Position numbers and translations under genes: made by a program. This document shows, one piece after another, positions 1-64,000 of a stretch of 64,000 nucleotides of DNA. The DNA comes from Candidatus Pacearchaeota archaeon. Its GTDB lineage: Archaea; Nanobdellota; Nanobdellia; Pacearchaeales; GW2011-AR1. Numbering within the stretch: the stretch's first letter is position 1; each line of letters begins with the position of its first letter. The notes beneath the pieces were generated by a model. The model saw nothing but the letters and a program-made list of their open reading frames with translations. It was not told where the DNA came from and made no database searches. The stretch spans positions 66,826-130,825 of the forward strand of contig JBAZMK010000001.1 in the NCBI GenBank assembly GCA_041649755.1. Reading direction: 5' to 3'.

Positions 1-189
1 CTTAAAAATCAGGGATGGAATTCTGAGAAAGTTAATTATATAATGAAAAAATCTTACGGCAAGAATGTTGGTTTGATTGAGATAATTCCTTTCAGCAAGA
101 TTTCTGCATTTTTGAGAAATAGAGAGGCAAAAAATAATTTAAATAATCCAAATAGAGTAGTTGAGTTTCATCCGAGAAACTTTGGGCAG
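1..189 (+). CDS. 3' end of an upstream gene (partial), hypothetical protein
   Basis: Open frame from position 1 to the TAG at 187-189; no recognisable motif. Confidence 0.3.
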
Positions 190-202
190 TAGGCTAGTAA
201 AC

Positions 203-210
203 TTTATAAA
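203..210 (+). promoter_or_regulatory. TATA box (tttataaa) about 25 nt upstream of the EF-2 ATG; would give a leaderless or short-leader transcript
   Basis: TTTATAAA centred 22-29 nt upstream of ATG 232; archaeal promoter geometry. Confidence 0.35.
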
Positions 211-231
211 GCATTTTTTCAATAATTGTTA

Positions 232-2403
232 ATGGCTGAAGATATGACTGTAAAGGTTAAGAAACTACAAAAAGACCCGACTCACATTCGTAATATTGCT
301 ATTTGCGCCCATATTGACCATGGTAAGACTACTTTTTCTGATAATCTGTTAGCAGGGGCAGGAATGCTTTCTGCCGAACTTGCCGGTAAGCAGTGTGCAT
401 TAGACTTTCATGAAGATGAGGCGGCGAGGGGGATAACAATAGATTCTGCCAGTGTTTCGATGATTCATAAATTTGATAATGAAGACTATTTAATTAACCT
501 AATTGATACTCCTGGTCACGTAGATTTTGGAGGAGATGTTACGAGAGCTATGAGGGCGGTTGATGGTGCGATTGTTCTTTGCTGTGCAAGTGAAGGAATA
601 ATGCCTCAGACAGAAACTGTTTTAAGACAGGCTTTGAAAGAGAGAGTAAAACCAGTTTTATTTATTAACAAAGTGGACAGATTAATTAGAGAAGTAAAAC
701 TAACCCCTGAAGAGATGCAAAAGAGATTTATTGATATAATTAATAATGTTAATAAGCTCATATTAAATATTGCTGAAGAAGAATATGGTTCAAAATGGCG
801 GGTTAGTGTTAATGAGGGGAGCGTGGCTTTTGGTTCGGCGTTTCATAACTGGGCATTGAGTATTCCTTATATGAAAAAGAAAGGAATTAGCTTTAAAGAG
901 ATAATTGATGCTTACGAATCTGGGGGGGAGAATTATAAAGAACTCGCGAAAAAGGCTCCTATTCACGAAGTCGTTTTAAATATGGTTATAAGAAACCACC
1001 CTAATCCTAAAGAAGCACAGGATTATAGAATCCCTAAGATATGGCACGGAGATGCTGATAGTTCTATTGGAAAGGATTTAAGGTCTTGCAATCCTGATGG
1101 AGAGGTTGCTTTTGTCCCTATTAAAATTGTAATTGATCCCCATGCTGGGGAGGTTGCTGCGGGAAGACTATTCTCGGGAAAAATAAAACAAGGAGATGAA
1201 CTCCATATGAACATTGCTAATAGAACTGTTAGGGTCCAGCAAGTTTCGGTTTATAAAGGGGCTCAGAGAGTTCAGCTTGATGAAGTCATAGCAGGAAATA
1301 TTGTAGGAATTGTCGGCTTAAGAGATGTTGTTGTTGGAGAGACTGTCTCTAAAAATCCGATTGAGCCTTTTGATGCGATTACTCATCTTTTTGAGCCAGT
1401 TGTTACAAAATCTATTACTGCAAAGAGGACTGCAGATTTGTCTAAATTAATTGAGGTTTTAAGGCAGGTTGGAAAGGAAGACCCGAGCCTTAGAATAGAA
1501 ATCAACGAGGAAACAGGGGAGTCTCTTATGTCTGGTATGGGGGAACTTCATTTAGAGATTATTGAAAACAGAATAAAAACAGAGAAAGGATTGGAAGTTG
1601 AGATGGGTCCGCCAATTGTTGTGTTTAGGGAGTCTGTTGTTAAGAAAAGCGAGCCTGCAGAAGGAAGATCTCCTAATAAGCATAATACTTTTTACCTTAC
1701 TGTTGAACCTTTGGAAGATAAGATTTCGGAAGCAATTGCTGAGGGGAAGCTTCCTGAAGGGAGAATAAAAAAGAAAGATAAAACCTTAGACGAAACGTTA
1801 GTAAAACTTGGAATTACTAGAGAAGAAGCACAGCAGTATAGGGATATTTTTCACGGGAATGTTTTTTTAGATAAGACGAAGGGAGAGGTTCATATTGGTG
1901 AAGTAATCGAACTTGTTTTGGACTCTTTTGAGGAAGTTATGAAGGCTGGTCCTTTGGCACGGGAACCTTGTTTGAGACTAAAAGTTTCTTTGGTTGACCT
2001 TAAACTTCACGAAGATGCAATACACAGGGGTCCTGCACAGGTTTATCCTGCTATTAGGGAATCTGTTAGAGAGGCTTTCGCTAAAGCGGTCCCAGCAATT
2101 TTTGAGCCTGTTCAGGTTCATCAGATTGAAGCACCAAACAATTTTATGGGGGCTGTTACATCGCTTATTTCTTCAAAGAGAGGAAATTTAATTGATGTAA
2201 ATCAGGATGCGGCAATGGTTACTATAAAAGCAGAGATTCCTGTCCAGGAGATGATTGGCTGGACCAGTGACCTTAGAAGTGCTACTGAGGGGCGAGGGGT
2301 TTCCAGTTTAGTTAGTCAGACTTTCAAGAAACTACCTAATGAACTTCAGACAAAGATAATAAGGCAGGTCAGAGATAGGAAAGGTTTGGCAGAAAATCAG
2401 TAA
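232..2403 (+). CDS. fusA: Translation elongation factor 2 (aEF-2)
   Basis: GTPase G1 motif AHIDHGKTT, DTPGHVDF, NKVD; length and domain order of archaeal/eukaryotic EF-2; true start is probably ATG 232 (MAEDMTVK) rather than the TTG at 226. Confidence 0.95.
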   Translation: MAEDMTVKVKKLQKDPTHIRNIAICAHIDHGKTTFSDNLLAGAGMLSAELAGKQCALDFHEDEAARGITIDSASVSMIHKFDNEDYLINLIDTPGHVDFGGDVTRAMRAVDGAIVLCCASEGIMPQTETVLRQALKERVKPVLFINKVDRLIREVKLTPEEMQKRFIDIINNVNKLILNIAEEEYGSKWRVSVNEGSVAFGSAFHNWALSIPYMKKKGISFKEIIDAYESGGENYKELAKKAPIHEVVLNMVIRNHPNPKEAQDYRIPKIWHGDADSSIGKDLRSCNPDGEVAFVPIKIVIDPHAGEVAAGRLFSGKIKQGDELHMNIANRTVRVQQVSVYKGAQRVQLDEVIAGNIVGIVGLRDVVVGETVSKNPIEPFDAITHLFEPVVTKSITAKRTADLSKLIEVLRQVGKEDPSLRIEINEETGESLMSGMGELHLEIIENRIKTEKGLEVEMGPPIVVFRESVVKKSEPAEGRSPNKHNTFYLTVEPLEDKISEAIAEGKLPEGRIKKKDKTLDETLVKLGITREEAQQYRDIFHGNVFLDKTKGEVHIGEVIELVLDSFEEVMKAGPLAREPCLRLKVSLVDLKLHEDAIHRGPAQVYPAIRESVREAFAKAVPAIFEPVQVHQIEAPNNFMGAVTSLISSKRGNLIDVNQDAAMVTIKAEIPVQEMIGWTSDLRSATEGRGVSSLVSQTFKKLPNELQTKIIRQVRDRKGLAENQ

Positions 2404-3032
2404 CTTAATCCTTTTTTCTTTGCGCAACTTGCACAAATTAAGTGTGTATCTTCTAAAGACATATAATACCTGTTCCCTTCCTCTAAAATATCATTGAATC
2501 TTGCCCAGCCTTCTTCTACGGTTAATTCCCCTTCTACAACTTCTTCAGGTATTTTTTCGGCTTCTTCCAGAATATGTGCCCGTTTTTGCCACATCTTTGC
2601 GTGGTAGAGATTTGGTTTTGCTGAACGGGAAATTTTTGCTCCACAAAGGAAACATTTATTTTGTTTCAGAAGAAGCTCTTGCTCTCTTTCTGTCCAACGA
2701 CGCTGGAAATCTACATCTTGAATTAAGTTTTTGTAATTAGCTACTCCTCCAAATCTAAAGAACTTTAGATTAACATTTCCGTTTGGGGACAGGATTACCT
2801 CACCAATTTTTTTAGTGTATCTCCAAATAATAAATTTTTTCTCTTTTCTTGGGGTTGTTACTGGACGACCTATTCTAAAAGATTTTGAGCCAAGAATGAT
2901 TTTACCTATTTGGACGGGGACTTTCTCCCTATTTTTTTGCTTCTTCTCCCTATTTTTTTGCTTTTCTCTCCTATCTTTTTTAGAGATATAACCTGGTTCA
3001 CCTGGGAGAATATCGGGGGTTTTTATTACCAT
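2397..3032 (-). CDS. Hypothetical protein with lysine-rich repeat N-terminus and C-terminal CxxC...H...H...CxxC zinc-ribbon/HNH-like motif
   Basis: Repeats REKQKNREKKQKNREK encoded by a 21-bp tandem DNA repeat; CFLCGAK...NLYHAK...AH...CASCAKK; convergent, overlaps the fusA stop by 7 nt. Confidence 0.45.
   Translation of the reverse strand: MVIKTPDILPGEPGYISKKDRREKQKNREKKQKNREKVPVQIGKIILGSKSFRIGRPVTTPRKEKKFIIWRYTKKIGEVILSPNGNVNLKFFRFGGVANYKNLIQDVDFQRRWTEREQELLLKQNKCFLCGAKISRSAKPNLYHAKMWQKRAHILEEAEKIPEEVVEGELTVEEGWARFNDILEEGNRYYMSLEDTHLICASCAKKKGLSY
2925..2967. repeat. Two-copy imperfect 21-bp tandem repeat (ctatttttttgcttcttctcc / ctatttttttgcttttctctcc) inside CDS 2397-3032
   Basis: Direct reading of the sequence; it encodes the KNREKKQ peptide repeats on the - strand. 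Confidence 0.5.
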
Positions 3033-3078
3033 AATCTCACTAAGAAAAGACGGTTTAAAAAATTGTTGTTCGGAAAAT

Positions 3079-3086
3079 ATATAAAT
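3079..3086 (+). promoter_or_regulatory. TATA box (atataaat) upstream of lysS
   Basis: AT-rich TATA-like octamer about 24 nt upstream of ATG 3107. Confidence 0.3.
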
Positions 3087-3106
3087 AGGGTTTATCTTGT
3101 TTGATT

Positions 3107-4573
3107 ATGGCAGGAAGAAAAGAGCAGATTGTTGGTGAGAGATTGAGAAAAATTGGTGAGTTAAAAATTTCTGGAACTAATCCTTATCCGCAGAGATTTG
3201 AGAAAAAAAATATGATTAGTGAGTGTTTTAAGATTGATAAGAAAGTTAAAACTGCCGGGAGATTAGTTAGTAAGAGAGATATTGGGAAGATTATTTTTTC
3301 AAAGATTCAGGACGAGTCGGGTTCTATTCAAGTTGTTTTGCAGGAAGGCAAGACTAAACAAGAATTTATTGATTTTTTTAAAAGTTATATAGATTTAGGA
3401 GATATTGTTGGGGTTTCAGGAAAAGTGATTAAGACAAAGACGGGGGAGATTTCAATTCTTTGCGAGAAACTTGAACTTTTGAGTAAGTCAGTTTTACCTT
3501 TGCCTGAAAAGTGGCACGGACTTCAGGAAAAAGAAGACAGATATAGGAAAAGGTATCTGGATATGATTGTTAATCCAGAAGTTTTGGAGGTTTTTAAGAA
3601 GAAAAGTGTGATTATTGATACAATTAGAGGTTATCTGAAAAAAAATAATTTTACAGAGGTTGAGACGCCGAATTTGCAGGCAATTTACGGGGGGGCGAGT
3701 GCAGAACCTTTTAGAACTCATTTGAATGCTCTTGATATGGATTTATTCCTTTCAATTTCTCCAGAACTTTATCTGAAAAGACTTATTGTCGGGGGGTTTG
3801 ATAGGGTTTTTACAATTTCAAAGAACTTTAGGAATGAAGGAATTGATGCTACTCACAATCCTGAGTTTACAATGATGGAATTTTATTGTGCTTATTCAAA
3901 TTATGAAAAACTTATGGTTATGACAGAAGAGATGCTGAAACTTATTTTTAAGAATTTGAAAATAAAGGAAGAAATTAAATCAGGAGAGAAGTTAATTAAA
4001 TTTAAGTTTCCGATAAAAAGGGTCAGGTTTTGGGATTTAATTCTTGAAAAGACGGGAATTGACCTTGAGAAAATGAGCGATTTTGATTCGCTTAAAGAAG
4101 AGATTGAAAGAAAGGGGATAAAGGGGGTTGATATTTCAGGGTGCAAACATTACGGAGCTTTGCTTGATGAACTTTATAAAAGGGTTGTAAGACCGAGCAT
4201 CGTTGAGCCTATTTTCCTTACTCATTACCCTGTTGAGATGATTGCTCTTGCGAAAAGAAATGAAGAAAATCCCAGACTCATTAATACTTTTCAATTAATT
4301 GTTGACGGGGCGGAGCTTGTTAAGGCTTATGACGAGTTGAATGACCCTTTTGACCAAGAGAAGCGTTTAAAGGAGCAGGCCGATTTGCTTTGCGAAGGCG
4401 ACAGGGAAGCAATGCCTATGGACATTGATTTTATTGAAGCTTTGAAAACGGGAATGCCTCCGACAGCAGGTTATGGTATGGGGATTGACAGAATTGCAAT
4501 TTTGCTGACCGAACAAGAGTCTATAAGAGATGTTATTCCTTTCCCTTTTATGAAGCCTGAGGTTGAAGATTGA
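3107..4573 (+). CDS. lysS: Lysyl-tRNA synthetase, class II
   Basis: N-terminal OB anticodon-binding region; class II motif 2 FRNEGIDATHNPEFTMMEFY; motif 3 GMGIDRIAILLT; likely start at ATG 3107 (MAGRKEQ). Confidence 0.9.
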   Translation: MAGRKEQIVGERLRKIGELKISGTNPYPQRFEKKNMISECFKIDKKVKTAGRLVSKRDIGKIIFSKIQDESGSIQVVLQEGKTKQEFIDFFKSYIDLGDIVGVSGKVIKTKTGEISILCEKLELLSKSVLPLPEKWHGLQEKEDRYRKRYLDMIVNPEVLEVFKKKSVIIDTIRGYLKKNNFTEVETPNLQAIYGGASAEPFRTHLNALDMDLFLSISPELYLKRLIVGGFDRVFTISKNFRNEGIDATHNPEFTMMEFYCAYSNYEKLMVMTEEMLKLIFKNLKIKEEIKSGEKLIKFKFPIKRVRFWDLILEKTGIDLEKMSDFDSLKEEIERKGIKGVDISGCKHYGALLDELYKRVVRPSIVEPIFLTHYPVEMIALAKRNEENPRLINTFQLIVDGAELVKAYDELNDPFDQEKRLKEQADLLCEGDREAMPMDIDFIEALKTGMPPTAGYGMGIDRIAILLTEQESIRDVIPFPFMKPEVED

Positions 4574-4576
4574 AAT

Positions 4577-4738
4577 ATGGCGTTGGTGATAAAAAGTAAT
4601 ATTAGAAAGTATGTTGAGGCGAGTGTGTCTGACGAGTTTGAGAGGGAATTTGAGAGGAAAACGGAAGAGATGCTGAAAAAAGCTGAAGAACGGGCGAAGG
4701 CTAACGGGCGAAGGACTCTTTTTGCACGAGATTTATAA
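4577..4738 (+). CDS. Small (53 aa) histone-fold-like / DUF1931-like DNA-binding protein; missed by the ORF track (<60 aa)
   Basis: ATG..TAA frame MALVIKSNIRKYVEASVSDEFEREFERKTEEMLKKAEERAKANGRRTLFARDL; pattern VS.D...E.....EEM...A...A...GRRT..A.D resembles the archaeal histone / DUF1931 helix-strand-helix. Confidence 0.35.
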   Translation: MALVIKSNIRKYVEASVSDEFEREFERKTEEMLKKAEERAKANGRRTLFARDL

Positions 4739-4739
4739 T

Positions 4740-5783
4740 TTAGCAGACAACTTTTCCGTTTAAAATTTGTTCTCTTAAATTATTGATTTCTTCTTCTGTT
4801 TTTTTGGCTCTACCCTTGAGTAATTGTTCTAAATCTTTTGATTCTAATTCTAATATTCTCTTTAAATCTTTGAGTTCTCTTACTATCTGTGAAATCTCTT
4901 TGCTTGTAAGATTTAGATGTGATAGGAATCTGTATCCTTTCGGCATTATGTTCTCTTCAACAGGTTTTTCAAATATGAGACGAGAAATTGATTCTAGGTC
5001 TAAAATTCCTTCAAAAGTAAGATTTTCAAGAAGATTTACAGATTTTTTCAAAGATAATATTGAATAATCTCTAAGAAGTTCACTTTTTGTTTTTTCTATT
5101 CCTCTTAGAAGTTCCCTGTATCTCATCTGCATAACATTGCCTTCTTTTCCGAGTTCTGTAAAACTTTTTTTAATTGATTCTGAGATTTTCATTATCATTT
5201 CTGTTCTTTGGAGGACCTTGCAAACATCACCTACGGAAACGAGTTTTGACATTTCAAGGATGTTGAGGGTTCCTAATTGCTCGTCGAAAATTTCCCTTTG
5301 CTTTTCAAGAATCTGAAGGGTTGAACTAATCTCCCTTATTAATTCTTCTGTTGTTTTAAGATAATACTTTGAGTTTTGGAAATAAAGAGTTGTCTTTCTT
5401 TTTCTTTCTGAGATAGCGATGACAAAAGTTTTTGCCTGTTTTGCTATCCTTTCTGCAGCTTTATGGCGTGTTCCAGTTTCGTTAGTGTGTATGGAGTTGT
5501 CGGGAGTCATTAGTACATTTGCATAGAGAATTCTCTTAAAGTCATCTGAAATTATTATCCCCCCGTCCATTTTGCATAGTTCAAAGAGTTTTTGTGCTGT
5601 AAAACGGCAGTTAATCCTGAATCCTCCCTCAAAAAGCCCTTTTTCGTGAAGTTCGGGAGAATCAAAAACAATTATTGCTCCAAGGTCAGACCTTAAAAGG
5701 TCGTCTATCACATTTCTTAGTGTTGTTCCGGGGGAAACTATCTTTATTAAATCTATGAAGTTTTTCTCTTTTTCTGCAACCAT
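4740..5783 (-). CDS. disA: DisA-type diadenylate cyclase (DNA integrity scanning protein family)
   Basis: DAC domain motifs DGAIIV / DGGIIISDD and RHKAAERIAKQ (bacterial consensus GTRHRAA), helical linker and C-terminal helical region; 347 aa. Confidence 0.8.
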   Translation of the reverse strand: MVAEKEKNFIDLIKIVSPGTTLRNVIDDLLRSDLGAIIVFDSPELHEKGLFEGGFRINCRFTAQKLFELCKMDGGIIISDDFKRILYANVLMTPDNSIHTNETGTRHKAAERIAKQAKTFVIAISERKRKTTLYFQNSKYYLKTTEELIREISSTLQILEKQREIFDEQLGTLNILEMSKLVSVGDVCKVLQRTEMIMKISESIKKSFTELGKEGNVMQMRYRELLRGIEKTKSELLRDYSILSLKKSVNLLENLTFEGILDLESISRLIFEKPVEENIMPKGYRFLSHLNLTSKEISQIVRELKDLKRILELESKDLEQLLKGRAKKTEEEINNLREQILNGKVVC

Positions 5784-5805
5784 GGGGAAAACAAGAACAT
5801 CTACT

Positions 5806-5813
5806 ATTTATAA
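5806..5813 (-). promoter_or_regulatory. TATA box (ttataaat on - strand) about 25 nt upstream of the disA start
   Basis: Reverse complement of 5806-5813 gives GTTATAAATAG; distance to ATG 5783 is about 25 nt. Confidence 0.3.
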
Positions 5814-5909
5814 CTTTATGTATCTCTTCGTATTTACTGGAAAATAAGAAAATGAAATTAAGAAATATAGTATAATAATCTTTAAATAAGTTTTATTTTT
5901 AATTTTTAT

Positions 5910-6272
5910 ATGGGTTTATTCAGTCTATTAGAAAATACTTCCAGCCCTTTTGAAAGACGGAGGATTATTGAAAAGTTTTTAGAAACACAAGATTTATCAA
6001 AAATAATTCCTGCCAAATCAGGACTTTCTAAAGAGGATAGTGTTCCTTCAGAAGATCCTCCTTATCGAGGGGATGTAATAACGGTTCTTCCCTTTGCAAA
6101 AGGTGGCAGATATCGAATAAAAGAACCTATAGTAGAAGATGGTATAGTCTATGTTTTGGGTATTGTTCAGCCCCGTAGTCGGTTACTGGTAGTTGACGAA
6201 AAAGATGACCTTTATGTCTTACATAGGGAGGAGATTTATTTCCCTATCCCCTCTAATCACATTTTTATATAA
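5910..6272 (+). CDS. Hypothetical protein (120 aa)
   Basis: ORF with ATG; no recognisable motifs. Confidence 0.4.
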   Translation: MGLFSLLENTSSPFERRRIIEKFLETQDLSKIIPAKSGLSKEDSVPSEDPPYRGDVITVLPFAKGGRYRIKEPIVEDGIVYVLGIVQPRSRLLVVDEKDDLYVLHREEIYFPIPSNHIFI

Positions 6273-6279
6273 GTAAAAG

Positions 6280-6287
6280 TTATAAAA
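6280..6287 (+). promoter_or_regulatory. TATA box (ttataaaa) upstream of kae1
   Basis: Centred about 24 nt upstream of ATG 6308. Confidence 0.35.
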
Positions 6288-6307
6288 CACCTTTTGCTTT
6301 ATTTTCT

Positions 6308-7303
6308 ATGAAATACATCTTAGGAATTGAGAGCACGGCGCATACTTTTGGAGTTGCTGTTGTGGATTTTGGGGGAAAGATTTTGTCTAATGTAAAAGAT
6401 GTTTACACGACTGAAAAGGGTGGGATGATTCCTATTGAAGTCAGAAAACATCACCAAAAAGTCTCTAAAGAATTGTACGAGCGTGCTTTGAAGGAGGCTA
6501 TGATTAACGAAGCGGATATTGAGGCTGTTGCTTTTTCTAATGCTCCGGGACTTGCACCTTGTTTGCTGGAAGGGATGAAATTTTCTAAAGATACTGCGAA
6601 AAAATTAGGTATACCTGTTGTTTGCGTCAATCATTGCATTGCCCATTTAGAAATTGGGGAGACAACTGGGGCAAAGGACCCTGTTCTGCTTTACGCGAGT
6701 GGAGCAAACACACAAGTAATTGCTTATGAGGCTGGGAAGTATAGAGTTTTTGGCGAGACTCTTGATTTAGGGGTGGGAAATTTCATTGACACTATCGCTA
6801 GATATTTGGGGTTGGGTTTTCCTGGTGGACCAAAGATACAAAAGATGGCGGAAGAATATGAAAACAAAAGTGAAATTATTGATTTGCCTTACTCTGTTAA
6901 AGGAATGGATGTCGCATTTTCGGGTTTGCAGACAAAAATCAAGAATTTAGTTGACAAAAAAGAGGATTTAAGGAAGATAGCTTATTCTATGCAGGAAACT
7001 ATTTTTGCTATGCTTGTTGAAGTTGCTGAAAGGGCTCTGGCACACACTGGGAAAAAAGAACTTCTGCTTGGGGGAGGAGTTGCTTGCAACAGCAGATTGC
7101 AAGAAATGTGCAAGAAAATGTGTGATGATAGGGGTGTGAAGTTTTTCTGTCCAAACAGAAGTTTACTTGTGGATAATGCGGGGATGATAGGGTATCTTGG
7201 ATTAAAAATGTTTAAGGAAGGGTTGTTTGAGGGAGATTTAAACAAAGCAGATATAAAACCTAGAGAAAGGACGGACGATGTTGTGGTTGGGTGGAGAGTT
7301 TAG
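6308..7303 (+). CDS. kae1: tRNA N6-adenosine threonylcarbamoyltransferase Kae1
   Basis: ASKHA fold; metal-binding HCIAHLE motif; YASGANTQ; stand-alone, not fused to Bud32. Confidence 0.9.
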   Translation: MKYILGIESTAHTFGVAVVDFGGKILSNVKDVYTTEKGGMIPIEVRKHHQKVSKELYERALKEAMINEADIEAVAFSNAPGLAPCLLEGMKFSKDTAKKLGIPVVCVNHCIAHLEIGETTGAKDPVLLYASGANTQVIAYEAGKYRVFGETLDLGVGNFIDTIARYLGLGFPGGPKIQKMAEEYENKSEIIDLPYSVKGMDVAFSGLQTKIKNLVDKKEDLRKIAYSMQETIFAMLVEVAERALAHTGKKELLLGGGVACNSRLQEMCKKMCDDRGVKFFCPNRSLLVDNAGMIGYLGLKMFKEGLFEGDLNKADIKPRERTDDVVVGWRV

Positions 7304-7336
7304 ATAAGATTATAAATTGTTATTTTTTGTATTTAC

Positions 7337-7576
7337 ATGGAAGATATAATTGCTTTTAGTAGGGTTATGTTGGAAGAGCATGTAAGGCTAATTGGATTTG
7401 AAGATTTAAAATGGTGTCTTTCTGATTCTTCTTGGTGGGGGGAAGGTATTAGAGATATTCTTTATGGTAAACCTAAAAATTATAGTGGGCCCTATGAGGA
7501 TTATGTTGAACCTATTGTTGTTGAAGAAGTGGATAATAAAAAAAATCATTTGTTGTTTAGATGGATTGAAAAATAA
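7337..7576 (+). CDS. Hypothetical small protein (79 aa)
   Basis: ORF only. Confidence 0.3.
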   Translation: MEDIIAFSRVMLEEHVRLIGFEDLKWCLSDSSWWGEGIRDILYGKPKNYSGPYEDYVEPIVVEEVDNKKNHLLFRWIEK

Positions 7577-7669
7577 TCTTGAATGAATAGTTTTATAAAC
7601 TCAAATTTCTCTTTTCTTTCACCAATGATTAACTTTTGGTTATGAGGACTTTGTTCTCAATTAAATAAA

Positions 7670-7954
7670 ATGGCAGAAACATACGATATTATCGAGAAAG
7701 CGTCTAAGACTGGCAAGGTAGACAAGGGTGTGAATGAAGTTACCAAGGCGGTTGAGAGGGGGGTAGCAAAGCTTGTTGTTGTTGCAAAAGATGTTGAGCC
7801 CAAAGAACTTACTCAGCATTTGCCGATTCTTTGCAAAGAGAAAGGAATTAAATTCGCTGAAGTGGATTCCAAGGAAAAACTAGGAATTTGCGCAGGAATT
7901 AGCAGACCAACAACTGCTGTTGCTGTAATCAAAGAAGGCGACGCAAAACTCTGA
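7670..7954 (+). CDS. rpl7ae: Ribosomal protein L7Ae (K-turn binding)
   Basis: NEVTKAVERGVAKLVVVAKDVEP...LPILCKEKGI matches the L7Ae/L30e fold; first gene of the conserved L7Ae-S28e-L24e cluster. Confidence 0.85.
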   Translation: MAETYDIIEKASKTGKVDKGVNEVTKAVERGVAKLVVVAKDVEPKELTQHLPILCKEKGIKFAEVDSKEKLGICAGISRPTTAVAVIKEGDAKL

Positions 7955-7969
7955 TAATTTACTAAGAGA

Positions 7970-8278
7970 ATGGCTAAAGAAAAAAAGGAAAAAGGAAAGC
8001 CTCAGCAGGAAAAGAAACAAGGGGGCTCGAAAGGTTCTGAAAAACTTACTGAAGAAGGTGCTGTTCCAGCAATTGTAGAAGCAATTTTAGGAAGAAGCGG
8101 AACAAAAGGGGAAATCACACAGGTAAAGTGTAAGATTTTACAGGGAAGAAATAGAGGAAAATCTATAAGAAGAAATGTCAGAGGTCCAGTGAGAAAGAGA
8201 GATATTTTGATGCTTAGAGAAACAGAGATTGAAGCACGAAGAATAATGAAGAAAATAAACAAAGGAGCACAGAGTTAA
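7970..8278 (+). CDS. rps28e: Ribosomal protein S28e
   Basis: [40 protein letters not shown] matches the S28e core; lysine-rich N-terminal extension. Confidence 0.85.
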
Positions 8279-8279
8279 G

Positions 8280-8459
8280 ATGCCTGTTTGTTCATTTTGC
8301 AAAAAAAGTTACGAATTTCCACGAGGAACTACTGTAGTTTTAAAAGATGGGAATGTAAAATATTACTGCTCTTCAAAATGCCGAAAGAACGTCAAAATCG
8401 GAAGAGTCGCTAAGAAAGTCAAGTGGGTAAAGAAAGCTAAAAAAGAAAAAAGTAATTAA
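8280..8459 (+). CDS. rpl24e: Ribosomal protein L24e (59 aa); missed by the ORF track
   Basis: MPVCSFCKKSYEFPRGTTVVLKDGNVKYYCSSKCRKNV is the TRASH-like C4 zinc motif of L24e; directly follows S28e as in the canonical archaeal cluster. Confidence 0.8.
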   Translation: MPVCSFCKKSYEFPRGTTVVLKDGNVKYYCSSKCRKNVKIGRVAKKVKWVKKAKKEKSN

Positions 8460-8635
8460 GAAAATCTCTCTAATCTCCCAATTACTCTCCCCCTAATGTA
8501 TACTCTATCCCCATCCGTTCTATATACCTCATTTGTTCTTGGGTTTGTCAAAGTATCTCCCCCCTTAGGGACCACATAAAAAGGTTTTCCATCTATTACT
8601 TTCCTAGTTTTTTCTGTGGTGTTTATGAGTGGCAT
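8456..8635 (-). CDS. Hypothetical small protein (59 aa)
   Basis: ATG..TAA ORF MPLINTTEKTRKVIDGKPFYVVPKGGDTLTNPRTNEVYRTDGDRVYIRGRVIGRLERFS; no family recognised; convergent with L24e. Confidence 0.25.
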   Translation of the reverse strand: MPLINTTEKTRKVIDGKPFYVVPKGGDTLTNPRTNEVYRTDGDRVYIRGRVIGRLERFS

Positions 8636-8696
8636 TTAATATGAAAAAAAGGGTATTATTTAAATTATTGGTATAATCCTTCCTTAGTTATATCCA

Positions 8697-8906
8697 TTAA
8701 GTTTTGACTATCTTGAAACAAACATCTGGACAGATAGTGTAACAATTCCTACAACCCACACATTGTTCTGGTTCTATTAATTGGGGATAATTATAAGAAT
8801 TTTGATTTGTGTCGTTGCCCATTTCTAGAATATTATTAAGACAGTGAGATACACACAGCCCGCATCCCTTACATCTTTCTACATTAATTTCTAAAGACAC
8901 CCCCAT
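8697..8906 (-). CDS. 2x[4Fe-4S] ferredoxin
   Basis: Two CxxCxxCxxxCP motifs (CKGCGLCVSHC, CVGCRNCYTICP). Confidence 0.8.
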   Translation of the reverse strand: MGVSLEINVERCKGCGLCVSHCLNNILEMGNDTNQNSYNYPQLIEPEQCVGCRNCYTICPDVCFKIVKT

Positions 8907-9472
8907 TATAAACCTTCAAGGCTGACTCTTGTCAAAGGTTCCATTTTCTTGTTTCCCCACTTGTCAAAGTAAACGATATTTTCCAAATCAAGTTTTAATC
9001 TCTCTTTTGTTTTAATTTTTGTTTCTATCCCTACGGGAAAAATTCCTTCAACTGAAAGATTTTCCGGGATGTTTAAGACTTCTTTCACCTGTTCATCGTA
9101 GAAATGTCCTACCCAAGTTGTTACAAGACCCTGCTCGGTTAGTGCTAAAAGAAAGTTTTGAATAGAGGCTCCTGCTTGAAGAGAAGAATAACGGATTCCC
9201 CGCTCTCCGTATAGTTTTATCAGTTTTGAATCATCAGAAACCGCAACCACTATATATTGGGCGTTTCCAACAAATTCCTGCTGTGATGCTTCAGAAAGCT
9301 TTCCAATTTTGTATTTGTCCGAAACTAAGATAAATTTCAAAGAAAATTGATTTCCTGCACTCGGACTAAACCTTGTTAAATCAATTGCTCTTATGATTTT
9401 TCTCCAATTAGGGCTTTTATGAGAAAACCTTCTGACACTTTTTCTCTTTTTTATTGCATCGGCAAGTTGCAT
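8906..9472 (-). CDS. Nitroreductase-family NAD(P)H-flavin oxidoreductase
   Basis: N-terminal RKSVRRF motif and the size of the nitroreductase fold; overlaps the ferredoxin start. Confidence 0.75.
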   Translation of the reverse strand: MQLADAIKKRKSVRRFSHKSPNWRKIIRAIDLTRFSPSAGNQFSLKFILVSDKYKIGKLSEASQQEFVGNAQYIVVAVSDDSKLIKLYGERGIRYSSLQAGASIQNFLLALTEQGLVTTWVGHFYDEQVKEVLNIPENLSVEGIFPVGIETKIKTKERLKLDLENIVYFDKWGNKKMEPLTRVSLEGL

Positions 9473-9521
9473 AAATATATCAAATGAGATAACTATAAAA
9501 ATGTTTTGGGATTAAACTTTT

Positions 9522-10022
9522 ATGGAGAAAAAGGTCTGGAAGTTTACTAATCAGAGAGAATTGAATAAAAAAGAGTTTATTAATTACTTTGAAAGGAAAA
9601 TTTTCAGAACTATCCGAAAATATGGAATGCTCCCAAAAGACAGAATTATTTTACTGAAAAAGTCTGACAATTTAAATTATCTTGTTTTGAAAAGAGTTCT
9701 TGGAGGAAAATTTAAGGTCAAGTTTTCTAATAAACCAAATTTTAGTTCTGAAAATTTAAGCGAATGCGCCGAAAGGATTTTTATAAATATTCTTAAAGGA
9801 AAATTTACTGGACCAAAACCAAAAGATAAAATTTCTCGTCCGCTTTATTTTTTATCTGACAAAGAAATTGAACTTTATGCAAAAATTAAAAATATTTATG
9901 GTGGGAAAAGAAAATCTAATAGAAAGATAGGGAAATTAATTGATAAATTTTCAGAAAAAAATCAGGATATTGAGATTAATATAGTCAATGCAATGGAGAA
10001 AATTTTTAGGAAAGATTTATAA
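9522..10022 (+). CDS. Hypothetical protein (166 aa)
   Basis: ORF only; lysine-rich. Confidence 0.4.
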   Translation: MEKKVWKFTNQRELNKKEFINYFERKIFRTIRKYGMLPKDRIILLKKSDNLNYLVLKRVLGGKFKVKFSNKPNFSSENLSECAERIFINILKGKFTGPKPKDKISRPLYFLSDKEIELYAKIKNIYGGKRKSNRKIGKLIDKFSEKNQDIEINIVNAMEKIFRKDL

Positions 10023-10044
10023 TTAGAATTTTGTAAGTATATGG

Positions 10045-10746
10045 ATGTTGGTGAAGCCTTATATAAAAAAATACGGCGAGTTTTCTGGCTTAGTCGCTTG
10101 GATAGTAGACGGCAATTATATAAGAAATAATTTAGAGATTAATTTCACTAATTTTGGTCAGTACCCTCAATTTAAGTTCATCCCCAAAAATGAAATTTGG
10201 ATTGATAAAGAGAGAAGTCCTGGAGAGGAAAAGTTTTTCATAGATTATATGCTTGCACTACATCGCCTTATTTCCCGAGGGATTAAAAAAAAGGAGGCAG
10301 TTGAACTTGCTGAGAAAATAGAGAAAAAAGAGAGGGCAAAAAAAGAATTAATAAAAAAAGAATTCGGTCTAAGCAAAGATTATCCCCAGTTAATTAAGAA
10401 GATTCATAAAAAGAAAATTATTTCTTACAGCAAAAAGATTAAGGTATGGGTTGTTAACGGAGAAATTGTGCGAAGTTTTTTGTTTATAGATTTTACAGAA
10501 GGAGGTCATGATAAGGTGTATTCTTTTATACCTAAGGGAGAGATATGGATTGATGACGACCTTTCGTTAAAAGAAAGAAAATTCGTTCTTCTCCATGAAA
10601 TTCACGAAAGGAATTTGATGGCTAAGGGTATGGAATACGAATCTGCACATAATGATTCAAGCAAAATAGAGCTTTATTGTAGAACGCATCCGAAGGAAAC
10701 AGACAAGAAAATAAGTGCAGAGATTAAGAAACTAAAGTCCAACTAG
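10045..10746 (+). CDS. Hypothetical protein with an internal ~60-aa duplication; second copy carries an HExxH-like motif (LLHEIHE)
   Basis: Repeat 1 VAWIVDGNYIRNN...FKFIPKNEIWIDKERSPGEEKFFIDYMLALHRLISRG aligns with repeat 2 KVWVVNGEIVRSF...YSFIPKGEIWIDDDLSLKERKFVLLHEIHERNLMAKG. Confidence 0.5.
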   Translation: MLVKPYIKKYGEFSGLVAWIVDGNYIRNNLEINFTNFGQYPQFKFIPKNEIWIDKERSPGEEKFFIDYMLALHRLISRGIKKKEAVELAEKIEKKERAKKELIKKEFGLSKDYPQLIKKIHKKKIISYSKKIKVWVVNGEIVRSFLFIDFTEGGHDKVYSFIPKGEIWIDDDLSLKERKFVLLHEIHERNLMAKGMEYESAHNDSSKIELYCRTHPKETDKKISAEIKKLKSN

Positions 10747-12782
10747 ATGTTTCCTCTTTTTAGCAAATCTTTTAGTTTTGCTTCGTTTGCTTCCCTGTCT
10801 TTTATGTTATAAACCTCATAAACTGGGTTTTCCCCAATTTCTTTTAATTTCCTAACTGATAGATCTCTTATTCCTCTTTTCCTTATGTTTTCTGAGACTA
10901 AAATCTTTCCAGAGTCTGAATCTGATATTCTTTTCGCCAGCGAAATTGTGTTTCCAACCCCTGTATACTCAAGTTTACCTTGATTTTTTGATGCGATGAT
11001 GTCCCCTGAATTTACTCCCATGTTGAATTCTATTTTTTCTTTTGACCTTTTATTATATTCACATAATGCCCCCCACAAGGCAAATGCAACTTTTGAAGCA
11101 AGAACTTCATTGGCGTAAGTTTTTGTAACTACTGGTGAAAAAATGATAAAGATGTAATCGCTCTTCCAATCTACTAAACCCCTCTTTGTATCCAAGTCTC
11201 CGATTAACTTTACCAAAGATTCTTTAGCCTGAGTCCCTAAAGTCCCATAATTCTTTATACTTAATGAAATAATTGCTGATGGATATTTCTCTCCCTTTAA
11301 TACTAGGGCTGATTCTGCACCTGATGTTTTTCCCGAGGTTAAATCCAAGGTTTTTTTATCTGATTTACTTTTTTCATATACAATGTCTTCCACTGATTTT
11401 CGCTTTCCTGAACCTCTGAACTTATCCAAAATTTTACTAAGAAAGTTCTTTTCCTCATGATTGTTTTTCTCATTGAGGTTTGTGGTCTTTTGAGATTTTC
11501 TTAACATAACTATTCCTACTCCACCGAATAAAACTATCAGAAATACCCATAAAACAAGATAGTTTCTAAAACTGCCTTTTTCCAAATCATCGATGGAAAT
11601 TGCTCTTCCTGTAAGCAAAACCTGTTTTGACAGGGAGCTTTCTCCGTCTTCAACTAAAACCTCATATTCTCCTTCAGGTGCTCCCAGATTAAACTTTCTT
11701 TGTTCACCCATTTCCATATTTAGATTTAATTCTTTTGTTTCATTTCCTATCTGGACGCTTATAGTCTTGTTGTAACGGGCATTACCAACATTGGTTACGA
11801 TAAGAACGGAACCTTCAATCTCTAAGTTAACTTTTTGAAGTTCTTTCATTTCTATTTCTCTTTCTTCTCCGAGCTTTTCAAAGAAAACTCTTAATTTCCA
11901 GATTCCTGCAGTAGCGTTTGTAGGAAAATTTACTTTAAAATAATCTTTTGTATTCATTAAGACCTCTCTTTCTTCGCCTGAAGGAGAGATTAATTTTCCC
12001 GAAACTTTTCCACTCATTTCTTTTCCCGATTGGTCAAAGACTTCGGCACTTATTGTAAATTCTCCTCCCGGCGTTGCTACATTATCGGATAATGTTAATA
12101 CGAGTGAAGTAGCTACTTGATTTATGTCAAAAGAAATTCTGGACGAACCAGTGTTTAGCCTTCCCTTGCTTCCTAAATCATAAGCAGTTATGTTAAGATA
12201 ATATGTTCCAGCTTCTAATGTTTCAGAAAGACTAAAAGTGTTCATCATCTGCCCAGATTCAACAGCCTTACTAAAGAAGGATGCTTCAGTAACCTCAATG
12301 AACCCATTAAATAAATCCCCATTTGCTTTTACAGCGTCAACCTTTAAGGTTATTGCTTCTTTTGGATTATAAGATTTTTTATCTAGCGTCGGGGTTATAA
12401 AGATTTTATCTGTGATAGTGAAAACTTTTGTAGAGACTGCATTTTGACCTATATAAGCAATAATCTGACAATTTCCTATAATATCTGTTATGTTTTCTAT
12501 CTCAAGGTCTTCCTCATCTAAAATTTTGAAGGGAAGTTCATATACCGAATCTTTCTCTGTCGGAAAAGACCTTGCAGAAACTTTCGCAAGATTAATTGTT
12601 TTGTTGCTACAAACCAAGTCTATGTTAAAATTCCCACTTTCTTCCCCTCTTACTCCACTTACAGTTACATATAATTTATCTTTTAAATTGTATGTTCCTA
12701 AAGGTTCGGAAATAGACATTTCTGCGAAAACTAATGAAGTTAAAAAAAGCATAATAAGTATTAATCCCAATCTCTTTTTCAT
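10743..12782 (-). CDS. Membrane-anchored protein: signal peptide, large extracellular domain, one TM, cytoplasmic class III nucleotidyl-cyclase-like (CHD) domain
   Basis: Signal MKKRLGLILIMLFLTSLVFA; TM YLVLWVFLIVLFGGVGIVML; C-terminal FNMGVNSGDIIAS...YTGVGNTISLAKRISDSDSGKILVSENI matches the CHD consensus (GxhxGxvvaG...Y.v.G..VN.AsR.e....g.I.vSe). Confidence 0.6.
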   Translation of the reverse strand: MKKRLGLILIMLFLTSLVFAEMSISEPLGTYNLKDKLYVTVSGVRGEESGNFNIDLVCSNKTINLAKVSARSFPTEKDSVYELPFKILDEEDLEIENITDIIGNCQIIAYIGQNAVSTKVFTITDKIFITPTLDKKSYNPKEAITLKVDAVKANGDLFNGFIEVTEASFFSKAVESGQMMNTFSLSETLEAGTYYLNITAYDLGSKGRLNTGSSRISFDINQVATSLVLTLSDNVATPGGEFTISAEVFDQSGKEMSGKVSGKLISPSGEEREVLMNTKDYFKVNFPTNATAGIWKLRVFFEKLGEEREIEMKELQKVNLEIEGSVLIVTNVGNARYNKTISVQIGNETKELNLNMEMGEQRKFNLGAPEGEYEVLVEDGESSLSKQVLLTGRAISIDDLEKGSFRNYLVLWVFLIVLFGGVGIVMLRKSQKTTNLNEKNNHEEKNFLSKILDKFRGSGKRKSVEDIVYEKSKSDKKTLDLTSGKTSGAESALVLKGEKYPSAIISLSIKNYGTLGTQAKESLVKLIGDLDTKRGLVDWKSDYIFIIFSPVVTKTYANEVLASKVAFALWGALCEYNKRSKEKIEFNMGVNSGDIIASKNQGKLEYTGVGNTISLAKRISDSDSGKILVSENIRKRGIRDLSVRKLKEIGENPVYEVYNIKDREANEAKLKDLLKRGNI

Positions 12783-12868
12783 TCTTTAAATATGACAAGA
12801 TACTATTTAAATATTATCGTAAAGCAATCTCATAAACAAATTTATAAATGTCGGGGGGTTAGAGTTTT

Positions 12869-13969
12869 ATGGCAAATAAGGTGACTCCGTGGGAAGTTTC
12901 CGGAGAGGTAGATTATGACAAACTTGTGAAAGAATTTGGGACGATTAAGATTTCTGACAAGATTTATGAGAGAGTAAAAAATTGCCATCCTCTTCTTAGA
13001 AGGAAAATCTACTTTTCACATAGAGATTTTGATAGGTGGCTTAGTGCTTTTGATGAAGGAAAAAAGGTTTCTGTGATAACTGGTAGGGGTCCTTCTGAAA
13101 AAATGCATATTGGACATCTTGTTCCTTTGCTTGTGGCTAAGTCACTTCAGGAGAATTTTGACTGCCCTGTTTTTATACCTATTTCTGATGATGAGAAGTT
13201 TTTTGTAAATGAGAATATAACATTTGAGCAGTCTTTAAAGTTCTCTTATGATAATATTTTAGATATCATAGCCCTTGGTTTTGACCCTGAAAAAACATTT
13301 ATTTTTGAAGATTTCGTTTATACAGACATTTACAAGTATGCGGCAAGGATAGCAAAAAGAATAACTTACTCTACGGCTAAGGCGACGTTTGGGCTTTCTC
13401 CTGAGAAGAATATTGGCTGGTCTTTTTATCCTGCAATGCAGGCTGCACATATTCTGTTCCCCCAGTTCTATTTAAAGGAAAAGCACATTTCGGTGGTTCC
13501 TGTTGGAATTGACCAAGACCCTTTTATAAGGTTGACAAGAGATATTGCTAACCATTCTGATTTTAAACTTGAAAAACCTGCGGCGATTCACGCTAAATTT
13601 ATTCCTTCACTATATGGGGGGATAAAAATGTCATCAAGCGGAGAAGGGGTTATCTTCCTTTCTGATGACCCAAAAACCGTAAAGAAAAAAATAAACAAAT
13701 ATGCTTTTTCCGGCGGTCAGGCAACAATTGAAGAGCACAGAAAGAAAGGGGGAAACGCCGAAATTGATGTTTCCTTTCAATATTTAAAAATGTTTTTTGA
13801 ACCAGATGATAATAAACTTGAAGAAATTAAAAAGAAATATGAGTCGGGAAAGATGCTTTCAGGGGAGTTGAAAGGAATTTTAATTGAGAGAATAAATGAA
13901 TTCTTAAAGGAACACCAAAAGAAGAAGAAAGAAGCTGAAAAAAGAATTGACCAGTTTTTGATTAAATAA
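12869..13969 (+). CDS. trpS: Tryptophanyl-tRNA synthetase (archaeal/eukaryotic type)
   Basis: TGRGPSEKMHIGHLVP (HIGH), KMSSS (KMSKS), N-terminal VTPWEVSGEVDYDKLVKEFG typical of archaeal/eukaryotic TrpRS. Confidence 0.85.
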   Translation: MANKVTPWEVSGEVDYDKLVKEFGTIKISDKIYERVKNCHPLLRRKIYFSHRDFDRWLSAFDEGKKVSVITGRGPSEKMHIGHLVPLLVAKSLQENFDCPVFIPISDDEKFFVNENITFEQSLKFSYDNILDIIALGFDPEKTFIFEDFVYTDIYKYAARIAKRITYSTAKATFGLSPEKNIGWSFYPAMQAAHILFPQFYLKEKHISVVPVGIDQDPFIRLTRDIANHSDFKLEKPAAIHAKFIPSLYGGIKMSSSGEGVIFLSDDPKTVKKKINKYAFSGGQATIEEHRKKGGNAEIDVSFQYLKMFFEPDDNKLEEIKKKYESGKMLSGELKGILIERINEFLKEHQKKKKEAEKRIDQFLIK

Positions 13970-13980
13970 CTCTTAAAAAA

Positions 13981-14862
13981 TTAATATTCCTGAATAGAAG
14001 TTGGTTGCTCTTGCTGAGGGGTTTGTTGAACTATTGGTTTTTGGGGTTGTTGAGAGGGCGCTTGTTGAATAGGTGTTGGGAAGCTGGTTACTTCTTCTGC
14101 ACTTTGCTGGGGTTCTACATCTGTATAATCCCCTTCTATCGCGGGAATTTCCCCAATAACAAGCGAAGGGTCAATAACCTCAATTCCTTTTTGCGTTATT
14201 TTCATTCCAATAGCATTCCTCTCGTGGGAGGTTCGTCTCATTTTGGCTATTCTTAAGGCTCTATCTCCAGCTCCAGCGATTCCTGATTCATAAAAAACCG
14301 TAACAGAGTCTGATAAGAATTTTAGCACGTCTGTTTTTGCTAGTTCGCTATTTCCCCCATTCATTTCACTTTCAAGACTTTCATCGGCATAGATACAAGT
14401 CACTTTTAGTCTTTTCATTAAAGAAGATAATTCAAAAATAGTTTGTCTTACTTTTCCGAGGTCGTCAAGATTCATAGCAAGAACTGAGATTGGGTCAAAG
14501 CAAATTCTCCTTATATCATTTTTAGAAATTATTTTAGTCAGTTCTGATTTTAATTCTTCAATTGATGTCTGTGGAGCGAATCTCATAAATTTTATTTTTC
14601 CCATATTATTTAATTTAGTAAAATCCCAGCCGTAAACCATTCCATCTTTTAATATCTCCACGACGTCGGGTTCAAATGAGCAGTAAAGCCCGTTTTCGTT
14701 AAACCTCGTTGCACCATTCCATAAGAATTCTAAGAGAAAAGTAGTTTTTCCTGAACCTGGACCCCCAACAAGAAGATTATCAGAATTTCTTACAAATCCC
14801 CCTTGACAAAGGCGGTCAAAACCCTTTATACCAGTAGGACACCTCTCTATCAAATCACTCAT
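13981..14862 (-). CDS. KaiC/RadA-like RecA-superfamily ATPase with a C-terminal Gln/Pro-rich low-complexity tail
   Basis: Walker A GGPGSGKTTF, Walker B-like CIYADES; tail PQQSAEEVTSFPTPIQQAPSQQPQKPIVQQTPQQEQPTSIQEY. Confidence 0.75.
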   Translation of the reverse strand: MSDLIERCPTGIKGFDRLCQGGFVRNSDNLLVGGPGSGKTTFLLEFLWNGATRFNENGLYCSFEPDVVEILKDGMVYGWDFTKLNNMGKIKFMRFAPQTSIEELKSELTKIISKNDIRRICFDPISVLAMNLDDLGKVRQTIFELSSLMKRLKVTCIYADESLESEMNGGNSELAKTDVLKFLSDSVTVFYESGIAGAGDRALRIAKMRRTSHERNAIGMKITQKGIEVIDPSLVIGEIPAIEGDYTDVEPQQSAEEVTSFPTPIQQAPSQQPQKPIVQQTPQQEQPTSIQEY

Positions 14863-14932
14863 AAAAATAATTATACTTTCTTATTTATAAACCATTCGGT
14901 TAACTTTAAAAAGAATTCTGATATATAATTGT

Positions 14933-16645
14933 ATGAAAATATTAAGTTTGCATTGTGACTATTTGAAATTTAAGCCTTTGAAAAAAGCGATTAAAAATCC
15001 AGAAGAATTGAAAGGTAAAGAAGAGGTCAATGTTAAAGAACCTTTAGGTGTTTTTGTTGCTGTTGAGAAAATTGATGAATTAAACCCTGACAAAGCTTCT
15101 GATGAGCTCGTTAAAAATGTTTTAGAAATTCTAGAAAAAACTGGAGCGAAAAAAGTCGTCCTTTATCCCTATGCCCATCTCTCCTCAAATTTAGCCGACT
15201 CCGATACAGCTCTTCTCGTCTTAATTGAGTCTGAAACTAAATTGAAAAAAAAGAAGATTGAAGTTTATCGTGCCCCTTTTGGCTATTATAAAGAATTTGA
15301 ATTGAAATGTAAGGGCCATCCTCTGGCGGAATTATCAAGAGAAATTGGCGGAGAAGAAAAGGTGATAGAGATAAGCAACAAAAAAGAAGATTATGATGAA
15401 AAAAAACTCTTAAGGCAGATTGCTAAATCAAAACTTGACACTTCAAAACTTAAAGAAAATGACCACAGAATTTTAGGGCAGAAGCTGGATTTGTTTTCTT
15501 TTAACGAAGTCGCACCCGGAATGGTTTTCTGGCATAATAAAGGATTAATCATTTATAACGAGCTTGCTGAATTTTGGAGAGAAGTCCATAGAAGAAATGG
15601 CTATCAGGAGATAAAAACACCTCAGATAATGGATTCAAAGGTTTGGAAAATTTCGGGTCATTGGGACAAATATAAAGAGAATAATTTTGTTACTAATTAT
15701 GAGAATCGGGATTTTCTTGTGAAACCTATGAGTTGCCCTGGCGGATTGCTTGTTTTCAAAAACTCTCCTAAATCTTACAAAGACCTTCCTTTGAGGGTTG
15801 GAGAGCTTGGAGTTGTCCACAGGTGTGAATTATCAGGAGTTTTGGCAGGGCTTTTTAGAGTTATTCAATTTACACAAGATGATGCTCATGTTTTTTGCAC
15901 AGAGGAGCAAGTGGAAGATGAGGTTTCAAAATTGATGGATTTAGTTGATTTTGTATATAAGAAATTTGGTTTTGAATACAAGGTGGAATTGTCTACCCGT
16001 CCTGAAAAAAGGATTGGTGATGAGAAAATTTGGGACTTGTCAGAAAGTATCTTAAAGAAAGTTCTTGAGAAGAAAAAGATTAAATTTAAGATTAACGAAG
16101 GGGATGGGGCTTTTTATGGTCCAAAAATTGATTTTCATTTAACAGATTCTTTAAAAAGAACATGGCAGTGCGGAACTATTCAGCTTGACTTTTCAATGCC
16201 AGAGAGGTTTGAAATATCTTATATTGATAAAGATAATGAAAAGAAACGTCCAGTTATGCTTCATAATGCTATTTATGGCTCATTAGAGAGGTTTGCAGGG
16301 ATACTATTAGAGCATACTAATGGAGCTCTTCCTCTTTGGCTGTCTCCTGTTCAAGTGCGTGTTTTGAGTTTTACTGACAGAAATATAGAAAAGGCAAAAG
16401 AATTTTTTGATAAATTGAAGGAAGAAGGAATTCGGGCAGATTTTGATTTTGACTCAACAACTGTTAATGACAAAGTAAGAAATGCAGAAATGATGAAAAT
16501 TCCTTATATTATAACTATCGGAGATAAGGAAGAAGAAAAAGAGACTCTTGCTGTTCGTGAAAGGGGAGAAAAGAAACTGAGATTTGACGTTAAATTGGAA
16601 GAATTTGTTAAAGAAGTAAAAGAAAAGGTTTCTAAAAGAATTTAG
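14933..16645 (+). CDS. thrS: Threonyl-tRNA synthetase, archaeal type (N-terminal archaeal editing domain)
   Basis: Class II motif 2 HRCELSGVLAGLFRVIQFTQDDAHVF, motif 3 region, C-terminal anticodon-binding domain; N-terminus MKILSLHCDYLKF resembles the archaeal ThrRS editing domain. Confidence 0.9.
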   Translation: MKILSLHCDYLKFKPLKKAIKNPEELKGKEEVNVKEPLGVFVAVEKIDELNPDKASDELVKNVLEILEKTGAKKVVLYPYAHLSSNLADSDTALLVLIESETKLKKKKIEVYRAPFGYYKEFELKCKGHPLAELSREIGGEEKVIEISNKKEDYDEKKLLRQIAKSKLDTSKLKENDHRILGQKLDLFSFNEVAPGMVFWHNKGLIIYNELAEFWREVHRRNGYQEIKTPQIMDSKVWKISGHWDKYKENNFVTNYENRDFLVKPMSCPGGLLVFKNSPKSYKDLPLRVGELGVVHRCELSGVLAGLFRVIQFTQDDAHVFCTEEQVEDEVSKLMDLVDFVYKKFGFEYKVELSTRPEKRIGDEKIWDLSESILKKVLEKKKIKFKINEGDGAFYGPKIDFHLTDSLKRTWQCGTIQLDFSMPERFEISYIDKDNEKKRPVMLHNAIYGSLERFAGILLEHTNGALPLWLSPVQVRVLSFTDRNIEKAKEFFDKLKEEGIRADFDFDSTTVNDKVRNAEMMKIPYIITIGDKEEEKETLAVRERGEKKLRFDVKLEEFVKEVKEKVSKRI

Positions 16646-16725
16646 TTCTATAAGGGGCGACTTAAAACATTAAAAATAGGGGTTCGCTTTTACGCAAGGA
16701 GAATTTTGAAAGAGTAGAGAAAAAA

Positions 16726-17280
16726 TTAAAACTTAACTTGGGGCATCGCTCTCGATTCTTCAGGAATCTGAAGATAATCTTTTTTACCGAACTTGTAAAG
16801 AGAAGCGAACCATTTTCCAGGAATTGTTGTCTGAAGGATATTGTAACTCATTATTCCGTCGTTAAAGTATTGTCTTGCGTAAGCTATCTTGTTTTCAATT
16901 GCGGAAATTTCCTGCTGGAAATGTAAGAAGTTCTCATTTGCCTTAAGATTTGGATAATTTTCTGCGACTGCAAAAAGTCTTCCTAATGCTCCTTCAAGCT
17001 TGTTGCCAGCTTTTATTTTTGACTGCAAATCTTTTGCTCCAATTAAAGATTTTCTTGCGTTCGTTACTTCCGTTATGACTGCCTTCTCATGTTTCATATA
17101 ACCCTTAACAGATTCTATTAAACTTGGAACGAGGTCTGCTCTTTTCTTTAATTGAACATCAATTTGGGCTAGAGAATTATCTATTTGATTAGATAAGGTG
17201 ACAAAACGATTGTAGTATATAAATAGTATTATGGCCAAAACAAGAACTATCCCGATTAATATCCAAATTATGAAAGCCAT
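16726..17280 (-). CDS. LemA-family membrane protein
   Basis: N-terminal TM plus LemA signature YNRFV...QIDVQLKKRADLVPSL. Confidence 0.8.
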   Translation of the reverse strand: MAFIIWILIGIVLVLAIILFIYYNRFVTLSNQIDNSLAQIDVQLKKRADLVPSLIESVKGYMKHEKAVITEVTNARKSLIGAKDLQSKIKAGNKLEGALGRLFAVAENYPNLKANENFLHFQQEISAIENKIAYARQYFNDGIMSYNILQTTIPGKWFASLYKFGKKDYLQIPEESRAMPQVKF

Positions 17281-17301
17281 AACCTCTTCAAGCGGGTTAA
17301 G

Positions 17302-17309
17302 TTTATAAA
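17302..17309 (+). promoter_or_regulatory. TATA box (tttataaa) about 25 nt upstream of the small pilin-like ORF at 17331
   Basis: Read directly from the sequence. Confidence 0.3.
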
Positions 17310-17330
17310 TCTTGTGGGATTAGAAAAGAG

Positions 17331-17501
17331 ATGGTCAGTAAAAAAAGAGCCGTGGCGATTACGATAGGAATTTTAATTATTCTTTTGCTTTTAGCTGCTG
17401 TTGCTTATTTTTCTGGGGTGACTGGAAATGTGATAACAAGCCCTGCAATTATTTTAACGATTTTAAAGAATAACAAAAAGGAGGTAAAATGCATAAGATA
17501 A
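17331..17501 (+). CDS. Small (56 aa) membrane peptide with a class III (type IV pilin-like) signal-peptide-like N-terminus; missed by the ORF track
   Basis: MVSKKRAVAITIGILIILLLLAAVAYFSG has charged residues followed by a hydrophobic helix, like archaeal prepilins; overlaps the start of the ferredoxin gene. Confidence 0.35.
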   Translation: MVSKKRAVAITIGILIILLLLAAVAYFSGVTGNVITSPAIILTILKNNKKEVKCIR

Positions 17502-17671
17502 GTGTTGATAGAAACAAATGTATCGGGTGTGGAGCTTGTGTTGCAACCTGCCCTAAATCTTTTAAGTTAGACGGGGGGAAAGCAAAACCTAAGAAAGCCG
17601 AAGTAGGGGAAATAACCTGTGAAAAAGAAGCGGAAGAAGGCTGTCCTGTTGGTGCTATAAAAGTTATATAG
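17489..17671 (+). CDS. Small 4Fe-4S ferredoxin
   Basis: CIGCGACVATCP plus CEKEAEEGCPVGAI; strong SD AAGGAGGT 6-13 nt upstream. Confidence 0.7.
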   Translation: MHKISVDRNKCIGCGACVATCPKSFKLDGGKAKPKKAEVGEITCEKEAEEGCPVGAIKVI

Positions 17672-17682
17672 CTTTTTAATAG

Positions 17683-18828
17683 TTAATCTTCCTCAATTTG
17701 CGGATATTCGTGCAAATTACCTTCAAAGTTTTTCATTATAACTTTTTTACTATTTATCTCCTGAATATAGTTTGGAATTGCAGGGACCTTTCCACCTCCT
17801 CCAGGGGCATCTATTACATAAGTAGGGACACATAAACCAGAAGTGTGACCCCGGATTGCTTTGTAGATTTCTTGTCCTTTTTCAACCCTTGTCCTAAAAT
17901 GGTTAGTTCCTCTGACTGGGTCTGCCTGATAGATATAATAAGGTCTGACCCTCATACTGACTAACCCCTGCATTAATTCTTTCATAACATTTGGGTCGTC
18001 ATTTACACCTTTTAATAAAACTGTCTGACATCCAACTGGGATACCTGAATCTGCGAGCATTTCACAAGCTCTTCGACTTTCGGGAGTGATTTCGTTAGGG
18101 TGATTAAAGTGGGTGTTGATATAAATGGGGTGATACTTTTTTAGAATATCGCATAATTGAGGAGTTATTCTTTGGGGGAGAACGCAGGGTATTCTCGTTC
18201 CAATACGAATGATAGAGTTTTTACGTTCTTTTAAGATTTTATAAATGGAACTTATTATTCTCTCTAAAATATTATCACTTAGCATAAACGGGTCTCCTCC
18301 GGAAAGTAAAACGTCGCGAATTTCCAAGTGACTTTTTATATAATTCAGGCCTTCAATTACTTCTTTCCATGTGGGTTGTTTGTTGATATCGCCGACCTTT
18401 CTTTTTCGTGTACAGAAACGGCAATACATTGCACATTTATTAGAAACCCTAAATAAAACTCTGTCTGGATATCTGTGGGTTATAAGTGATGGGACATTTA
18501 CTCTTTTTTGATGCTCAGGTTCTTCGTTAAGCGGGTCCTCACAGCCAAAAGAATCAGAAAGTTCTTCTTTAGATGGAATACATTGCTTGTAAATCGGGTC
18601 ATTTTTTTCTTTAATAAGGGAAAGATAATAGGGATTGATAAGGGCAGGATACTTTTTACAAACTTCTTTTATTTCCTGTTCTGGTAGACCTAAAAGGTAT
18701 GAAATTGAACATGGGCTTGAAAGGCTTTTTGACAAGATGCTTTTCCATTCAGGGATAACTAAAGCAACATTATTGGGATTAGGAGGTTCATCCTCTTCAC
18801 ACCCAGAGAATTCTACTATACTGCCCAT
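17683..18828 (-). CDS. KamA-family radical SAM enzyme (lysine 2,3-aminomutase-like)
   Basis: CAMYCRFCTR (CxxxCxxC), PLP-binding and GG motifs typical of the KamA family. Confidence 0.8.
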   Translation of the reverse strand: MGSIVEFSGCEEDEPPNPNNVALVIPEWKSILSKSLSSPCSISYLLGLPEQEIKEVCKKYPALINPYYLSLIKEKNDPIYKQCIPSKEELSDSFGCEDPLNEEPEHQKRVNVPSLITHRYPDRVLFRVSNKCAMYCRFCTRKRKVGDINKQPTWKEVIEGLNYIKSHLEIRDVLLSGGDPFMLSDNILERIISSIYKILKERKNSIIRIGTRIPCVLPQRITPQLCDILKKYHPIYINTHFNHPNEITPESRRACEMLADSGIPVGCQTVLLKGVNDDPNVMKELMQGLVSMRVRPYYIYQADPVRGTNHFRTRVEKGQEIYKAIRGHTSGLCVPTYVIDAPGGGGKVPAIPNYIQEINSKKVIMKNFEGNLHEYPQIEED

Positions 18829-18881
18829 CTAATGATGATAGATACAAATGAGTAAGTTTATAAATATTTCTCTAAAGAGTT

Positions 18882-19292
18882 TTGGTCGTTCAAAAAATTT
18901 ATAAACCTCAGTTAACTATAGTTAACATGTATCTGCTACCTCAGGAAATAGAAGTTTGGTATATCATACCTGCAGTAAGGAAAGAGTTAGCGATGCTTCT
19001 GATTAGTGAATATAGATTAAGTTACGAAAAGACGGGGGACACTCTCGGGGTCAGTAAAGCAGCAGTTTCTCAGTATGTGTCTAATAAAAGAGCTAATAAA
19101 ATTAAACTAAGTGATGAGGTAAAAAAAGAAATTAAAAAGTCTTCTAAAGTAATTTATGAAAACCCCCGAATGGCTGTTTTAGAAATTCAAAGAATTCTCA
19201 AATTTATGAAAGATACGAGCTGTTCTTGTAACGTCTGCAAAAGGTATAATAAAGAAGTAATTAAATATTGCAATTGTGAGCCGAGGTACTGA
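18882..19292 (+). CDS. HTH-domain protein with a C-terminal Cys cluster; candidate regulator of the downstream iscS-iscU genes
   Basis: HTH TGDTLGVSKAAVSQYV; C-terminus CSCNVCKRYNKEVIKYCNC; stop overlaps the iscS start (TGATG). Confidence 0.5.
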   Translation: MVVQKIYKPQLTIVNMYLLPQEIEVWYIIPAVRKELAMLLISEYRLSYEKTGDTLGVSKAAVSQYVSNKRANKIKLSDEVKKEIKKSSKVIYENPRMAVLEIQRILKFMKDTSCSCNVCKRYNKEVIKYCNCEPRY

Positions 19293-20440
19293 TGGTAAAA
19301 GAAATTTATTTGGATAATGCATCTACTACAAAAGTTTTGCCAGATGTAGCGAAGGGAGTTTTAGATGTTCTGACAAAAAATTACGGAAATGCTTCATCAC
19401 TTCATAAAAAGGGTGAGAAAGCAAGGGATATTACTGAAATGACCCGGGAGAAGGTTGCTAAGTTTATTAAAGCGAAGCCTTCTGAGATTATATTTACTTC
19501 AGGGGGGACAGAAAGTAATAACCTTGCGATAAGGGGCCTTGCAAAAGCCAATCCTAAGAAGAAGCATATTATTACTTCTGTAATTGAACATCCTTCAGTT
19601 TTAGAGACTTGCAAAGACCTTGAAGAAGAAGGTTACAATGTTGATTATGTAAAAGTAGACAAAGAAGGAATTGTTGATTTGAAAGACCTGAAAGATAAAA
19701 TTAATGACGACACATTGGTTGTTTCTGTTATGCATGTAAATAATGAAATCGGAACTATCCAACCGATTGAAGAAATTGGTCAAATTTGCAGAGAGAGAAA
19801 AGTTTATTTTCATACAGACGCCGTTCAATCATTTAAAAAATTGGAGATTGACGTTTCTGGAATGAATGTGGATTTGATGTCAGTTTCAGGACATAAGTTT
19901 GGTGCTCCAAAAGGAATTGGTTTTTTATATGTAAAGCAAGGAACGAACATCAAAGGGATTTTAACTGGTGGAGGACAGGAAAAAGGTTTAAGAAGCGGGA
20001 CTGAAAATACTTCTGGAATTGTGGGTTTAGCTGTTGCTTTAGATTTTGATTTTAATAGAGCAGAAATAAGAAAATTAAGAGATAAAATGATTGAGGAAAT
20101 TTTAAAAATTGGGGGAGTGAGAATTAATGGCTCTGTTGAAAAAAGGGTTCACAATAATATTAATGTTTCATTTTTTGGAATAGAGGGTGAGAGTCTTATG
20201 TTATTGCTTAATGAAAAGGGGATATTTGTTTCAACGGGTTCCGCTTGTGCATCCAGTAAACTACGGGAAAGTTATGTTCTGAAGGCTATAGGTGTTGATG
20301 AGATGTATATTAATGGGAGCATTCGGATTACACTGGGGGAGATTACTGAAAAAGACGCCGAAGATGTGGTCAAATGTATAAAAGAGAGTGTAGAAAGATT
20401 AAAAAAAATTAGTCCATTTAAATTTAAGGAGGAAATATGA
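19292..20440 (+). CDS. iscS: Cysteine desulfurase (IscS/NifS class V aminotransferase)
   Basis: PLP lysine motif SGHKFGAPKGIGFLYV; catalytic Cys loop SGSACASS. Confidence 0.9.
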   Translation: MVKEIYLDNASTTKVLPDVAKGVLDVLTKNYGNASSLHKKGEKARDITEMTREKVAKFIKAKPSEIIFTSGGTESNNLAIRGLAKANPKKKHIITSVIEHPSVLETCKDLEEEGYNVDYVKVDKEGIVDLKDLKDKINDDTLVVSVMHVNNEIGTIQPIEEIGQICRERKVYFHTDAVQSFKKLEIDVSGMNVDLMSVSGHKFGAPKGIGFLYVKQGTNIKGILTGGGQEKGLRSGTENTSGIVGLAVALDFDFNRAEIRKLRDKMIEEILKIGGVRINGSVEKRVHNNINVSFFGIEGESLMLLLNEKGIFVSTGSACASSKLRESYVLKAIGVDEMYINGSIRITLGEITEKDAEDVVKCIKESVERLKKISPFKFKEEI

Positions 20441-20631
20441 AGAAGATAACTAAAGAAATGACTTTTGCCGAATTAATTGAAATCAACCCCAAGGCAGCAC
20501 AAGAACTTGCGAGGCGCGGTTTATTTTGTGGAGGCTGTCCAATGGCTCAGTTTGAAACGATTGAAGAAGGAGCGACAATGCATGGGGTTGACGTTGAAAA
20601 ATTAATTAAAGAGCTGAATAAGGGGAAATGA
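20437..20631 (+). CDS. DUF1858-like small redox-disulfide domain protein
   Basis: FAELIEINPKAAQELARRGLFCGGCPMAQFETIEEGATMHGVD matches the hybrid-cluster-protein-associated DUF1858 pattern. Confidence 0.55.
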   Translation: MKKITKEMTFAELIEINPKAAQELARRGLFCGGCPMAQFETIEEGATMHGVDVEKLIKELNKGK

Positions 20632-21278
20632 AAATAACTTCAAATCCTAAGAGAAAAAATATCTTAGACACAATACATTTTGCGGGTAAAGAGATCTTAA
20701 TAAGGAATTTAAGAGGGAAGAAAGATGTCTTCAATCAAATTAAGAAAATTCACCTAGACAATAAAGATAGGCTAAAGGAAACAAAATCTAAATGTGAAGG
20801 AATCTTAAAAGAAAAAGAGAAAAAATTTCTTAATGAACTAAAAACGATTTTTGAAGTTGATTTAAATAATGATAAAATAGTTAATATCAATGCTTTTTTT
20901 GATTACAATATAGCAAATGTAATTGATGGTAAAAATATTTTTATAAATATATGGAGTAAAGATTGGCTGAACTATTTTTTATTTCATGAACTTGTGCATC
21001 TATATTATATTGATGCCTTAGAGAATCTAAAATTTAAAGAGATTAATGAGGCTGTAAAATCTCCTTTAATGGAGGGGATTGATCATTTAATTTTATTTAA
21101 AACCCCGATAAAAAAATTGTTTTTGACCCCAAACTATGAAGATGTTGGCTTTGTCGTAAAAAACAAAAAATTTATGGATGAGTTAGAAGAAAAATGGATT
21201 AATGGACATAGTTTTAACTCTTTCTTGAAAAAAGCCGTTAAAATTCAAAGAAAAACAAAAGGAGTTATAATTTGTTAG
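20628..21278 (+). CDS. Hypothetical protein with an HExxH motif (FHELVHLYY)
   Basis: ORF inside the isc cluster; possible zincin-like motif. Confidence 0.4.
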   Translation: MKITSNPKRKNILDTIHFAGKEILIRNLRGKKDVFNQIKKIHLDNKDRLKETKSKCEGILKEKEKKFLNELKTIFEVDLNNDKIVNINAFFDYNIANVIDGKNIFINIWSKDWLNYFLFHELVHLYYIDALENLKFKEINEAVKSPLMEGIDHLILFKTPIKKLFLTPNYEDVGFVVKNKKFMDELEEKWINGHSFNSFLKKAVKIQRKTKGVIIC

Positions 21279-21279
21279 T

Positions 21280-21657
21280 ATGAAAAACAATGTTTCTTAT
21301 AACGAAAAAGTTCTTGACTATTTCAAAAATCCAAGAAATATGGGTGAGATGAAAGACGCTGATGCAGAGGGGATAGTTGGAAACCCAACCTGTGGCGATG
21401 TGATGAAAATTATGATAAAAATAGAGGGAGATAAAATTAAAGACATTACTTTCCAAACTTTTGGTTGCGCGGCAGCGATTGCGTCTTCTTCTGCTTTGAC
21501 AGAAATTGTTAAGGGTAAGAGTTTAAAGGAAGCGAAGAAGATAACTAACGAAGACGTTGCAAAATATTTAGGACAACTCCCGCCGATAAAAATCCATTGC
21601 TCAAATCTTGCAGCTGACGCGTTAAGGAAAGCAATTGAGAATTGGGAGAAGAAATAA
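21280..21657 (+). CDS. iscU: Fe-S cluster assembly scaffold IscU/NifU-like
   Basis: Three conserved Cys in GNPTCGDVMK, GCAAAIASS, HCSNLAADAL. Confidence 0.9.
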   Translation: MKNNVSYNEKVLDYFKNPRNMGEMKDADAEGIVGNPTCGDVMKIMIKIEGDKIKDITFQTFGCAAAIASSSALTEIVKGKSLKEAKKITNEDVAKYLGQLPPIKIHCSNLAADALRKAIENWEKK

Positions 21658-21728
21658 ATTTTAAAAAAGTAATGAACCTTTCCTCCCTTTTGAAAGGTTC
21701 ATTGAGTATGATTAAATTAATAAATTAT

Positions 21729-21884
21729 TTATCTTTTTTTCTTTTTAGTGGTTTTCTTAGCGGACTTTTTCTTCTTCCTTCCACCTCGAGCCATCACAGC
21801 TTCACAAACATTGCCTGCCCCATCAACGTAGTAAAGGTGTCCAGGCTTTCTTGTGATAACCTTTTTAACAACAATTTTTCCCAT
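21729..21884 (-). CDS. Small (51 aa) basic protein with a strong SD (GGAGGT); missed by the ORF track
   Basis: MGKIVVKKVITRKPGHLYYVDGAGNVCEAVMARGGRKKKKSAKKTTKKKKR; GGAGGTTAAAATG upstream; more plausible than the antisense + ORF at 21642-21920. Confidence 0.4.
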   Translation of the reverse strand: MGKIVVKKVITRKPGHLYYVDGAGNVCEAVMARGGRKKKKSAKKTTKKKKR

Positions 21885-21968
21885 TTTAACCTCCTTTTTC
21901 AATCAATAATGATTAATTAAGTCTCAATTTATATTTAAATGTTTCTATTGTCGTCGTCCTTTTCTCGT

Positions 21969-22262
21969 TCAATGCAAGATCTCCAATAAATATTTCCCTT
22001 TTCCGGAGATATTTAATTTCCAGTTCTTAACGTCAACAAACTTTGTCGCAACAAAATTATCGTCAAGCCAGACTGCCTTGAAAGGTTTGCAGAAAAAAGA
22101 GTGAATAGAAATTTTCTTTTCTCGGTTAAATACAAATAATAGTGGCGGACTTCTACGACGGAACATCAATCCAAGAAATTTTTGAGGAATTGTTTTTAAG
22201 ACTTTCGCGTTTACCGAATGTTTCTTTCCTTTAAACCTATAATTGATATTCTTTAAAACCAT
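21969..22262 (-). CDS. DUF192 (COG1430) family protein
   Basis: GLMFRRRSPPLLFVFNREKKISIHSFFCKPFKAVWLDDN matches DUF192 (GLMxR...FW..N...PLD). Confidence 0.5.
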   Translation of the reverse strand: MVLKNINYRFKGKKHSVNAKVLKTIPQKFLGLMFRRRSPPLLFVFNREKKISIHSFFCKPFKAVWLDDNFVATKFVDVKNWKLNISGKGKYLLEILH

Positions 22263-22648
22263 CCCTTTTCCTCTTTTTTCCTTATAAATTTTTGATAGAC
22301 GTTTTCAACGGAACTTTCGTGAACTTTATCGTGATGAATAAAACCCCCACCGAAAGATTTTGGAATGTGCATTAATTCATGAATCACTACTTTTACTTTT
22401 TCATTATAGGGGAGTTTGTCAAATCTCTCTGAGATTACTTCAATAAGGTAAAATCCTTTTTTTCTTCCCATCCCAATTTGCATCGCTTTTCCAAGGGCAT
22501 GACATCTTGCGATTGTCCTCCTTGCTGAAGAGCCACGACTCCTAAGAAAAGCTACGTGCTCAAGAAAAATGTGGTCCCAATCTAAGTTGTAGATAATTTC
22601 CTCTGCGATTTTTTTTATGTCAGGTGCTTGTTCGTATTTAATTGGCAT
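22253..22648 (-). CDS. Zincin-like putative metallopeptidase (HExxH)
   Basis: VVIHELMHIPKSFGGGFIHHD. Confidence 0.5.
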   Translation of the reverse strand: MPIKYEQAPDIKKIAEEIIYNLDWDHIFLEHVAFLRSRGSSARRTIARCHALGKAMQIGMGRKKGFYLIEVISERFDKLPYNEKVKVVIHELMHIPKSFGGGFIHHDKVHESSVENVYQKFIRKKEEKGWF

Positions 22649-22856
22649 TTTTTACTTCTATGAGTTTATTCTTGGAATTCCGACCTTTCAATAATTTTAT
22701 TTCTGAATTAAAATATTTTTTTAAAAGCCTTAAGAGCTCAATGTTTGCTTTATTGTCTTCTGCTGGTTTTTTTAAAAACACTTTATATTCACTCTCTGAA
22801 ATTTTATGGATTTCTTGTTTTTTTGAATTTGGTCTCACCTTTATTTCAATTTTCAT
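22638..22856 (-). CDS. DUF167 (YggU-like, UPF0235) protein
   Basis: IKVRPNSKKQEI...EYKVFLKKPAEDNKANIELLRLLKKYF matches DUF167. Confidence 0.55.
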   Translation of the reverse strand: MKIEIKVRPNSKKQEIHKISESEYKVFLKKPAEDNKANIELLRLLKKYFNSEIKLLKGRNSKNKLIEVKNAN

Positions 22857-22857
22857 C

Positions 22858-24039
22858 TTATCTAGTGATTATTTCTATTCCATCACGATGTTTTAATGGG
22901 TGGTCTTTGCCTACTGGTTGTTTTGTTCTAACGTCAATCGCTTTGACGAATTTGTCTCCGATATCTGTGTGGAGTTTGTACGCGAAATCTAAAGCGGTTG
23001 AGCCTTTTGGAAGTAAAAAGCAATCTGGTAAAATATTACCTTTACTATCTGCGAGTTTTGCTCCCGCAGGAAAAACCGCAATGTAATTTAGTAATTCAAA
23101 AACTGATTTATCTAAAATCTCTTGAACGCCTGTTGAACCATAAATATCTAAAACATTTTTTTTAATCATCTTCAAGGCTTCTTTCTGTTTTTCATTTACT
23201 CTTTCTTCATTAATTTTAAACGATGAATCGCCTTGAGTATATTCTATCACCCCAGCTTTTGAAGCCTGACGCAATGAGAGTTCAGAGTCCGCTGAACAGG
23301 GGATTATCAATGCAGAAGGAAATTTTGTTTTTAATTCTTGAAGATTTTCTTTCGCATTTTCCTTATCTACTTTATTCGCTGCTATTATCATCGGCTTTGT
23401 CATTTGCCTTATTGTCTTTGTAAAGTTCATTAAGTCCTCTTCTTCCCAGCTTTCTGGATTTTCCCCATTTAATTTTAATTTTATTAAAACTGCTTTTATG
23501 TCGTCTTCTGAAACTTTTAATCCGGAAAATTGTTTTGCAACTACTTTTGCGAAATTTTGTTTGGTTGATTGAATTGAACGAGAAAGCCTATCCCAAACTT
23601 TTTGGAATATTCCCATATACCATTTGTCCAGTTCGCTTTCAAGCATTAAGACATCTTCTATCGGGTCGCCCGTCCCTTCCTTTCCTTCCTTGTCTGTCGT
23701 TCCTGAGATGTCTACTATATGGATAAACGCGTCTGCCTGTCGCAAGTCATCTAAAAATTGGTTTCCAAGACCTTTGCCTTCACTTGCACCTTCCACTAAA
23801 CCTGCAACATCCATTAATTCAACAGGAACAAAGCGGGTTTCGCCGTTGCAAAATCCAGTTCTTGGGTTACATCTTACACCTAGCTCTTTACAAAGTGCCT
23901 TAACTCTAACATAACCAATTCCGTGATTTGGTTTTATAGTTGCGAAAGGGTATGACGCAATAAGAACATCTGCTAGAGTCGTCGCTTTAAAAAAAGTTGA
24001 CTTTCCACATGAAGGTTTTCCAACAAGACCGATTAACAT
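22858..24039 (-). CDS. Obg-like GTPase/ATPase (YchF/Ygr210 family) with a C-terminal TGS-like domain
   Basis: G1 GLVGKPSCGKSTFF, NYPFATIKPNHG, NKVD motif. Confidence 0.85.
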   Translation of the reverse strand: MLIGLVGKPSCGKSTFFKATTLADVLIASYPFATIKPNHGIGYVRVKALCKELGVRCNPRTGFCNGETRFVPVELMDVAGLVEGASEGKGLGNQFLDDLRQADAFIHIVDISGTTDKEGKEGTGDPIEDVLMLESELDKWYMGIFQKVWDRLSRSIQSTKQNFAKVVAKQFSGLKVSEDDIKAVLIKLKLNGENPESWEEEDLMNFTKTIRQMTKPMIIAANKVDKENAKENLQELKTKFPSALIIPCSADSELSLRQASKAGVIEYTQGDSSFKINEERVNEKQKEALKMIKKNVLDIYGSTGVQEILDKSVFELLNYIAVFPAGAKLADSKGNILPDCFLLPKGSTALDFAYKLHTDIGDKFVKAIDVRTKQPVGKDHPLKHRDGIEIITR

Positions 24040-24076
24040 AAATTAGAAAGAAATAACAAGGTTAAAAAGATTTGTG

Positions 24077-24605
24077 TTAAAGTTCAAGTTCTTTGAAGAT
24101 TAGACCTTTTGTAAACTTAAATTTCCCTGTAACTAATTCATTTACTATCTTTTCTTTAAGGGGCTTAAATCCCAGTTTATTATAAATTTCGTTTGCTCTT
24201 TTTTCGTTTGGATCTTTAGAAGTATACAACCTAAGCCATTTTTTATTATCCATCTTAGATAGATTAATAATAAATCCTAATAAATCTCTACCAATTCCCT
24301 CCCCCCTAAAAGAAGGATTAACGCAATACCAACCCAGCCAATAAGCTTCTTTTTCATCATATTTTAAACTATAAAGACCTGTGACTCCAATAACTTTTCC
24401 TTTAGAATCAATGCCGTCCAATATTTAGTAATCACTAAATCAAACCGAGCATATAAAGACTTGTACTTTTCTGGATGTAAACTTGCTTTTAACCACTTCG
24501 GAGGGTAATCCTCATCGGAGGATTTAACACTAAAAACATTAACTAATAATTTCGATGCATCTCTTAAATTTTTTCGGATAAAGGAATAATTCTTATATTT
24601 TCCAT
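24077..24605 (-). pseudogene. GNAT N-acetyltransferase disrupted by two frameshifts (N-terminal segments lie in two other frames)
   Basis: Intact ORF 24077-24421 holds only GNAT motif A/B (RGEGIGRDLL) and starts right after a stop; upstream pieces MENIRIIPLSEKI* and ...DEDYPPKWLKASLHPEKYKSLYARFDLVITKY sit in the other two - strand frames. Confidence 0.5.
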
Positions 24606-24639
24606 CACTTTATAATTAGTAAAAGGTTTTTAGGGTTTA

Positions 24640-24963
24640 CTATATCGCTAAATAAAGAAACTTGGGACCTCCCCAAGTGTGAGGGGAATCCTGTGACCTT
24701 TTAACTGAAGTCAAAACTTTTTTACCTTTTACCATCGCGTCTATTATCCGAATTACCTCCCCTGACAAGCCATTATCTCCTAAAGAACCAATTATATGAT
24801 TATATAAGGCATAATAGGAAACCCAGTTATGTCCATCAAACCCTGCACGCCCAAGAGAAGGGTCAGGAGAATGTATATCATTAAAATCAGGTCTTTCTAA
24901 ATAGTCAATAACCACTTTTTCAATATCAGAATCACTTACAGTTCTACTTCCTGAAGGCTCCAT
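24640..24963 (-). CDS. Hypothetical protein (107 aa)
   Basis: ORF only. Confidence 0.35.
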   Translation of the reverse strand: MEPSGSRTVSDSDIEKVVIDYLERPDFNDIHSPDPSLGRAGFDGHNWVSYYALYNHIIGSLGDNGLSGEVIRIIDAMVKGKKVLTSVKRSQDSPHTWGGPKFLYLAI

Positions 24964-25013
24964 ATAGTTAGATAGTTAGGATATTTTTAAGTATTTGTGT
25001 GCTTAATAAGTAA

Positions 25014-25021
25014 TTTTATAA
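25014..25021 (+). promoter_or_regulatory. TATA box (ttttataa) centred about 26 nt upstream of the tRNA 5' end
   Basis: Canonical archaeal TATA-to-TSS spacing. Confidence 0.4.
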
Positions 25022-25042
25022 ACAATAATTTTGTAGGGTTTA

Positions 25043-25159
25043 GGTGAGCCCGTAGCTCAGCCAGGTAGAGCACTGCTCTTATATGACTGCGATTCAATGA
25101 ATTGTAGATTTTCTTCAGTCGAAGGAAGGCAGGGGTCCTGGGTTCAAATCCCAGCGGGC
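25043..25159 (+). tRNA. tRNA with a 43-nt intron at the canonical 37/38 position; anticodon reads TAT, so tRNA-Ile(UAU)
   Basis: Hand-folded cloverleaf: acceptor GAGCCCG/CGGGCTC, D stem GCTC/GAGC with GG in the loop, anticodon stem CTGCT/GGCAG, T stem CTGGG/CCCAG with TTCAAAT loop, discriminator A, no encoded CCA; exon 1 25043-25080, intron 25081-25123, exon 2 25124-25159. Confidence 0.75.
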
Positions 25160-25162
25160 TCA

Positions 25163-25190
25163 TTCAGTCCTCCTGCCTGGCAGGAGTCCA
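25163..25190 (+). terminator. GC-rich inverted repeat (agtcctcctgcc / ggcaggagtcc) immediately 3' of the tRNA
   Basis: Near-perfect palindrome that is GC-rich against AT-rich flanks; function (terminator or processing signal) inferred. Confidence 0.3.
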
Positions 25191-25328
25191 GCTCACAATC
25201 ATGTCTTGCTTAAAATAGTTTAAATACAAGAGAACGCAAGACCAAATTGTTCTACTCACAATCATGCCTCAAGAGGGCTCGTCTTTCTTAACCCCAATAT
25301 TTAAAAACCAATTTTCAATGATTATTTG

Positions 25329-25895
25329 ATGGGGACTACAAAGTACTTAAGAGAAGCTTGGAAAAAACCAGATGTAAAAGTCCTTAGAGAAAGGATGATT
25401 GAATGGAGAAAAGGCGAATCAGTTGTAAGAGTAGAAAAACCTCTAAGACTTGACAGAGCAAGAAATCTTGGTTACAAGGCAAAAAAAGGAGTAGTTATCG
25501 TTAGGATTAGGATTAAAAGAGGGGGGCACAAGAGAACTAGACCTTACAAAGCGAGAAGGACAAAAAGACTTCATATCAGAAAGAACCTTACTATGAATTA
25601 TAAAGAAATCGCAGAACAAAGAGTTGCGAGAAAATTCACAAATATGGAAGTTTTAAACTCCTATGTGGTTGGAAGAGATGGGATAAATTATTTTTACGAA
25701 GTGATTTTAGTTGACAGAAATGCTCCTGAAATAAAAACAGACAAGGAATTATCAAGATTTGTAAAATCACCAAAGAGAAGGGCTTTAAGAGGTCTTACAA
25801 GTGCAGGTAAAAAAGCAAGAGGGTTAAGAAACTCCCTAATTAAGTCACCAAAAGTTAGACCAAGTCTTAGAGCAAACAGAAGGCAAGGCAATTAG
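25329..25895 (+). CDS. rpl15e: Ribosomal protein L15e
   Basis: N-terminus GTTKYLREAWKKPDV and basic composition of L15e; start likely ATG 25329. Confidence 0.9.
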   Translation: MGTTKYLREAWKKPDVKVLRERMIEWRKGESVVRVEKPLRLDRARNLGYKAKKGVVIVRIRIKRGGHKRTRPYKARRTKRLHIRKNLTMNYKEIAEQRVARKFTNMEVLNSYVVGRDGINYFYEVILVDRNAPEIKTDKELSRFVKSPKRRALRGLTSAGKKARGLRNSLIKSPKVRPSLRANRRQGN

Positions 25896-27745
25896 GAAGA
25901 AATTAATTTTTTCATGTCTTCATTAATAAAATAAGTCGGTTTTTTTCCTGAATAAGTCAAGTGCAGGCAATCTCTTGCTCGTGAAATTGCCACGTAAAAA
26001 AGTCTTTTTTCTTCTTCTTCGCGGTCATAATCGTTTGATTTTATTAATTCAATTGCAGGATTGTCGTTAGCCTTACAAGGAAAATTCTGGTCGTTGCAAC
26101 CCACTACAAAAACTTTTTTTGCTTGGAGACCTTTTATTGAATGAATTGTCGCGAGAAGAACACCTTCTAATGAAAATTCATTTGGTTCTTTCAATTCATC
26201 AGTCTTTATCGTATGAGGAATCTTTTTTTCAACCATAATTTTTGATAGTTCTATAACCTGTCTGTTTGTTCTTGCCAACACAAAAATATCAGTAGGAAGA
26301 AGATTAGAGTTTAATATTTCTTTTATAACATAATTCTTTTCTTCTTCTTCACTATCAAAACCTAAGAGAGTTATCTTCGGGCTTCCTTGTCTATGATTTT
26401 GTAAATCCGGAAGCCCCAAATCTTTTATAGAGTGATTCATAAATTCTACGATTTCTTTTAAGCTCCGGTAATTTTTTGAAAGGTGGATAACTTCTGAACG
26501 ACCAAAATCATCCTCAAAGTTTAAAATGTATTTTATGTCCGAACCGCGCCAGCCAAAAATTGCCTGACGAGGGTCCCCAACTGAAAAAAGATTTTCTGGA
26601 TTTAAAAGTTTAAGAAGTTTGACTTGCATAGCATTTACGTCCTGATATTCATCTACTAAAATATGCTCAAATTTTGGTATGAAAATTTTATTTTTCTCAA
26701 GGAAATTAATCGCATCGATTAATTGGTCTGTAAAATCTCTAAGCCCTTGTGTATCCATATAATCTTTTAAAAGTCTGCTTATTTGATAAACCATTTTAGC
26801 ATTTTGTTTATCTTTTTGTTCAGCTCCCTTAGAAAAATCATAATTCTCACCAGTTACTTTAAAGTATTCAATTACCGAAAAGCAATCATTCATAAAACTA
26901 CTTATAAGTTGATTTGGTGTTTTGAATTCTTTTTGTTTTTTTGAAAAATACTCGTTGACCGCTTCTTCCATATCAATACCAAGAGCTGATAAAGAAATAT
27001 TCATAGCCAAAATTTTGTCGGCATAAGTTATAACTCTTACAGGTTTTCCGTAAACATTATGTCCATATTTCCTTAGGATTTCTTCGCAAAATGAATTAAA
27101 TGTGTGAACATTTATTCCTTCAATGTTTATATTTTTTAATCTCTTCTCCATTTCTTTTTTTGCCTTTCTTGTAAAAGTTATAGCGAGGATTTTATTTGGG
27201 CTTATATTTTTATGTTTGACTAAAAACTCTATTCTTTTAATTAATACAGAAGTCTTCCCAGAACCCGCCCCGGCTACACAAAGAACCCTTTTAGATTGAG
27301 ATACTATTGCCTTTCTTTGTTCGTCGTTATATTTTTTTAGAAAACTACCAAAGCTTTTGAAATAATCTCTTTCTTCTTCGGTTACAAGGCTCTTACTAAA
27401 ATTTAGCTTATATTTCAATTTTTTATTTGTCAGAGTCTGGTGAACTATCTCGTTTTGACCTTTAATTGTTATTCTTAAAACTTTAACGAAACGATTATAG
27501 TCGCTGATTCTTTGTTCAATCATTCCATTTGCGATTAAATTATTTATCTCATTATGAACTTTTTCTTTTTCCCAGTTTAATGAGCCAAAATTTTGAAGTT
27601 CATCAAGACGATTTTTTGTGATAGAGGCATTCTTGTAATTCCCTACTAAGAAATCAACCAATAGATTTTTACCCACTGAAAAAGGAATCTCTATTAAGGC
27701 TTTTAAAATTTTTAGATATCCTAATGAATCCGTCTTTTTTTCCAT
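25892..27745 (-). CDS. UvrD/Rep-family (SF1) DNA helicase with an extra ~150-aa N-terminal domain
   Basis: Walker A AGAGSGKTSVL; motifs II/III (VDEYQD, GDPRQAIFGWRGSD); C-terminal VAISRARD. Confidence 0.8.
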   Translation of the reverse strand: MEKKTDSLGYLKILKALIEIPFSVGKNLLVDFLVGNYKNASITKNRLDELQNFGSLNWEKEKVHNEINNLIANGMIEQRISDYNRFVKVLRITIKGQNEIVHQTLTNKKLKYKLNFSKSLVTEEERDYFKSFGSFLKKYNDEQRKAIVSQSKRVLCVAGAGSGKTSVLIKRIEFLVKHKNISPNKILAITFTRKAKKEMEKRLKNINIEGINVHTFNSFCEEILRKYGHNVYGKPVRVITYADKILAMNISLSALGIDMEEAVNEYFSKKQKEFKTPNQLISSFMNDCFSVIEYFKVTGENYDFSKGAEQKDKQNAKMVYQISRLLKDYMDTQGLRDFTDQLIDAINFLEKNKIFIPKFEHILVDEYQDVNAMQVKLLKLLNPENLFSVGDPRQAIFGWRGSDIKYILNFEDDFGRSEVIHLSKNYRSLKEIVEFMNHSIKDLGLPDLQNHRQGSPKITLLGFDSEEEEKNYVIKEILNSNLLPTDIFVLARTNRQVIELSKIMVEKKIPHTIKTDELKEPNEFSLEGVLLATIHSIKGLQAKKVFVVGCNDQNFPCKANDNPAIELIKSNDYDREEEEKRLFYVAISRARDCLHLTYSGKKPTYFINEDMKKLISS

Positions 27746-27768
27746 TATAATAAATTTTCAGAAGGTTT

Positions 27769-28386
27769 TTAACTTTTGTGCAAGTCTTTTTGTATAATTA
27801 GGTTAATGTTTCTTTCTTCCCAAGATTTTAAAATTTTGAAGCCAATATTTTCTACAATCTCCTCCAGCTCTTTTTTATCATAAATATAAGTATACCTATT
27901 TATTTTGGTTTTTTCTTTAACTGTCCATGGAACAAAACATTCTTTCTCTTTTGACCTTAATCTCGGAGAGTTTTTACCCCAAACAGAAATCAAAGCCTGA
28001 CTTTTTGGTTTTAAAACACGATAAATTTCTTTGATTGTTTCTTCTCTTTTTTTGTCTGAGTCTACACAATGAAGAACGGCATAACAAAGAACATAATTAA
28101 AATAATTATCTTCGTAAGGTATTTTAACGGAGTCTGATTTTTTTAGTTCAATATTTATCCCCTTATTTTTTGCTGAGATTTTCGCGTAATCTAACATTTT
28201 TTTAGAAAAATCTATTCCAAACCATTTTAATCCCTTTATCTTAATAAAATTTCTGCCACTACCACACCCAATATCTAAAACCCTTCCTTTCTTTTCTCTG
28301 AGAAATTTTTCTACGGTGGGCGAAATTTTTGTTCTAAATTCTTTCCAATGCACAGCTATCTCGTTCCAGATTTCTTCTTGATTCAT
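27769..28386 (-). CDS. Class I SAM-dependent methyltransferase
   Basis: Motif I VLDIGCGSG. Confidence 0.75.
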   Translation of the reverse strand: MNQEEIWNEIAVHWKEFRTKISPTVEKFLREKKGRVLDIGCGSGRNFIKIKGLKWFGIDFSKKMLDYAKISAKNKGINIELKKSDSVKIPYEDNYFNYVLCYAVLHCVDSDKKREETIKEIYRVLKPKSQALISVWGKNSPRLRSKEKECFVPWTVKEKTKINRYTYIYDKKELEEIVENIGFKILKSWEERNINLIIQKDLHKS

Positions 28387-28393
28387 AATTATT

Positions 28394-28543
28394 TTAACTT
28401 AAATAACTAGGAATTATCTGTAAAACGCCGTAAATCAATAACCAGATACCAATTGCATAGTTGATTATCTTTGGAAAAATAAGGATAATTAACCCTGCAA
28501 CTATTGCGGTCAATGCACTTAGCGTTAAGATTAGTTCTACCAT
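28394..28543 (-). CDS. Small (49 aa) two-helix membrane protein with an SD (GGAGGT); missed by the ORF track
   Basis: MVELILTLSALTAIVAGLIILIFPKIINYAIGIWLLIYGVLQIIPSYLS; GGAGGTTAAATG upstream. Confidence 0.3.
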   Translation of the reverse strand: MVELILTLSALTAIVAGLIILIFPKIINYAIGIWLLIYGVLQIIPSYLS

Positions 28544-28623
28544 TTAACCTCCGTATTAAACTAAACAGAAGGTTATAAATAATTATCTATAGAATTATAA
28601 ATTGATTTGGAATAAAAAGATAT

Positions 28624-29973
28624 ATGATTAAACCAACGAAAACCATTTCAGGGGTTGCGCCTGTTGCTGTAATGCTCCCACCTAGAAAGTGTCCTCATGG
28701 GGCTTGCCTTTATTGTCCAACGCTTAATGCCCCCCAATCATATACTCCTGAAAGTCCTGCCGTTCTTAGGGCAAAATCCTGCGATTATGACCCGTATAAT
28801 CAGGTTAGGGCAAGAATAAAAATGCTGAAAGAGATGGGACATTCCGTGGGGAAGATAGAACTTATAATTATGGGGGGGACTTTTCTCGCTTATCCGAGAG
28901 ATTTTCAGATTGATTTTATAAAAAGTTGTTATGATGCCTTAAATGAAAAGAAATCTAAGTCGCTTGAAAAAGCGAAGAAATTTAATGAAACAGCAAAATA
29001 CCGATGTACTGCGCTTTGTATTGAAACTCGTCCAGATTTTTGTACTGAGGTGCATATAAAAGATATGCTTATGTTTGGAGCTACAAGGGTTGAATTGGGA
29101 GTTCAGGCAATAGATGATGAAATTTATGTTAAAGTTAACAGGGGACACAGAGTTTCAGATGTTATTGGGGCAACAAGAAGGTTGAAAAAAGCAGGATTTA
29201 AGATAGGATACCACTTAATGCCCGGAATCCCGGGGAGTAATGTTAAAAAGGATTTGAAGATGTTTAAGAGAATATTTTCTTCAAAAGACTTCAGACCAGA
29301 CCAAATTAAAATTTATCCCTGTCAGGTTTTGAAAGGGTCTGGATTAGAGAATCTTTATTATAATAAAGAATATGTTCCCTATACAAAAGAAGATACAAAG
29401 AGGCTTTTAATAAAAATGATGAAGTTAACTCCGAGATACTGCAGGATAATGAGAATAATGCGTGAGATTCCTCCGTTTTATTTAGTCTCTGGGATAAAAA
29501 ATATTGATTTAAGAAAGGAAGTTGAAGAAGAAATAAGAAAGAAAAAATTTAAAATAAAAGAGATTCGGTTTCGGGAAATTGGTTTTGCTTTAAGAGATAA
29601 GAGAGTTATTAAAGGAAATTTAGGAATAAGAGTTAAAAAATATTCTGCTTCCGATGGAAAGGAGTACTTTATAGAGGCTGTGAATGGCGATGACCTCCTT
29701 TTTGGGCTTCTTCGTTTAAGAATTGAAAAAAAAAGAAAACTTCCTGCAATGATTAGAGAGTTGCATGTTTATGGACCTACATTAGACGTAGGCAAGAAAG
29801 CAACAGAAGAATATCAGCACAGAGGCCTTGGAAGAGAATTATTAAAGAAGGCGGAGTCAATAGTTAAAAGAGGAAGTGTAAAGATAATCGCAGGAGTTGG
29901 TGTTAGAGAGTACTATAAGAATTTTGGATATAATTTAGATAAAGAAGGAATTTATATGGAAAAATTACTCTGA
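28624..29973 (+). CDS. elp3: Elp3 homologue (radical SAM + GNAT; tRNA wobble uridine modification)
   Basis: Radical SAM cluster CPHGACLYCP, TRPD motif, C-terminal GNAT domain (HRGLGRELL). Confidence 0.9.
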   Translation: MIKPTKTISGVAPVAVMLPPRKCPHGACLYCPTLNAPQSYTPESPAVLRAKSCDYDPYNQVRARIKMLKEMGHSVGKIELIIMGGTFLAYPRDFQIDFIKSCYDALNEKKSKSLEKAKKFNETAKYRCTALCIETRPDFCTEVHIKDMLMFGATRVELGVQAIDDEIYVKVNRGHRVSDVIGATRRLKKAGFKIGYHLMPGIPGSNVKKDLKMFKRIFSSKDFRPDQIKIYPCQVLKGSGLENLYYNKEYVPYTKEDTKRLLIKMMKLTPRYCRIMRIMREIPPFYLVSGIKNIDLRKEVEEEIRKKKFKIKEIRFREIGFALRDKRVIKGNLGIRVKKYSASDGKEYFIEAVNGDDLLFGLLRLRIEKKRKLPAMIRELHVYGPTLDVGKKATEEYQHRGLGRELLKKAESIVKRGSVKIIAGVGVREYYKNFGYNLDKEGIYMEKLL

Positions 29974-30126
29974 AGGTTTTCTATAGTCTATAGGGTCTGC
30001 TTCTGATACTTCAAATATTCTTACTTTGTAAGGAGCGTAGTTTGGGCAAAATCTATTCCCCTCGTCTGGGATGCAATGTGGACAAGTCCCCTTTAGGTAA
30101 CCTAAACAATGTTCAATCGTTTTCAT
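29965..30126 (-). CDS. Small (53 aa) Cys4 zinc-ribbon protein; missed by the ORF track
   Basis: MKTIEHCLGYLKGTCPHCIPDEGNRFCPNYAPYK...; convergent with and overlapping the elp3 stop. Confidence 0.35.
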   Translation of the reverse strand: MKTIEHCLGYLKGTCPHCIPDEGNRFCPNYAPYKVRIFEVSEADPIDYRKPSE

Positions 30127-30143
30127 ATTAGATTCTAATTTAT

Positions 30144-30662
30144 TTATCTTCCTTCAATTTGTAAGAATGCCTTTATTTCATTTACAAGAGTTTTTGTTTT
30201 GCTTTCAAGTCGGTCTTCATATTCTTCAATTGTTGTTCTAATAATATACTTCTCATAAATCCCCCTCATAAATTTCCACAAGGGTTTTTTCTCCCAGCTA
30301 TCTTCATAGTCCCTTACAATATTCGCCTTTATAGTAATCTTAACCTCTCCTTTGTTTGTGCTTTCTTTTTTGCCTTCCCTTTCTATCTCCGCATCTTTCA
30401 TCCCGATTATATGCCAACTTACTTCAACAAGATTCTTAAAATAATCCGTAACCTTCTTAGAAGCTTCCCATTTAAGGATTATTTCTTTTCCTGCACTAGA
30501 AACTTTCTCTGTATACTCTTTTTCTTTGATGTTATATCCTTCGTCTTCAAACCAATTAAAACAGAAATTATAAAGTTCTGTATAATTCCAGTAGCCTTTT
30601 TGTTTAATACTCTGGTTATATACCTCACTCTTTTCTGCCATTGTCAATATAAATACATTCAA
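30144..30662 (-). CDS. Hypothetical protein (172 aa)
   Basis: ORF only. Confidence 0.4.
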   Translation of the reverse strand: MNVFILTMAEKSEVYNQSIKQKGYWNYTELYNFCFNWFEDEGYNIKEKEYTEKVSSAGKEIILKWEASKKVTDYFKNLVEVSWHIIGMKDAEIEREGKKESTNKGEVKITIKANIVRDYEDSWEKKPLWKFMRGIYEKYIIRTTIEEYEDRLESKTKTLVNEIKAFLQIEGR

Positions 30663-30682
30663 TATATAAATGTTTTGAGTTC

Positions 30683-33199
30683 TTAATTTTTACAGGATAA
30701 AGCCCCAACTGCGACGCCTGGTTTCCCGTTAACACTTCCATCGCAGGCGGAACTCGACATCATCGGATGATACGCACTAGTCAGATTAATCCTATGAGGG
30801 CTTCCGTAATCTCCTGATGCTCCAGTAGAAGGATACTGGAAACTATAAGTGTCAAATAAATCCCCTCCAATAAAAAATTCTTCTGAATTTTCAAAATAAT
30901 CTGGGTCACTTGTAGCACCATTAGTGTCTGTGAGAATTTTGGAATTACTATTTAAGTCACTTTCTCCAAGCCAGCCTCCTGCAGACGAGCCTGCCCACAC
31001 ACTATAGATTATATTTCTATCTTCGTTTATACTTGCAAGATCTCCTGAGATCATCCCTGCAACAATATTATCGTAAAAATAAATTGAATTTTTATCGGAA
31101 TTCGTTGCAAAATAGAGATTAACTCCCCCAGAATATCTCCAACTATTTGTTTGAGGAGGATTTTCTCTCCATCTCCCTATTATAGTATTATTCCTAAATG
31201 TAAAATTATGACCCATGTCTGAAAGCCAAACTGTATTTATGTTTACACTATCATAAATCAAGTTACCCTCAACAATCATATTCGAATAACCAATCTCTTC
31301 ATAAGTTCTGTCATAGAACATTAGTGCGGAGGACCTACCAAAACCATGAAATATGTTGTTCCTAATAACAAACGGCTGCCCCCTAACTTCAATAGAAGAA
31401 CCATGAAAGTCTCCCCCAATAGTCTGATAATAAACCTCATTTCCTTCAATCAACACAACATCATCTTTTATTCCTTCAATAGCCATACCTGATTCTGCAA
31501 TGTGGTGAAAGTAATTATTTCGAATAATGATTCCTTTTTTATAACCCCCATCTATACCTACCCCTCTTATAACCCCTGTAATTTCACAATTTTCTACAAC
31601 TATCTCTTCTCTATCATTATTGTCAGAAATATCTCTTCTTGTTATAATCCCACTATAATCCCAAGAACTCCTAGGAAAATTGTCCTCGCCATTTCCCTCT
31701 AAATACATATTCTTAAAATGAAGATTATCAGAATCTCTAATTAAAATCAAGTGGCTTGCAGTTGTTCCTCCATGAACGACGTGCAGACCATCAAACTCAG
31801 CGTATCTATGAATATCTCTACTGAAACCTATACCTGTAAAAACAGGAGGATTGCTGGAAGACTCCGCCTTATAAACAACTTTTCTATCCCAGCCAAGTCT
31901 ATTAATATTACTACTAAATCCTACACCACCATAATTTCCTCCCTTTAATAAGAAAGTAATCATCTCATTAAGGTGAGAATCTGCATAACTTATTGCTTCG
32001 CTCATACTAAATTCATTACCTACCGTTCCTGTATGGCTTCCAGCCCCAGTTAGGGAGACATAAAAAATATCCCCACTCCCCTGAACAACACACTGTCCAT
32101 TAACACAAATTTCTCCTGAAGAGCAAGTTTGTCCGTTTGTTCTGTCCAGACACCCATCACTCCCTAGAATGCAAGTGTACGGCGTATTGCCTTCGCAGAA
32201 ACTTCCTGCAGAAGAACATCCTGCGTCATTAGTACACTCAAGGATTACACATTGTCCGTTAGAATCGCATTCTTCACTGACTCCGCATCCTGGAGGACAA
32301 GTTCCCCCGCAACCATCATCACCACACTCTTTACCCGAACAAGAAGGAACACAAGTTTCGTCTGTCACAACCAGATTTCCTGAAACAACTTCTTCACTCC
32401 CTTGATTGCTTAACTCGGCTTCAAAATGATAAGTCCCTGTTTGAATGACTCCGTCCTGCCTTTGACCAGCAACCCAGTTCATTGAAGTGCTTGAAATACC
32501 GACGAACACAATCTGATTAAACCAGTTGAAAGGATTCCAGCTTAATTCTCCTTGTTTTATAATCACATAATTAATTAACTCATTCTGACAATTACTTCCT
32601 TCTACGATTAGTCTAACAAAACTTTCCTTGGTAGCCGAAGAAGTGTTCCAGTAAGTAGTTGTTAAATCACATTCTCCCGTTCCTCCAGAACTTCCGCCTG
32701 AACCGGACGTAGAAGGTGAGATGTATCCTCCTGAAGGATTTTTCGTCGACAAATCTTTCTTAGGAATCTTCTCTATTACAAGTTCGCTTAAGACTCCACT
32801 TTCACTTCCACCCTCATAAACTGCAATAAGCTTAACAACTAAAAGTTCGCCATAAGAAGAATAATTTGTGAAGTTAAAATTGTAGACTTTCTTTTCATTT
32901 AGGCTGATAATTTCTTCTGATCGATAATAGAGGTTATCGTTTTCCATTTCAAATATCAGCCTAAATCCTGCAATTTTAGCTTCGTCGACTCCCCGTTTTA
33001 TCTGGATTTCAGCCAGCCGATTTTCTGAGTCCCACGCCGTATAACCACTACTCACTATTTCAAGACTGACCATTGCTTCAAATGAAGACAAATCTTTTAG
33101 CATCGGCAGAACAACGAGCCAAAGTATACTTATCGCCGCAATCGTGATAAGAATTATAAGAACTGTAGCAATAACTTGTGACACTGCCCTCTTTTTCAT
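30683..33199 (-). CDS. Large secreted protein with an archaeal type IV pilin-like (class III) signal peptide, a Cys-rich module and parallel beta-helix (PbH1) repeats
   Basis: N-terminus MKKRAVSQVIATVLIILITIAAIS (prepilin-like); Cys-rich CVPSCSGKECGDDGCGGTCPPGCGVSEECDSNGQCV...; beta-helix repeats NNYFHHIAESGMAIEG, IEGNEVYY, IRNNIFHG, VEGNLIYD. Confidence 0.65.
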   Translation of the reverse strand: MKKRAVSQVIATVLIILITIAAISILWLVVLPMLKDLSSFEAMVSLEIVSSGYTAWDSENRLAEIQIKRGVDEAKIAGFRLIFEMENDNLYYRSEEIISLNEKKVYNFNFTNYSSYGELLVVKLIAVYEGGSESGVLSELVIEKIPKKDLSTKNPSGGYISPSTSGSGGSSGGTGECDLTTTYWNTSSATKESFVRLIVEGSNCQNELINYVIIKQGELSWNPFNWFNQIVFVGISSTSMNWVAGQRQDGVIQTGTYHFEAELSNQGSEEVVSGNLVVTDETCVPSCSGKECGDDGCGGTCPPGCGVSEECDSNGQCVILECTNDAGCSSAGSFCEGNTPYTCILGSDGCLDRTNGQTCSSGEICVNGQCVVQGSGDIFYVSLTGAGSHTGTVGNEFSMSEAISYADSHLNEMITFLLKGGNYGGVGFSSNINRLGWDRKVVYKAESSSNPPVFTGIGFSRDIHRYAEFDGLHVVHGGTTASHLILIRDSDNLHFKNMYLEGNGEDNFPRSSWDYSGIITRRDISDNNDREEIVVENCEITGVIRGVGIDGGYKKGIIIRNNYFHHIAESGMAIEGIKDDVVLIEGNEVYYQTIGGDFHGSSIEVRGQPFVIRNNIFHGFGRSSALMFYDRTYEEIGYSNMIVEGNLIYDSVNINTVWLSDMGHNFTFRNNTIIGRWRENPPQTNSWRYSGGVNLYFATNSDKNSIYFYDNIVAGMISGDLASINEDRNIIYSVWAGSSAGGWLGESDLNSNSKILTDTNGATSDPDYFENSEEFFIGGDLFDTYSFQYPSTGASGDYGSPHRINLTSAYHPMMSSSACDGSVNGKPGVAVGALSCKN

Positions 33200-33273
33200 T
33201 TTATTTTTTAGGACAAGGAGTTTAAATAACTAACGGTAGGTAAGTTTAAATTCGTTCATGCCTTGAGAGTTTT

Positions 33274-34053
33274 ATGGTAAATATAAAACTCGGCCCCGCA
33301 GGATTGGGTCCTGTAAGTGAAGCTTTTTCTAATCTTGAGGAGATTTATAATAAGGGGCTGCAAGCTTGTGAGACTGAGTTTGTCAGACAAATTTATATAA
33401 AAAAAGAAGACGCGATAGAAATAGGGAAAAAAGCAAAAGAATTGGGAATAGTATTGTCTATTCATGCACCTTATTATGTCAATCTTAATTCAAAGGAAAT
33501 TGAAAAAGTAAATGCAAGTAAAGAGAGAATATTAAAATGCTGTGAAATCGGTCAGTATTTGGGTGCTAAACAGGTTGTTTTTCATCCAGGTTATTATGGA
33601 GACCTTTCAAAGGAAGAAACTTTCAAGAACATAAAAGAAAGGATAACTGAGATGATGGAAGTGATTAAGAAGAATAAATGGGATGTAGAGATTTGTCCAG
33701 AGACTATGGGAAAAGTAAATGTTTTTGGTTCAATCGAAGACATTTCTAATCTTGCTAAGGAAACAGGTTGCAGTTTTTGTATTGATTTCGCACATATTTT
33801 AGCAAGATACAAAGAAAACAAATTTGATGAAATTGAAAAATTTTTCCCACAAAAAAGATGGCATTGTCATTTTTCAGGAATTGAATACGGAGAAAAAGGT
33901 GAGAAAAAACATCTTGTGACCAGCGAAGAAAATTGGAAAGGGCTCTTTAACTTTTTGAAGAATCTTGACAAAGAGATTGTAATAATTAACGAAAGCCCCC
34001 GAAGTTTAGAAGACAGTGTTAATGGTTTAAAAATCCTGAATAAGATGGATTAA
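33274..34053 (+). CDS. nfo: AP endonuclease, endonuclease IV family (xylose isomerase-like TIM barrel)
   Basis: IHAPYYVNLNS, HPGYYG and metal-ligand His/Glu/Asp pattern of Endo IV. Confidence 0.75.
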   Translation: MVNIKLGPAGLGPVSEAFSNLEEIYNKGLQACETEFVRQIYIKKEDAIEIGKKAKELGIVLSIHAPYYVNLNSKEIEKVNASKERILKCCEIGQYLGAKQVVFHPGYYGDLSKEETFKNIKERITEMMEVIKKNKWDVEICPETMGKVNVFGSIEDISNLAKETGCSFCIDFAHILARYKENKFDEIEKFFPQKRWHCHFSGIEYGEKGEKKHLVTSEENWKGLFNFLKNLDKEIVIINESPRSLEDSVNGLKILNKMD

Positions 34054-34290
34054 ACTTATGGAGTTAGCAGAACTGACGAAGTCTCTTGCAACCTGAGTTA
34101 AGTACTTTTCATCTTCTTCTGAAATTGGACTTTCCCTACAATGCAAAACTTCTTCAGCAAATTGTTTCACACTAAGTTCTCTTCCGCATTCTGGACATTT
34201 ATGATGCCCTGTTGGTAATCTTATTAGAGGATTCCCCTCGTTAGGACATAAATATCTTTTTTCATTAATATGTTCATCTACAGGACTCAT
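34027..34290 (-). CDS. Small zinc-ribbon protein
   Basis: CPNEGNPLIRLPTGHHKCPECGRE. Confidence 0.4.
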   Translation of the reverse strand: MSPVDEHINEKRYLCPNEGNPLIRLPTGHHKCPECGRELSVKQFAEEVLHCRESPISEEDEKYLTQVARDFVSSANSISLIHLIQDF

Positions 34291-34583
34291 TTTATTCCGT
34301 TCTCTTTTTTTAAATCTTCTTTTTGGTCTTTCTCTTCCTGAATCATTCTCTCACGAAGTTCACTTATTCTTTCAAGAGTCCTTCTGGCTTTTTCTGGGTC
34401 ATCTCTTGCAACATTTAATACATAGAGAATTTTTCTAAGAATGTCATCGTATGATTCTCGTTTGTGCTCTCTCAACTTTTCAATACGATTTTTTGTTTCT
34501 TCAAGTAACTTTATCGTTGTTATCTTGTTATCCTCATTGGACAATTTTTTATTACTCATTTTTACAATATTTAGTATACGCAA
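34287..34583 (-). CDS. Small coiled-coil protein, possibly RHH-like
   Basis: ORF; TIKLLEETKNRIEKLRE pattern; charged. Confidence 0.3.
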   Translation of the reverse strand: MRILNIVKMSNKKLSNEDNKITTIKLLEETKNRIEKLREHKRESYDDILRKILYVLNVARDDPEKARRTLERISELRERMIQEEKDQKEDLKKENGIK

Positions 34584-34677
34584 GTATACTTTTTAAACTT
34601 TTTCGTCCTTTAAAAATTACAACAATGCCAAGGTTTAAATACTTATTTTCTTAATTATAAGTAACTAAATTGGTAAA

Positions 34678-35868
34678 ATGAAAATGAAAAGAAATTTGCT
34701 TTTTGTTCCTTTTGTTGCAGTTTTAACTCTTTTAATGGTAAGTGTTTCATCTGCATCTGAGCTTGCTTCTGACTTAGAAACAAGCTTTAATGGAGTAGAT
34801 CTGGACTCTTATACTGTAATGTCCGGTATGACTGGCAATACAGTTCCTGTAAAAGTTACATTTACTGCATTAGAAGATATGAGTGAAGTAAGAGTTCATA
34901 TCAGAATGGAAGGACATCGTGAAGAAGTTTCCACTTCAACAGCAAGATTTGATATTGTTGATGGAGTTACATATACAAAACTTCTAAACTTAAGGCTTCC
35001 TAGTGATGAAAAAGATTTGACAAGAGAGTATACTCTTTATGTTGAAATCTCTTCAGCAAAAGACAGAACAGAAGAAGAATACACAATTCAAATGCAAAGA
35101 GAATCCTATCAGCTTGATATCCTTGCTATTGATTGCAATTCACTGGTTTCCGCGGGCGAAGTTGTTCCGGTAACAGTTGTTGTAAAAAATACAGGTTATA
35201 ATGATGCTGATGATGTCTTCATTACAGCTTCAATTCCTTCACTGGATCTTTCAGCAAGGACTTATGTCGGTGAATTAGTTTCCACTGATGAAGATGATGA
35301 AGATGATGAGGTTTCCGTTTCCAAGACTTTGTATATCAAAGTTCCTGAAAACGCTCAAGGCACTTATGAACTTGAAGTTTCGGTATATAACCTAGACTCA
35401 AAAACAAGTGCAAAGAAATTGATTAGTGTTTCTGAATCTGGTGCGGTTAGTGTTTTAACTGCAGTTAAGAACAAGGATCTAAAGGCCGGAGAAACAGTCA
35501 CATACGAGTTGATTTTAATCAATTCTGGTGAAAATGTAAAAGCTTTCAACATAAAGGAAGTTTCCGGAAGCGATTTAACTGTATCCGTTCCTTCAATAGT
35601 TGTTGTTGGACCGCATTCAAGTGAAACCGTTTCTATTGTTGTAACAGCTTCTGACTCTGCTTCTATTGGAACATATACATTCACAATAGAAGTTGAAGGA
35701 AAACAAACTGTCTTCGGTGCAAATGTAATCGGGACATCTGTATCCAATTCTGTTGTCGCTTTGACTGTGATATTGGTTATAGTTTTTATCGTTCTGCTTG
35801 CAGTTTTGATAATCCTCTTAACTAGAAAGGAAAAACCAATCGAAGAAGTAGAAACAAGCTACTATTAA
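34678..35868 (+). CDS. Secreted surface protein with repeated Ig/CARDB-like beta-sandwich segments and a C-terminal TM anchor
   Basis: Signal MKMKRNLLFVPFVAVLTLLMVSVSSASE; acidic DEDDEDDE stretch; C-terminal TM VVALTVILVIVFIVLLAVLIILLTRKEK. Confidence 0.55.
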   Translation: MKMKRNLLFVPFVAVLTLLMVSVSSASELASDLETSFNGVDLDSYTVMSGMTGNTVPVKVTFTALEDMSEVRVHIRMEGHREEVSTSTARFDIVDGVTYTKLLNLRLPSDEKDLTREYTLYVEISSAKDRTEEEYTIQMQRESYQLDILAIDCNSLVSAGEVVPVTVVVKNTGYNDADDVFITASIPSLDLSARTYVGELVSTDEDDEDDEVSVSKTLYIKVPENAQGTYELEVSVYNLDSKTSAKKLISVSESGAVSVLTAVKNKDLKAGETVTYELILINSGENVKAFNIKEVSGSDLTVSVPSIVVVGPHSSETVSIVVTASDSASIGTYTFTIEVEGKQTVFGANVIGTSVSNSVVALTVILVIVFIVLLAVLIILLTRKEKPIEEVETSYY

Positions 35869-36037
35869 ATTATTTTTTAATTTCCTCTTTATTTTTTATG
35901 AGGATTTTTCTTTTTAAAAAAGTTTAAATTTAAAAAAATTGAGATTATATGAATATTTTTTTACTTGACAAAAACCCTGAAAAGTGTGCGAAATACCATT
36001 GTGACAAACATGTCGTGAAAATGATACTTGAAAGTGT

Positions 36038-36259
36038 GTGATTGAATATAATATTTTTAAAAAAGTTGGGTATTGTTACTTTTTTATAGATAATTGGATT
36101 TTAATGAATCAATTGCTGAGACAAGTTAAGGAAGGAATTGAATATAAAGTAAGTACCCCTGAGGGATTGAGAGATTTCGAGAGAAGGTATCAAATGGCTG
36201 TTGCAGAAATTGATGCGGTTACGGCAAGGTATGTTGCAAGAGTTGAATTTGGGAGATAG
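36038..36259 (+). CDS. Hypothetical small protein (73 aa), low confidence
   Basis: ORF in a convergent intergenic gap. Confidence 0.2.
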   Translation: MIEYNIFKKVGYCYFFIDNWILMNQLLRQVKEGIEYKVSTPEGLRDFERRYQMAVAEIDAVTARYVARVEFGR

Positions 36260-36265
36260 TTTAGT

Positions 36266-39124
36266 TTAAACTTTTAGACTGATAATTTTAGATATGTTTT
36301 CCTGCATTGAAACTCCATAAAGACTCGTTGCCTCAGATATTAGCGTGTCATTGTGGGTGATAATTATATACTGACCACTTTTAAGATATTTTTTTATCAT
36401 AGCTGCAAGAAGTTCTGAATTGTGTTTATCAAGAGCAGCATCAATTTCGTCAAAAATGTAAAACGAATAGGGGCGGTATTCCTGTATAGCAAAAATCAAT
36501 GAAAGGGCAACGAGAGTTTTTTCTCCGCCTGAAAGGCTGGTTATATCAAAATATTTACCTCTTGAAACTTTAATGAGAATATTTATTCCTGCGTCAAAGG
36601 GATTCTTTTTATCTTCAAGTTCAAGGAATATTTCTCCTTTTTTAGAAAGTTGTTTAAAATTTCTTGTAAAGAGTTCATTAACTGAATTAAGTGTTCCAAG
36701 AAAAGCCTTTTTCTTTTTCTTATCTATTTCACTGATAATTTTTTGAATTTTCTCTTTTTCATTCTCTATTGTTTCAACTTTTTGTTTTATAGATTCGCAC
36801 TGCTCGGCGACTTTATCAAAGATTTCCAACGCCCTCATATTAACATTCCCTAACTGAGATATTCTAAATTGAGCTTTTCCAAGCCGTTCTCTAACCTGTT
36901 CAACAGGAATCTGTAAAATTTCAATGTCTCCGAATTCAACTAATTCATTCTTTAACGAATCAATTTGTGCTGAAAACTGGGCTTTTAAAATTTTATTGTT
37001 ATTTACCTTTTCTTCAAGGTTCCTGACAGTATGTTGCAAACCTATAACATCTGTTTCTATTACTTTCTGCTGGTCCTGTACTTCGTTTCTTTGCGAGAAA
37101 AATTTCTGAAATTTCTCGTATAATTCCTGCTCTTCTTTTTCTTTTTTCTCAAGAATCTTCTCTTTATCGGAAAGTATAACCTCAATCTTTTTTAACTCTA
37201 TTGAAGAATCTTCTATATCTCTTTCTATCCTCTTTAATTCTACATTAATTCTATTTATTTCACGCTGTTTCAAAGAAACCTCTGTGTCAAAATCAGTATC
37301 TTTAAAAGACAATTCCTGTATTTTCAACCTGACCTCATCATAATTTTCCTCAACATCTTTAATCTTTTCAAATTCTTCTTTTAGTGAATGAATTTTCTCT
37401 TTTTTTCCTTTAATAATTTCTTTCGAATCTTCAATTTCTTTTCTTATTAATTTAGCCTGATTTTGTTTTTCCGTGACGTTCTTGATTTTTATTCTATCAA
37501 TATCTAATTCGTTAATTTGTTTGCTTAATTTAAAAATTTCCTCTCGGAGACTATTTATCTCTATTTGGTATTTTTCTTTAAGAATTTCATTTTCTTTTAA
37601 TTCTTTTTCTGCTTTGTCTATTTTTTCCTTCGATTCAACCGAAATTTTATGTTTGTGGTCTGAACTAACTTCTTGTTTGCAAATAGGGCAATTTTCCAAA
37701 TTTATAATATCTCTTCTTAATTTTTCTTCTTTTGATATTCCTTCTTCAAGTATAGCATTCTTTTTTTCAATAGTTAATATTTCTTTCTCTATTTTAGAAA
37801 AAGTCATTTCTTTTTCTTTTATTTCTGTAGTCTTTTTTTCTTTTAATTTATCAACGGCATCAAGGGATTTTTCATATTTTATTTCTTGGTTTAACTCGTT
37901 AATATTTTTTTCTATGAGCTTTATTTCCTGCTCAGATTCTTTTATGAATTTCTCCTTTTCTTCTTTTATACTCTCCTGAGTTGAAATGTCTGCCTTAAGA
38001 ATATAAAACTTTCTTCTTTGTTGTTCAAGCTTGTCAAATTTTTCCTGAAGAGTCTTTGATATCTCCTGCTGTTTTTTTATCTCAGGGGAATTTTTCTGAA
38101 GGTTTGAAATCTCCTCGTTAAGTTTCTCAATTTTTTCTTTATAATATAATAATCTCTCGTTGCCTTGATTTTTCCTATTTTCATGATTTTCATACTTAAC
38201 TCTAAGTCCTGCGAGTTCTGCTTTAAGGTCGGAGATTTCTCTATGAATTTCGTCCTGCTCACTACTTGACTGAATCTTTTTATTGATAATCTGTATTTTT
38301 CCCTGAAGTTCTTCAACTTTTTGATTCTTTATTTCAATATCTTTTTTAATTTTTTCTACGTCCTTTTCTATGTTTTCTATAGCCCTATCAACACCCCATA
38401 TTTCTTTTTCTTTTTCTTTGAGATTTTTAAAAAGAAGAGTCGCTTTACATTTTTTAATCATTTCTTCAAGTTTTTGATGAGAAATCGCTTCTTGTCTTTC
38501 TTTCTCAAGATTTTTAAGAAAATTGCTCCTCTCTTTAAGAACTGCTGAAACTTCTTTCAATCTTTCCTCAGTTTTTTCAAGTTCTCTTAGGCTTTTGTGC
38601 TTTCTAGTTTCATAAATTGAAATTCCTGCTACCTCTTCTATTATCTGTCTTCTTTCTTCTGAAGTTGATTTAACAAGTGACTGGATTTCTCCCTGTAAAA
38701 CAATGTTAAAGCCATTTGGGTCAATTCCCCCTTGAGCAAGGAGCTCAATTAATTCCTGTCTTGATTTAGTTTCTCCGTTTATTTTATAGATTGACTGACC
38801 ATTTTTTCTTACAATTCTCTTAATCGTAACCTCCTTAGAGTCTATTCCAAAGGTTTTATCTTCATTGTCAAAAATCAACTCTACAAAAGCCTCGTTTGAA
38901 CCCTTGTAAATTTTGTTCCCAGAAAAAAGAAGATTCGCTGCTCTTGCCGCACGAATTGACTTTATAGAGAGTCTTCCTAAAACAAAACAAAGTGCATCTG
39001 TAATATTTGATTTTCCAGAACCATTTGGACCGACAATAACATTCATAGCGTTTTCAAAAGGAATCTCGGTTTTTCTTGCAAAACTTTTAAAGCCCTGCAT
39101 CACCATTTTTTTTATGTAAGTCAT
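36266..39124 (-). CDS. SMC-like coiled-coil ATPase with a Rad50-type CxxC zinc hook at the coiled-coil midpoint instead of a hinge
   Basis: SMC-type N-terminus FKSF...GPNGSGKSN..DALCFVLG; signature LSGGEKTLVALSLIFAIQ; D-loop DEIDAALD; ENCPICKQ near aa 478 of 952; no hinge-like Gly-rich domain. Confidence 0.8.
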   Translation of the reverse strand: MTYIKKMVMQGFKSFARKTEIPFENAMNVIVGPNGSGKSNITDALCFVLGRLSIKSIRAARAANLLFSGNKIYKGSNEAFVELIFDNEDKTFGIDSKEVTIKRIVRKNGQSIYKINGETKSRQELIELLAQGGIDPNGFNIVLQGEIQSLVKSTSEERRQIIEEVAGISIYETRKHKSLRELEKTEERLKEVSAVLKERSNFLKNLEKERQEAISHQKLEEMIKKCKATLLFKNLKEKEKEIWGVDRAIENIEKDVEKIKKDIEIKNQKVEELQGKIQIINKKIQSSSEQDEIHREISDLKAELAGLRVKYENHENRKNQGNERLLYYKEKIEKLNEEISNLQKNSPEIKKQQEISKTLQEKFDKLEQQRRKFYILKADISTQESIKEEKEKFIKESEQEIKLIEKNINELNQEIKYEKSLDAVDKLKEKKTTEIKEKEMTFSKIEKEILTIEKKNAILEEGISKEEKLRRDIINLENCPICKQEVSSDHKHKISVESKEKIDKAEKELKENEILKEKYQIEINSLREEIFKLSKQINELDIDRIKIKNVTEKQNQAKLIRKEIEDSKEIIKGKKEKIHSLKEEFEKIKDVEENYDEVRLKIQELSFKDTDFDTEVSLKQREINRINVELKRIERDIEDSSIELKKIEVILSDKEKILEKKEKEEQELYEKFQKFFSQRNEVQDQQKVIETDVIGLQHTVRNLEEKVNNNKILKAQFSAQIDSLKNELVEFGDIEILQIPVEQVRERLGKAQFRISQLGNVNMRALEIFDKVAEQCESIKQKVETIENEKEKIQKIISEIDKKKKKAFLGTLNSVNELFTRNFKQLSKKGEIFLELEDKKNPFDAGINILIKVSRGKYFDITSLSGGEKTLVALSLIFAIQEYRPYSFYIFDEIDAALDKHNSELLAAMIKKYLKSGQYIIITHNDTLISEATSLYGVSMQENISKIISLKV

Positions 39125-39148
39125 AGATTTTACAAGAATAAAGAGTTT

Positions 39149-39811
39149 TTAAGGATTATCAAATAATTTACTCTGTCTATCTTTCTTTACTATTCTAATG
39201 ATTGTTTCCCATGAAAACCTAATTGTGTGACTGTATTTTGAATTATTATGGTTTCCTCTGATGAACTCTTTTGTTTTGGGGTCAGAAGGGTAACCGCTTC
39301 CAAAATCCACTTCAAGTTCTTTTTTCAACCTAGCGATTTCTTCTTCGCGTTTTTCTTTAGCTATAATCGATGCGGCTGAGACAACTAGGTGGTTTACATC
39401 TGCTTTGTGTTCGCAATACATCTTTATAATTTCGGGCTTTTTTAGGAGTTTTGAAACATCTCTCCCCCAAGAAGAAAGATTAACGGAAGGACAGTCAACA
39501 ATAACATCAATAGGTTCTGAAATACTTTCTGTAAGTTTATTTATTATTTTTGCAGCTTTTATAGCCTCTAAATAATTTAGATTATCGGATTCGTCTATCT
39601 CTTTAGGATATGTTACTTCTATGTGGCTCTTAAACTTTTTCTTTATTTTGTCTCCAATTTCTTTTCTTTTTTTTGGAGTAAGGAGTTTGGAATCTTTGGC
39701 TCCCCATTCTTTCAAAATTTTTTTATCTTTTTCTTCTATAAGAACTCCTGCAAGAATCATTGGTCCAATCACTGGACCCCTCCCAGCATCATCAATACCT
39801 ATAATCTTCAT
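39149..39811 (-). CDS. rnhB: Ribonuclease HII
   Basis: GIDDAGRGPVIGPM catalytic motif. Confidence 0.9.
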   Translation of the reverse strand: MKIIGIDDAGRGPVIGPMILAGVLIEEKDKKILKEWGAKDSKLLTPKKRKEIGDKIKKKFKSHIEVTYPKEIDESDNLNYLEAIKAAKIINKLTESISEPIDVIVDCPSVNLSSWGRDVSKLLKKPEIIKMYCEHKADVNHLVVSAASIIAKEKREEEIARLKKELEVDFGSGYPSDPKTKEFIRGNHNNSKYSHTIRFSWETIIRIVKKDRQSKLFDNP

Positions 39812-39862
39812 AAAATAAAAAGAAAGGAAGAGTTTATATTGTTTCTCATATTTTAATAAATT

Positions 39863-40642
39863 TTAAACAGATAATTTAAAAAACAAATTCTTCAAAAACA
39901 ATAAAATTCCTAAGGTGATTATTGTAAATCCAACTAGTTTATTTAATGTTTTTTCGTCTAATAAATTAGCAAATTTTGATGCAAAAATTGCCCCAATTAT
40001 TCCACCCCCTGCTCCGATAAATAAATAAGGAATTGAAAAAGGCATATTTACATAATGAGCAATTCCCCCGAATAATGCAATAAATATCATTAGAAAAACA
40101 GAAGTCCCGATTGCTTCGTGAGTTTTATAATCTAAAATAATCACAAGGGCTAATAAAATCATTATTCCACCCCCTGCCCCAAAAAATCCTGCGATTGTTC
40201 CGATAAGCAAACCTACTAAAATTAAAGAAAGGGTTTTATATTTTTCAAAAAAAGGAATATGTTTTTTAGTAGAAATATTTTTCTTCTTCTTTATCATAAT
40301 GGATAAACCAGCTAAAATGATTCCTATCCCTATGGCTAAACCTAAATTGTCAGAAGTAATGTTCTTAGAGAAATAACTTCCAATTAAAACAGCAACCAAA
40401 GAAGAAATTAACAAAATTAAACTTGGTTTTATTTTTATTCTTCCGTTTTTATGATAAATCAATGTTGCAAATAGAGAGGCAAAAACATCAATTGACAATG
40501 CGATTCCAATTGCTAAATAAGCGGGATAATCTAGGAATACAATAAGTAATGGTGCGGCGACCATTGCAGCACTAGCACCAACTAAACCCGTTACAATTCC
40601 TGCTCCAATTCCTGCGAGTAAAAGAATAATTATTTCTAACAT
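39863..40642 (-). CDS. TSUP (TauE/SafE) family membrane transporter
   Basis: Two homologous halves with the GxGGG motif, about 8 TM segments. Confidence 0.75.
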   Translation of the reverse strand: MLEIIILLLAGIGAGIVTGLVGASAAMVAAPLLIVFLDYPAYLAIGIALSIDVFASLFATLIYHKNGRIKIKPSLILLISSLVAVLIGSYFSKNITSDNLGLAIGIGIILAGLSIMIKKKKNISTKKHIPFFEKYKTLSLILVGLLIGTIAGFFGAGGGIMILLALVIILDYKTHEAIGTSVFLMIFIALFGGIAHYVNMPFSIPYLFIGAGGGIIGAIFASKFANLLDEKTLNKLVGFTIITLGILLFLKNLFFKLSV

Positions 40643-40707
40643 TTTTCCTTATTAAAAAACAACCTGAAGATCAAATAAGTTTGTTTTTCTGAATTACCAT
40701 TCTCAGA

Positions 40708-41409
40708 TTAATATTTTTCAATTTCTTTTCCACTTAACTTGACAATTTTTCCTTTTTCAAGAATACCTGCATCAAACCTCTCAATAGAATAATCATCGCC
40801 CTGAATCTCCTTAAATATTTTAAAGATTATTTTGATTGCCTCTTTTATTGTTAGGTTAGATTTATATTCCTCTCTTAATCTTGCTTTTATCTTGTCGTCG
40901 TTTTCGCCTATTGCGTTTGCTTTGTATTTTAAGTAATTTCCCGTAACATCTGTAGTGAACAAAACTGGTTTGTCTTCAATACCTGCAAACATCATTGAAA
41001 CCCCAAAAGGTCTCGCTCCACCATACTGAGTAAATTGCTGTTTAATATCTGCTATGTCCTGAACTATAGATTCTGTGCTTGCTGGGGAGTCATAGGTTAC
41101 CCGATGTTGCTGTGCTAAAACTCTCGCCTTTTCAATTAAAACTCTGGCGTCCGACATAACCCCTGCTGAAACCGCAATTATATGTTTATCAATTTCATTA
41201 ATCTTGTTAGCCGATTCTTCAACGATTAATTTATCTTTTTGCCTTCGGTCAGAGATAATCACTACTCCTTCCTTGCAGACTATCCCAACTGATGAAGAAC
41301 CTAGACGGATTGTTTTTTCAGCATATTCAACTTGAAGTATACGTCCGTCTGGAGCGAACATCGTCGCGGCTCGGTCATAGCCCATTTGTTGGTGTTGTAT
41401 GTCTTCCAT
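40708..41409 (-). CDS. psmA: Proteasome alpha subunit
   Basis: YDRAATMFAPDGRILQVEYA alpha-subunit N-terminal signature. Confidence 0.9.
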   Translation of the reverse strand: MEDIQHQQMGYDRAATMFAPDGRILQVEYAEKTIRLGSSSVGIVCKEGVVIISDRRQKDKLIVEESANKINEIDKHIIAVSAGVMSDARVLIEKARVLAQQHRVTYDSPASTESIVQDIADIKQQFTQYGGARPFGVSMMFAGIEDKPVLFTTDVTGNYLKYKANAIGENDDKIKARLREEYKSNLTIKEAIKIIFKIFKEIQGDDYSIERFDAGILEKGKIVKLSGKEIEKY

Positions 41410-41446
41410 ATTAAAGAATATTATAATTAATTATAAGACAACCTTT

Positions 41447-41749
41447 TTAAGATTTTCTATGTTTTTTGGACAGCCCTTTTATAGTTCCACTGACTTTTTC
41501 AATAGAAATCCCTGCAAGGGCAAGTCCTGCTCGGACATCTTCCAGAGATTCTCTAAGACAACTTCCTATAATCTTACCCCGAAAATCTTTTAATCTAATC
41601 TCTGTATAACCTGACTTAGCAAAACCAAGAATGCCAAGATAGTCAAGAAGTGCCTTTCTTACTATGGTTGACTCAAGAGTATCTAAGACTAAATATCTTC
41701 TTTTATCTCTTTGAGAGGGTTTTAGCTTTAACTTTTTTACTTTTTCCAT
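41447..41749 (-). CDS. pop5: RNase P protein component Pop5 (Rpp14 family)
   Basis: RDKRRYLVLDT and KVSGTIKGLSKKH match archaeal Pop5. Confidence 0.75.
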   Translation of the reverse strand: MEKVKKLKLKPSQRDKRRYLVLDTLESTIVRKALLDYLGILGFAKSGYTEIRLKDFRGKIIGSCLRESLEDVRAGLALAGISIEKVSGTIKGLSKKHRKS

Positions 41750-44324
41750 AGGAATATGTAGTCTCTTTTCTTTTAATTCTTTTCCATCTAAAGAAAAAAA
41801 GCAAGATTATCAAAAGAATAATAAACAGAAAATAGAGTGATTCACTCATGGGTTCTTCTTTGGGGATATTTTGTATTTCTTCTTTTTTTGTTTTAGGTTC
41901 TACTCTAATCTTCTCATATATCCTTTCTAAAACTACAACCGCTTTTTCTAACTCAATCTTTTCTAACGCTACTTTTAAATCATAATATTCTATGGAACTT
42001 AGATTAACTTTCCTTTCTTCGCCGATGTTTAAAGTTAGATTAATTGGGGAGCTTTGAATTAAGATTCTCGCCTGATTCTCGCCGATTTCAAGAACTCGGA
42101 TGCTATGAGAATTATTATTGAGACTAAAAGAGAACGTTTCTCCTGTTTTTAGGCTTTTTTTTGTAATCTCTCCTTGCTTAATTTCTATTACAGGGGGTGC
42201 TCCTGAAGTTGTCCCGGTGCTTCTGCTTGAGCCTCCAGAACCAATATATGTTGAAGCGAGTGTTGTAAAACTTCCAGAATCATTTACACAATTTTCTGCC
42301 CTGTCACAAGAAGTAATAATATAATTATAGGTTGTTGAAGAAGAAAGACCAGTCAATGCAAATGAATGTGTAGTGTTATACTCTGAAAAACTGCCTCCGA
42401 TATCCACAGAAGAATTCGCGGGCTCACTTGTTCCCCAAGTTATTACAGCCGAAGAGGAAGTTATACTCTCTTCATTCAGAGAACTTATTTGTGGGGAAGT
42501 TGCATCAAAGATAATCGTATGGTTAGAAGTTGCAAAAGAGTAATTTCCTCCTTCGTTATAAGCTAAACAGTTCCAAGAATAATTGCCTTCTTCAGTAAAA
42601 TTTGAGGTGAATATAGTTTGATTATCTGTACCAGAAATATTTTCAAAAGAAGATTTTATTTCATTACTCTCGTTATTCCAAAGATAAAATGTGACATTCG
42701 TGAGATTATAATTTTCATAGGAGAATAATTGGCACGTGAAGTTAGTTTCATTATTTTTTGTGTATGTGTTATTTAATGGTGAAGATAAATTTACTAAGAT
42801 GCCTTTAGAGGTGAAAGTAAAGTTTGAAGAAGAAAAACCTAAGTTGTCCTTTTCATCGTAGACAAAACAATTCCATTCGTAATCCCCTAAGGGGATATTG
42901 ATTATATCAAAAGAAGTTTCATTCTGGGTTCCTGTCAAATTTTTTGTTTCATTGTAATAAAAACTGCTTTCATTCCATATTTTGAGAGTGATATTTTTTA
43001 ACTGCCAGTCTGTTGCGTTGCAGGTAAAGGTTTTATTTCCAGATAAGTTTACTTCATTGTTTTCCGGGGAAACAAGGTATACCTCTGGCTGAATGTTATC
43101 TAAAAATAGTATTGCGGAGTATACGTCAATTCTTGATAGATTATTTGTTATAAAATTTATTGAGTATCCGGTTAAATTAAGGGCTTCTAATATCTCGTTC
43201 TGTGTTTTTTCTGGTAGCAGACTTTTTATTAAACCTATTGAACCTGCAACTAGGGGGGTGGACATTGAAGTTCCGTCGGCAGAAGCATATCCATTATTTA
43301 GATAGGAGGAAGTTATATTTGAACCTGGGGCAGCGATATCCACCCAGCTTCCATAATTAGAGAAGTTACTCTTTAAGTCAGAAGCATTAGTTGCTCCGAC
43401 AGAGAGTACATTATCATACGCTGCAGGATAAGTTAAGGTGTTGGTATTTTCATTTCCTGCCGCTGCAACCAAAATTATCCCTGCATCGTAAGCGTCCTGT
43501 AATACTTCTTCTATTCCTGAAGAAGAGGATGTTGCTCCAAAACTCATAGAGATTATATCTGCTCCATTGTCTATTGAATAGTTAATTGCTTGGATAATAG
43601 ATGGGGTTTGCAACGACCCCCTCCCTAAGATATCTCTGTACCCTGCTCTTAATACCATAATTTTACAATTCGGACAAATCCCAGATATCCCTATAGAATT
43701 ATTTGTTTTTGCTGCTGCAATCCCTGCACAATGAGTCCCGTGACCATACAAATCAATTGGATTACTATCTGTTTCATTGCAATCTTCGTTTAAAGAAGAA
43801 CACTCAGATTCGTCCTGAACGTCTACAAAATCGTAACCTATTATGTCATCTATATATCCATTTCCATCATCATCATAGCCGTTAATAGTTTCGTCAGTGT
43901 TATTCCAAATGTTATCCTCTAAATCCGAATGGTTCCATTCAACTCCTGTATCAATAATTGCTATAACAACCGACTCATTTCCTTTTGTTAGGTTCCAACT
44001 CTCTTCGGAAGAGATTTTTTTAAGATGCCATTGAAGAGAATAATATTCATCATTAGGTGTCCAGAAAGTATGGTAAATATAATTGGGCTCTGCATAGAGT
44101 ACATCTTCTCTTTTAGAGTATTCTTCTGCCTTTTCTTTTATATCTAAAACTTCCAAGTTTTTTATTTTACTCTCGGTTTTAATTGATGGGGCATCAAGTT
44201 TACGCACTTCTAAAGAGCCGTTTTTGTATTTGACGAATATTTCATTAGGAACATACTCCCCACTTCCATAAACAAAGCTACAAAATAAAATCCCAAAAAA
44301 GAAAATAATCAAAACTTTATTCAT
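41703..44324 (-). CDS. Secreted subtilisin-like (S8) serine peptidase with Ig/Fn3-like repeats, heavy NxS/T sequon load and a C-terminal TM anchor
   Basis: Catalytic triad motifs AIIDTGV (Asp), HGTHCAGIAAA (His), GTSMSTPLVAG (Ser); likely start at MNKVLIIFFFG (44324); C-terminal TM plus KR tail. Confidence 0.85.
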   Translation of the reverse strand: MNKVLIIFFFGILFCSFVYGSGEYVPNEIFVKYKNGSLEVRKLDAPSIKTESKIKNLEVLDIKEKAEEYSKREDVLYAEPNYIYHTFWTPNDEYYSLQWHLKKISSEESWNLTKGNESVVIAIIDTGVEWNHSDLEDNIWNNTDETINGYDDDGNGYIDDIIGYDFVDVQDESECSSLNEDCNETDSNPIDLYGHGTHCAGIAAAKTNNSIGISGICPNCKIMVLRAGYRDILGRGSLQTPSIIQAINYSIDNGADIISMSFGATSSSSGIEEVLQDAYDAGIILVAAAGNENTNTLTYPAAYDNVLSVGATNASDLKSNFSNYGSWVDIAAPGSNITSSYLNNGYASADGTSMSTPLVAGSIGLIKSLLPEKTQNEILEALNLTGYSINFITNNLSRIDVYSAILFLDNIQPEVYLVSPENNEVNLSGNKTFTCNATDWQLKNITLKIWNESSFYYNETKNLTGTQNETSFDIINIPLGDYEWNCFVYDEKDNLGFSSSNFTFTSKGILVNLSSPLNNTYTKNNETNFTCQLFSYENYNLTNVTFYLWNNESNEIKSSFENISGTDNQTIFTSNFTEEGNYSWNCLAYNEGGNYSFATSNHTIIFDATSPQISSLNEESITSSSAVITWGTSEPANSSVDIGGSFSEYNTTHSFALTGLSSSTTYNYIITSCDRAENCVNDSGSFTTLASTYIGSGGSSRSTGTTSGAPPVIEIKQGEITKKSLKTGETFSFSLNNNSHSIRVLEIGENQARILIQSSPINLTLNIGEERKVNLSSIEYYDLKVALEKIELEKAVVVLERIYEKIRVEPKTKKEEIQNIPKEEPMSESLYFLFIILLIILLFFFRWKRIKRKETTYSYGKSKKVKAKTLSKR

Positions 44325-44745
44325 TCCAGACAACCCCACATTTTCCGTCGATGAAATCGCAGTAGCCAGCCCCACAATCCATTGTTCCGGCGCGACATTC
44401 CATTGTACAGAAAATATCTGAGCAGTTTGGAGCTAAATCTTTTTGAACACAGGAAGTTGCGTGACAGCACTGTGCAGGTACACATTCTATTTCGCTATCA
44501 AGTTCGCATTCCCTTTTAAAAAAAGCCCACTCTTCACATTCTTCTCCTGACGAAGAGACACAATAACCAACCTGTCCTTCTTCTTTTTCACGAATTTCTA
44601 ATTCATGCCCTCGAGATATACAATATTCTGACGCAGGGTTAGCTATTTGATTAGCCGAGTTTTTTAAATCAAAAATAAATAAACTAATTCCTGTTAAAAT
44701 TAGCGCCCCTAATGCTATTGCTAAAACCAATATCTTTTTGTTCAT
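44317..44745 (-). CDS. Small secreted Cys-rich protein (12 Cys) immediately upstream of, and overlapping, the S8 protease gene
   Basis: Signal/TM MNKKILVLAIALGALILTGISLFIF; 12 Cys in about 110 mature residues. Confidence 0.5.
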   Translation of the reverse strand: MNKKILVLAIALGALILTGISLFIFDLKNSANQIANPASEYCISRGHELEIREKEEGQVGYCVSSSGEECEEWAFFKRECELDSEIECVPAQCCHATSCVQKDLAPNCSDIFCTMECRAGTMDCGAGYCDFIDGKCGVVWNE

Positions 44746-44793
44746 TGAAGGTTAACATATTTAAAGGTTAAAAATATTGCTATTTAAAGAGAC

Positions 44794-46125
44794 ATGGTAA
44801 AAATTCACACGGTCGGCGGTTTCTCGGAAGTTGGAAAAAATATGGTAGTCGTTGAACTAGAAGAAGACGCTTTTATTTTTGACGAGGGGTTTTTTCTGCC
44901 CGCGATAGTCTCTGTGCAGGAAAGAGACAAGATAATGACTGAAAAAAGGCTTCGTTCGGTTAGTGCAATTCCTAATGATTCTTCAATCAACAAGATTCGC
45001 CATAAGATACGGGCTCAATTTATTGGTCACGCACACCTTGACCATGTTGGAGCAGTTCCATTTATGTCAGACAAGTATGATGCGCCAATATTTGCTACAC
45101 CATTTACGGCTCAGGTGCTTGGGTCTTTATTAGCAGACAGCGATATAGTTCTAAGGAATAAGATTTATGAAATAAAACCTAATACTGCTTTTTATATTCA
45201 GGGAAAGAACAGAAAATATAGGGTGGATTTTATAAATATAACCCACTCTACTCTTCAGACGGCAATGATTGCGATACAGACTCCTAAAGGGAGTATCCTT
45301 TATGCTAATGACTTTAAACTTGACGAGACACCTATTTTAGGGTTAAAACCTAATTATAAAAGACTCAGAGAAATTGCCAATGAAGGAGTTTTGGCTTTCA
45401 TTGTTGACTCTCTTTATTCTGGTTCTGAGAGAAAAACACCTTCTGAAAAAATCGCCCGAGCCCTTTTGCAGGAAGTACTAACGCCCTTAAAAAATAAAAA
45501 AGATGGAATAATTGTGACTACATTTTCTTCTCACATCGCCCGTTTAAAAAGTATTATAGATTTTGGAAAACAATTAGACAGGCAGGTTGTTTTTTTAGGA
45601 AGAAGTCTGGATAAATATTCTAATGCCGCAAAAAATGCCGGGCTTGCACCTTTTTTAAATGATGTTAAAATTTCCAAGTACAGAAGGCAAGTTGAAAAGA
45701 CTTTAAAAGATGTTGAAAGGAGAAGAAAAGATTTTCTTGTTGTATGCACAGGACATCAGGGTGAGCCTGGTTCTATTCTTGAAAGGCTCTCAAGAAATCA
45801 GCTTCCTTTCAGGATTGGAAGAAATGACAATATTGTTTTTTCTTCAAGTGTTATCCCGACAGAAGTTAACCGAGAGCAGTTTGCTAAGATGGAAGCAAAA
45901 ATTAAAAAAAGCAAACCGAGAATTTTCAGGGACGCTCATGTTTCAGGACACGCCGGAAGAGAAGACCTTAGAGATATTATGCAATTAATTTCACCTCAAA
46001 ATGTAATTCCTTCACACGGAGGTCTTGACAAAACTAAACCCATGGCTAACCTTGTAAAAGAACTCGGATATCACTTAGGTAAGCAGTGTCACTTAATGCA
46101 GGATGGAGGTGTGCTAAAGTTATGA
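44794..46125 (+). CDS. Beta-CASP metallo-beta-lactamase-fold ribonuclease (archaeal RNase J-like)
   Basis: HxHxDH motif GHAHLDHVGAVP plus downstream beta-CASP His/Asp motifs. Confidence 0.75.
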   Translation: MVKIHTVGGFSEVGKNMVVVELEEDAFIFDEGFFLPAIVSVQERDKIMTEKRLRSVSAIPNDSSINKIRHKIRAQFIGHAHLDHVGAVPFMSDKYDAPIFATPFTAQVLGSLLADSDIVLRNKIYEIKPNTAFYIQGKNRKYRVDFINITHSTLQTAMIAIQTPKGSILYANDFKLDETPILGLKPNYKRLREIANEGVLAFIVDSLYSGSERKTPSEKIARALLQEVLTPLKNKKDGIIVTTFSSHIARLKSIIDFGKQLDRQVVFLGRSLDKYSNAAKNAGLAPFLNDVKISKYRRQVEKTLKDVERRRKDFLVVCTGHQGEPGSILERLSRNQLPFRIGRNDNIVFSSSVIPTEVNREQFAKMEAKIKKSKPRIFRDAHVSGHAGREDLRDIMQLISPQNVIPSHGGLDKTKPMANLVKELGYHLGKQCHLMQDGGVLKL

Positions 46126-46487
46126 TGGAAGAAGTAGATTTTAGCGGAGCTATAAAGAATGGTCTGGAAAGAGGGGGGTCTTTGGAGGAGATAAAGGATT
46201 CTTTAATTAATTCGGGTTATGAACGTGAACAGGTGAATCGTGCTATTCAAGGAATAAACCTTAATTCTTTGGGATACATTAAAAAGTCTCCTTCTAATGA
46301 AGATTCAGGATTTGATTATCCTCCGCAAAAATTTCCTCCTCTTACAGGAAATATTCTTGTCAAACCTAAAAAAGCTCCTAAACGGAGTAAAATTGCAATA
46401 ATTATTCTGATTTTACTGATTATCGGGGGGGTTTTAGCATTCGTATTTAAAGATTTTTTATTGGACTTTATAAATGATTTGTTATAG
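46122..46487 (+). CDS. Hypothetical protein with a C-terminal TM segment
   Basis: ORF; start probably the ATG overlapping the RNase J stop (ATGATGG); TM IAIIILILLIIGGVLAFVF. Confidence 0.4.
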   Translation: MMEEVDFSGAIKNGLERGGSLEEIKDSLINSGYEREQVNRAIQGINLNSLGYIKKSPSNEDSGFDYPPQKFPPLTGNILVKPKKAPKRSKIAIIILILLIIGGVLAFVFKDFLLDFINDLL

Positions 46488-47037
46488 TATGGCAGAAATT
46501 TATTCTCCTTCAGAAGACTCTTACTTCTTTTCTGAATTTCTTAAAGATTGGTTAAAAAAATATAAAAATAAAAGTTTTAGTTATCTTGATATGGGGACTG
46601 GGAGTGGGATTTTGTCTGAAGTTGTTTCAAAGTTTACCGAAAAGAAGAATATTTTGGCGGTTGATATTAATCCTTCGGCTGTGAAATTTGTCAGAAATAA
46701 AGGGTTTAATTCTATTAAGTCTAATCTTTTTGAGAAAGTTGGGGGAAAATTTGATTTAGTTACATTTAACGCACCTTATTTGCCAGAAGATTATAGAGAA
46801 CCTAAAAGTTCTCGTGTTGCTACAACAGGAGGTAAAAAAGGCGACGAAATATCTTTAGAATTTTTAAAACAGGTTAAAAATCACCTTAATAAAAATGGAA
46901 GAGCTTTTTTGCTCATTTCATCACTCACCCCAATGAATAGAATAAAAAAATTCAACGGGAAAATTGTTGCAAGGAAAAAATTATTTATGGAGGGCCTGTT
47001 GCTCATTGAGTTTTCTATTCCTTATTCTTTTAAATAA
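46474..47037 (+). CDS. HemK/Mtq2-like N5-glutamine (or N6-adenine) methyltransferase
   Basis: DMGTGSGIL motif I and NAPY (NPPY-type) motif IV. Confidence 0.7.
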   Translation: MICYSMAEIYSPSEDSYFFSEFLKDWLKKYKNKSFSYLDMGTGSGILSEVVSKFTEKKNILAVDINPSAVKFVRNKGFNSIKSNLFEKVGGKFDLVTFNAPYLPEDYREPKSSRVATTGGKKGDEISLEFLKQVKNHLNKNGRAFLLISSLTPMNRIKKFNGKIVARKKLFMEGLLLIEFSIPYSFK

Positions 47038-48414
47038 TTTAAGATTCTGACCAAAAATTTCATCCCAAGTCATTGTTTTTCCTTTTTCCCGGGCGTTATC
47101 CCTATGAAGCTGGAGAGTTTCAGGGTCTTGGACGTATTTTACCATACAATTAGCTAATTGTTCTATTGTCTGAGAACCCTTGTCACAATCTACAAGCAAT
47201 CCTCTCGCATTTGGGTCTTTCATTCCGATAATTTCTCCTTCTGAGGGCATTTTTAAATTTAAAATGTCTTCAATTGAACCTGAGTTCCCCGGAGAAAGCA
47301 CTTCACAGGCGTGCCAAAATTTAGAAGAGATAGGCGCTCTGCCATGACCTATTGCTTCAACGATTTGACCACTAGAGATTTGTTCGACGCCCTTATACGC
47401 AAAGACAGGAACGTCTCCTCCTGCAAAGGTTCCTGAATACTCTTCTTCACTTAATGGTCTATAAGCAAACATAATCCCATGGGAATTTTCTCTTGTTTTT
47501 CTTCCTATATTTCTTAAGAAAGAGATTTCATTAAAGGGGTCTTCTGGGTTTAATAATAATCTTGAATTCAATAAGGCTCCTCTACTTTGTTCAACAAATT
47601 CCTCAAAGGAGGGGTTTCTTTCAAAGTCAGGGTGACTTTTACCTCGGATAATTAGCCTTGTTCTCGCTTTGGAGCCTTGTTGAGTTAATTCATCGACCAT
47701 CTTACGATAAGCAGGAACAGTATAATCAAAGATTCCTTTCCCCGAGGAAATCAGACCAGGTAGAACAAAAGTGAAAACATCTTTATCAATAGACCAGCTC
47801 TCTTTTATTTCTGCACATTCTTCAGTGGTGTAGGAATCCATCCTAACCCCATGTTCAATATGTTCTATGAGGTTTTCATCAATATCCAGAGAGTATACAT
47901 CTGAAGAGAGTATTCTTTTTCCGAGAGAGGAAAGAACTATTGTTGCGTCACTTTTCTCAACGAGACCTCTTGTAACTTCTTTTAAATGAGGGGTTGGATT
48001 AGATAAAATTGTGTGAAGGGTTGTCACAATATATAATAAACCTTTTTTAAATGCAGGAGTTTCTCTTAAAGTGTCTAAAAAAGGACCATAATTATTCTCT
48101 GTTGCCCAATTTCTTCCTCCCAATCCAAATTCATGATTTATATCTACAACTGTAGGAATCCTGCCTCGGCTATTCTTTTCTAAAGCTCTCTGACCTATAT
48201 CCTTTGCTGCAGTTATCCAAGAGTTTTTATCTTCCTGACGAATAACAAGGTCTACTAAAGAGTCATAAGAGTGATGCCCATCAATCGCCGCAACATTTAT
48301 AGAACCAATTTCTGAGGTATACCTTTGTGTACCTTTAAGTTTATTCTCTGCATATGTTCCAATCCCACATAATCTTGGGGGAAAACTGCTAACAACCCTA
48401 ACATTATATTTCAT
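46981..48414 (-). CDS. Hypothetical protein with a GT4-glycosyltransferase-like N-terminus
   Basis: N-terminal VVSSFPPRLCGIGTYAENKL resembles the GT4 N-terminal motif; remainder unassigned. Confidence 0.35.
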   Translation of the reverse strand: MKYNVRVVSSFPPRLCGIGTYAENKLKGTQRYTSEIGSINVAAIDGHHSYDSLVDLVIRQEDKNSWITAAKDIGQRALEKNSRGRIPTVVDINHEFGLGGRNWATENNYGPFLDTLRETPAFKKGLLYIVTTLHTILSNPTPHLKEVTRGLVEKSDATIVLSSLGKRILSSDVYSLDIDENLIEHIEHGVRMDSYTTEECAEIKESWSIDKDVFTFVLPGLISSGKGIFDYTVPAYRKMVDELTQQGSKARTRLIIRGKSHPDFERNPSFEEFVEQSRGALLNSRLLLNPEDPFNEISFLRNIGRKTRENSHGIMFAYRPLSEEEYSGTFAGGDVPVFAYKGVEQISSGQIVEAIGHGRAPISSKFWHACEVLSPGNSGSIEDILNLKMPSEGEIIGMKDPNARGLLVDCDKGSQTIEQLANCMVKYVQDPETLQLHRDNAREKGKTMTWDEIFGQNLKLFKRIRNRKLNEQQALHK

Positions 48415-48416
48415 TT

Positions 48417-49511
48417 TTAAGGTGACAAACAGACACTTTTAAACTTTTCTACAGGTATACAGCTTAATGCGAGACCATAAGAAAGCAAAGATTCTGCCCC
48501 ACAATTTTTATTTACCGAATCTGGACCGGTTATAGCATCGTATACCGCACCACTTTCTTTTATCATTCTCATTTTAGCAGAGTTTTTACCTAAAAACCAA
48601 TTAAAAGCATAATTCATATAGTTAAGATATCTTTTATCTCCAGTGTTTAAATAAGCATCTCTACACGCTTCAACCATGACTCCCGCTTCAATTGTTTGTT
48701 CGTCGTAAACCGCCCTTTCAAAACCTTTTCTAAACCATTGCGTTTCAGTAGGATTTGTCGCAGGATTCCCATTTCCAACTGCGTGGAATACGCCTTCAAA
48801 GTCAAAAAGATTCTGAATGAGAAAATCTAATGACAGAAGCCCCATTTTTTTATATTCTTCTAAACCCAACTTTTTTCCCAGAAGGATCATTGACTGAGGA
48901 ATTCTTGCTACACAGTAAGTATACTCGTTACCAAATCCTTTCCAATCCTCTGTTGAGTTATCCATAAATCTTCTTTCAAGTTCTTTTCCTACCCTGTTAG
49001 CAAGAAGTCTAATCTTGGACTGCCCTTTTTCAGAGGTATACTTTGAGAGTGCAATCCCTAGTAAAGCAAGACCCATAGGATGGTCAACCGCTTCGGTATT
49101 TTGAAGAGAGTTTAAAAAAAAGTTTCTTGCAGAATCTCTGTCAGAATAAGTTGAATGAGAATACTCTGTTAAAGCCCACAATACCCTGCCGTAACAATCC
49201 TGCAAAGAAGAGGGATTATCTCTTACGCCCCTCTTTCCAAACTCTCCATTCAACATACGATAGTTTTCAAACCATCCATCAGCTCTCTTTGATTCGTACA
49301 GATTCCTGATAAAAATGTCTGAAAGGACTGGCACCTTAGTTCTGTTTGAGACTCTGGACAAGAATATTTCTGCTCTTGCGGTGTCATCAATGCTGAATGG
49401 AACAGAAAAATCCTTTTTTTCTCCCTTAGAATGCTGAGCTACCCCATATTTTGAAGTTGTTTCTTTCAGCCGTTTGATTACTTTTTCTATTGTCATTATG
49501 AAAGGGGTCAC
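48417..49511 (-). CDS. Hypothetical protein, possibly (alpha/alpha)6-barrel glycoside-hydrolase-like
   Basis: Weak resemblance only (QDCYGRVLWAL, VGNGNP); adjacent and co-directional with 46981-48414. Confidence 0.3.
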   Translation of the reverse strand: MTPFIMTIEKVIKRLKETTSKYGVAQHSKGEKKDFSVPFSIDDTARAEIFLSRVSNRTKVPVLSDIFIRNLYESKRADGWFENYRMLNGEFGKRGVRDNPSSLQDCYGRVLWALTEYSHSTYSDRDSARNFFLNSLQNTEAVDHPMGLALLGIALSKYTSEKGQSKIRLLANRVGKELERRFMDNSTEDWKGFGNEYTYCVARIPQSMILLGKKLGLEEYKKMGLLSLDFLIQNLFDFEGVFHAVGNGNPATNPTETQWFRKGFERAVYDEQTIEAGVMVEACRDAYLNTGDKRYLNYMNYAFNWFLGKNSAKMRMIKESGAVYDAITGPDSVNKNCGAESLLSYGLALSCIPVEKFKSVCLSP

Positions 49512-49606
49512 CTCTCACAATAGAGATTATAAACAAAGGGTGCTTTTAAATCTATTCAAAACTCTACCATAATTATCTTTATATATGATTACTAAATTTA
49601 AGGGTT

Positions 49607-50797
49607 ATGGTAAAATTTGCTCATTTAGCGGACTGCCATCTTGGGGGGTGGAGACAAGAGGAACTTATGACTCTGAATTTCAGGTCTTTCCAAAAGATAA
49701 TGGAAATTTGTATTGAAGAAAAGGTAGATTTTATACTTATTTCGGGGGATTTGTTTGATTCGGCGTACCCTTCAATAGAAATTTTAAAGGAAACTTTTGC
49801 GGAGTTTAAAAAAATTAGAGACGCGGGAATTCCAGTCTATCTAATTGCAGGCAGTCATGACTTTTCTGCTTCTGGAAAGACCTTTCTTGATGTTTTAGAA
49901 AAAGCGGGTTTTTGTAAAAATGTAGAGAAATTTGAGGTTCAAGAAGACGGGAAGATAAAACTCTTGCCTTCTTTTTATGAAGATATTGCGATTTATGGTT
50001 ATTCGGGAAGAAAATCTGGGCTTGAAGTAGATTTTTTAAAAAAGGTTTTTCTTGATTCTATTCATCCTTTTACTATTTTTATGATTCACACAACAATTCA
50101 CGATATTGTCGGAAATCTTCCTGTGGACTATGTTGAGAGAAGAGACCTTCCCCTAGCGGACTACTATGCTATGGGTCATATCCATCAGGTTTTTGAGATT
50201 AGAGAGAAAAATTCTGTGTTTGTTTATCCTGGACCTGCATTTCCCAATAACTTTCAGGAATTGGCAGACTTAAAATGCGGAAGTTTTCAAATTGTTGAGG
50301 TTAATGGAAAAGTAAAAACGAGAAGCATAAAGATCCCCCTTAAAGAAGTGGCTTATCTTGAAATAGAAATTCAAAACGGGCTGACCGCAACAGAGAAAAT
50401 TATTGCTGAGATTGATAAATTAAACCTCCGAGATAAAATATTTTTATTAAAAATCTATGGAACTCTTAGTGAAGGAAAGACGGGCGACATACATTTTAAT
50501 GAGATAGAGGAATTTGTTAAGAAGAAGGAAGCGTACTCTTTTTTAAGGAATATATCTTCTATAAAAATAAAAGAAGCCGATTTTGAAATATCCCCTGAAC
50601 ATGAAAATGTTGAGGATTTAGAGAAAAAGATTGTTAGGGAATATTCTTCTAAAAATCCCGGGGATTTTAATAAATATTTACCCCGCTTGTTAGAGGCTCT
50701 GGCTATTGAAAAAAAAGAAGACGAGAAATCTGTAATTTTTGAGGAAAGATTATACTCTGAATTAAAAGACGTCCTCGACCTCGCAAAAGTTCTATGA
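49607..50797 (+). CDS. mre11: DNA double-strand-break repair nuclease Mre11
   Basis: Phosphoesterase motif I FAHLADCHLG, GDLFD, GSHD, MIHT, GHIH. Confidence 0.9.
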   Translation: MVKFAHLADCHLGGWRQEELMTLNFRSFQKIMEICIEEKVDFILISGDLFDSAYPSIEILKETFAEFKKIRDAGIPVYLIAGSHDFSASGKTFLDVLEKAGFCKNVEKFEVQEDGKIKLLPSFYEDIAIYGYSGRKSGLEVDFLKKVFLDSIHPFTIFMIHTTIHDIVGNLPVDYVERRDLPLADYYAMGHIHQVFEIREKNSVFVYPGPAFPNNFQELADLKCGSFQIVEVNGKVKTRSIKIPLKEVAYLEIEIQNGLTATEKIIAEIDKLNLRDKIFLLKIYGTLSEGKTGDIHFNEIEEFVKKKEAYSFLRNISSIKIKEADFEISPEHENVEDLEKKIVREYSSKNPGDFNKYLPRLLEALAIEKKEDEKSVIFEERLYSELKDVLDLAKVL

Positions 50798-52851
50798 TAA
50801 TAAAAAAATTGCATCTGGAGAATATAAGAAGCTACGAAGAAGTTACAATTGAATTCCCGAAAGGTTCACTCCTGTTATCAGGAGATATTGGTTCAGGAAA
50901 GACATCAATCCTCTTAGGACTGCAGTTTGCGTTATTTGGTCTTCAGCCTGGTCAAAAAAGCACCTCTCTTTTAAGACAAGGAAAAGACGTGGCTTATGTT
51001 TCATTAGAAATTGAGATTGATGGAAAAGAAATAACACTTGAGAGAACTATGAAGAGAAGTAAAAACGGAGGGATAACGCAAGAGGCAAATATCATAACAA
51101 TAGACTCTTCCAGAGAAGAACTTTCAACTTCAGAAATGAAAGACAGAGTAATGAAACTTCTTAACTATCCTAAAGAATTTGTTAAAAAGTCCAACCTTCT
51201 TTATAAGTTCACGGTTTACACCCCCCAGGAAGAAATGAAGTCAATAATTCAAGAAAGAGCCGAAATAAGGCTTGATATTTTAAGACACATTTTTGGTATT
51301 GACCGATATAAGAGAATAAAAGAAAATACACAGATTTTTTTGCAAAAGATAAAAGAGGTCACAAGAATAAAAGAGATTCTTGCTTCTGAACTCAATTTAA
51401 TAAAGGAAAAGCTTAACATAGAAAGTGAGAAAAAAATTCTTCTTGCAAGAGAAGTAAATAACCTCAATATTGAGTACCAAAAATTGATGGAAAAGAAAGA
51501 TGAAACAAAGATGAAACTTGAGTTTTATCAGAAAAGTCTAGAAGAAAAAAGAGAACTTGACTCAAAGATTTCAAATCTTGAAACGTTAATCCTCGGAAAA
51601 AAAGATTTAGAGAATAAGATAAAAAAGGAAATTTTGATTATGCAGAAACAAATTGAGGAAGAGGTAGATTTCTCTGAAGAGAGATTAAGGGCAACAATGG
51701 CTTTGTTAGATAAACACAAGTTTCTTCTTGAAGAAAAAAATGTTTCTTTTTTAAAAATAAACTCCCAGATTTCTGTCCTTAAAGCGAAAAAAGAAGAATT
51801 ACTTGGTCTGAAAGAAAAAGTTGAATCTTTAGAGAATTGTCCTACTTGCTTTCAGGTTGTAAGTTTAGAACACAAAACAAAAATTTCCAAGAGGACCCAA
51901 TTTGATATAGAGGATATTGATAGAGAGCTGGACTGCAAATTAAAAGAGAGAGAGTCTCTGATTAAAGAAACAGAAAATGAGAAAAGGCTTATACAAGAGT
52001 ATGAAGAAGATGTAAATTTAATGCAACGGAATAAGATTAAATTTGAACATCAAAATGAGATTAAAATAAGATTAAAAAGCGAGGCATTTATCCTTGATAG
52101 AACCTACAATGAAATTGAAGGATTAAAAGGACAAATTGAAGTATTAAAATCAAGACTTGTTGATTATTTAAAGTCTTATGAATTATTTGAGGGAGTAAAA
52201 AAAGAATTCGAAAATGGAGAAAGAATTGTCAGAAATTTTGAAATAAATCTCGCTGAAAAAAATAAAGAACTTGAGATTTTAAAGAGTCGGCTTGAAGAAC
52301 TTCAGAAGGATATTGAAGACAAAAGCAAGTTCAGGGAACAGGCACAATATCTGAAAGGTCTGCAAGACTGGATTGAAGAGAAATTTCTCTCGCTTATTGT
52401 TTTAACTGAAAAAAATGTTATGGTTAAACTACGGGAGGAGTTCTCTTATATATTCGGTGAGTGGTTTTCTGTTCTTGCCCCTAATTCTATTTCTGTCAGA
52501 CTTGATGAAGATTTTACTCCAATTATCACAAATCAGGATTACGAAATTGATTATGACTTTCTTTCTGGCGGGGAGAGAACCGCTGTAGCTTTGGCTTATC
52601 GTCTTGCACTTAATCAGGTTTTGAATTCCATCCTTTCCAGAATTAAAACCAAAGATTTGTTAATTTTAGATGAACCAACAGAGGGTTTTGCGTCAGAACA
52701 GCTTGACAAAATGAGAGATATTTTTGAACAATTAAATATGGAACAAATAATTTTAGTGAGCCACGAACAGAAAATTGAGGGTTTTGTTGACCATGTGATT
52801 AGGATAAGAAAAGACGGAACCAGCCAAATAGACCAACCAAAATCCTTTTAA
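50794..52851 (+). CDS. rad50: DNA repair ATPase Rad50 (short, 685 aa) with a CPTC zinc hook
   Basis: Walker A GDIGSGKTS; zinc hook LENCPTCFQ at the midpoint; signature LSGGERTAVALAYRLAL; D-loop LILDEPTEGF; start overlaps the mre11 stop. Confidence 0.9.
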   Translation: MIIKKLHLENIRSYEEVTIEFPKGSLLLSGDIGSGKTSILLGLQFALFGLQPGQKSTSLLRQGKDVAYVSLEIEIDGKEITLERTMKRSKNGGITQEANIITIDSSREELSTSEMKDRVMKLLNYPKEFVKKSNLLYKFTVYTPQEEMKSIIQERAEIRLDILRHIFGIDRYKRIKENTQIFLQKIKEVTRIKEILASELNLIKEKLNIESEKKILLAREVNNLNIEYQKLMEKKDETKMKLEFYQKSLEEKRELDSKISNLETLILGKKDLENKIKKEILIMQKQIEEEVDFSEERLRATMALLDKHKFLLEEKNVSFLKINSQISVLKAKKEELLGLKEKVESLENCPTCFQVVSLEHKTKISKRTQFDIEDIDRELDCKLKERESLIKETENEKRLIQEYEEDVNLMQRNKIKFEHQNEIKIRLKSEAFILDRTYNEIEGLKGQIEVLKSRLVDYLKSYELFEGVKKEFENGERIVRNFEINLAEKNKELEILKSRLEELQKDIEDKSKFREQAQYLKGLQDWIEEKFLSLIVLTEKNVMVKLREEFSYIFGEWFSVLAPNSISVRLDEDFTPIITNQDYEIDYDFLSGGERTAVALAYRLALNQVLNSILSRIKTKDLLILDEPTEGFASEQLDKMRDIFEQLNMEQIILVSHEQKIEGFVDHVIRIRKDGTSQIDQPKSF

Positions 52852-52873
52852 ACCAATTTTCTTAAGTATATCT

Positions 52874-53128
52874 ATGGAAGTTAAAATAATTAAAGATGAA
52901 AAGAATGAACTTGATATAGAGTTGGATAACCTTACAGTTGCAGAGCTTTTGAGAGTTTATCTAAATAAAAATGATGTTAAGATGGTTGCTTGGAAAAGAG
53001 ACCATCCTACAAAAAACCCTGTTTTACATATAGAAGCAGACAATCCGAAAAAGGCTTTAAAGAATTCAATAGCCCAGATAGAAAAAGAGATAGAATCTGC
53101 ATTAAAGGAATTTAAAAAATTAAAGTGA
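52874..53128 (+). CDS. rpoL: DNA-directed RNA polymerase subunit L (Rpo11)
   Basis: Size and pattern NELDIELDNLTVAELLR...HP...P.LHIEAD of Rpo11/RpoL. Confidence 0.65.
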   Translation: MEVKIIKDEKNELDIELDNLTVAELLRVYLNKNDVKMVAWKRDHPTKNPVLHIEADNPKKALKNSIAQIEKEIESALKEFKKLK

Positions 53129-54133
53129 ATTTTTTCTTTTGTTCTTTTTTGCTTCTTTTTTGCTTCTCACTAAAAAGTATATTATTATTATGTCAAGAAC
53201 TATTAAAGAAGTCAGGGTTACTATTGCTCCTCTGAATTTTTTCTCGCTTCCTTCAAGAACAAAGAAAGAGTATGAACCCGTCGCTATGTTTTCTCCATAA
53301 GAGGCTTTTAGATAGAGAACATATTGACCTGGAGGGAGGTCTCTGGGGATGCTTAAACCCCTTACTAATTCAAGTTTATCTTCTATTGCGATGCTTTCCT
53401 CTTTAAATGTCAAAATGTTACCATCAAAATCTTTTATAGCATAATAAAAGAAAACATCTATGCCTTTTAAGTGCCCCATATTTGTAAGGTTAAAACTCAC
53501 TTCAACTTTTTGACCAGAATAAACATAATCCTCTGTCAACTCCCCACTGACATCAAATAAGGGGGACCTTTCTTTAATATTAATTAAAACATTTATATAT
53601 TTAGTTAGGTTCCCTGATTTTACATTTATTTTTCCAGTATAAACTTCGGGTATTTCTTTATCTTCTGCAAAAACCGTAACGCCTATGTTTTTGATTTCCT
53701 GAGGGCTTAGACTAAATTTTTCTTCACTTAAAAACAAAAATTTTTCAAGGTTATGTGAAAGAGTTATGCTTTGCGAGTTATTTCCGGTGTTTTTCACTTT
53801 AATAGACCCGTTTGCTGTTTCTCCCTGCTTAATAGAATAATATAGGAAGTTCTTGTCTAATTCAAAATTGGAGATGCTCAATGGGGGTCCTACGCTAATC
53901 CCTCCGCTAGGACCTCCCCCTTCAGGAATATCGGGTGCTGGGGGGGCAGGACATTCACCACAATCTTCTTGACAAGAAGTACAATTCTCGTTCCACTCAC
54001 AAACACCATTCCCACAAACTCCGGGAATTGAGACTCTTGAAGGGGTCTGAACAGCATATCCGACATATCTTATTGTAAATACGGAAAGAAGACCTAATAA
54101 TAAAAAAACAACCAACCAAGATTTATTTTCCAT
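53120..54133 (-). CDS. Secreted surface protein: Cys-rich N-terminal module, Pro-rich linker, CARDB-like beta-sandwich, C-terminal TM plus Lys-rich tail
   Basis: Signal MENKSWLVVFLLLGLLSVF; CGNGVCEWNENCTSCQEDCGECPAPPAP; TM IVTLTSLIVLDIIIIYFLV + KKEAKKNKRKNSL. Confidence 0.55.
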   Translation of the reverse strand: MENKSWLVVFLLLGLLSVFTIRYVGYAVQTPSRVSIPGVCGNGVCEWNENCTSCQEDCGECPAPPAPDIPEGGGPSGGISVGPPLSISNFELDKNFLYYSIKQGETANGSIKVKNTGNNSQSITLSHNLEKFLFLSEEKFSLSPQEIKNIGVTVFAEDKEIPEVYTGKINVKSGNLTKYINVLINIKERSPLFDVSGELTEDYVYSGQKVEVSFNLTNMGHLKGIDVFFYYAIKDFDGNILTFKEESIAIEDKLELVRGLSIPRDLPPGQYVLYLKASYGENIATGSYSFFVLEGSEKKFRGAIVTLTSLIVLDIIIIYFLVRSKKEAKKNKRKNSL

Positions 54134-54153
54134 AGAAAATTGTAAGTAAAATA

Positions 54154-54816
54154 CTATTTATTTCTTTTCAATTTTTTCTTTCTGACAATTTTCCTTTTAA
54201 TCTTTCTTTTTGGCATTGATTGCGTGATAGAAGTCGGGGATTTATTATAATTTTTACGAACAAGGAATATTATTATAATAAGAGAGACTACAGCAATCAG
54301 GATATAAAGGGCGGTAAGGTCTCTTCCAGATGAATTACAAATTACTTTGATTCTTAAGGGGGCAGAAACTACCATCTGAGTGGCTGAACCTCCAGAATTA
54401 TCTATTTCAGAGGGATTTGCTACTGATTTAACCATTACTTCGCCAGAGAAGATTTTTTGTTCCTCAGAACATTCTTGTTTACATAATGTCCCTAAAAAAC
54501 AATCTTTTTCGTATACCTGGGGAACTTCAAAGCAAAATTCTATAGGTATCGCACTACCACTCGGGGTATTTGCAGGGATTAATTTTGTTTCAGTTTCCTG
54601 AAAAATCAAGACCTCTTTCAATTCTTCTGATAACTCAATCACTACATAGCTTTCTGTGGGCCAGGGATTATAAACTCCATAGCTTACACAGGCTTTACCA
54701 CCCTCCTCTAAGACAATTGACTCTTTTTCCCACTTAATTCCAACACCTGCTAACGAAAGTGGAACTAAAGATAAAATCCCTAAAATTAACCCTGCTAATA
54801 TCACCTCTTTTTTCAT
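54154..54816 (-). CDS. Secreted surface protein with C-terminal TM plus Lys-rich tail
   Basis: Signal MKKEVILAGLILGILSLVPLSLA; TM ALYILIAVVSLIIIIFLV + RKKKLKRNK. Confidence 0.5.
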   Translation of the reverse strand: MKKEVILAGLILGILSLVPLSLAGVGIKWEKESIVLEEGGKACVSYGVYNPWPTESYVVIELSEELKEVLIFQETETKLIPANTPSGSAIPIEFCFEVPQVYEKDCFLGTLCKQECSEEQKIFSGEVMVKSVANPSEIDNSGGSATQMVVSAPLRIKVICNSSGRDLTALYILIAVVSLIIIIFLVRKNYNKSPTSITQSMPKRKIKRKIVRKKKLKRNK

Positions 54817-54817
54817 T

Positions 54818-55402
54818 TTATTCGCAATTTCCTCCTGTAATTACTCCCTTAAAATAGACTGTATTATTATATGTTCCTACTGGTTGTGCTGCAGGGATAT
54901 CCAACCAAAATCGGTAATAGAAATTACTTCCTTTCTCTATATCCACTCCTGACTTAACATAACTCTTTGTAAGTGAAACTTCACTCGCTACGGCAGGCGT
55001 ACCTGCATCTGTTGTTGTGGAATTTGCGTATGTTTGATTACCCACTCCAATAATCTCCAGTTCCTGACTCATCAGGTCTTCATTTGCTTTAATGCACAAA
55101 TCCACATTAGAATTACTATCGTTTGAAACTTCAATATACATTGTACTTCCACTGCTCCCCCCATCATGATTATGGGTTGCGTTCACATTTGTTCCAGGTA
55201 ATTCATTTATTGTTCCAAATAAGATTCCTTCGCCTAAGTTGCTTGACATCTGGATTGCCAAATAAGAAGTGATTGTAACATTTGAAACTGCAGAGCCCTC
55301 TGTAACGTATCCTGTCATTCCGATACTTTGCAAGAGAATCATTGAAATGGATAAAACTAATAGAATTCCGAAGAAAACAATAAAGAAATTATCTCTTTTC
55401 AT
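54818..55402 (-). CDS. Secreted protein whose C-terminal ~100 aa is homologous to the C-terminus of the giant protein 55439-61207
   Basis: VDLCIKANEDLMSQELEIIGVGNQT...YYRFWLDIPAAQPVGTYNNTVYFKGV aligns with VDVYLKANSDLMTADLDTLGIGNET...IYLKFFLSAPPAQPAGVYNNSLLFKAV. Confidence 0.5.
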   Translation of the reverse strand: MKRDNFFIVFFGILLVLSISMILLQSIGMTGYVTEGSAVSNVTITSYLAIQMSSNLGEGILFGTINELPGTNVNATHNHDGGSSGSTMYIEVSNDSNSNVDLCIKANEDLMSQELEIIGVGNQTYANSTTTDAGTPAVASEVSLTKSYVKSGVDIEKGSNFYYRFWLDIPAAQPVGTYNNTVYFKGVITGGNCE

Positions 55403-55438
55403 AGTACTTATTGAATCTTTTTATTTATAAATCTTTTG

Positions 55439-58400
55439 TCAAGGAGTCTGGCCGTGAGGAACTGCTTTGAATAAAAGAGAGTTGTTGTAAACTCCTGCCG
55501 GCTGAGCGGGGGGTGCACTCAAGAAAAATTTCAAATAGATGACGCTTCCATCGCCAAGATTGTCTCCTATCTTATTATCATAATCTGTTGTAAGACTATA
55601 TTTAGTTTCACTTGGAACGCTCTGATTATCATAACTATACGAAAAAGTTTCGTTTCCGATTCCAAGAGTATCTAAATCAGCGGTCATTAAATCTGAGTTT
55701 GCTTTTAAGTAAACATCTACGCCAGAACTTAAAGTAGAGATATTTATGTAATAATCTGTTGAGCCTTCGCCATTATTCCCTTCTGCCGACTGATTGAATA
55801 TGGGTAAGGAAGAGATTGTCCAATTTATCTTATCATTTAGCTTATCAGAGAAATAAATCGCTATTCCTTCTTCTGCAGATTGTATTGTTAAATTCCATTC
55901 TCCCGTCGCATTAGAGATATCTAGATTAGAAGTTAAATTAGCAAACGCATAAAAACTATGTGTATTACTCGCCTCTCCTGTTGCGTTTACCCAGAAAGTT
56001 ATCGTCTCACTCTGTCCTTCGGTCAATGAAGAAGTTGTCAAAGGATTTGAACTTGCATTTGTGTAGAAAGGCGTTCCAGAATTAATAGGAATTAAACCTG
56101 AGGAGTATAAGCTTGTGTTGATTGTTTCACAATTCCCTTCAAGACAGGTCACATTTAAGGTTACATTAAAAAATTCGTTTTGTGTTATATTAATATTCTC
56201 TGTCGGATATAAAACCTCTAACCCTATTAAAGGAGTTGAATTAACAAAGAAAACAACGGATTCCGTATCGTTTAAATTTCCTGCAGTATCATTACAATAA
56301 GCATAAATTGTGTAAGTATTGTTTGATGATATAGAATAAGTTGAATTGAACACTAAATTATCTGTGGTGTCCATTGAAAAGTTTGAGGTTCCGTTTCCGA
56401 ACCAGCAAGTTCCTTCTTCGTTGATTGTAAAATTCACCACGATAGAAGTTGTTGAATAAGAGTATGTTTGATTTAGTGGAGAGTTTATTGTTACAGAAGG
56501 TGGAGTTGCATCCATTCCACTAATTGTTACCGTTCTCATTTCAGTTTCATTCACATTCCCAGCCATATCTTGTGTGTATGCTTTGAATGTGTGTGTTCCT
56601 TCTGCTAAACTTGTGAAGTTATGGTAGGAGTTTCCGCTCCAGACAGTTAAGTTTCCTCTTTTTACTAGTATAATATGGTTTGGAACAGTTACATCGTAGA
56701 TTCTTCCATTGTAATTCTCTTTTGTTATGTTTTTTATTTTTATTTCTCTGCCTTTTTCATCTAAAAATACCAAATTATCTGTATTTTTATTGCCTTTTTC
56801 AATTTCAGAGTATAATTCAGAGATTTTTATTAGGTTGAAATTGTTTAGTTCTTCCCTACCAAAAGGTTTAAATACTTTATTTGTATGCAAATAAGATAAA
56901 TAATTACTTTGTAAATCCAAGATGGGAACAATCACTCTATCTGTGCCTGATGAATTGAAGTCTGAAATGGATAGTACTGATTTTATTAATTGGTCTTCAG
57001 TAGCAAGAAGGGCATTTTTGGAGGTACTCAAGGATGTTAAAAAATTAGAATTATTAAAGAAACTTAGAGAAATTTCTGAAATATCTGATGATGACAGAAG
57101 AGAGATTAAAGATTCTCTTGTCAAAGAAGTAGTGGATTCTGTTGAAAAGGTTTCTAAAGACTTAAAGTCCGGCAAGATCAAGCCGAAAAGCTTAAAAGAA
57201 TTCAATGCATTCTGTGAGTCATGAATATTGATACTACCCTTATTGATGATACTCTCATCAAGCTTAGAAAAAAAGATTTGACTCTTTTTAGGGCTCTTCA
57301 AAAGAAAATCTGCCAAATTGCCCAACTCGATTGGGATTCCCTTCAGCATTTCAAAAATTTGAGGGGGAGCCTTAAAGACTATAAGCGAGTCCATGTTGGA
57401 AGTTACGTCCTTATTTTCAAGGTAGAAAGAGAGGTTATTATCTTCGCCAAATTTGTCCATCATGACGAGGCTTACTGAGCCGCGCTTTTCTTTTTTATTA
57501 GAATAAGCAACATAAACTTTATGCTCAGGTGAAACGAGCAGGCTTCCTTTTTCTTCATCATAATTTTCAGTTTCAATTCTGTACATTTCTTCATTTTCAT
57601 GTGCAAAATCCTGTTTTTCAGTTGGTTTTTGCCATTCAGTTTCTCCTGAATTTGAATTAAGAGTGAGGATTTCATCCTCTAAACTTACATTTGAAAAATG
57701 TTTCCAGCCAGAATCAGTCATAACTTCTGTTTCATTATCAAAACAGTATTTTGTACTCTGGTTTGCGTATAATGCCTGAATTTCTTCAGCAGATAAACTT
57801 CTATTAAATATCATTACATCGTCGATGGAACCGTTGAAACTTTGACTATTATCTGATTTAGAACCTATATTAGCAGTATTCAAGTTTATTGGACGTCCAC
57901 TAAAAGCATAATAGCTACCTCCATATTGCCCATTTAAATACAGAAATATGCCACTTTCATTATTGATTACTACAAGATTATTCCAAGTATCTTCTGTAAT
58001 AACTGGACCATTAATATTAATATTAGGTCCATCAGAATCCCATCTAACCCGCACAATATCATCGTCTGACCACCTAATAAAAGCACTAGGATAGCCAGTT
58101 CCTGCAAGATTAAATAAGTAATTATCAGTTCCATCATTTATTGCTTTAAACCAAAGCGAAATGGTAGAATAAGTATATGAAACACTAGGTCCAGCAACAT
58201 CAACATAATCCCCATCTCCATCAAACTCAAACCCCTTCCCTAGTTTTCCAGCAGTTGTTTGTTTTGCATCCCCTTGTTTTGTTCCATTGTTGCTTCCAGT
58301 ATAATCTACCACTGTTGTTCCATTAAAGTCATCCATCCTCCACCATCCTACTAATGAATTATCAAAGTCAATGAATGTGCTTATGTTGCTATTTCCTCTT

Positions 58401-61207
58401 CCAATATCACTTGCCGAAACATTCACAAAAATAAAGTCATCACTTGTAACATTCCCTTCTTCAAGCGTCGGGGGAACAAATTCTATTAGAGGTTTCATAT
58501 CTTCTTCAAATTCCCACCCCAATCTAGGGTAATCATTTCCATCATCAATAAACCAAGTTTCATTTACATAATCGCCTTTTTCTGCAATGTTCCAACTTGC
58601 TGTTGTAAAAGTAGATATGTTTTGCATTTGTGCTGTTGTTTTTCCTATTGCGTCTCCTCCTCCTGTTGATTGTCCAGATGATTCAGTGTCCCAAAAAGAA
58701 TTTGTATCTATCCCTTGGTCTAACCCAACAAAACCTTTATCTGTTGGGTCATCTGTTCCTTCATAATGAACTGAACCTGTTGAATAAGATTTATTAATCC
58801 TGCCCACATAATTCCTTCCAGCAAAACCCCCATTAGCTGTTGAAGTTCCTGAAATACGGGTAACACTTCCAGTAGAGTAGGAATTTGAAATATTTGATCC
58901 ATCACTCATCCCAACAAATCCCCCTATGTAATAAGTCCCCGAGGAATTTCCTTTTGCGTAACAGGAATCAACCATTATATTAATACTATGACCTATAAAC
59001 CCCCCGTTTGTCTCTACACTTCCAGAAACATTTCCACTTGACCAGCAATTAGTAATATAAACAGAGGCATAATTTGAATTAGCATACCCTACAAGACCCC
59101 CTAAGTACGAAGTCCCAGAAATATTACCTATGAAATAACTATTTGTAACATTGCCTGAACGAAGATAACCAATTAAACCCCCTACCCATTGTCCTGTACT
59201 AGATACTAAGCAAGAGGAATTAGAGGAGGTTATAGAACTAATATAAGAAGGATAAAAAGAACCCACTAATCCCCCTGCAGTTCCTCCTGTAGATGTAATA
59301 GCCCCGCTTGACCAGCAGTTTGCAATAGAGACATTATTATACCCATTACCTAATATTGCCCCAACATCAGCCTTTCCCGTAACATCACAATCAATAACCC
59401 CTAAATTACTGACAGAGCCTCCATTAATCCTCCCAAACAAGCCCTGATAATCCGTTCCGCTTCTATTAGTATATAGATTACTGATTGTATGATTTTGTCC
59501 GTCAAAAGTTCCTGTAAATGTAGCAATAGGCAACCAACCAGCACCTGTTGTAAACGCTTCCATATTGTCACAATTTTCATAGGAATCGCAATCGCTAAAA
59601 TTTAAATCTCTTAAAAGAATATAAGAAGCAGATAAATTATTTCTTGTTTCGTTTAAGTCTTCAACTGAGTTAATTTCTATTGGTGGGTCAATAACATAAT
59701 CATATTCTATATCCCCAAAACTTCTCAAGTCAAAAGTATCCTGTTCTCCTTCAAGTTCAGTAAGATAAATTTTATACTCTCCTCCCTCATAGATATTATC
59801 AAAAACTGCTAGTGTTTCGTTATTATCTTTTTCGTAAACTTTTACATTTCCAGAATCGTTACTTCTTGCATAAATTGTAATATCTTTTTCATTTGTCAAA
59901 TTCTCTTCAAAAGTCACTCTCAAATATTCTCCATTGGGAATCAAAACATAACTGCCGTCTAATCCTTTCACACTTTCGTAAACATCTTCTAAGAATGTGT
60001 AATTTTCATCTAAATGTTCTGCTTTGGTTATTTCAATTATCTCAAATGTCGGGTCAAGTTCAATAATCTGTCCAATTTCGGTTTCCTCTGAACTAAAATC
60101 TCTTTCTATATAGACGGTTACTATATTTTCATAGAATAATTCTTCTTTAGGACCTTTTACTTCTTCAACAACCCGCGAAGTGACGCCAGAGATAAACTTT
60201 ATTACCGAGCCTGTTATGTCGCCTTCGTTAGAGACCTCTTCTCCCCCGTTAGATTCTTCTGTAAAATTTTCTTCTAAATCCTCAGAAGTATTATCTTCTT
60301 CTAAACTATTTTCTTCGGTTTCTTCATCAGGCAAGAGTTCTTCAACCGAATCTAAAGAAAGATTTTCCATATTCCCCTCTTCGGTTATGTTTGAAGGTTC
60401 TTCTGCAGATAAATTCTCTGTTAGTTCTGTTAAGTTTTCTTCTTCGGTTAGGTTCTCTAAAAAGCCTATACCTGTTTCGTTAGCAGTTACATTCTCTTTT
60501 TCTTCTGTGAAGTTATAATCTTCTTCTAATTCAGATGAATTATCTGTTAATTCTGTTAGGTTTTCTTCTTTAGTTATGTTCAGCTCTTCCGGTATAAATT
60601 CTATTTCAGGAAGACCAATTTTGACATTATAACCCTGCCCTTCTAAATCGCTAAAAGAGATTATAGACCTCCCGATTTGAAGCGTGCTATCATTAATAAT
60701 TTTAATAGTGAGACTGGAGGTTACGTCAATTTTAGCTGAAAAATTTAACTCATTTAACTGGATATAATAACCCCACTTGTACTTTTGTTCTTCTTTCGTG
60801 TCCTCTTCAACTTTTATATCAAAATCTTCAGCCGGAGCCACTGATGAATCCGCAATCTCTTTTAATTTTTCTGAGAGATTCTCAGGATTTTCATTTAAAA
60901 CCCCTTTATTTTTATTAATCTCCTCAACAAAATCGCTGTGATTCAGCAAATCAAAGTAAATTCTTATCATTCCTTCTTCAAGTTCAAAGTCCATTCTTTT
61001 ATTTTTATTAAAGCTTCTAACTTCTCCCATAAATTTTGAAGGTTCTTTAATTTCCAGTTTTGAAGAGTCTTTTTCTATTCTTGTTTCAACAACCTCATCA
61101 GAAATTACATATCCTACGATAGAATTGTTAGAAATTAAAATAAGAAGAAAAAGTAAAAGGAAAAATCCTATAATAATTTTATACCTCTTACCGCCATTAA
61201 TTCTCAT
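55439..61207 (-). CDS. Giant (1922 aa) cell-surface protein: signal/TM, acidic sequon-rich region, GLUG-type Gly-rich repeats, LamG (ConA-like) domain, Hint/intein-like domain, Ig-like domains, shared C-terminal module
   Basis: N-terminal KRYKIIIGFFLLLFLLILI; dozens of NxT/S sequons; repeats GG[LF][VI]G every ~20 aa (GLUG-like); LamG motif LWFKA...IDDVMIFNRSLSAEEIQALY; Hint blocks CFDNETEVMT, GSLLVSPEHKVYV, RIYDVTVPNHIILV...GNS. Confidence 0.8.
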   Translation of the reverse strand: MRINGGKRYKIIIGFFLLLFLLILISNNSIVGYVISDEVVETRIEKDSSKLEIKEPSKFMGEVRSFNKNKRMDFELEEGMIRIYFDLLNHSDFVEEINKNKGVLNENPENLSEKLKEIADSSVAPAEDFDIKVEEDTKEEQKYKWGYYIQLNELNFSAKIDVTSSLTIKIINDSTLQIGRSIISFSDLEGQGYNVKIGLPEIEFIPEELNITKEENLTELTDNSSELEEDYNFTEEKENVTANETGIGFLENLTEEENLTELTENLSAEEPSNITEEGNMENLSLDSVEELLPDEETEENSLEEDNTSEDLEENFTEESNGGEEVSNEGDITGSVIKFISGVTSRVVEEVKGPKEELFYENIVTVYIERDFSSEETEIGQIIELDPTFEIIEITKAEHLDENYTFLEDVYESVKGLDGSYVLIPNGEYLRVTFEENLTNEKDITIYARSNDSGNVKVYEKDNNETLAVFDNIYEGGEYKIYLTELEGEQDTFDLRSFGDIEYDYVIDPPIEINSVEDLNETRNNLSASYILLRDLNFSDCDSYENCDNMEAFTTGAGWLPIATFTGTFDGQNHTISNLYTNRSGTDYQGLFGRINGGSVSNLGVIDCDVTGKADVGAILGNGYNNVSIANCWSSGAITSTGGTAGGLVGSFYPSYISSITSSNSSCLVSSTGQWVGGLIGYLRSGNVTNSYFIGNISGTSYLGGLVGYANSNYASVYITNCWSSGNVSGSVETNGGFIGHSINIMVDSCYAKGNSSGTYYIGGFVGMSDGSNISNSYSTGSVTRISGTSTANGGFAGRNYVGRINKSYSTGSVHYEGTDDPTDKGFVGLDQGIDTNSFWDTESSGQSTGGGDAIGKTTAQMQNISTFTTASWNIAEKGDYVNETWFIDDGNDYPRLGWEFEEDMKPLIEFVPPTLEEGNVTSDDFIFVNVSASDIGRGNSNISTFIDFDNSLVGWWRMDDFNGTTVVDYTGSNNGTKQGDAKQTTAGKLGKGFEFDGDGDYVDVAGPSVSYTYSTISLWFKAINDGTDNYLFNLAGTGYPSAFIRWSDDDIVRVRWDSDGPNININGPVITEDTWNNLVVINNESGIFLYLNGQYGGSYYAFSGRPINLNTANIGSKSDNSQSFNGSIDDVMIFNRSLSAEEIQALYANQSTKYCFDNETEVMTDSGWKHFSNVSLEDEILTLNSNSGETEWQKPTEKQDFAHENEEMYRIETENYDEEKGSLLVSPEHKVYVAYSNKKEKRGSVSLVMMDKFGEDNNLSFYLENKDVTSNMDSLIVFKAPPQIFEMLKGIPIELGNLADFLLKSPKKSQIFFSKLDESIINKGSINIHDSQNALNSFKLFGLILPDFKSLETFSTESTTSLTRESLISLLSSSDISEISLSFFNNSNFLTSLSTSKNALLATEDQLIKSVLSISDFNSSGTDRVIVPILDLQSNYLSYLHTNKVFKPFGREELNNFNLIKISELYSEIEKGNKNTDNLVFLDEKGREIKIKNITKENYNGRIYDVTVPNHIILVKRGNLTVWSGNSYHNFTSLAEGTHTFKAYTQDMAGNVNETEMRTVTISGMDATPPSVTINSPLNQTYSYSTTSIVVNFTINEEGTCWFGNGTSNFSMDTTDNLVFNSTYSISSNNTYTIYAYCNDTAGNLNDTESVVFFVNSTPLIGLEVLYPTENINITQNEFFNVTLNVTCLEGNCETINTSLYSSGLIPINSGTPFYTNASSNPLTTSSLTEGQSETITFWVNATGEASNTHSFYAFANLTSNLDISNATGEWNLTIQSAEEGIAIYFSDKLNDKINWTISSLPIFNQSAEGNNGEGSTDYYINISTLSSGVDVYLKANSDLMTADLDTLGIGNETFSYSYDNQSVPSETKYSLTTDYDNKIGDNLGDGSVIYLKFFLSAPPAQPAGVYNNSLLFKAVPHGQTP
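56922..57224 (+). CDS. Ribbon-helix-helix (CopG-like) antitoxin
   Basis: N-terminal beta-strand/helix TITLSVPDELKSEMD..INWSSVARRAFLEVL; acidic C-terminal half; stop overlaps the toxin start (ATGA); lies on the strand opposite the giant gene. Confidence 0.6.
   Translation: MGTITLSVPDELKSEMDSTDFINWSSVARRAFLEVLKDVKKLELLKKLREISEISDDDRREIKDSLVKEVVDSVEKVSKDLKSGKIKPKSLKEFNAFCES
57221..57478 (+). CDS. RelE/ParE-family toxin (85 aa)
   Basis: C-terminal GSLKDYKRVHVGSYVLIFKVEREVIIFAKFVHHDEAY matches the RelE/ParE consensus (G.l.g.yRlRvGdYRiiY.v.d...v.il.i.hRkd.Y). Confidence 0.7.
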   Translation: MNIDTTLIDDTLIKLRKKDLTLFRALQKKICQIAQLDWDSLQHFKNLRGSLKDYKRVHVGSYVLIFKVEREVIIFAKFVHHDEAY

Positions 61208-61247
61208 TATAATAAAGAGAAATTATATTATTTAAAAGTTCTCAAAA

Positions 61248-61538
61248 CTATTTTTCAAACTTGCTTATTCTTTTAAGGTTAGTGAAAGGGAAAGGTCTTT
61301 CATTGGTTGTAAAAGTTATATACCTGTAAAACCTATAAGACTCCGAACTCCAGTATTCACAGAATTCTGCTAAATCTTTACTTCTTTTTCCCGAGAACAA
61401 AACTATGAAAAGGTGGACTATTGCTAAGATTCCGATAAGATAAGCCCAAGCCCATAGAATTATCCCTGTGACTATTAAAACTAAAATTCTCCATAGGATT
61501 TCCATTCTTTCTAAATCTTCTTTTTTATTTTTTACCAT
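61248..61538 (-). CDS. Small two-TM membrane protein (96 aa)
   Basis: ORF with two hydrophobic helices. Confidence 0.4.
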   Translation of the reverse strand: MVKNKKEDLERMEILWRILVLIVTGIILWAWAYLIGILAIVHLFIVLFSGKRSKDLAEFCEYWSSESYRFYRYITFTTNERPFPFTNLKRISKFEK

Positions 61539-61607
61539 TAAAGCCTTAATTAAAGGTTATTTAAATAATTAACTAAACATATAAATTGTTAAAAACTTTA
61601 GATATTT

Positions 61608-62354
61608 TTGATAAAGATGAAAGAAACCAGAATTTCGTCGGGCTCTTATGATTTGAATAAGTTTCTTTATGGCGGTTTTGAAACAGATATTATTACGACT
61701 TTTTATGGACCGGGGGGTTCTGGGAAGTCTAACTTTTGTGCGATTGTTGCAGTTTCACAGGCAAAGAAAGGAAATAAAATCATTCTAATTGACAGCGAAG
61801 GCGGTTTTTCAATTGACAGATTTAAACAAATTCACGGGGGGACTAAAGAAGAGGTTGAAAAAGCTTTGGGGAATATCTTGTTGCTGAAACCAACTTCATT
61901 TGAAGAACAAGAGAAATCGTTTGAAACGCTTTTAATTCACACTAAGAAAGGAGATGTTTCTCTGATAATTGTAGATAGCATCGCTATGCTTTATCGGCTG
62001 GAGCTTGGAGGAGCGATAAGTTCAGGAGACAATAAAAAAATTTCAGAAGTTAACAGAAAGCTTGCGCGACAATTAAGGGTACTAAACGAAATATCCAGAA
62101 AGCAAAATATTCCTGTCATAGTCACCAATCAGGTATATGCTTCATTTACTCAAAATGAGGAAGACAAGACAATTGAAAGGCAAGTTTCAATGGTCGGTGG
62201 GGATTTGTTAAAATATTGGAGTAAGTGCTTGATTGAGCTTCAAAACTTCCGCGGACGGAGAAAGCTGATTTTAAAAAAACACCGCTCACTTCCTGAGAAA
62301 GAGCTTTTTTTTGAGATAGTTAATTCAGGTATAAGGAAAAAAGGGCTATTTTAA
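61608..62354 (+). CDS. radB: RadB-like RecA-superfamily recombinase paralogue
   Basis: Walker A GPGGSGKSNFC, Walker B IIVDS, about 240 aa. Confidence 0.75.
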   Translation: MIKMKETRISSGSYDLNKFLYGGFETDIITTFYGPGGSGKSNFCAIVAVSQAKKGNKIILIDSEGGFSIDRFKQIHGGTKEEVEKALGNILLLKPTSFEEQEKSFETLLIHTKKGDVSLIIVDSIAMLYRLELGGAISSGDNKKISEVNRKLARQLRVLNEISRKQNIPVIVTNQVYASFTQNEEDKTIERQVSMVGGDLLKYWSKCLIELQNFRGRRKLILKKHRSLPEKELFFEIVNSGIRKKGLF

Positions 62355-62393
62355 TACAATAATCTTTAAATAAAACAACTATCTTTATATTTT

Positions 62394-62768
62394 ATGGAAG
62401 AGGTTAGAAATCGGCTTATAGAAGACCTTGAGAAAAGAGGGCTTATGCCTGTTTTGGGTTTACATATATTTGAATTGCCTAAAGATGTAAAAGCTAAATG
62501 GGTACAAAATCATAGAAGGGGTATGGGTAGTTATTACTCAAATGAAGGACGGATTATTCTTGAATGTAACTTCGGACTAGAAGAGGGTTTAAGAAGAGCA
62601 ATGAGGTATATTCATGATTATGGAACGATGACAGATGAACAGATTATAGATTTATATATCAGAGAAATGAATATAAGTGGACAAGAATTAAGAGAGGAAT
62701 CGAAATTTTTAGCGGGTTGCGAAGAGGAATCAATGAAAAGAACAGGAGATAGAGTCATTATTACATAA
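62394..62768 (+). CDS. Hypothetical protein (124 aa)
   Basis: ORF only. Confidence 0.4.
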   Translation: MEEVRNRLIEDLEKRGLMPVLGLHIFELPKDVKAKWVQNHRRGMGSYYSNEGRIILECNFGLEEGLRRAMRYIHDYGTMTDEQIIDLYIREMNISGQELREESKFLAGCEEESMKRTGDRVIIT

Positions 62769-62782
62769 TTAGATAGATTAAT

Positions 62783-63094
62783 TTATGTCCTATATCTCTC
62801 AGAAAACCTCACTGCACCATCCACGACATCTCTTGTAAATTCTAATTGTGTATCTAAAAGATAATGAGAATCTCCTTTTCTATGTAGATACTTTAAGTCT
62901 CCATTTTCAAAATCTACATGTATTGGAAAACCACTTTCTTCGTCAACTGTTCCTTCAAGAGTTGTAAGCCCTTCTCGTTTTCCCGAAATTAACTGCCCGT
63001 CTTCCATTAGAATGAAGTCGCCCAAATAGGGGCGTCCATTTTCTTCAGAAGAATTTTCCAAGGTCAAATGAACATTGCAAACTGCCGATTCCAT
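62783..63094 (-). CDS. Hypothetical protein (103 aa)
   Basis: ORF only. Confidence 0.4.
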   Translation of the reverse strand: MESAVCNVHLTLENSSEENGRPYLGDFILMEDGQLISGKREGLTTLEGTVDEESGFPIHVDFENGDLKYLHRKGDSHYLLDTQLEFTRDVVDGAVRFSERYRT

Positions 63095-63196
63095 AAAAGT
63101 ATCTGCTCTGATTTTATTTAAACTTTTTTATAGTCATCAATCTGTTATTCTTTTTAGTCAGTGAAAATATAAAAACCCTTCTTTAATGGTATTGCT

Positions 63197-64000
63197 ATGG
63201 TTAAAGGCAAGACTACCTTGATTATTACAGAAAAACCTCAGGCAGCGGCAAAAATAGCTCACGCTTTAAGTGACGGAAAAGATGAAAAAATAAACTCAAA
63301 AGAGAAGGTTTCTTATTATGAGTTTTATAAAAACAACAGAAGATATGTTGTCGGGTGTGCTGTCGGACATCTTTACGGCATTACTCAAACCGCCCCTAGA
63401 GGGACTTTTCCAAATTTTGAAGTTGAGTGGCGACCTACATTTACAAATAAAGGTAGTGCATTTACAAAGAAGTATTTTGACTTACTGAAGAAACTTGCGA
63501 GAGAATCTGATGAGTTTATTGTTGCAACAGACTTTGATGTTGAAGGGGAAGTTATCGGCTGGAATGTTGTCCGTTTTATATGTGGAAAAAAAGACGCAAA
63601 AAGAATGAAGTTTTCATCGTTGACTAATGAGGCATTGACAGAAAGTTTTGAATCAATTCTGCCTACGATTAACTGGGGTGCTGCTGTTGCCGGGGAAACA
63701 AGACACTTAATTGACTGGTTTTACGGAATAAATCTTTCAAGAGGGTTGATGAAAGCTCTTTCAAAAACGGGCGCATTCAGAATTCTTTCAATCGGAAGAG
63801 TCCAGGGTCCTTCTTTAAAAATTGTTTATGACAGGGAAATGGAGATTGAAGCTTTTAAGTCTGAACCTTTTTGGCAGATTTTCCTTCAAGTTAAAGACAT
63901 AAAAAATCAGAAAGTTGAGGTTAAGTTTCCTAAAGATATATTCAAGGAATCTGAATTGTTAAAGTTTAGGCATCTTAAAGGAAAGAAAGGGGTCGCATCA
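63197..64000 (+). CDS. DNA topoisomerase type IA (Toprim N-terminus), 5' partial; continues beyond the window
   Basis: MVKGKTTLIITEKPQAAAKIAHAL (Toprim EKP motif), Toprim acidic pocket FDVEGEVIGW; open to the window end, so not in the ORF track. Confidence 0.75.
   Translation, partial: MVKGKTTLIITEKPQAAAKIAHALSDGKDEKINSKEKVSYYEFYKNNRRYVVGCAVGHLYGITQTAPRGTFPNFEVEWRPTFTNKGSAFTKKYFDLLKKLARESDEFIVATDFDVEGEVIGWNVVRFICGKKDAKRMKFSSLTNEALTESFESILPTINWGAAVAGETRHLIDWFYGINLSRGLMKALSKTGAFRILSIGRVQGPSLKIVYDREMEIEAFKSEPFWQIFLQVKDIKNQKVEVKFPKDIFKESELLKFRHLKGKKGVAS

What the first reader, a model, noticed from the sequence alone, without database searches (positions are those of the whole stretch)
36266..39124. 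Second zinc-hook ATPase: SMC-type head combined with a Rad50-type CxxC hook, separate from the Mre11-Rad50 operon
The 952-aa protein has an SMC-like N-terminus (QGFKSF...GPNGSGKSNITDALCFVLG) and C-terminal signature/D-loop (LSGGEKTLVALSLIFAIQ, DEIDAALD). In place of a hinge domain it has ENCPICKQ exactly at the midpoint of the coiled coil (about aa 478/952). This mirrors the CPTC hook at the midpoint of the bona fide Rad50 (50794-52851) that overlaps mre11. At about 950 aa it is too short to hold an SMC hinge. A hook-bearing SMC-like protein, adjacent and co-directional with RNase HII and with no ScpA/ScpB nearby, could be the chromosome-organising ATPase of this organism or a distinct repair factor.
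Basis: partly seen in the sequence, partly recalled or inferred. Interest (0 to 1): 0.65.

Follow-up and report, generated by a model that had tools for sequence, protein, structure and literature searches.

The report
SMC with Rad50-type zinc hook
This Pacearchaeota (DPANN archaeon) gene encodes a true SMC chromosome-organising ATPase whose hinge dimerisation domain has been replaced by a Rad50-type zinc hook, the natural counterpart of a chimera that was built artificially in Bacillus subtilis in 2017.

Summary
The gene lies on the minus strand (36266-39124) and encodes 952 aa.

- **Head:** it is SMC, not Rad50. SMC_prok_A scores 511 bits against about 111 for Rad50 models. The best solved structure is a Pyrococcus Smc head at 1.7e-99, against Rad50 at 2.6e-16.
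- **Hinge:** no hinge domain is detectable.
- **Hook:** C479-P-I-C482 sits at the apex loop (475-487) of a roughly 46 nm antiparallel coiled coil in the AlphaFold2 model. Both cysteines are invariant in 36 aligned relatives (36-79 % identity). CPxC is present in all 120 closest homologues.
- **Rad50 link:** a profile of the hook plus or minus 45 aa finds the Pyrococcus furiosus Rad50 zinc hook (1L8D, 5.8e-9) and the human RAD50 hook. The signal survives replacing the cysteines with alanine.
- **Phylogeny:** the hook-SMCs form one clade (NJ bootstrap 80/100). Its nearest hinge-bearing relatives that carry a name are Woesearchaeota SMCs. RNase HII is the conserved upstream neighbour.

The best reading is that this is the lineage's SMC orthologue after a hinge-to-hook swap. 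It probably still works as an SMC homodimer.

Two points are untested. No ScpA/ScpB was found in the DNA I could read. A second canonical SMC elsewhere in the genome cannot be excluded.

I found no paper describing a natural SMC with a zinc hook. Some sister lineages have since lost the hook too.

The parts
36266..39124 (-). hook-SMC gene, 952 aa (identical to P0001, NCBI 'MAG: chromosome segregation SMC family protein [Candidatus Pacearchaeota archaeon]')
   Evidence: TIGR02169 SMC_prok_A scores 511.5 bits. PF02463 SMC_N scores 2e-51.
38624..39124 (-). N-terminal half of the ABC ATPase head (aa 1-167), including Walker A GPNGSGKS (nt 39008-39031), invariant R58 (read from memory as the SMC arginine-finger position) and Q-loop Q144
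   Evidence: The PDB match to the Pyrococcus Smc head 5xei covers aa 1-247 at 1.7e-99.
37703..38623 (-). ascending coiled-coil strand (aa 168-474), with helix breaks at 286-288, 344-347 and 415-420
   Evidence: AlphaFold2 secondary structure. Collinear with Woesearchaeota SMC residues 1 to about 480.
37664..37702 (-). hook loop NLENCPICKQEVS (aa 475-487). The zinc-binding CPIC is aa 479-482, nt 37679-37690.
36647..37663 (-). descending coiled-coil strand (aa 488-826), with breaks at 588-590, 607-613, 731-740 and 759-764. The last two are read as the joint region.
   Evidence: Fold match to the Pyrococcus Smc head with coiled coil and joint, 5xei.
36266..36646 (-). C-terminal half of the head (aa 827-952 plus stop): signature LSGGE (nt 36521-36535), Walker B/D-loop FYIFDEIDAALD (nt 36428-36463), H-loop H924, and the conserved C-terminal strands LYGVSMQENISKIISLKV
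39149..39811 (-). RNase HII, 24 nt upstream and co-directional. It is the conserved neighbour of the hook-SMC across the clade.
49607..52851 (+). separate Mre11 (49607-50797) and Rad50 (50794-52851, 685 aa) operon. The Rad50 hook CPTC lies at nt 51838-51849, and its surroundings closely resemble the SMC hook.

Best explanation
**What it is.** This is the SMC (condensin-type) ATPase of a Pacearchaeota lineage. The hinge, with its junction (about 190-205 residues in Woesearchaeota SMCs), has been replaced by a short zinc-hook module at most about 40 residues long. The head and almost the full length of both coiled-coil strands were kept.

**How it most likely works.**
1. Each chain folds back on itself into an antiparallel coiled-coil arm about 46 nm long, with CPIC at the tip.
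2. Two chains are joined permanently at the tips. One Zn2+ is bound by four cysteines, two from each chain, as in Rad50.
3. The two heads engage and disengage with ATP.
4. The dimer then acts as other prokaryotic SMC dimers do, entrapping or extruding chromosomal DNA. It presumably works with a kleisin that has not been identified.

**Shown versus inferred.**
- Shown: the domain architecture, conservation of the cysteines, SMC identity of the head, sequence similarity of the hook to Rad50 hooks, one clade among hinge-bearing SMCs, and conserved synteny.
- Inferred: zinc binding, homodimerisation, kleisin partnership, the chromosome-organising function, and Rad50 as the donor of the hook.
For: **Head is SMC.**
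- TIGR02169 scores 511.5 bits and TIGR02168 scores 500.6. The best Rad50 model scores 110.8, ASRP 100.9 and arcadin-4 59.1.
- In the PDB, the Pyrococcus Smc heads score 1.7e-99 to 4e-77, against 2.6e-16 for Rad50.
- Foldseek on the model gives TM 0.89-0.90 to the Smc head-ScpA complexes 5xns and 4i99.
- The catalytic residues are invariant: K38, Q144, S865-E868, D892, E893 and H924.

**Hinge is absent.**
- There is no PF06470 hit.
- phmmer with a Woesearchaeota hinge matches 102 hinge-bearing proteins among the 150 representatives and no hook-class protein.

**Arms are collinear with canonical SMC.** Query 1-477 aligns to P0153 1-479, and query 460-952 aligns to P0150 653-1142.

**Hook.**
- C479 and C482 are invariant.
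- All full-length proteins of about 946-1023 aa among the 50 %-identity representatives carry CPxC at 0.47-0.50 of their length.
- The AF2 model (pLDDT 78.8) has helices 168-474 and 488-826 joined by the loop 475-487.

**Similarity to Rad50 hooks.**
- A profile of the hook plus or minus 45 aa hits 1L8D at 5.8e-9, 6ZFF at 4e-8 and human RAD50 5GOX at 8e-5. These rank ahead of all generic coiled coils.
- The window's own Rad50 hook scores 48.3 bits, and 33.2 after Cys-to-Ala replacement. In 500 flank-shuffled controls that keep CPxC, the mean is 4.5 and the maximum 26.9.

**Evolution.**
- The hook clade, including its hookless derivatives, has 80/100 NJ bootstrap support. The closest hinge-bearing SMCs that carry a name are all labelled Woesearchaeota.
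- RNase HII is the upstream neighbour in every clade locus read where upstream sequence was available.

**Feasibility.** An engineered B. subtilis Smc carrying the P. furiosus Rad50 zinc hook in place of its hinge supports normal growth (Burmann et al. 2017, PMC5344682).
Against: - No ScpA or ScpB was found in the 64-kb window or in the four other hook-SMC loci read. The kleisin partnership is therefore unsupported.
- Zinc binding and dimerisation are not demonstrated. The structure tool models single chains only.
- Positional orthologues in sister lineages have lost the hook as well. Either apex dimerisation is not essential in this clade, or the protein's role has drifted from that of canonical SMC.
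- The head tree is neighbour-joining only.
Confidence: 0.8

Rival explanations
1. It is an accessory SMC paralogue. A canonical hinge-bearing SMC (with ScpAB) does the chromosome work elsewhere in the genome, and the hook protein has a separate, possibly repair or tethering, role.
For: Only 64 kb of a genome of unknown total size was readable (the contig is 203,764 bp). No kleisin was found near any hook-SMC. Some archaea do carry two SMC types (PMC8665677).
Against: Every named hit labelled Pacearchaeota is hook-type or hookless. The closest hinge-bearing proteins that carry a name are all labelled Woesearchaeota. The hook clade branches among hinge-bearing SMCs whose named members are Woesearchaeota. 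Its arms and head are collinear with canonical SMC. This is the pattern of an orthologue, not of a divergent paralogue.
Confidence: 0.1
2. It is a Rad50/SbcC paralogue: a second double-strand-break repair ATPase that merely resembles SMC.
For: It has a CxxC hook at the coiled-coil apex, as in Rad50. It gives weak hits to Rad50 models (110.8 bits).
Against: SMC models score about 4.6 times higher, 511 against 111 bits. PDB E-values differ by more than 80 orders of magnitude in favour of SMC. There is no adjacent Mre11/SbcD. A genuine Mre11-Rad50 operon lies 11.7 kb away. Rad50 sits on a long outgroup branch in the head tree.
Confidence: 0.03
3. The CxxC tip arose by convergence inside the SMC coiled coil after loss of the hinge, not by acquiring a Rad50 hook segment.
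For: The module is short. Coiled-coil flanks align promiscuously. Similarity to SMC arms runs to within about 10 residues of the hook. There is no DNA-level tract shared with the resident rad50.
Against: The extended signature [LI][DE]xCPxCxxx[IV][TS]xEH matches the P. furiosus CPVCGRELTDEH in register. The profile score stays at 24-33 bits after the cysteines are removed, above the maximum of 500 flank-shuffled controls. Pairwise BLASTP of the SMC against the window Rad50 aligns aa 335-509 with 217-379, which spans both hooks, at 3e-8.
Confidence: 0.2
4. It belongs to the archaea-specific SMC-related proteins (ASRP: ClsN/coalescin, Sph1/2), which also carry a zinc hook, or to arcadin-4 or a defence-system SMC-like ATPase (Lamassu LmuB and similar).
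For: ASRPs have a zinc-hook motif (PMC9389158). There are weak hits to NF045487 (100.9 bits), Rkd4 (59.1 bits), LmuB (85 bits) and mad3 (163 bits).
Against: The NCBIfam hits are far below their cut-offs (300 for ASRP, 860 for Rkd4), and all four are far below the SMC score of 511 bits. The neighbourhood is housekeeping and syntenic, not a defence island.
Confidence: 0.02

Closest known systems
Prokaryotic Smc of the Smc-ScpAB complex (TIGR02169 SMC_prok_A; Pyrococcus Smc structures 5XEI, 5XNS, 4I99)
   Same: The ABC head has all catalytic motifs. The joint and the arm, about 46 nm long, are collinear with Woesearchaeota SMCs. The C-terminal strands are conserved. The best sequence and fold matches are to Smc.
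   Different: There is no hinge domain (PF06470 absent), so the score falls below the equivalog cut-off (511 against 729 bits). A CPxC hook stands in its place. No ScpA/ScpB was found nearby.
Rad50 zinc hook (P. furiosus 1L8D and 6ZFF; human 5GOX)
   Same: CPxC lies at the apex of an antiparallel coiled coil and is followed by h-[TS]-x-E-H. The profile match is 5.8e-9 over 92 of 94 positions. In the stretch of 20 aa from LEN to KIS, 14 residues are identical to the resident Rad50 hook.
   Different: The module is attached to an SMC head and SMC-length arms, with no Mre11 partner gene. The resident Rad50 is a separate 685-aa protein with much shorter arms.
Engineered B. subtilis Smc(Zh) chimera (Burmann et al. 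2017, Mol Cell; PMC5344682)
   Same: It has the same architecture: an Smc head and arms, with the hinge replaced by a Rad50 zinc hook. The chimera supported normal growth on rich medium.
   Different: That protein is artificial. This one is natural, conserved across a large archaeal clade, and has tightly fixed arm lengths.
Archaea-specific SMC-related proteins (ASRP: ClsN/coalescin, Sph1/Sph2; Yoshinaga et al. 2022, PMC9389158)
   Same: They are archaeal SMC-superfamily ATPases with a zinc-hook motif at the coiled-coil tip.
   Different: They are a different family. NF045487 scores only 100.9 bits against a cut-off of 300, while SMC models score 511.
'Hinge-less' SMC of marine Actinobacteria (Environ Microbiome 2025, PMC12153180)
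   Same: They have SMC heads and coiled coils without a hinge domain.
   Different: Those proteins are bacterial and explicitly lack the CXXC motif. The protein here has an invariant CPxC. The hookless Pacearchaeota derivatives (P0140 and similar) resemble them in architecture but nest inside the hook clade.

Membership tests
SMC (prokaryotic Smc, TIGR02169/TIGR02168) | ABC ATPase head with Walker A, Q-loop, signature LSGGE, Walker B, D-loop and H-loop, most similar to SMC heads | tested here: met
   511.5 bits to TIGR02169, 5xei at 1.7e-99, all motif residues invariant
SMC (prokaryotic Smc, TIGR02169/TIGR02168) | Long intramolecular antiparallel coiled coil (about 300 residues per strand) linking the head to a dimerisation tip | tested here: met
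   AF2 helices 168-474 and 488-826, collinear with Woesearchaeota SMC arms
SMC (prokaryotic Smc, TIGR02169/TIGR02168) | Hinge dimerisation domain (Pfam PF06470) | tested here: not met
   No PF06470 hit at E<=0.01. No match to the hinge of P0153. Positive controls: L037 at 1.3e-35 and P0153.
SMC (prokaryotic Smc, TIGR02169/TIGR02168) | Whole-protein score at or above the curated equivalog cut-off | tested here: not met
   511.5 against 729.4 (TIGR02169) and 500.6 against 567.35 (TIGR02168). The shortfall corresponds to the missing hinge.
SMC (prokaryotic Smc, TIGR02169/TIGR02168) | Kleisin (ScpA), with or without kite (ScpB), partners encoded in the genome | not testable with these tools
   None in the window or in loci L081-L085 and L093.
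Rad50/SbcC | CxxC zinc hook at the apex of the coiled coil | tested here: met
Rad50/SbcC | Rad50-type ATPase head (score above the Rad50 equivalog cut-offs) | tested here: not met
   Best Rad50 model NF003034 scores 110.8 bits against a cut-off of 700. The PDB Rad50 match is 2.6e-16, against 1.7e-99 for Smc.
Rad50/SbcC | Operon or partnership with an Mre11/SbcD nuclease | tested here: not met
   The neighbours are RNase HII and an Ig-like surface protein. Mre11-Rad50 is a separate operon at 49607-52851.
ASRP (ClsN/Sph; NF045487) | Score at or above the family cut-off, with ASRP-type head | tested here: not met
   100.9 bits against a cut-off of 300
Arcadin-4 (NF053563) | Score at or above the family cut-off | tested here: not met
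   59.1 bits against a cut-off of 860
Defence-system SMC-like ATPases (Lamassu LmuB, MADS mad3 and others; PADLOC) | Best match to a defence-system model, and a defence-island context | tested here: not met
   mad3 scores 163 bits and LmuB 85 bits, both partial head matches. The neighbourhood is syntenic and housekeeping.

The most novel reading that the evidence does not exclude
The hook-SMC is the only SMC of these Pacearchaeota, so chromosome organisation runs with no hinge at all. In sister lineages even the hook and the distal quarter of the arms have been deleted from the same gene. On this reading, neither the hinge (a proposed DNA-binding and gate element) nor any dedicated apex dimerisation domain is required for SMC function in these small-genome archaea. 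A further speculation follows from the near-identical hooks of SMC and the resident Rad50: the two might share a zinc and form mixed SMC-Rad50 bridges.
Probability: 0.3. Interest if true: 0.85.

Novelty: new variant of a known kind. Interest (0 to 1): 0.7.

Why it matters
The role of the SMC hinge is a long-running question. It has been proposed as a DNA entry gate, a DNA-binding site, or merely a dimerisation module.

The only direct test so far is an engineered B. subtilis Smc carrying a Rad50 zinc hook, which still worked (PMC5344682). Here the same swap has been made by evolution. It was then fixed across a large clade of DPANN archaea, with arm lengths held almost invariant.

This supports the view that the fold of the apex domain is interchangeable while arm geometry is not. 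It also supplies natural proteins for testing that idea by zinc dependence, loop extrusion and complementation.

The clade preserves an apparent series on one orthologous gene: hinge, then hook, then neither. That series could show what the minimal SMC needs.

Practically, these proteins fall below the NCBI SMC equivalog cut-off and are named only 'SMC family protein'. Surveys that select SMCs by their hinge will miss them.

Tried and rejected
1. **Genome-collection scan.** It was swamped by canonical SMCs from all of life. Only L001 and L010 were close relatives, so it gave no taxonomic census and no whole-genome view.
2. **Search for ScpA/ScpB.**
   - Pfam scans of about 50 window ORFs at E<=0.01, ten of the unannotated ones also at E<=10, gave nothing.
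   - tblastn with a DPANN ScpA and ScpB (from the Aenigmatarchaeota operon in L037) against the window and the held hook-SMC loci L081-L085, plus fragments L001 and L010, gave only chance hits.
3. **Possible divergent ScpA.** The 285-aa protein downstream of a Woesearchaeota canonical SMC (L086) has no Pfam match and no BLASTP similarity to ScpA.
4. **Recent gene conversion between the resident rad50 hook and the SMC hook.** Rejected. Identity is 99 of 192 nt in register, with synonymous differences throughout, and the longest shared word (14 nt) lies elsewhere in the genes.
5. **Defence-system membership.** Rejected after the PADLOC scan.
6. **Taxon names.** Cluster look-ups for names were sparse. 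Only some clusters carry a name.
7. **Literature.** Five searches and six papers read found no description of a natural SMC with a zinc hook. This covers open-access papers and bioRxiv only.
Full report
**1. The observation**

The ORF at 36266-39124 is real but lies on the minus strand. It has an ATG start and encodes 952 aa.
- Walker A GPNGSGKS, aa 32-39.
- Signature LSGGE, aa 864-868.
- Walker B/D-loop FYIFDEIDAALD, aa 888-899.
- ENCPICKQ, with C479 and C482 at 0.50 of the length.

The window is AT-rich (about 30-38 % GC). It encodes archaeal housekeeping genes: proteasome alpha, RNase HII, ribosomal L15e and S28e, Kae1, EF-2 and several aminoacyl-tRNA synthetases. The protein is identical to an NCBI entry named 'MAG: chromosome segregation SMC family protein [Candidatus Pacearchaeota archaeon]', on a 203,764-bp contig. 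Pacearchaeota is a DPANN (Nanobdellati) clade.

**2. The head is SMC, not Rad50**

| Comparison | SMC | Rad50 or other |
|---|---|---|
| NCBIfam models | 511.5 bits (SMC_prok_A), 500.6 bits (SMC_prok_B) | Rad50 110.8, ASRP 100.9, arcadin-4 59.1 |
| Solved structures (phmmer) | Pyrococcus Smc heads 1.7e-99 to 4e-77 | first Rad50 at 2.6e-16 |
| Foldseek on the AF2 model | TM 0.89-0.90 to the Smc head-ScpA complexes 5xns and 4i99; also matches 5xei (head, coiled coil and joint) | - |

The SMC scores fall below the curated cut-offs (729 and 567 bits). The best stretch, aa 3-468, covers only profile positions 1-456. All catalytic residues are invariant in 36 aligned relatives. PADLOC defence models give only partial, much weaker head matches.

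**3. No hinge, and a hook in its place**

Pfam finds SMC_N but no SMC_hinge. As positive controls, an 823-aa Aenigmatarchaeota SMC gives PF06470 at 1.3e-35, and the Woesearchaeota SMC P0153 carries the domain.

A local phmmer search used the P0153 hinge (aa 471-710) against the 150 representatives from the exhaustive search. It matched 102 hinge-bearing proteins and none of the hook class.

Domain mapping shows that the arms are collinear with canonical SMC almost up to the hook. Query 1-477 aligns to P0153 1-479, and query 460-952 aligns to P0150 653-1142. So about 190-205 residues (the hinge and its junction) correspond to at most about 40 residues here.

AlphaFold2 (mean pLDDT 78.8) gives helices 168-474 and 488-826 joined by the loop 475-487 that carries CPIC. 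At about 0.15 nm per residue, the arm is about 46 nm long. That is similar to the roughly 47 nm quoted for Smc (abstract of PMC5344682).

**4. Conservation**

- All 120 closest homologues are 60-100 % identical and 928-958 aa long, apart from one intein-bearing protein of 1486 aa. None has a hinge Pfam domain. All carry CP[IVLT]C, at the midpoint in 119; in the intein-bearing protein the motif is displaced.
- Among 50 %-identity representatives, every full-length protein of about 946-1023 aa has CPxC at 0.47-0.50 of its length. The consensus is [LI]-D-[IV]-C-P-[LV]-C-K-x-K-I-T-x-E-H. The proteins of about 1050-1200 aa have a hinge and no CxxC.
- C479 and C482 are invariant down to 36 % identity.
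- Arm lengths are almost fixed. The Walker A-to-hook distance is 449 aa in 111 of 138 sequences. The hook-to-LSGGE distance is 385 aa in 117 of 138.

These points rule out chance and assembly artefact.

**5. The hook is Rad50-like beyond the two cysteines**

A profile of the hook plus or minus 45 aa from 20 diverse hook-SMCs was searched against all PDB sequences. It finds:
- the P. furiosus Rad50 zinc hook 1L8D at 5.8e-9, over 92 of 94 positions and in register;
- 6ZFF at 4e-8;
- the human RAD50 hook 5GOX at 8e-5.

The first generic coiled coil appears only at 2.8e-4.

The same profile scores the window's own Rad50 hook at 48.3 bits and the Pyrococcus hook at 39.3. After replacing the cysteines by alanine the scores are still 33.2 and 24.5 bits. 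In 500 controls with shuffled flanks and CPxC kept, the means are 4.5 and 6.1 and the maxima 26.9 and 23.4.

The resident Rad50 hook (LENCPTCFQVVSLEHKTKIS) and the SMC hook (LENCPICKQEVSSDHKHKIS) share 14 residues in the stretch of 20 aa. At the DNA level there is no shared tract, so there was no recent gene conversion.

I read this as acquisition of a Rad50 hook segment. Convergence is the lesser alternative.

**6. Evolutionary placement**

- In a neighbour-joining tree of head domains (333 columns, window Rad50 as outgroup), the hook proteins form one clade among hinge-bearing archaeal SMCs. The clade has 80/100 bootstrap support.
- The closest hinge-bearing clusters that carry a name are all labelled Woesearchaeota. 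The hook proteins that carry a name are labelled Pacearchaeota, Nanoarchaeota or simply 'archaeon'. One is labelled Methanococcoides sp. SA1, which is probably a contaminated assembly.
- RNase HII lies directly upstream and co-directional in the window and in distant clade members: L081 (40 % identity), L082 and L084 (38 %) and L093 (36 %). It is absent from a Woesearchaeota canonical SMC locus.
- An AP-endonuclease-2 family gene and Ig-like surface proteins also recur in the neighbourhood, next to the hook-SMC in L081 and next to the hookless variants in L089-L091.

This is the pattern of an orthologue that changed its tip, not of a stray paralogue.

**7. Mechanism proposed**

Shown:
- an intact SMC ATPase;
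- SMC-length arms;
- an invariant CPxC at the apex, with Rad50-hook flanks.

Inferred from established Rad50 and SMC biology:
- two chains share one Zn2+ through four cysteines and form a constitutive tip-to-tip dimer;
- ATP-driven head engagement then drives DNA entrapment or loop extrusion, as in Smc-ScpAB.

The engineered B. subtilis Smc with the P. furiosus Rad50 hook grew normally, and its function still depended on correct arm length (PMC5344682). A Rad50 with a MukB hinge also works in fission yeast (PMC6969161). The architecture is therefore known to be workable. The near-invariant arm lengths found here fit the arm-geometry constraint reported in that work.

**8. What remains open**

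- No ScpA or ScpB was found in the window or in the other hook-SMC loci. A DPANN relative (Aenigmatarchaeota) does have an smc-scpA-scpB operon. The C-terminal strands of the head (LYGVSMQENISKIISLKV) are highly conserved. From memory, these form the surface that binds the kleisin winged-helix domain, which would fit a retained partner. This is not a test.
- A second, hinge-bearing SMC elsewhere in the genome cannot be excluded with the tools available.

**9. Literature**

Five full-text searches and six papers read turned up the following:
- the artificial chimeras;
- ASRP/ClsN hooks, which belong to a different family;
- a 2025 report of 'hinge-less' SMCs in marine Actinobacteria, which explicitly lack CXXC (PMC12153180).

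I found no description of a natural SMC with a zinc hook. The search covers open-access papers and bioRxiv only, so prior mention elsewhere is possible.

**10. Verdict**

- It is a new variant of a known kind: an SMC with a natural hinge-to-zinc-hook replacement, widespread in Pacearchaeota.
- Interest is fairly high for SMC specialists. It is a natural replicate of a key engineering experiment, and within the same clade the hook has itself been lost again.
- Confidence in the architectural and evolutionary claim is about 0.8. Confidence in the condensin-like function is about 0.6-0.7.

Noticed in passing
related loci L089/L090 (gene 6279-8693 / 6069-8483) and L091 (8001-10346); proteins P0140/P0303 (PIU75690.1), P0142, P0144, P0149/P0310: SMC variants of about 780-804 aa, labelled Pacearchaeota, with neither hinge nor CxxC. 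They occupy the same syntenic slot (RNase HII upstream) and nest inside the hook clade. They lack roughly 75-85 residues on each side of the hook. An AF2 model of P0303 (pLDDT 78.7) shows a plain helical turn near residues 406-407. This looks like secondary, possibly repeated, loss of the hook and the distal arm.
   Followed up: partly
proteins P0046, P0128, P0132 (hook-SMCs, about 1480 aa) and P0157 and other Woesearchaeota SMCs of about 1660-1800 aa: Inteins of about 525 aa (P0046 carries the Pfam domains LAGLIDADG_3 and Intein_splicing) are inserted in the Walker A P-loop (GPNGSGK|C...HN|SN). They occur in hook-type SMCs and in the hinge-type P0157 of DPANN archaea.
   Followed up: partly
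locus L092, gene 10001-12997; protein P0270/P0275 (HLD59066.1, 'AAA family ATPase [archaeon]'): A 998-aa protein with a strong SMC head (TIGR02169, 543 bits), no hinge and CPVC at 0.49 of its length. It falls outside the Pacearchaeota hook clade in the NJ tree and has no RNase HII neighbour. It may be an independent hinge-to-hook swap in another archaeal lineage.
   Followed up: partly
window 39149-39811 (-) with 36266-39124 (-); L081, L082/L084, L093, L089-L091: The RNase HII to SMC gene order (24-nt spacer in the window) is conserved across the whole hook/hookless clade down to 36 % SMC identity. It is absent from a Woesearchaeota canonical SMC locus. Whether the linkage has a function is unknown.
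   Followed up: partly
window 51838-51849 (Rad50 CPTC) versus 37679-37690 (SMC CPIC): The hooks of the resident Rad50 and of the SMC share 14 residues in the stretch of 20 aa (LENCPxCxQxVSxxHKxKIS), although the DNA is diverged. This raises the untested possibility of mixed zinc-hook dimers, or of the lineage's own Rad50 being the donor.
   Followed up: partly
L037 9995-13911 (Aenigmatarchaeota MAG): A compact smc(823 aa, with hinge)-scpA-scpB operon in another DPANN lineage. Several hinge-bearing 'mini-SMCs' of about 800-850 aa also appear among the representatives. DPANN SMC arm length therefore varies widely.
   Followed up: no
window 4740-5783 (-): A DisA-like protein (DAC di-adenylate cyclase domain plus DisA linker) in a DPANN archaeon.
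   Followed up: no
window 25892-27745 (-): A UvrD/REP-family helicase with an N-terminal RQC domain, an unusual fusion.
   Followed up: no
window 22253-22648 (-), 10045-10746 (+), 55439-61207 (-): A 'phage metallopeptidase' family ORF; a 233-aa ORF with a weak, sub-threshold Peptidase_M78 (IrrE-like) match (E 0.0085, 16 bits against a cut-off of 22); and a 1922-aa ORF that was not scanned, next to unannotated ORFs of 337, 220 and 194 aa that may be surface proteins.
   Followed up: no
window 1-64000: ARAGORN finds no tRNA gene in the whole 64 kb.
   Followed up: no

Follow-up and report, generated by a model that had tools for sequence, protein, structure and literature searches.

Within the analysed stretch of DNA (64,000 nt, hereafter the window), four genes lie in a row on the minus strand. 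They encode a 337-aa protein (p337, 53120-54133), a 220-aa protein (p220, 54154-54816), a 194-aa protein (p194, 54818-55402) and a giant precursor of 1922 aa (55439-61207), or 1550 aa without its intein. The ORF list agrees with the coordinates given for these consecutive open reading frames in an earlier note on this DNA, and the signal- or anchor-like starts described there recur in all four proteins, each of which opens with a hydrophobic stretch of 14-19 residues. In AF2 models, the N-terminal helix covers residues 3-24 of p194 and 2-17 of p220. In the giant protein, the corresponding signal/anchor helix (aa 1-33, 61109-61207, minus strand) contains a 16-residue hydrophobic run and ends in ...IVGYV, and a hydrophobic-[TV]GY[AV] motif is common to the giant protein, p194 and p337. 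The guess that the DNA stems from a DPANN archaeon was correct, as P0001 and P0069, both 100% identical matches, come from a Candidatus Pacearchaeota MAG. The most unusual feature of the region is an antisense toxin-antitoxin (TA) cassette in the intein of the giant ORF; this intein and its two plus-strand genes had been overlooked.

The giant protein is modular. An acidic spacer (aa 196-335, 60203-60622, minus strand, as for all its domains) had been described as almost all sequons; it is indeed sequon-rich and very acidic (48 D/E and 3 K/R), but its 13 NxS/T in 140 aa fall short of that description. The coverage profile of homologues revealed a conserved domain of about 130 aa (aa 380-510, 59678-60070) that is common to more than 100 giant DPANN proteins, has no Pfam family and includes two intein insertion sites, one behind ...DITIYAR... 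and one behind ...YKIYLTxLxG, both filled in other genomes and empty here. The GLUG-like repeats reported earlier (aa ~590-800, 58808-59440) match PF07581 with 28.2 bits at a Pfam cut-off of 20.5 and are followed by a LamG-like (Laminin_G_3) lectin-type domain (aa 996-1144, 57776-58222; PF13385, E 1.2e-19). Ig-like domains (aa 1527-1771, 55895-56629), common to many giant homologues, gave weak PF19077 and OmpL47-type matches and, at their start, a Big_13-like match. The extreme sequon density claimed for the protein was borne out, with 79 NxS/T (4.1 per 100 aa) vs. 34.6 expected from composition-preserving shuffles of the giant protein (z 8.8); cytoplasmic proteins of the window contain 0-1 per 100 aa. 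Several sequons are conserved columns of the module family described below, and several N-glycans per subunit also occur on archaeal threads (PMC9715654).

The C-terminal homology proposed for p194 and the giant protein withstood formal alignment (p194 aa 41-190 vs. giant aa 1772-1919: 40% identity over 154 columns, E 8e-21), while the extent of about 100 aa did not: the shared module spans about 150 aa and corresponds to the entire mature p194. The two proteins thus do share a real and widespread module, which is a complete beta-sandwich domain rather than a short sorting or anchoring tag. Its family comprises 782 cluster representatives, which are either stand-alone proteins of about 190-210 aa or larger proteins (404-3174 aa) that carry it strictly at the C-terminus. 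The window holds no further copy beyond p194 and the giant C-terminus (aa 1772-1919, 55451-55894, minus strand), and two Cys conserved in the stand-alone p194 family are absent from the latter.

From its family alignment, AF2 model and Foldseek matches, p194 is a candidate for the major subunit of a fibre. Its N-terminal helix is followed by a conserved TGYATEGSxxSNVTI linker and by a beta-sandwich, which contains two conserved Cys as well as the motif RFWLDIPxxQxxGTYNNTVxFKG. The model (pLDDT 86.5) is of low confidence in the linker (aa 25-49), and low confidence combined with conservation fits a strand that needs a partner. Although p194 has no Pfam or NCBIfam family and no sequence-level membership in any pilin family, the best PDB matches of its model are almost all donor-strand-exchange fibre subunits, led by TLP-1b (E 6e-4) and including CsuA/B, CfaB, AbpA, FimA, Saci_0406, PapA, SafA, Caf1 and CanA, with modest E-values (6e-4 to 1e-2) and TM-scores of 0.3-0.46. 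As the nearest solved structures are such pilins, the label "polymerisation or fibre-incorporation domain" would fit the modelled module better than "sorting signal." A subgroup of the family (275-299 aa) has about 100 additional N-terminal residues; since these precede the hydrophobic helix in P0066, the sequence suggests that the helix may be a retained anchor and not a cleaved signal peptide.

As described in the earlier note, both p337 and p220 end in a transmembrane helix and a Lys/Arg-rich tail. Homologues of p220 (n = 72) all measure about 180-235 aa. p220 combines a signal peptide, an Ig-like beta-sandwich, the transmembrane helix (aa 168-190, also present in the AF2 model, pLDDT 88.1) and a helical basic tail; six Cys and a VYNPWP motif are conserved columns. 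Foldseek matched the model with MSP/PapD-like domains, the Caf1M chaperone, Enterococcus faecium WxLIP and complement MG domains, with E-values of about 4e-4 to 2e-3 throughout, which is generic for Ig-like folds. Ig-like sandwiches are common folds. p220 is a candidate membrane-anchored chaperone or assembly partner. The candidate membrane-anchored base or stalk, p337, consists of an N-terminal signal/anchor helix, a Cys-rich CGNGxC...CP motif, two beta-sandwich domains (weak matches to Cep192_D6 and fn3_5, and to a putative S-layer protein at E 7e-6), the transmembrane helix and the K/R tail.

The four-gene set of surface proteins recognized earlier is a conserved operon in relatives. The order of a variable protein ending in the module, the pilin, p220 and p337 is kept at loci L005, L006, L085 and L086, where the adhesins range from 405 to >1989 aa and the p220 gene adjoins the pilin gene; homologues of p337 hold the equivalent position in L005, L006, L001 and L085. 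Judged from the models, the island looks like an operon for a glycosylated fibre that resembles a pilus or thread and bears a modular adhesin at its tip. This interpretation is based on fold and synteny rather than on membership in a sequence family. The surface fibre would be Sec-exported, probably N-glycosylated and built like donor-strand-complementation pili, and may be likened to archaeal threads, TasA-like bundling pili and chaperone-usher pili. In such a fibre p194 would be the repeating subunit, and the giant protein a modular adhesin (GLUG, LamG, Ig-like) whose last ~150 aa plug into the fibre, comparable to the C-terminal pilin domain of FimH-/PapG-type adhesins. Both p220 and p337 would be anchored in the membrane as partners of the subunits, which they would hold, chaperone or anchor. 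Against this, the module of the giant protein still has the segment that corresponds to the putative donor strand.

The module could instead be a non-polymerising docking or anchoring domain, by which the small and the giant protein bind non-covalently to p220/p337 without any fibre, as in the WxL/WxL-interacting-protein surface complexes of Gram-positive bacteria. The outline is the same, with a small and a large secreted protein that share a C-terminal domain and an adjoining protein whose ectodomain is Ig-like and whose transmembrane anchor is C-terminal, and E. faecium WxLIP (9i1y) is among the fold matches of p220. In addition, the giant protein P0074 ends in a fused p337-type module (E 7e-16), from which it follows that giants do need a membrane anchor, and a retained helix in the 275-299-aa subgroup would fit subunits that stay membrane-bound and do not polymerise. 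However, the fold search with p194 returned donor-strand pilins and no WxL protein in the top 50, there is no Pfam WxL match, 9i1y ranks only 20th within the generic Ig-like matches of p220, and p194 shows a pilin trait, a conserved strand-like segment at the N-terminus that lies outside the folded core. We therefore regard docking without polymerisation as somewhat unlikely.

Residues 1155-1526 of the giant protein (372 aa, 56630-57745, minus strand) are, by motifs, homology and extein junction, a class-1-type intein without a homing endonuclease domain. It begins with Cys1 (CFDNETEVMTDSGW), contains block B (LLVSPEHKVY, with the SxxH block) and block F (IYDVTVPNHIILV) and ends in ...VWSGN with the terminal Asn, followed by Ser1527 in position +1; the penultimate residue is Gly rather than the usual His. 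The intein models score below their thresholds (TIGR01445, 21.2 vs. 24.5 bits; PF14890, 21 vs. 35.8 bits). Homologous inteins reside in P0108, P0074, P0107, P0085 and P0079 and, with LAGLIDADG domains, in other hosts, and in the PDB the closest sequences are those of the AceL NrdHF-1-1 and gp41-1 inteins. Removal of the intein yields LYANQSTKY-SYHNFTSLAEGTHTFKAY, which aligns gap-free to intein-less LamG-to-Ig junctions. Splicing is predicted to discard the intein together with its antisense linker and to restore this junction, so that the spliced giant protein would contain the peptide ...LYANQSTKYSYHNFTSLAEGTHTFK. A secreted protein is an unusual setting for inteins.

The intein residues ~1244-1429 (giant numbering) are an S/L/I/F-rich antisense reading of two plus-strand genes, an antitoxin gene (100 aa, 56922-57224), defined as an ORF and by family clustering, and a toxin gene (85 aa, 57221-57478), with stop and start overlapping by 4 nt (ATGA). 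The antitoxin belongs to no curated family and has a weak VapB-type match (E 1e-6, below cut-off); it groups with 28 further antitoxins, all intein-borne or intein-associated, in a family common to PIN_2 and RelE cassettes in related inteins. The toxin, a member of the YafQ/RelE/ParE superfamily that is codon-aligned with the host frame, matches TIGR00053 (E 7.6e-13, 48.9 bits, below the cut-off of 87.25) and PF05016 (23.2 bits, cut-off 23) and is 47-69% identical to the toxins of eight other inteins. By sequence comparison, the cargo is thus of TA family membership. Directly after the toxin stop, a GC clamp and then an oligo-T tract (gccgcgcttttcttttttatt, 57479-57500, plus strand) form a possible archaeal-type terminator; read in the host frame it gives ...NKKEKRG....

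An open antisense frame occurred in 0 of 820 windows of 557 nt from ordinary genes of this stretch of DNA, and exactly once per intein cassette. Only 0.1% of synonymous recodings of the toxin gene (stop-free fraction 0.001) leave the host frame open; recoding introduced 1-5.6 host-frame stops in most cassette genes and 0 in two antitoxins, and the product of the stop-free probabilities across 12 cassette genes is ~1e-15. These codon-level statistics demonstrate selection for an open host frame across the cassette.

In about 30 related genomes the arrangement is found again, with TA pairs of three types. Antisense cassettes occupy 29 of the 34 complete inteins in DPANN giant genes (16 PIN_2, 8 RelE-type and 7 DUF433/DUF5615, some inteins carrying two), and the cargo ORFs match YafQ/RelE/ParE, PIN_2, DUF5615 and DUF433, the last three above Pfam cut-offs where checked (L001-L004). 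On the other hand, no cassette is recognisable in any of ~35 related inteins of other hosts; the four that were run against Pfam contain in-frame LAGLIDADG_3 domains instead. Conservation of the toxin exceeds that of the host-frame linker in 36/36 RelE-type, 93/136 PIN_2 and 18/21 DUF5615 pairs, whereas the picture is mixed for the antitoxin (14/36, 56/136 and 21/21 pairs, respectively).

In this intein an independent two-gene type II TA operon takes the place that the LAGLIDADG domain holds in related inteins, with the ribosome reading its antisense as a low-complexity linker. The intein would be a harmless landing pad and the TA pair an addiction cargo, so that losing the intein, which lacks an endonuclease, or the giant gene would carry a cost. 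We found no description of an intein with an antisense TA cassette in the literature searched. A pilus-type fibre operon combined with an intein bearing such a cassette is the reading that we favour and hold to be reasonably probable.

Alternatively, the cassette might be regulatory, with convergent TA transcription or antisense RNA throttling the adhesin, or might act in abortive infection, being placed inside a probable virus-receptor gene. Its strict antisense orientation, by which two transcription units collide, and the clustering of TA modules around giant genes (L085, L002 and L004) agree with this. However, an operon with its own translation can be nested in the host gene only in antisense if its stop codons are to stay out of the host frame, and the interchange of three unrelated toxin families at one position speaks for generic cargo, not a tuned regulator; we consider the two versions, taken together, improbable. 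Even less credible is self-cleavage of a BIL-like Hint domain without splicing, which would release or diversify the adhesin head with the TA pair as incidental passenger. BIL domains reportedly occur in secreted, hypervariable surface proteins, which the host protein resembles, and the missing penultimate His and the sub-threshold model scores point in the same direction. Yet Cys1, His in block B, a terminal Asn and Ser in position +1 occur in 34/34 relatives, save one with Ser1, and excision restores the conserved junction exactly. Moreover, cleavage would leave the adhesive domains detached from the pilin module at the C-terminus, and in many relatives the intein lies inside a conserved domain (YLTxLxG|...|S..DTFDL) whose fold only ligation would rebuild. 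That the giant ORF is an annotation artefact, either a gene disrupted by TA insertion with a chance open frame or overlain by spurious plus-strand ORFs, was rejected as exceedingly unlikely: antisense ORFs in long genes are mostly noise and gene callers favour the longest ORF, but the open-frame and recoding statistics, the equivalent layout of 29 independent loci, the above-threshold matches of cargo ORFs to curated TA families and the precise flanking of the cassette by the intein halves refute it.

TA genes are also found outside the inteins: in L002 and L004 the giant genes are flanked by several pairs, and in L085 MNT-HEPN separates the giant gene from that of the pilin.

The coordinates of the four consecutive minus-strand ORFs of the island turned out to be exactly those given in the earlier note, i.e., 53120-54133 (p337), 54154-54816 (p220), 54818-55402 (p194) and 55439-61207 (the giant protein, 1922 aa). 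The signal or anchor sequences that had been assigned to all four proteins correspond to a hydrophobic stretch of 14-19 residues at each N-terminus, and the proposed C-terminal hydrophobic helix followed by a Lys/Arg-rich tail is indeed present in p337 as well as in p220. Both p194 and the giant protein have 100% identical NCBI entries from a Candidatus Pacearchaeota (DPANN) metagenome-assembled genome. The island is flanked by genes for Mre11, Rad50 and an RpoL-like protein on one side and by genes for a DUF4389 protein and a RadB-like protein on the other. An Rfam scan of the island returned no RNA family, and no tRNA genes are located within the window.

With regard to the C-terminal module, the proposed homology between p194 and the giant protein was corroborated (residues 41-190 vs. 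1772-1919, 40% identity, E 8e-21, BLASTP), while its size has to be revised from about 100 to about 150 aa. As the alignment covers p194 residues 41-190, the module represents the whole mature small protein. A full profile search for the module in relatives yielded 782 cluster representatives, 144 of them below 1e-30, and a word-indexed search yielded 68 close relatives of p194; those named to a taxon are all DPANN archaea. Family members mostly comprise 185-210 aa, with a subgroup of 275-299 aa, and in large proteins (404, 545, 1322, 1755 and 3174 aa) the module is always located at the extreme C-terminus. Conserved features of the family are the motif RFWLDIPxxQxxGTYNNTVxFKG, several sequons, two cysteines (103 and 193), both of which are absent from the giant's copy, and a segment, SNVTIxxYLSIxMS, directly after the N-terminal helix. 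The family matched no Pfam, NCBIfam or PDB sequence family, the pilin families Fimbrial, SCPU/DUF4402, TasA/Peptidase_M73 and thread included, and a p194 profile run against PDB sequences gave nothing meaningful. The DUF4402 label carried by one homologue, P0066, was discarded, with Pfam backing it in one of 35 family members at E 0.015. A PGF-CTERM/archaeosortase-type sorting signal is ruled out for the module, which is a 150-aa folded domain without a terminal TM segment. No second copy of module or island was found in the window by tblastn, and a cluster at 36-41 kb, considered as a paralogous island, bears no similarity to the island and consists of genes that look housekeeping.

The AF2 model of p194 (35 sequences, pLDDT 86.5) features an eight-strand beta-sandwich, an N-terminal helix and a low-confidence linker (residues 25-49); the conserved segment SNVTIxxYLSIxMS is located outside the confidently folded core of this monomer model (pLDDT 54-69). 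Among the top 50 Foldseek matches of p194 in the PDB, about 40 are donor-strand-exchange fibre subunits (E 6e-4 to 9e-2, TM 0.3-0.46). These matches comprise the TLP-1b environmental fibril (E 6e-4), Csu, CFA/I, type 1, P, Saf and Caf1 pilins as well as the Pyrobaculum bundling pilus, the Sulfolobus thread subunit Saci_0406 and Pyrodictium CanA. Because the scores are modest, they provide a lead at the level of the fold and no family membership.

In several related loci from other genomes the gene order recurs as a protein ending in the module, the pilin, a p220 homologue and a p337 homologue. The first protein comprises 405 aa in L005, which has two pilin genes, 676 aa in L006 and at least 1989 aa in L086, where it carries five LamG domains and no intein; in the syntenic relative L085, the last 171 aa of the giant are 80% identical. 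At least nine pairs of p194 and p220 homologues reside on contigs of matching size, consistent with adjacency. The 72 homologues of p220 share six conserved cysteines and a VYNPWP motif. Its AF2 model (pLDDT 88.1) consists of a single Ig-like sandwich and a TM helix (residues 168-190), and its Foldseek matches include MSP/PapD-like domains, the Caf1M chaperone and WxLIP of E. faecium amid generic Ig-like matches. For p337, Pfam and NCBIfam gave weak beta-sandwich matches only; another giant, P0074, carries a fused p337-type module at its C-terminal end, which argues for p337 being a membrane anchor.

The giant protein is composed of a signal/anchor helix, an acidic spacer, a domain of about 130 aa, GLUG repeats, a LamG domain, an intein, Ig-like domains and the pilin-type module. 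The extreme density of N-glycosylation sequons claimed before is substantiated by 79 sequons vs. 34.6 expected from the protein's own composition (z 8.8); the acidic spacer (aa 196-335) contains 13 sequons and 48 D/E next to three K/R. In the window its only rival in this respect is a secreted subtilase of 890 aa (41703-44375, minus strand, Peptidase_S8, E 5e-59) with 4.6 sequons per 100 aa (z 6.6). As the subtilase is comparably enriched, sequon richness seems to be general to the large secreted proteins of this Pacearchaeota organism. The GLUG repeats suspected from the sequence are recognized by PF07581 in two stretches (28.2 bits vs. a gathering score of 20.5), and a LamG-like domain occupies aa 996-1144 (PF13385, Laminin_G_3, 71.3 vs. 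27.6 bits). A match to the TafC fimbrial protein (NCBIfam) is confined to the LamG region, reaches 28 bits vs. a cut-off of 410 and is no evidence for Tat-fimbriae. The domain of about 130 aa (aa 380-510, window positions 59678-60070) has no Pfam family; it is the giant's most widely shared segment, common to more than 100 giant DPANN proteins of otherwise differing architecture, and the preferred intein target in other genomes.

A short motif, [TV]-G-Y-[AV], follows the N-terminal helix in the giant (IVGYV), p194 (MTGYV) and p337 (YVGYA), in the regions 61109-61207, 55300-55402 and 54040-54133, respectively; the consensus at this position in the p194 family is TGxATE. The motif may mark a processing site specific to the lineage. 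Elsewhere in the window (30683-33199, minus strand), an 838-aa protein without Pfam match begins with MKKRAVSQVIATVLIILITIAA, which by eye resembles an archaeal type IV pilin-like (class III) signal.

Taken at the level of analogy, the surface system functionally closest to the island is that of the archaeal threads. Threads are exported via Sec, processed by signal peptidase I, strongly N-glycosylated and held together by donor strands, and a neighbouring gene specifies a second subunit-like protein (PMC9715654). Threads (Saci_0406), TasA-like bundling pili and TLP-1 fibrils resemble the island in several ways: the N-terminus is of Sec type, the subunit is a small beta-sandwich extended at its N-terminus and rich in N-glycan sequons, the folds match (7pnb, 7ueg, 9ikk), and an accessory subunit of the same fold is the product of an adjacent gene (PMC9715654, PMC11494351). 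They differ in having no sequence homology to p194; in the island, which belongs to a DPANN lineage, the role of second subunit-like domain falls to the C-terminal end of a giant multidomain adhesin, and a pair of membrane proteins with C-terminal anchors is always encoded alongside. Chaperone-usher pili (type 1, P, Csu, CFA/I, Caf1) share with it the fold matches to their major subunits, a two-part adhesin made of binding domains and a C-terminal pilin domain, and an Ig-like partner, p220, whose matches include Caf1M, though weakly and generically. However, the island has no outer membrane, no usher-like gene in the operon and no sequence similarity to these systems, and the candidate chaperone p220 is a single membrane-anchored Ig-like domain, whereas the chaperone of these pili is two-domain, PapD-like and periplasmic.

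With moderate confidence, we regard the island as an operon for a donor-strand-type fibre that carries a modular adhesin. Docking without polymerisation, on the model of the WxL/WxLIP clusters of Firmicutes, was considered besides; these clusters also combine small and large proteins with a common C-terminal domain and a neighbour consisting of an Ig-like ectodomain and a C-terminal TM anchor (9i1y is among the p220 matches). However, the fold matches of p194 are pilins, Pfam scans found no WxL domain in the island proteins, and the lineage is archaeal; the organisation alone is analogous. The fibre reading would extend donor-strand-type fibres to DPANN archaea. A life attached to host cells is generally assumed for these archaea, although little has been learned about the means of attachment, and the island, with its conserved four-gene module, a pilin-like family of about 780 clusters and interchangeable giant adhesins, offers a concrete candidate for an attachment apparatus.

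The intein of the giant protein spans aa 1155-1526 (56630-57745). Intein models match it weakly, covering aa 1155-1233 and reaching about aa 1511, and score below their cut-offs (TIGR01445, 21.2 vs. 24.5 bits; PF14890, 21.0 vs. 35.8 bits). Its N- and C-terminal splicing regions are homologous to those of LAGLIDADG inteins (tblastn, E 2e-11 to 2e-13), and the solved structures nearest in sequence are those of the AceL NrdHF-1-1 and gp41-1 inteins (6zgq, E 1.2e-4; 6qaz, 6riz). Residue 1 is Cys1155 (CFDNETE...); a cysteine occupies this position in 29 of 30 related loci read and a serine in L035, four matches having started at query residue 14. Block B reads LLVSPEHKVY, with S72 and H75 invariant in the family alignment, and block F reads IYDVTVPNHIILV. 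The element ends in ...VWSGN with glycine instead of histidine as the penultimate residue and is followed by a +1 serine (aa 1526/1527), an arrangement present in 34 of 34 relatives. Endonuclease families (LAGLIDADG, HNH) were not found in it. Removal of residues 1155-1526 joins LYANQSTKY-SYHNFTSLAEGTHTFKAY (LYANQSTKY-S-YHNFTSLAEG), so that the predicted junction peptide is ...ALYANQSTKYSYHNFTSLAEGTHTFK. The joined sequence aligns without gap to intein-less LamG-to-Ig repeats of the homologous giants P0070, P0072, P0083 and P0078, intein-free examples being LYANTSSKYLEHTFSGL and LYANQSNRYLANNFTDLADG; judged from these alignments, it bears the signature of precise intein insertion.

Homologous elements reside in the giant proteins P0108, P0074, P0107, P0085, P0079, P0086 and P0114. 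At least four insertion sites recur in this protein family, besides several one-off sites. Two are located within the conserved N-domain and are empty in the window giant, another is the LamG motif D-x-S-G|SNNGT, and the LamG-to-Ig junction is occupied in the window giant and in L007; the +1 residue is always serine.

Inside the intein, two genes are encoded on the plus strand. The first (56922-57224) specifies a putative antitoxin of 100 aa with a weak VapB-type match (29.2 bits vs. a cut-off of 60) and no Pfam family, and lies directly upstream of a putative toxin gene (57221-57478, 85 aa), with which it overlaps by four nucleotides (ATGA). The toxin matches the YafQ model TIGR00053 (E 7.6e-13, 48.9 bits, below the cut-off of 87.25), PF05016 (ParE_toxin, 23.2 vs. 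23 bits, barely above) and the RelE model TIGR02385 (24.5 vs. 27.9 bits). The pairing recurs in eight other inteins, and the antitoxin belongs to a cluster of 29 members that partner PIN_2 and RelE toxins alike. The stop codon of the toxin gene is followed by a GC clamp and an oligo-T run. A TATA-like A/T-rich stretch about 27 nt before the antitoxin ATG is no evidence for a promoter in a genome of 33% GC.

Across the cassette, the reading frame of the giant gene runs antisense to both genes and encodes a linker rich in S, L, I, F and N. Selection keeps this host frame open: none of 820 windows of 557 nt from ordinary genes of the same 64-kb stretch has an open antisense frame, and synonymous recoding of the toxin with genome codon usage introduced a mean of 5.6 host-frame stops and left the frame open in 0.1% of trials. 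For 12 cassette genes from five loci, the product of the stop-free fractions, multiplied by hand and rough where fractions are small, is about 1e-15. In pairwise comparisons the toxin protein is more conserved than the host-frame linker in 36/36 RelE-type, 93/136 PIN_2 and 18/21 DUF5615 pairs, and DUF433 and DUF5615 genes both favour the TA frame. The preference is clear for RelE-type toxins and weaker for PIN_2 toxins, and the antitoxins give a mixed picture, with those of the AT family in RelE and PIN_2 cassettes showing no such preference (14/36 and 56/136) because both frames share the same DNA.

Antisense cassettes were present in all of the first four homologous inteins examined, with toxins above curated-family thresholds: PIN_2 in L001 and L002, DUF433 with DUF5615 plus PIN_2 in L003, and DUF433 with DUF5615 in L004. 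We then scanned one genome per GTDB species with a profile of the intein N-terminus and retrieved 78 loci, among them 34 complete inteins of the DPANN giant-ORF type (ending in WSGN before serine). At least one antisense two-gene cassette is carried by 29 of these 34: 16 combine an antitoxin with PIN_2, eight an antitoxin with RelE/YafQ/ParE and seven DUF433 with DUF5615, two loci being double. The cassettes are located either between blocks B and F, where an endonuclease classically resides, or in the F-G loop. About 35 related inteins from other hosts contain no recognisable cassette, and in-frame LAGLIDADG_3 is present in all four of those tested.

Several DPANN giant genes whose inteins lack a TA cassette contain tRNA-like genes of 82-88 nt on the sense strand, throughout which the giant ORF stays open. 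They lie inside the mapped intein in L017 (1017-1101), L035 (4910-4991), L030 (3794-3875) and for the first two of L023 (5412-5493, 5847-5928), and outside it for the last two of L023 (7602-7683, 8886-8967) and both of L046 (1506-1587, 4863-4944). The anticodon is GAU (AAU in one L046 copy, ARAGORN), the variable arm is unusually long, and Rfam tRNA scores amount to 31-53 bits vs. a gathering score of 29. The GC content is 51-56% in the two copies with inspected alignment, vs. AT-rich giant genes. They might represent either a further class of intein cargo or sites of integration. A different insert is found in L058 (5001-7463), where a family intein of 821 aa carries in-frame Schlafen/AlbA_2 and HATPase_c_4 domains (E 1e-21 and 6e-19) and no TA cassette.

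What the DNA itself shows is an uninterrupted precursor ORF with canonical splicing residues, an exact junction, genuine genes of TA families on the opposite strand and selection for an open host frame. Beyond these, we propose that the DPANN giant-gene inteins constitute an unrecognised composite mobile element, a carrier made neutral by protein splicing for independent genes written through it, including antisense TA operons of at least three families and, in some relatives, sense-strand tRNA-like genes, in which cargo replaces the homing endonuclease and addiction replaces homing; to us, this proposal could equally well prove right or wrong. The precursor would be translated through the cassette, and the intein would then excise itself; at the endonuclease position, inteins can accommodate large insertions. 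The cassette would be transcribed from inside the 3' coding region of the intein, and antisense placement may be a simple way to embed an independently translated operon with its stops kept out of the host frame. The TA pair would make loss of the element costly; without an endonuclease, the element should on standard theory otherwise decay. Spread between sites might proceed, speculatively, via recombination among the repeated LamG/Ig modules. A regulatory or defence role of the cassette was weighed as a rival reading.

LAGLIDADG inteins (L051, L066, L071, L078) resemble the window intein in their homologous splicing regions, ends of the type C...W[CS]GN|[STC] and cargo between blocks B and F. 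They differ in that the window intein lacks an in-frame endonuclease and carries an independent opposite-strand operon; their hosts are conserved replication/repair enzymes, whereas here giant secreted surface proteins are invaded, at four or more recurrent sites in one protein family. In fractured genes, the host gene is split between two ORFs, and splicing occurs in trans. Such genes, reportedly described by Dassa et al. in 2009, contain split inteins (gp41-1, NrdHF-type AceL) whose halves are separated by a free-standing endonuclease gene. Common to both is an independently expressed gene between the intein halves, predicted for the window; here, however, the host ORF is continuous, the embedded genes are readable on both strands, and the cargo is a TA pair and not a nuclease gene. 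Type II TA systems in integron cassettes, ICEs and genomic islands are thought to penalise loss of dispensable or mobile DNA. The intein resembles them in housing such a module in DNA of this kind, whereas here the module sits within a protein-coding gene, where only the removal of its antisense translation by protein splicing would make it tolerable.

A cleavage-only Hint domain, also considered as a rival, would find its model in bacterial intein-like (BIL) domains, Hint-fold elements without endonuclease in large variable secreted proteins, a description that the window intein shares. It differs from them in its canonical termini including the +1 serine, in its true-intein relatives and in its antisense cargo. 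An annotation artefact, likewise considered, sits poorly with the selection on the host frame.

Textbooks present inteins as selfish elements that persist by virtue of homing endonucleases. The giant-gene lineage is endonuclease-free and carries TA operons on the opposite strand instead, which suggests addiction as a second route to persistence, and the intein suggests how TA modules can inhabit a coding gene and leave it intact. Long antisense dual coding under demonstrable selection occurs naturally at this locus; if the composite-element reading is true, both DNA strands are under coding selection over kilobase-scale regions. The apparent tolerance of inteins for junk linkers of 180-260 residues is of interest for intein engineering, and annotators should be warned that giant DPANN ORFs can conceal real opposite-strand genes. 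As an observation, the antisense TA cargo of the intein is well supported, and it appears to be undescribed: a literature search on inteins with toxin-antitoxin, antisense, PIN-domain or overlapping-gene cargo, or in DPANN, found nothing relevant, subscription journals being thinly covered, so that its novelty stands as "not found" and not as "proven absent".

Contigs with giant ORF and intein that are filed as Atribacterota, Saccharibacteria or Methanosarcinales MAGs (L009, L010, L014, L021, L049, L052) probably owe these labels to binning errors. In L004, a free-standing PIN_2 and antitoxin cassette of the same families as the intein-borne ones lies between two giant genes (5125-5769); it has a stop-free antisense frame (202-aa ORF, 5219-5827) and no flanking intein, a combination suggesting that the cassette is itself mobile or was lately released from an intein. 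In L085, an MNT (NTP_transf_2) and HEPN toxin-antitoxin pair is inserted between the giant and pilin genes (558-1596), which in the window are only 36 nt apart (55403-55438). The giant genes of L002 and L004 are also flanked by TA modules, and turnover of TA systems around giant genes appears to be high.

Follow-up and report, generated by a model that had tools for sequence, protein, structure and literature searches.

The 64,000-nucleotide stretch of Candidatus Pacearchaeota DNA analysed here (the window) carries a gene for a giant surface protein that is interrupted in frame by what appears to be an intein, the central part of which holds a toxin-antitoxin (TA) operon on the opposite strand. 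The reading we favour, with a probability of about 80%, is that this spliced-out intein provides a safe harbour for selfish antisense TA cassettes, which may in turn stabilise an intein devoid of endonuclease. The case is built on sequence comparison and structure prediction, and similar arrangements with different cargo are found at other loci in DPANN archaea. In the literature searched, mostly without subscription journals, no earlier account of inteins containing TA or antisense genes was found.

A predicted intein between two domains of a surface protein

The host gene (55439-61207, minus strand) encodes a protein of 1922 amino acids, and an identical protein is present as a single called gene on at least three metagenome contigs. 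This secreted protein has a hydrophobic segment at its N-terminus, followed by GLUG motifs and a LamG domain; the intein comes next and precedes the Ig-like/Big_13 domains. The intein is placed exactly between the LamG and Ig-like domains: in the Pfam search, Laminin_G_3 covers host residues 996-1144 and the intein segment starts at residue 1155, in agreement with a preliminary description of this DNA, which had noticed the segment after the LamG domain. The segment (56630-57745, minus strand) is 372 residues long from Cys1 to the terminal Asn; it starts with CFDNETEVMT, contains GSLLVSPEHKVYVAY and ends in NGRIYDVTVPNHIILVKRGNLTVWSGN, followed by the codon for the +1 Ser (56627-56629, minus strand). 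The open reading frame, the length of the segment, Cys1, the SPEH motif, the terminal Asn and the +1 Ser, all given in the preliminary description, were read back from the translation.

The same description had taken all 372 residues to be one intein, and this holds for the two ends, which have the Hint fold, whereas the middle corresponds to the antisense of a TA operon. The N-terminal splicing subdomain (residues 1-84; 57494-57745, minus strand) includes block A (CFDNETEV) and block B (VSPEHKVY), in which the His is kept and Ser replaces the Thr of TxxH; it is modelled by AlphaFold with a pLDDT of about 90 and is 78% identical at the nucleotide level to the intein of a related locus, L004. 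The C-terminal splicing subdomain (residues 300-372; 56630-56848, minus strand) has a pLDDT of about 87, includes block F (IYDVTVPNHIILV) and block G (VWSGN), and is conserved across the related loci (L001-L021). The pLDDT falls below 50 for exactly residues 85-299 (56849-57493, minus strand), a Ser/Leu/Phe/Asn-rich linker that, judging from this and from the distribution of stop codons among the frames, is a read-through translation, in antisense, of the TA operon and its promoter.

Searches with profile models gave a divided answer. TIGR01445 (intein_Nterm) matches the segment above its cutoff (29.7 bits against 24.5, E 9.5e-7), a result that required the isolated segment to be searched against NCBIfam, whereas the Pfam models Intein_splicing (PF14890) and Hint_2 (PF13403) stay below their cutoffs when the full host protein is searched. 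The top Foldseek matches in the PDB are all inteins or Hint domains. An exhaustive phmmer search returned 2694 relatives, 378 of them with E<=1e-10, and the nearest in sequence are genuine inteins that carry a LAGLIDADG endonuclease in frame (PF14890 and PF14528). No endonuclease family match was found in the host protein or in the isolated segment with Pfam or NCBIfam. The segment has its catalytic residues in place (C1, His in block B, Asp/His in block F, N372 and the +1 Ser), and seven related copies (L001, L003-L006, L020 and L021) share C1, the terminal Asn and the +1 Ser. The segment is thus best described as a predicted class-1 intein without a homing endonuclease, and the initial impression of a genuine intein/Hint module in a giant protein with no housekeeping function is borne out by the catalytic residues, TIGR01445, AlphaFold and Foldseek. 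The penultimate residue is Gly instead of His, as had been remarked, and this is so across the whole family, endonuclease-bearing relatives included. Such a replacement is a known variation among inteins.

Alignment with homologues lacking the insertion (P0017, P0020 and P0022) sets the extein junctions exactly: these proteins are contiguous, without a gap, with the spliced sequence ..ALYANQSTKY-SYHNFTSL... The insertion site is a variable inter-domain linker, and the position equivalent to +1 is occupied by V, L, Y or E in the intein-less homologues, so that the +1 Ser tracks with the intein.

It is nevertheless conceivable, although improbable, that the intein no longer splices and that the 372-residue insert stays in the mature protein as a tolerated loop, its frame kept open only for the downstream domains. 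The penultimate His is absent, an extra loop might be tolerated in a variable linker between domains, and related copies are visibly decaying, with frameshifts in L001 and L020 and N-terminal truncations in L002, L007 and L010, from which it follows that some members of the family are not functional; the window copy could itself be a recently inactivated intein. Yet family members that occupy several different extein sites and share only 40-50% identity retain C1, the block B His, the block F Asp/His, the Asn and the +1 Ser; the 'SGN' C-terminus is also that of active-looking relatives bearing endonucleases, the AlphaFold models of the splicing subdomains have high confidence, and the +1 Ser accompanies the intein. 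The preliminary description had proposed another possibility, a Hint/BIL-type autoprocessing domain, which would release or mature part of the secreted protein by N- or C-terminal cleavage and leave the flanks unligated. BIL domains are typically found in secreted, variable surface proteins such as this host, the Foldseek matches include BIL and Hedgehog Hint domains, and L010 and L007 have lost the N-terminal part while keeping the C-terminal Asn and Ser. This possibility is now disfavoured and we consider it very unlikely, given that the sequences closest to the segment are those of true inteins, which carry LAGLIDADG domains and reside in helicases, methylases and similar proteins, that the +1 nucleophile is conserved and that the intein-less homologues can be aligned to the spliced product without gaps.

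The operon in the central slot and the coding of both strands

Between block B and the C-terminal subdomain, the slot in which a homing endonuclease would usually be found is occupied by a predicted, self-contained type II TA operon encoded on the opposite strand. The antitoxin gene (56922-57224, plus strand; 100 aa, ribbon-helix-helix) comes first, and its stop codon is overlapped by the start of the toxin gene (57221-57478, plus strand; 85 aa) in an ATGA of 4 nt. The antitoxin matches NF050799, a VapB-type antitoxin model (E 1e-6); its free-standing orthologues have precomputed assignments to PF26688 (RHH_12), and RHH_12-toxin pairs are present in DPANN genomes. The toxin, a putative mRNA interferase of the RelE/YafQ/ParE superfamily, matches TIGR00053 (YafQ) with an E of 7.6e-13, below the trusted cutoff of this equivalog model, and PF05016 with 23.2 bits against a cutoff of 23. 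Sequence searches of the PDB gave only coiled-coil noise for the antitoxin and a single weak match, to M. jannaschii RelE3, for the toxin, and structure prediction was therefore used for the toxin: the AlphaFold model (pLDDT 92.9) is matched by Foldseek to YafQ, YoeB and RelE with TM scores of 0.6-0.79. Forty homologues share 42-87% identity with the toxin (62-87% in 35 cases), some of them annotated as RelE or YafQ, and the toxin keeps the family-invariant residues R56, H58, H80, H81, D82 and Y85.

Upstream of the operon, an alignment of nested and free-standing copies reveals a putative TA promoter/operator (56867-56890, plus strand), the function of which we infer from its conservation. It consists of an invariant TATA box (TTTAAATA, 56867-56874, plus strand) and a near-palindrome (TTGTATGCAA, 56881-56890, plus strand), for which the palindrome TTGTATACAA is conserved in the same alignment; an inverted repeat covers 56868-56903 in this promoter region. 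The stretch is read as ..HTNKVFKPF.. in the host frame. Gene callers report the giant open reading frame only and leave both TA genes uncalled.

Over the operon, the host frame contains no stop in 185 codons, with 17 and 20 stops in the other two minus-strand frames; about nine would be expected from genome-wide densities. The two genes of the operon stand in different relations to this frame: the toxin is codon-aligned antisense to it, and the antitoxin shares its third codon positions. The codons TTA, CTA and TCA, which would become antisense stops, are absent from the toxin and occur eight times in the antitoxin of the same operon; they make up 36% of Leu and Ser codons in the window background. 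When the toxin was recoded synonymously with window codon usage, the host frame stayed open in a proportion of 0.0006 of the trials, and the result was replicated for L001 (0.0035-0.0056), L003 (0.0014), L004 and L021. Pooled over the cargo genes, these three codons account for 0/61 in codon-aligned genes and 220/492 in non-aligned ones. Where third positions are shared, finding the host frame open is no more than mildly improbable (P 0.006-1.0). In L028, a truly free-standing homologue, TTA and CTA provide 5 of 11 Leu and Ser codons and the antisense frame is closed. The 100-residue antitoxin, for its part, is entirely devoid of Tyr, His and Gln, the potential sources of antisense stops in its frame relation; this feature is common to some free-standing relatives and could be ancestral rather than an adaptation. 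As the host protein can be made only if ribosomes read through the cassette, the host frame is, from these counts, apparently held free of stops by the codon choice of the TA genes, through avoidance of TTA, CTA and TCA in the toxin and the absence of Tyr, His and Gln from the antitoxin.

The substitutions also point to selection on the plus strand. Among 55 differences between the toxin genes of the window and L030, 40 (73%) are synonymous in the toxin frame and 8 in the host frame, a pattern that indicates purifying selection on the toxin frame; in the linker (residues 85-299), substitutions are mainly non-synonymous in the host frame. In the antitoxin region the third codon positions of both strands fall together, so substitutions there do not discriminate between selection on one strand and on the other. 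Genome-wide, antisense frames contain the fewest stops (3.9-6.5 per 100 codons, versus 8.7-10.4 for sense off-frames).

That the plus-strand frames are chance 'shadow' open reading frames of the intein linker has almost no probability and was rejected on the sequence evidence of profile, model, homologues and synonymous bias: they are uncalled and the Pfam match of the window toxin is only at threshold, but the TIGR00053 match, the high-confidence RelE-fold model and the synonymous bias of the toxin all speak against chance, many of the 40 homologues belong to free-standing RHH_12-toxin operons with the same ATGA overlap and promoter, and elsewhere the slot is taken by TA families unrelated to this one. 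Insertion of TA cassettes into genes does occur, and openness in the relation of shared third positions is not very improbable for single genes, but a pseudogene broken by such an insertion, with a frame open by coincidence, was likewise rejected as scarcely credible on statistical grounds, namely the stop counts, the recoding result for the toxin alone (P about 0.0006), the open host frame of all the cargo genes described below and the intact giant open reading frames that run through such inserts.

Recurrence, cassette exchange and a proposed mechanism

The same architecture, with different cargo, is present at at least 11 other DPANN loci. The search for related loci used an alignment of the C-terminal region, the full-length intein alignment being too little conserved. 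All 24 cargo genes in the 12 loci are antisense and all 24 have an open host frame. Other cargo families are DUF433/DUF5615 pairs and PIN_2 pairs, all above Pfam cutoffs. L021 has one open reading frame of 2427 aa with two inteins and two different cargoes, and host frames of 2427 aa and >4655 aa are intact through such inserts. Cargo read-through of the same kind is seen in 22 of the 146 top representative relatives. L002, with a retropepsin-like cargo, was dropped as support; it is a truncated remnant, with a P of 0.06 for its open host frame.

A blastn alignment of the window with the orthologous intein of L004 delimits, with approximate boundaries, a cargo slot of 623 bp (56885-57507) without homology to L004, in which the same slot holds 611 bp with DUF433 and DUF5615 genes, whereas the flanks are 78% identical; this strongly suggests that cassettes were exchanged inside an orthologous intein. 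At the cassette borders, a direct repeat of 10 nt (TTTTTATTAG, at 56824 and 57492) was considered as a sign of transposition and discounted because about two such matches are estimated to arise by chance in this AT-rich stretch.

According to the safe-harbour reading, the precursor would include a meaningless linker, rich in Ser, Leu and Phe, of about 215 residues; the N- and C-terminal splicing subdomains would fold together, cut themselves and the linker out, and restore the predicted junction peptide ..ALYANQSTKY-SYHNFTSLAEGTH.., while the TA operon would be transcribed from its own promoter, convergent with the host gene. The intein would thus act as a safe harbour at the protein level: because it is removed after translation, DNA inserted in it would do the host protein no damage, provided that the frame remains open. 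Mobile, selfish TA cassettes would repeatedly colonise the slot and replace one another there, and the antisense orientation, in the two cheapest frame relations, would be the route on which the fewest changes are needed to purge stops. On a more speculative level, cells that lose the intein allele may be penalised by the addiction module, which would so replace homing as the mechanism of persistence, a stabilising role that is pure inference.

A broader proposal, which we regard as possible and hold only tentatively, is that these loci form a new class of composite selfish elements, in which endonuclease-less inteins are kept by addiction, cassettes are exchanged and the unit spreads among sites. 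The nested TA would kill or arrest cells that lose the intein allele through precise deletion or gene conversion, the conserved splicing-domain flanks would serve as homology arms for the exchange of cassettes between inteins, and the intein with its cargo would move from one site to another in the giant, repetitive surface proteins that DPANN archaea encode. In a still bolder version, the toxin nucleases (RelE, PIN, DUF5615) would themselves drive homing.

If the safe-harbour reading is correct, inteins offer mobile genes a new niche, a harbour at the protein level not recognised before. The window would also provide a clear example from nature of extended dual coding on antiparallel strands, with an overlap of about 560 nt, in which selection on both strands can be read from codon usage and the two genes of the operon, in their different frame relations, serve as an internal control. 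Addiction instead of homing would be a candidate answer to the question of how inteins persist after losing their endonuclease. There is a blind spot in annotation as well: in DPANN genomes, genes that lie within inteins, such as TA modules and PIN toxins, are probably missed systematically. Finally, inteins seem to be abundant in non-conserved, secreted DPANN surface proteins, at several sites and sometimes several per protein, which widens their host range and raises the question of how splicing and export are coordinated.

Comparison with known systems

Canonical class-1 inteins (PI-PfuI, PI-SceI/VMA, Pho/Tli VMA) resemble the window intein in having Hint subdomains around a central slot, Cys1, a block B His, a terminal Asn, a +1 Ser and a precise insertion, and its nearest sequence relatives belong to this group. 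It differs from them in that the slot is nonsense read-through of opposite-strand genes, with no endonuclease domain, in that the host is a variable secreted surface protein rather than a conserved replication or repair enzyme, and in that its family occupies several extein sites and has a penultimate Gly. Mini-inteins and engineered inteins, in which the endonuclease has been deleted or replaced, also consist of splicing subdomains joined by a non-functional linker, and engineered inteins with a linker in place of the endonuclease can still splice. The linker in the window, unlike theirs, has arisen in nature, spans about 215 aa and is encoded by DNA that doubles as a TA operon on the complementary strand.

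BIL domains, a sequence family of their own in which a ligation-competent +1 nucleophile is usually lacking, share with the window intein a Hint domain in variable extracellular proteins, and BIL structures (2lwy, 6tmm) are among the Foldseek matches; the affinity of the window sequence to true inteins, the conserved +1 nucleophile, the ligation-compatible junctions and the archaeal host set it apart. The operon itself is much like type II TA systems of the RelE/YafQ/ParE superfamily with RHH antitoxins, such as DinJ-YafQ, RelBE and the archaeal aRelE-aRelB, with the antitoxin first, a 4-nt overlap, an 85-aa RelE-fold toxin, a promoter palindrome and free-standing DPANN orthologues. Unlike these, it is fully nested in an opposite-strand gene, with a codon usage that appears to be shaped by keeping the other strand open.

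A parallel for the arrangement as a whole is found at the RNA level. Group I introns may hold antisense homing endonuclease genes, which are likewise selfish cargo with their own expression signals on the opposite strand of a self-splicing element, although the cargo in the window is an addiction module and not a homing nuclease. Because an intron is excised from RNA, the host is under no coding constraint from what the intron carries, whereas an intein leaves only at the protein level and its cargo must therefore be dual-coding.

An intein in a giant surface protein

The giant surface protein encoded on the minus strand (55439–61207, 1922 aa) contains a segment (56630–57745, minus strand) whose 372-aa translation begins with CFDNETEVMT, includes GSLLVSPEHKVYVAY and ends in ...IYDVTVPNHIILVKRGNLTVWSGN, followed by Ser; it starts 10 residues past a LamG domain (Pfam Laminin_G_3, residues 996–1144 of the host protein). 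Retranslation and Pfam searches showed the factual statements of the preliminary description to be correct throughout. The Pfam Intein_splicing and Hint_2 models scored under their cutoffs, and TIGR01445 (NCBIfam, intein N-terminal splicing region) matched residues 1–79 of the isolated segment with 29.7 bits (cutoff 24.5). From an alignment of 14 sequences, AlphaFold modelled residues 1–84 (pLDDT ~90) and 300–372 (~87) with confidence, and the top Foldseek matches of this model in the PDB are exclusively inteins or Hint domains (AceL NrdHF, PI-PfuI, Pho/Tli VMA, Hedgehog, BIL, gp41-1). When 1.84 billion representative proteins were searched exhaustively with phmmer, 2694 relatives reached E ≤ 1e-3, of which 378 reached E ≤ 1e-10; many of the relatives are giant proteins of up to 7293 aa. 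Homologues of the LamG/Ig-like flanks without the insert are contiguous at the junction (P0017, ..ALYANTSTKYVSNNFTGL..; P0020, ..ALYANQSTKYLGVNFTSL..), and the predicted spliced product, ..ALYANQSTKY/SYHNFTSL.., aligns to both without gaps. The interpretation as an intein is thus supported by profile, structure, homology and junction. It had been applied to all 372 residues and holds for 1–84 and 300–372; the middle of the segment is not intein, as residues 85–299 (56849–57493) have a pLDDT below 50 and coincide with an operon on the opposite strand.

Outside surface proteins, the closest relatives by sequence are ordinary inteins that carry LAGLIDADG domains in frame, and they have in common with the segment, as a family trait, the C-terminal SGN with its penultimate Gly. 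We therefore take the segment for a true intein and not for a bacterial intein-like (BIL) domain. The copy in the window probably still splices. Directly downstream of the giant gene lie three small genes (53120–55402, minus strand), the products of which have N-terminal hydrophobic segments; the end of one, a 194-aa protein (..PAAQPVGTYNNTVYFKGV..), resembles the C-terminus of the giant protein (..PPAQPAGVYNNSLLFKAV..), and these genes may belong to a common module or operon for a surface structure.

The antisense toxin–antitoxin operon

The plus strand encodes a 100-aa protein (56922–57224) matching a VapB-type ribbon-helix-helix (RHH) antitoxin model (E 1e-6) and, overlapping it by ATGA, an 85-aa toxin (57221–57478). 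The toxin matches TIGR00053 (YafQ addiction-module toxin, E 7.6e-13), reaches the Pfam ParE_toxin cutoff, and is modelled by AlphaFold with a pLDDT of 92.9, superposing on YafQ, HP0894, YoeB, RelE and ParE toxins (TM up to 0.79). Its 40 homologues (42–87% identity, 35 of them at 62–87%) come from metagenome bins of Nanoarchaeota, Woesearchaeota and Diapherotrites, some are annotated as RelE/YafQ, and in the homologous loci for which the context was examined the toxin accompanies a 100–101-aa RHH_12 antitoxin in the same overlapping arrangement. GC skew and AT skew both change sign across 56850–57300. Conservation between nested and free-standing copies extends to the 75 nt preceding the antitoxin, a stretch that includes TTTAAATA (56867–56874), invariant in both and a putative archaeal TATA box, and a conserved palindrome, TTGTATACAA (TTGTATGCAA in the window; 56881–56890), a putative autoregulatory operator. 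The intein thus carries, antisense and at the usual position of a homing endonuclease, a complete type II toxin–antitoxin (TA) operon with putative expression signals of its own. We put the probability of this architecture, an intein endonuclease slot occupied by an antisense, dual-coding TA operon, at about 0.95.

Gene callers miss the nested genes entirely: for a contig identical to this region (L023, ENA ERZ27247363 k141_1599447), the public gene calls list only the 1922-aa ORF and neither the antitoxin nor the toxin gene, so TA modules of this class are invisible in standard annotations. The cargo is flanked by an exact 10-nt direct repeat, TTTTTATTAG (56824–56833 and 57492–57501, spacing 668 nt), which could be a target-site duplication, chance being by our estimate about as likely in AT-rich DNA.

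Recurrence, exchange and decay of the cargo

The intein itself and its C-terminal splicing region served as queries for related loci. The cargo families RelE/ParE, DUF433, DUF5615, PIN_2 and Asp protease were assigned by Pfam above gathering cutoffs, and small partner and RHH-like ORFs, with no Pfam match, by position and sequence resemblance. At the same site as in the window, antisense cargo consists of DUF433 + DUF5615 in two metagenome contigs (L003, L004), of two RHH-like ORFs in a third (L005) and of a retropepsin-like ORF in a remnant (L002). Inteins at the start of LamG carry antisense RHH + RelE in metagenome contig L001 and a small partner + PIN_2 in Ca. Pacearchaeota (L020); the latter pair is also found antisense in four metagenome contigs (L006, L009, L010, L011) grouped under a third site (..YENFG/C.. 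in L006), although the C-extein of L009 differs from that of the group and the site of L011 is not defined. A Ca. Woesearchaeota contig (L021, CAYHLB010000045) has an uninterrupted 2427-aa ORF with two inteins, the first (2180–3571) with antisense DUF433 + DUF5615 and the second (4529–6283) with an antisense RHH-like ORF and a putative PIN-type toxin-like ORF, identified by sequence resemblance only. All 24 cargo genes of 12 loci are antisense and leave the host frame, the reading frame of the surface-protein ORF, open. In 22 of the best 146 representative relatives, the N- and C-terminal splicing regions can both be recognised and enclose a host-frame read-through of RHH–RelE cargo. The middle is rich in Ser/Leu/Phe/Asn/Ile, poor in charge and devoid of LAGLIDADG, as is typical of antisense cargo, in ~38 of 140 delimitable inteins; another 56 contain a LAGLIDADG-like motif, and short middles resembling those of mini-inteins occur among those left. 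In other proteins, related inteins (L013, L015–L019, L022) contain a normal endonuclease in frame, and their opposite strands show no meaningful ORFs. The architecture is thus recurrent, and the window intein represents a DPANN arrangement that is widespread and, it appears, undescribed so far.

Some variants were also observed. The phmmer relatives P0114 (7293 aa), P0115, P0152, P0174 and P0199 have 600–650-aa inteins with 470–520-aa cargo-like middles, or several inteins per protein, which suggests slots with two cassettes. The remnant L002 (206–616, minus strand) is a truncated intein copy with an antisense aspartyl protease ORF (ALVDTGAS; Asp_protease_2, E 4e-10) and no TA pair. In some family members (L020, 415–900; L021, 4560–4900), block A (CYDNETEI.TL.EV.C...) is closely followed, within the N-terminal splicing subdomain, by an insertion of ~100 sense-encoded residues that is acidic and of low complexity.

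Comparison of the window with L004 gives nucleotide identities of 78% and 77% across both intein arms and the exteins, and unrelated DNA between the arms (623 bp in the window, 611 bp in L004): at one position of an orthologous intein, the cassette has been exchanged. The window and L001 have both intein and cargo in common at different extein sites; several cargo types occur per site, and several sites per cargo type. The N-terminal part of the intein is lost in L002, L007/L008 and L010, and a frameshift is needed in L001 and L020. In L001 (1400–1545), ~55 extra residues lie between blocks F and G, and ..GAVWSGN/S is reached by one frameshift near an A-run; either the copy is decaying or the assembly is wrong at this point. 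A near-identical TA operon closely precedes a surface-protein gene, divergently oriented, in L024 (2380–3174) and L025; no stop interrupts the antisense frame of the operon, which still encodes ..LLVSHKQRVYAKIDD.., a block B remnant, so that the operon looks like the fossil of a former intein context. The free-standing copies L026 and L030 have only 1–2 antisense stops. Given the decayed copies, this fossil and these nearly open copies, cassettes move between nested and free-standing states.

Two-strand coding, a possible mechanism and known systems

Over the TA operon the host frame has no stop in 185 codons, against 17 and 20 in the other two minus-strand frames. The two genes stand in different frame relations to it and thus provide an internal control. 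The toxin is codon-aligned antisense, so TTA, CTA or TCA on the plus strand would be host stops; none occurs among its 11 Leu and 3 Ser codons, although in window genes TTA makes up 35.5% and CTA 8% of Leu codons and TCA 26% of Ser codons, and synonymous recoding with window usage left the host frame open in a fraction of 0.0006 of 20,000 trials. The third codon positions of the antitoxin coincide with those of the host frame, which makes these codons harmless there, and the antitoxin contains eight of them (five TTA, two TCA, one CTA); host stops in this relation require Tyr, His or Gln codons, of which it has none. In L001 the toxin likewise has none of the three codons and the antitoxin eight, and they are also absent from genes of an unrelated family, the codon-aligned DUF433 genes in L003, L004 and L021. 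The pooled counts are 0/61 in codon-aligned and 220/492 in non-aligned cargo genes. In a truly free-standing homologue on a 100-kb Woesearchaeota contig (L028), 5 of 11 Leu and Ser codons are TTA or CTA, and its antisense frame is closed. Between the window and L030, 40 of 55 differences in the toxin region are synonymous in the toxin frame and 8 in the host frame (random expectation ~20% in each), so purifying selection acts on the toxin protein, and the host-frame peptide is simply kept open.

In window genes, stops per 100 codons number 3.9 in the antisense frame with shared third positions, 5.9 in the codon-aligned antisense frame, 6.5 in the third antisense frame, and 8.7 and 10.4 in sense +1 and +2. 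Nineteen of the 24 cargo genes share third positions and five are codon-aligned, with none in the third antisense or either sense frame. We infer that insertions survive only if few, mostly synonymous changes can open the host frame.

Architecture, dual-strand constraint, recurrence and cassette exchange can all be read from the sequences. Mechanistically, translation of the precursor would run through the cassette, the Hint subdomains would come together and excise the intein along with a meaningless linker of 215 residues, and the TA operon would be expressed convergently from its own promoter; since the host is a secreted protein, splicing has to be compatible with export. Selfish TA cassettes may find a safe harbour in the intein and, as addiction modules, might in turn guard this endonuclease-less element from loss, although such a model of addiction instead of homing seems rather doubtful. 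The component parts (class-1 inteins, RelE/YafQ–RHH, PIN and DUF433/DUF5615 modules) are already known; full-text literature searches yielded no account of inteins that contain TA modules or antisense genes, but their coverage was incomplete and does not prove absence. Perhaps the nearest analogue is provided by the antisense homing-endonuclease genes of group I introns, which, unlike the cargo of these inteins, impose no coding constraint on the host.
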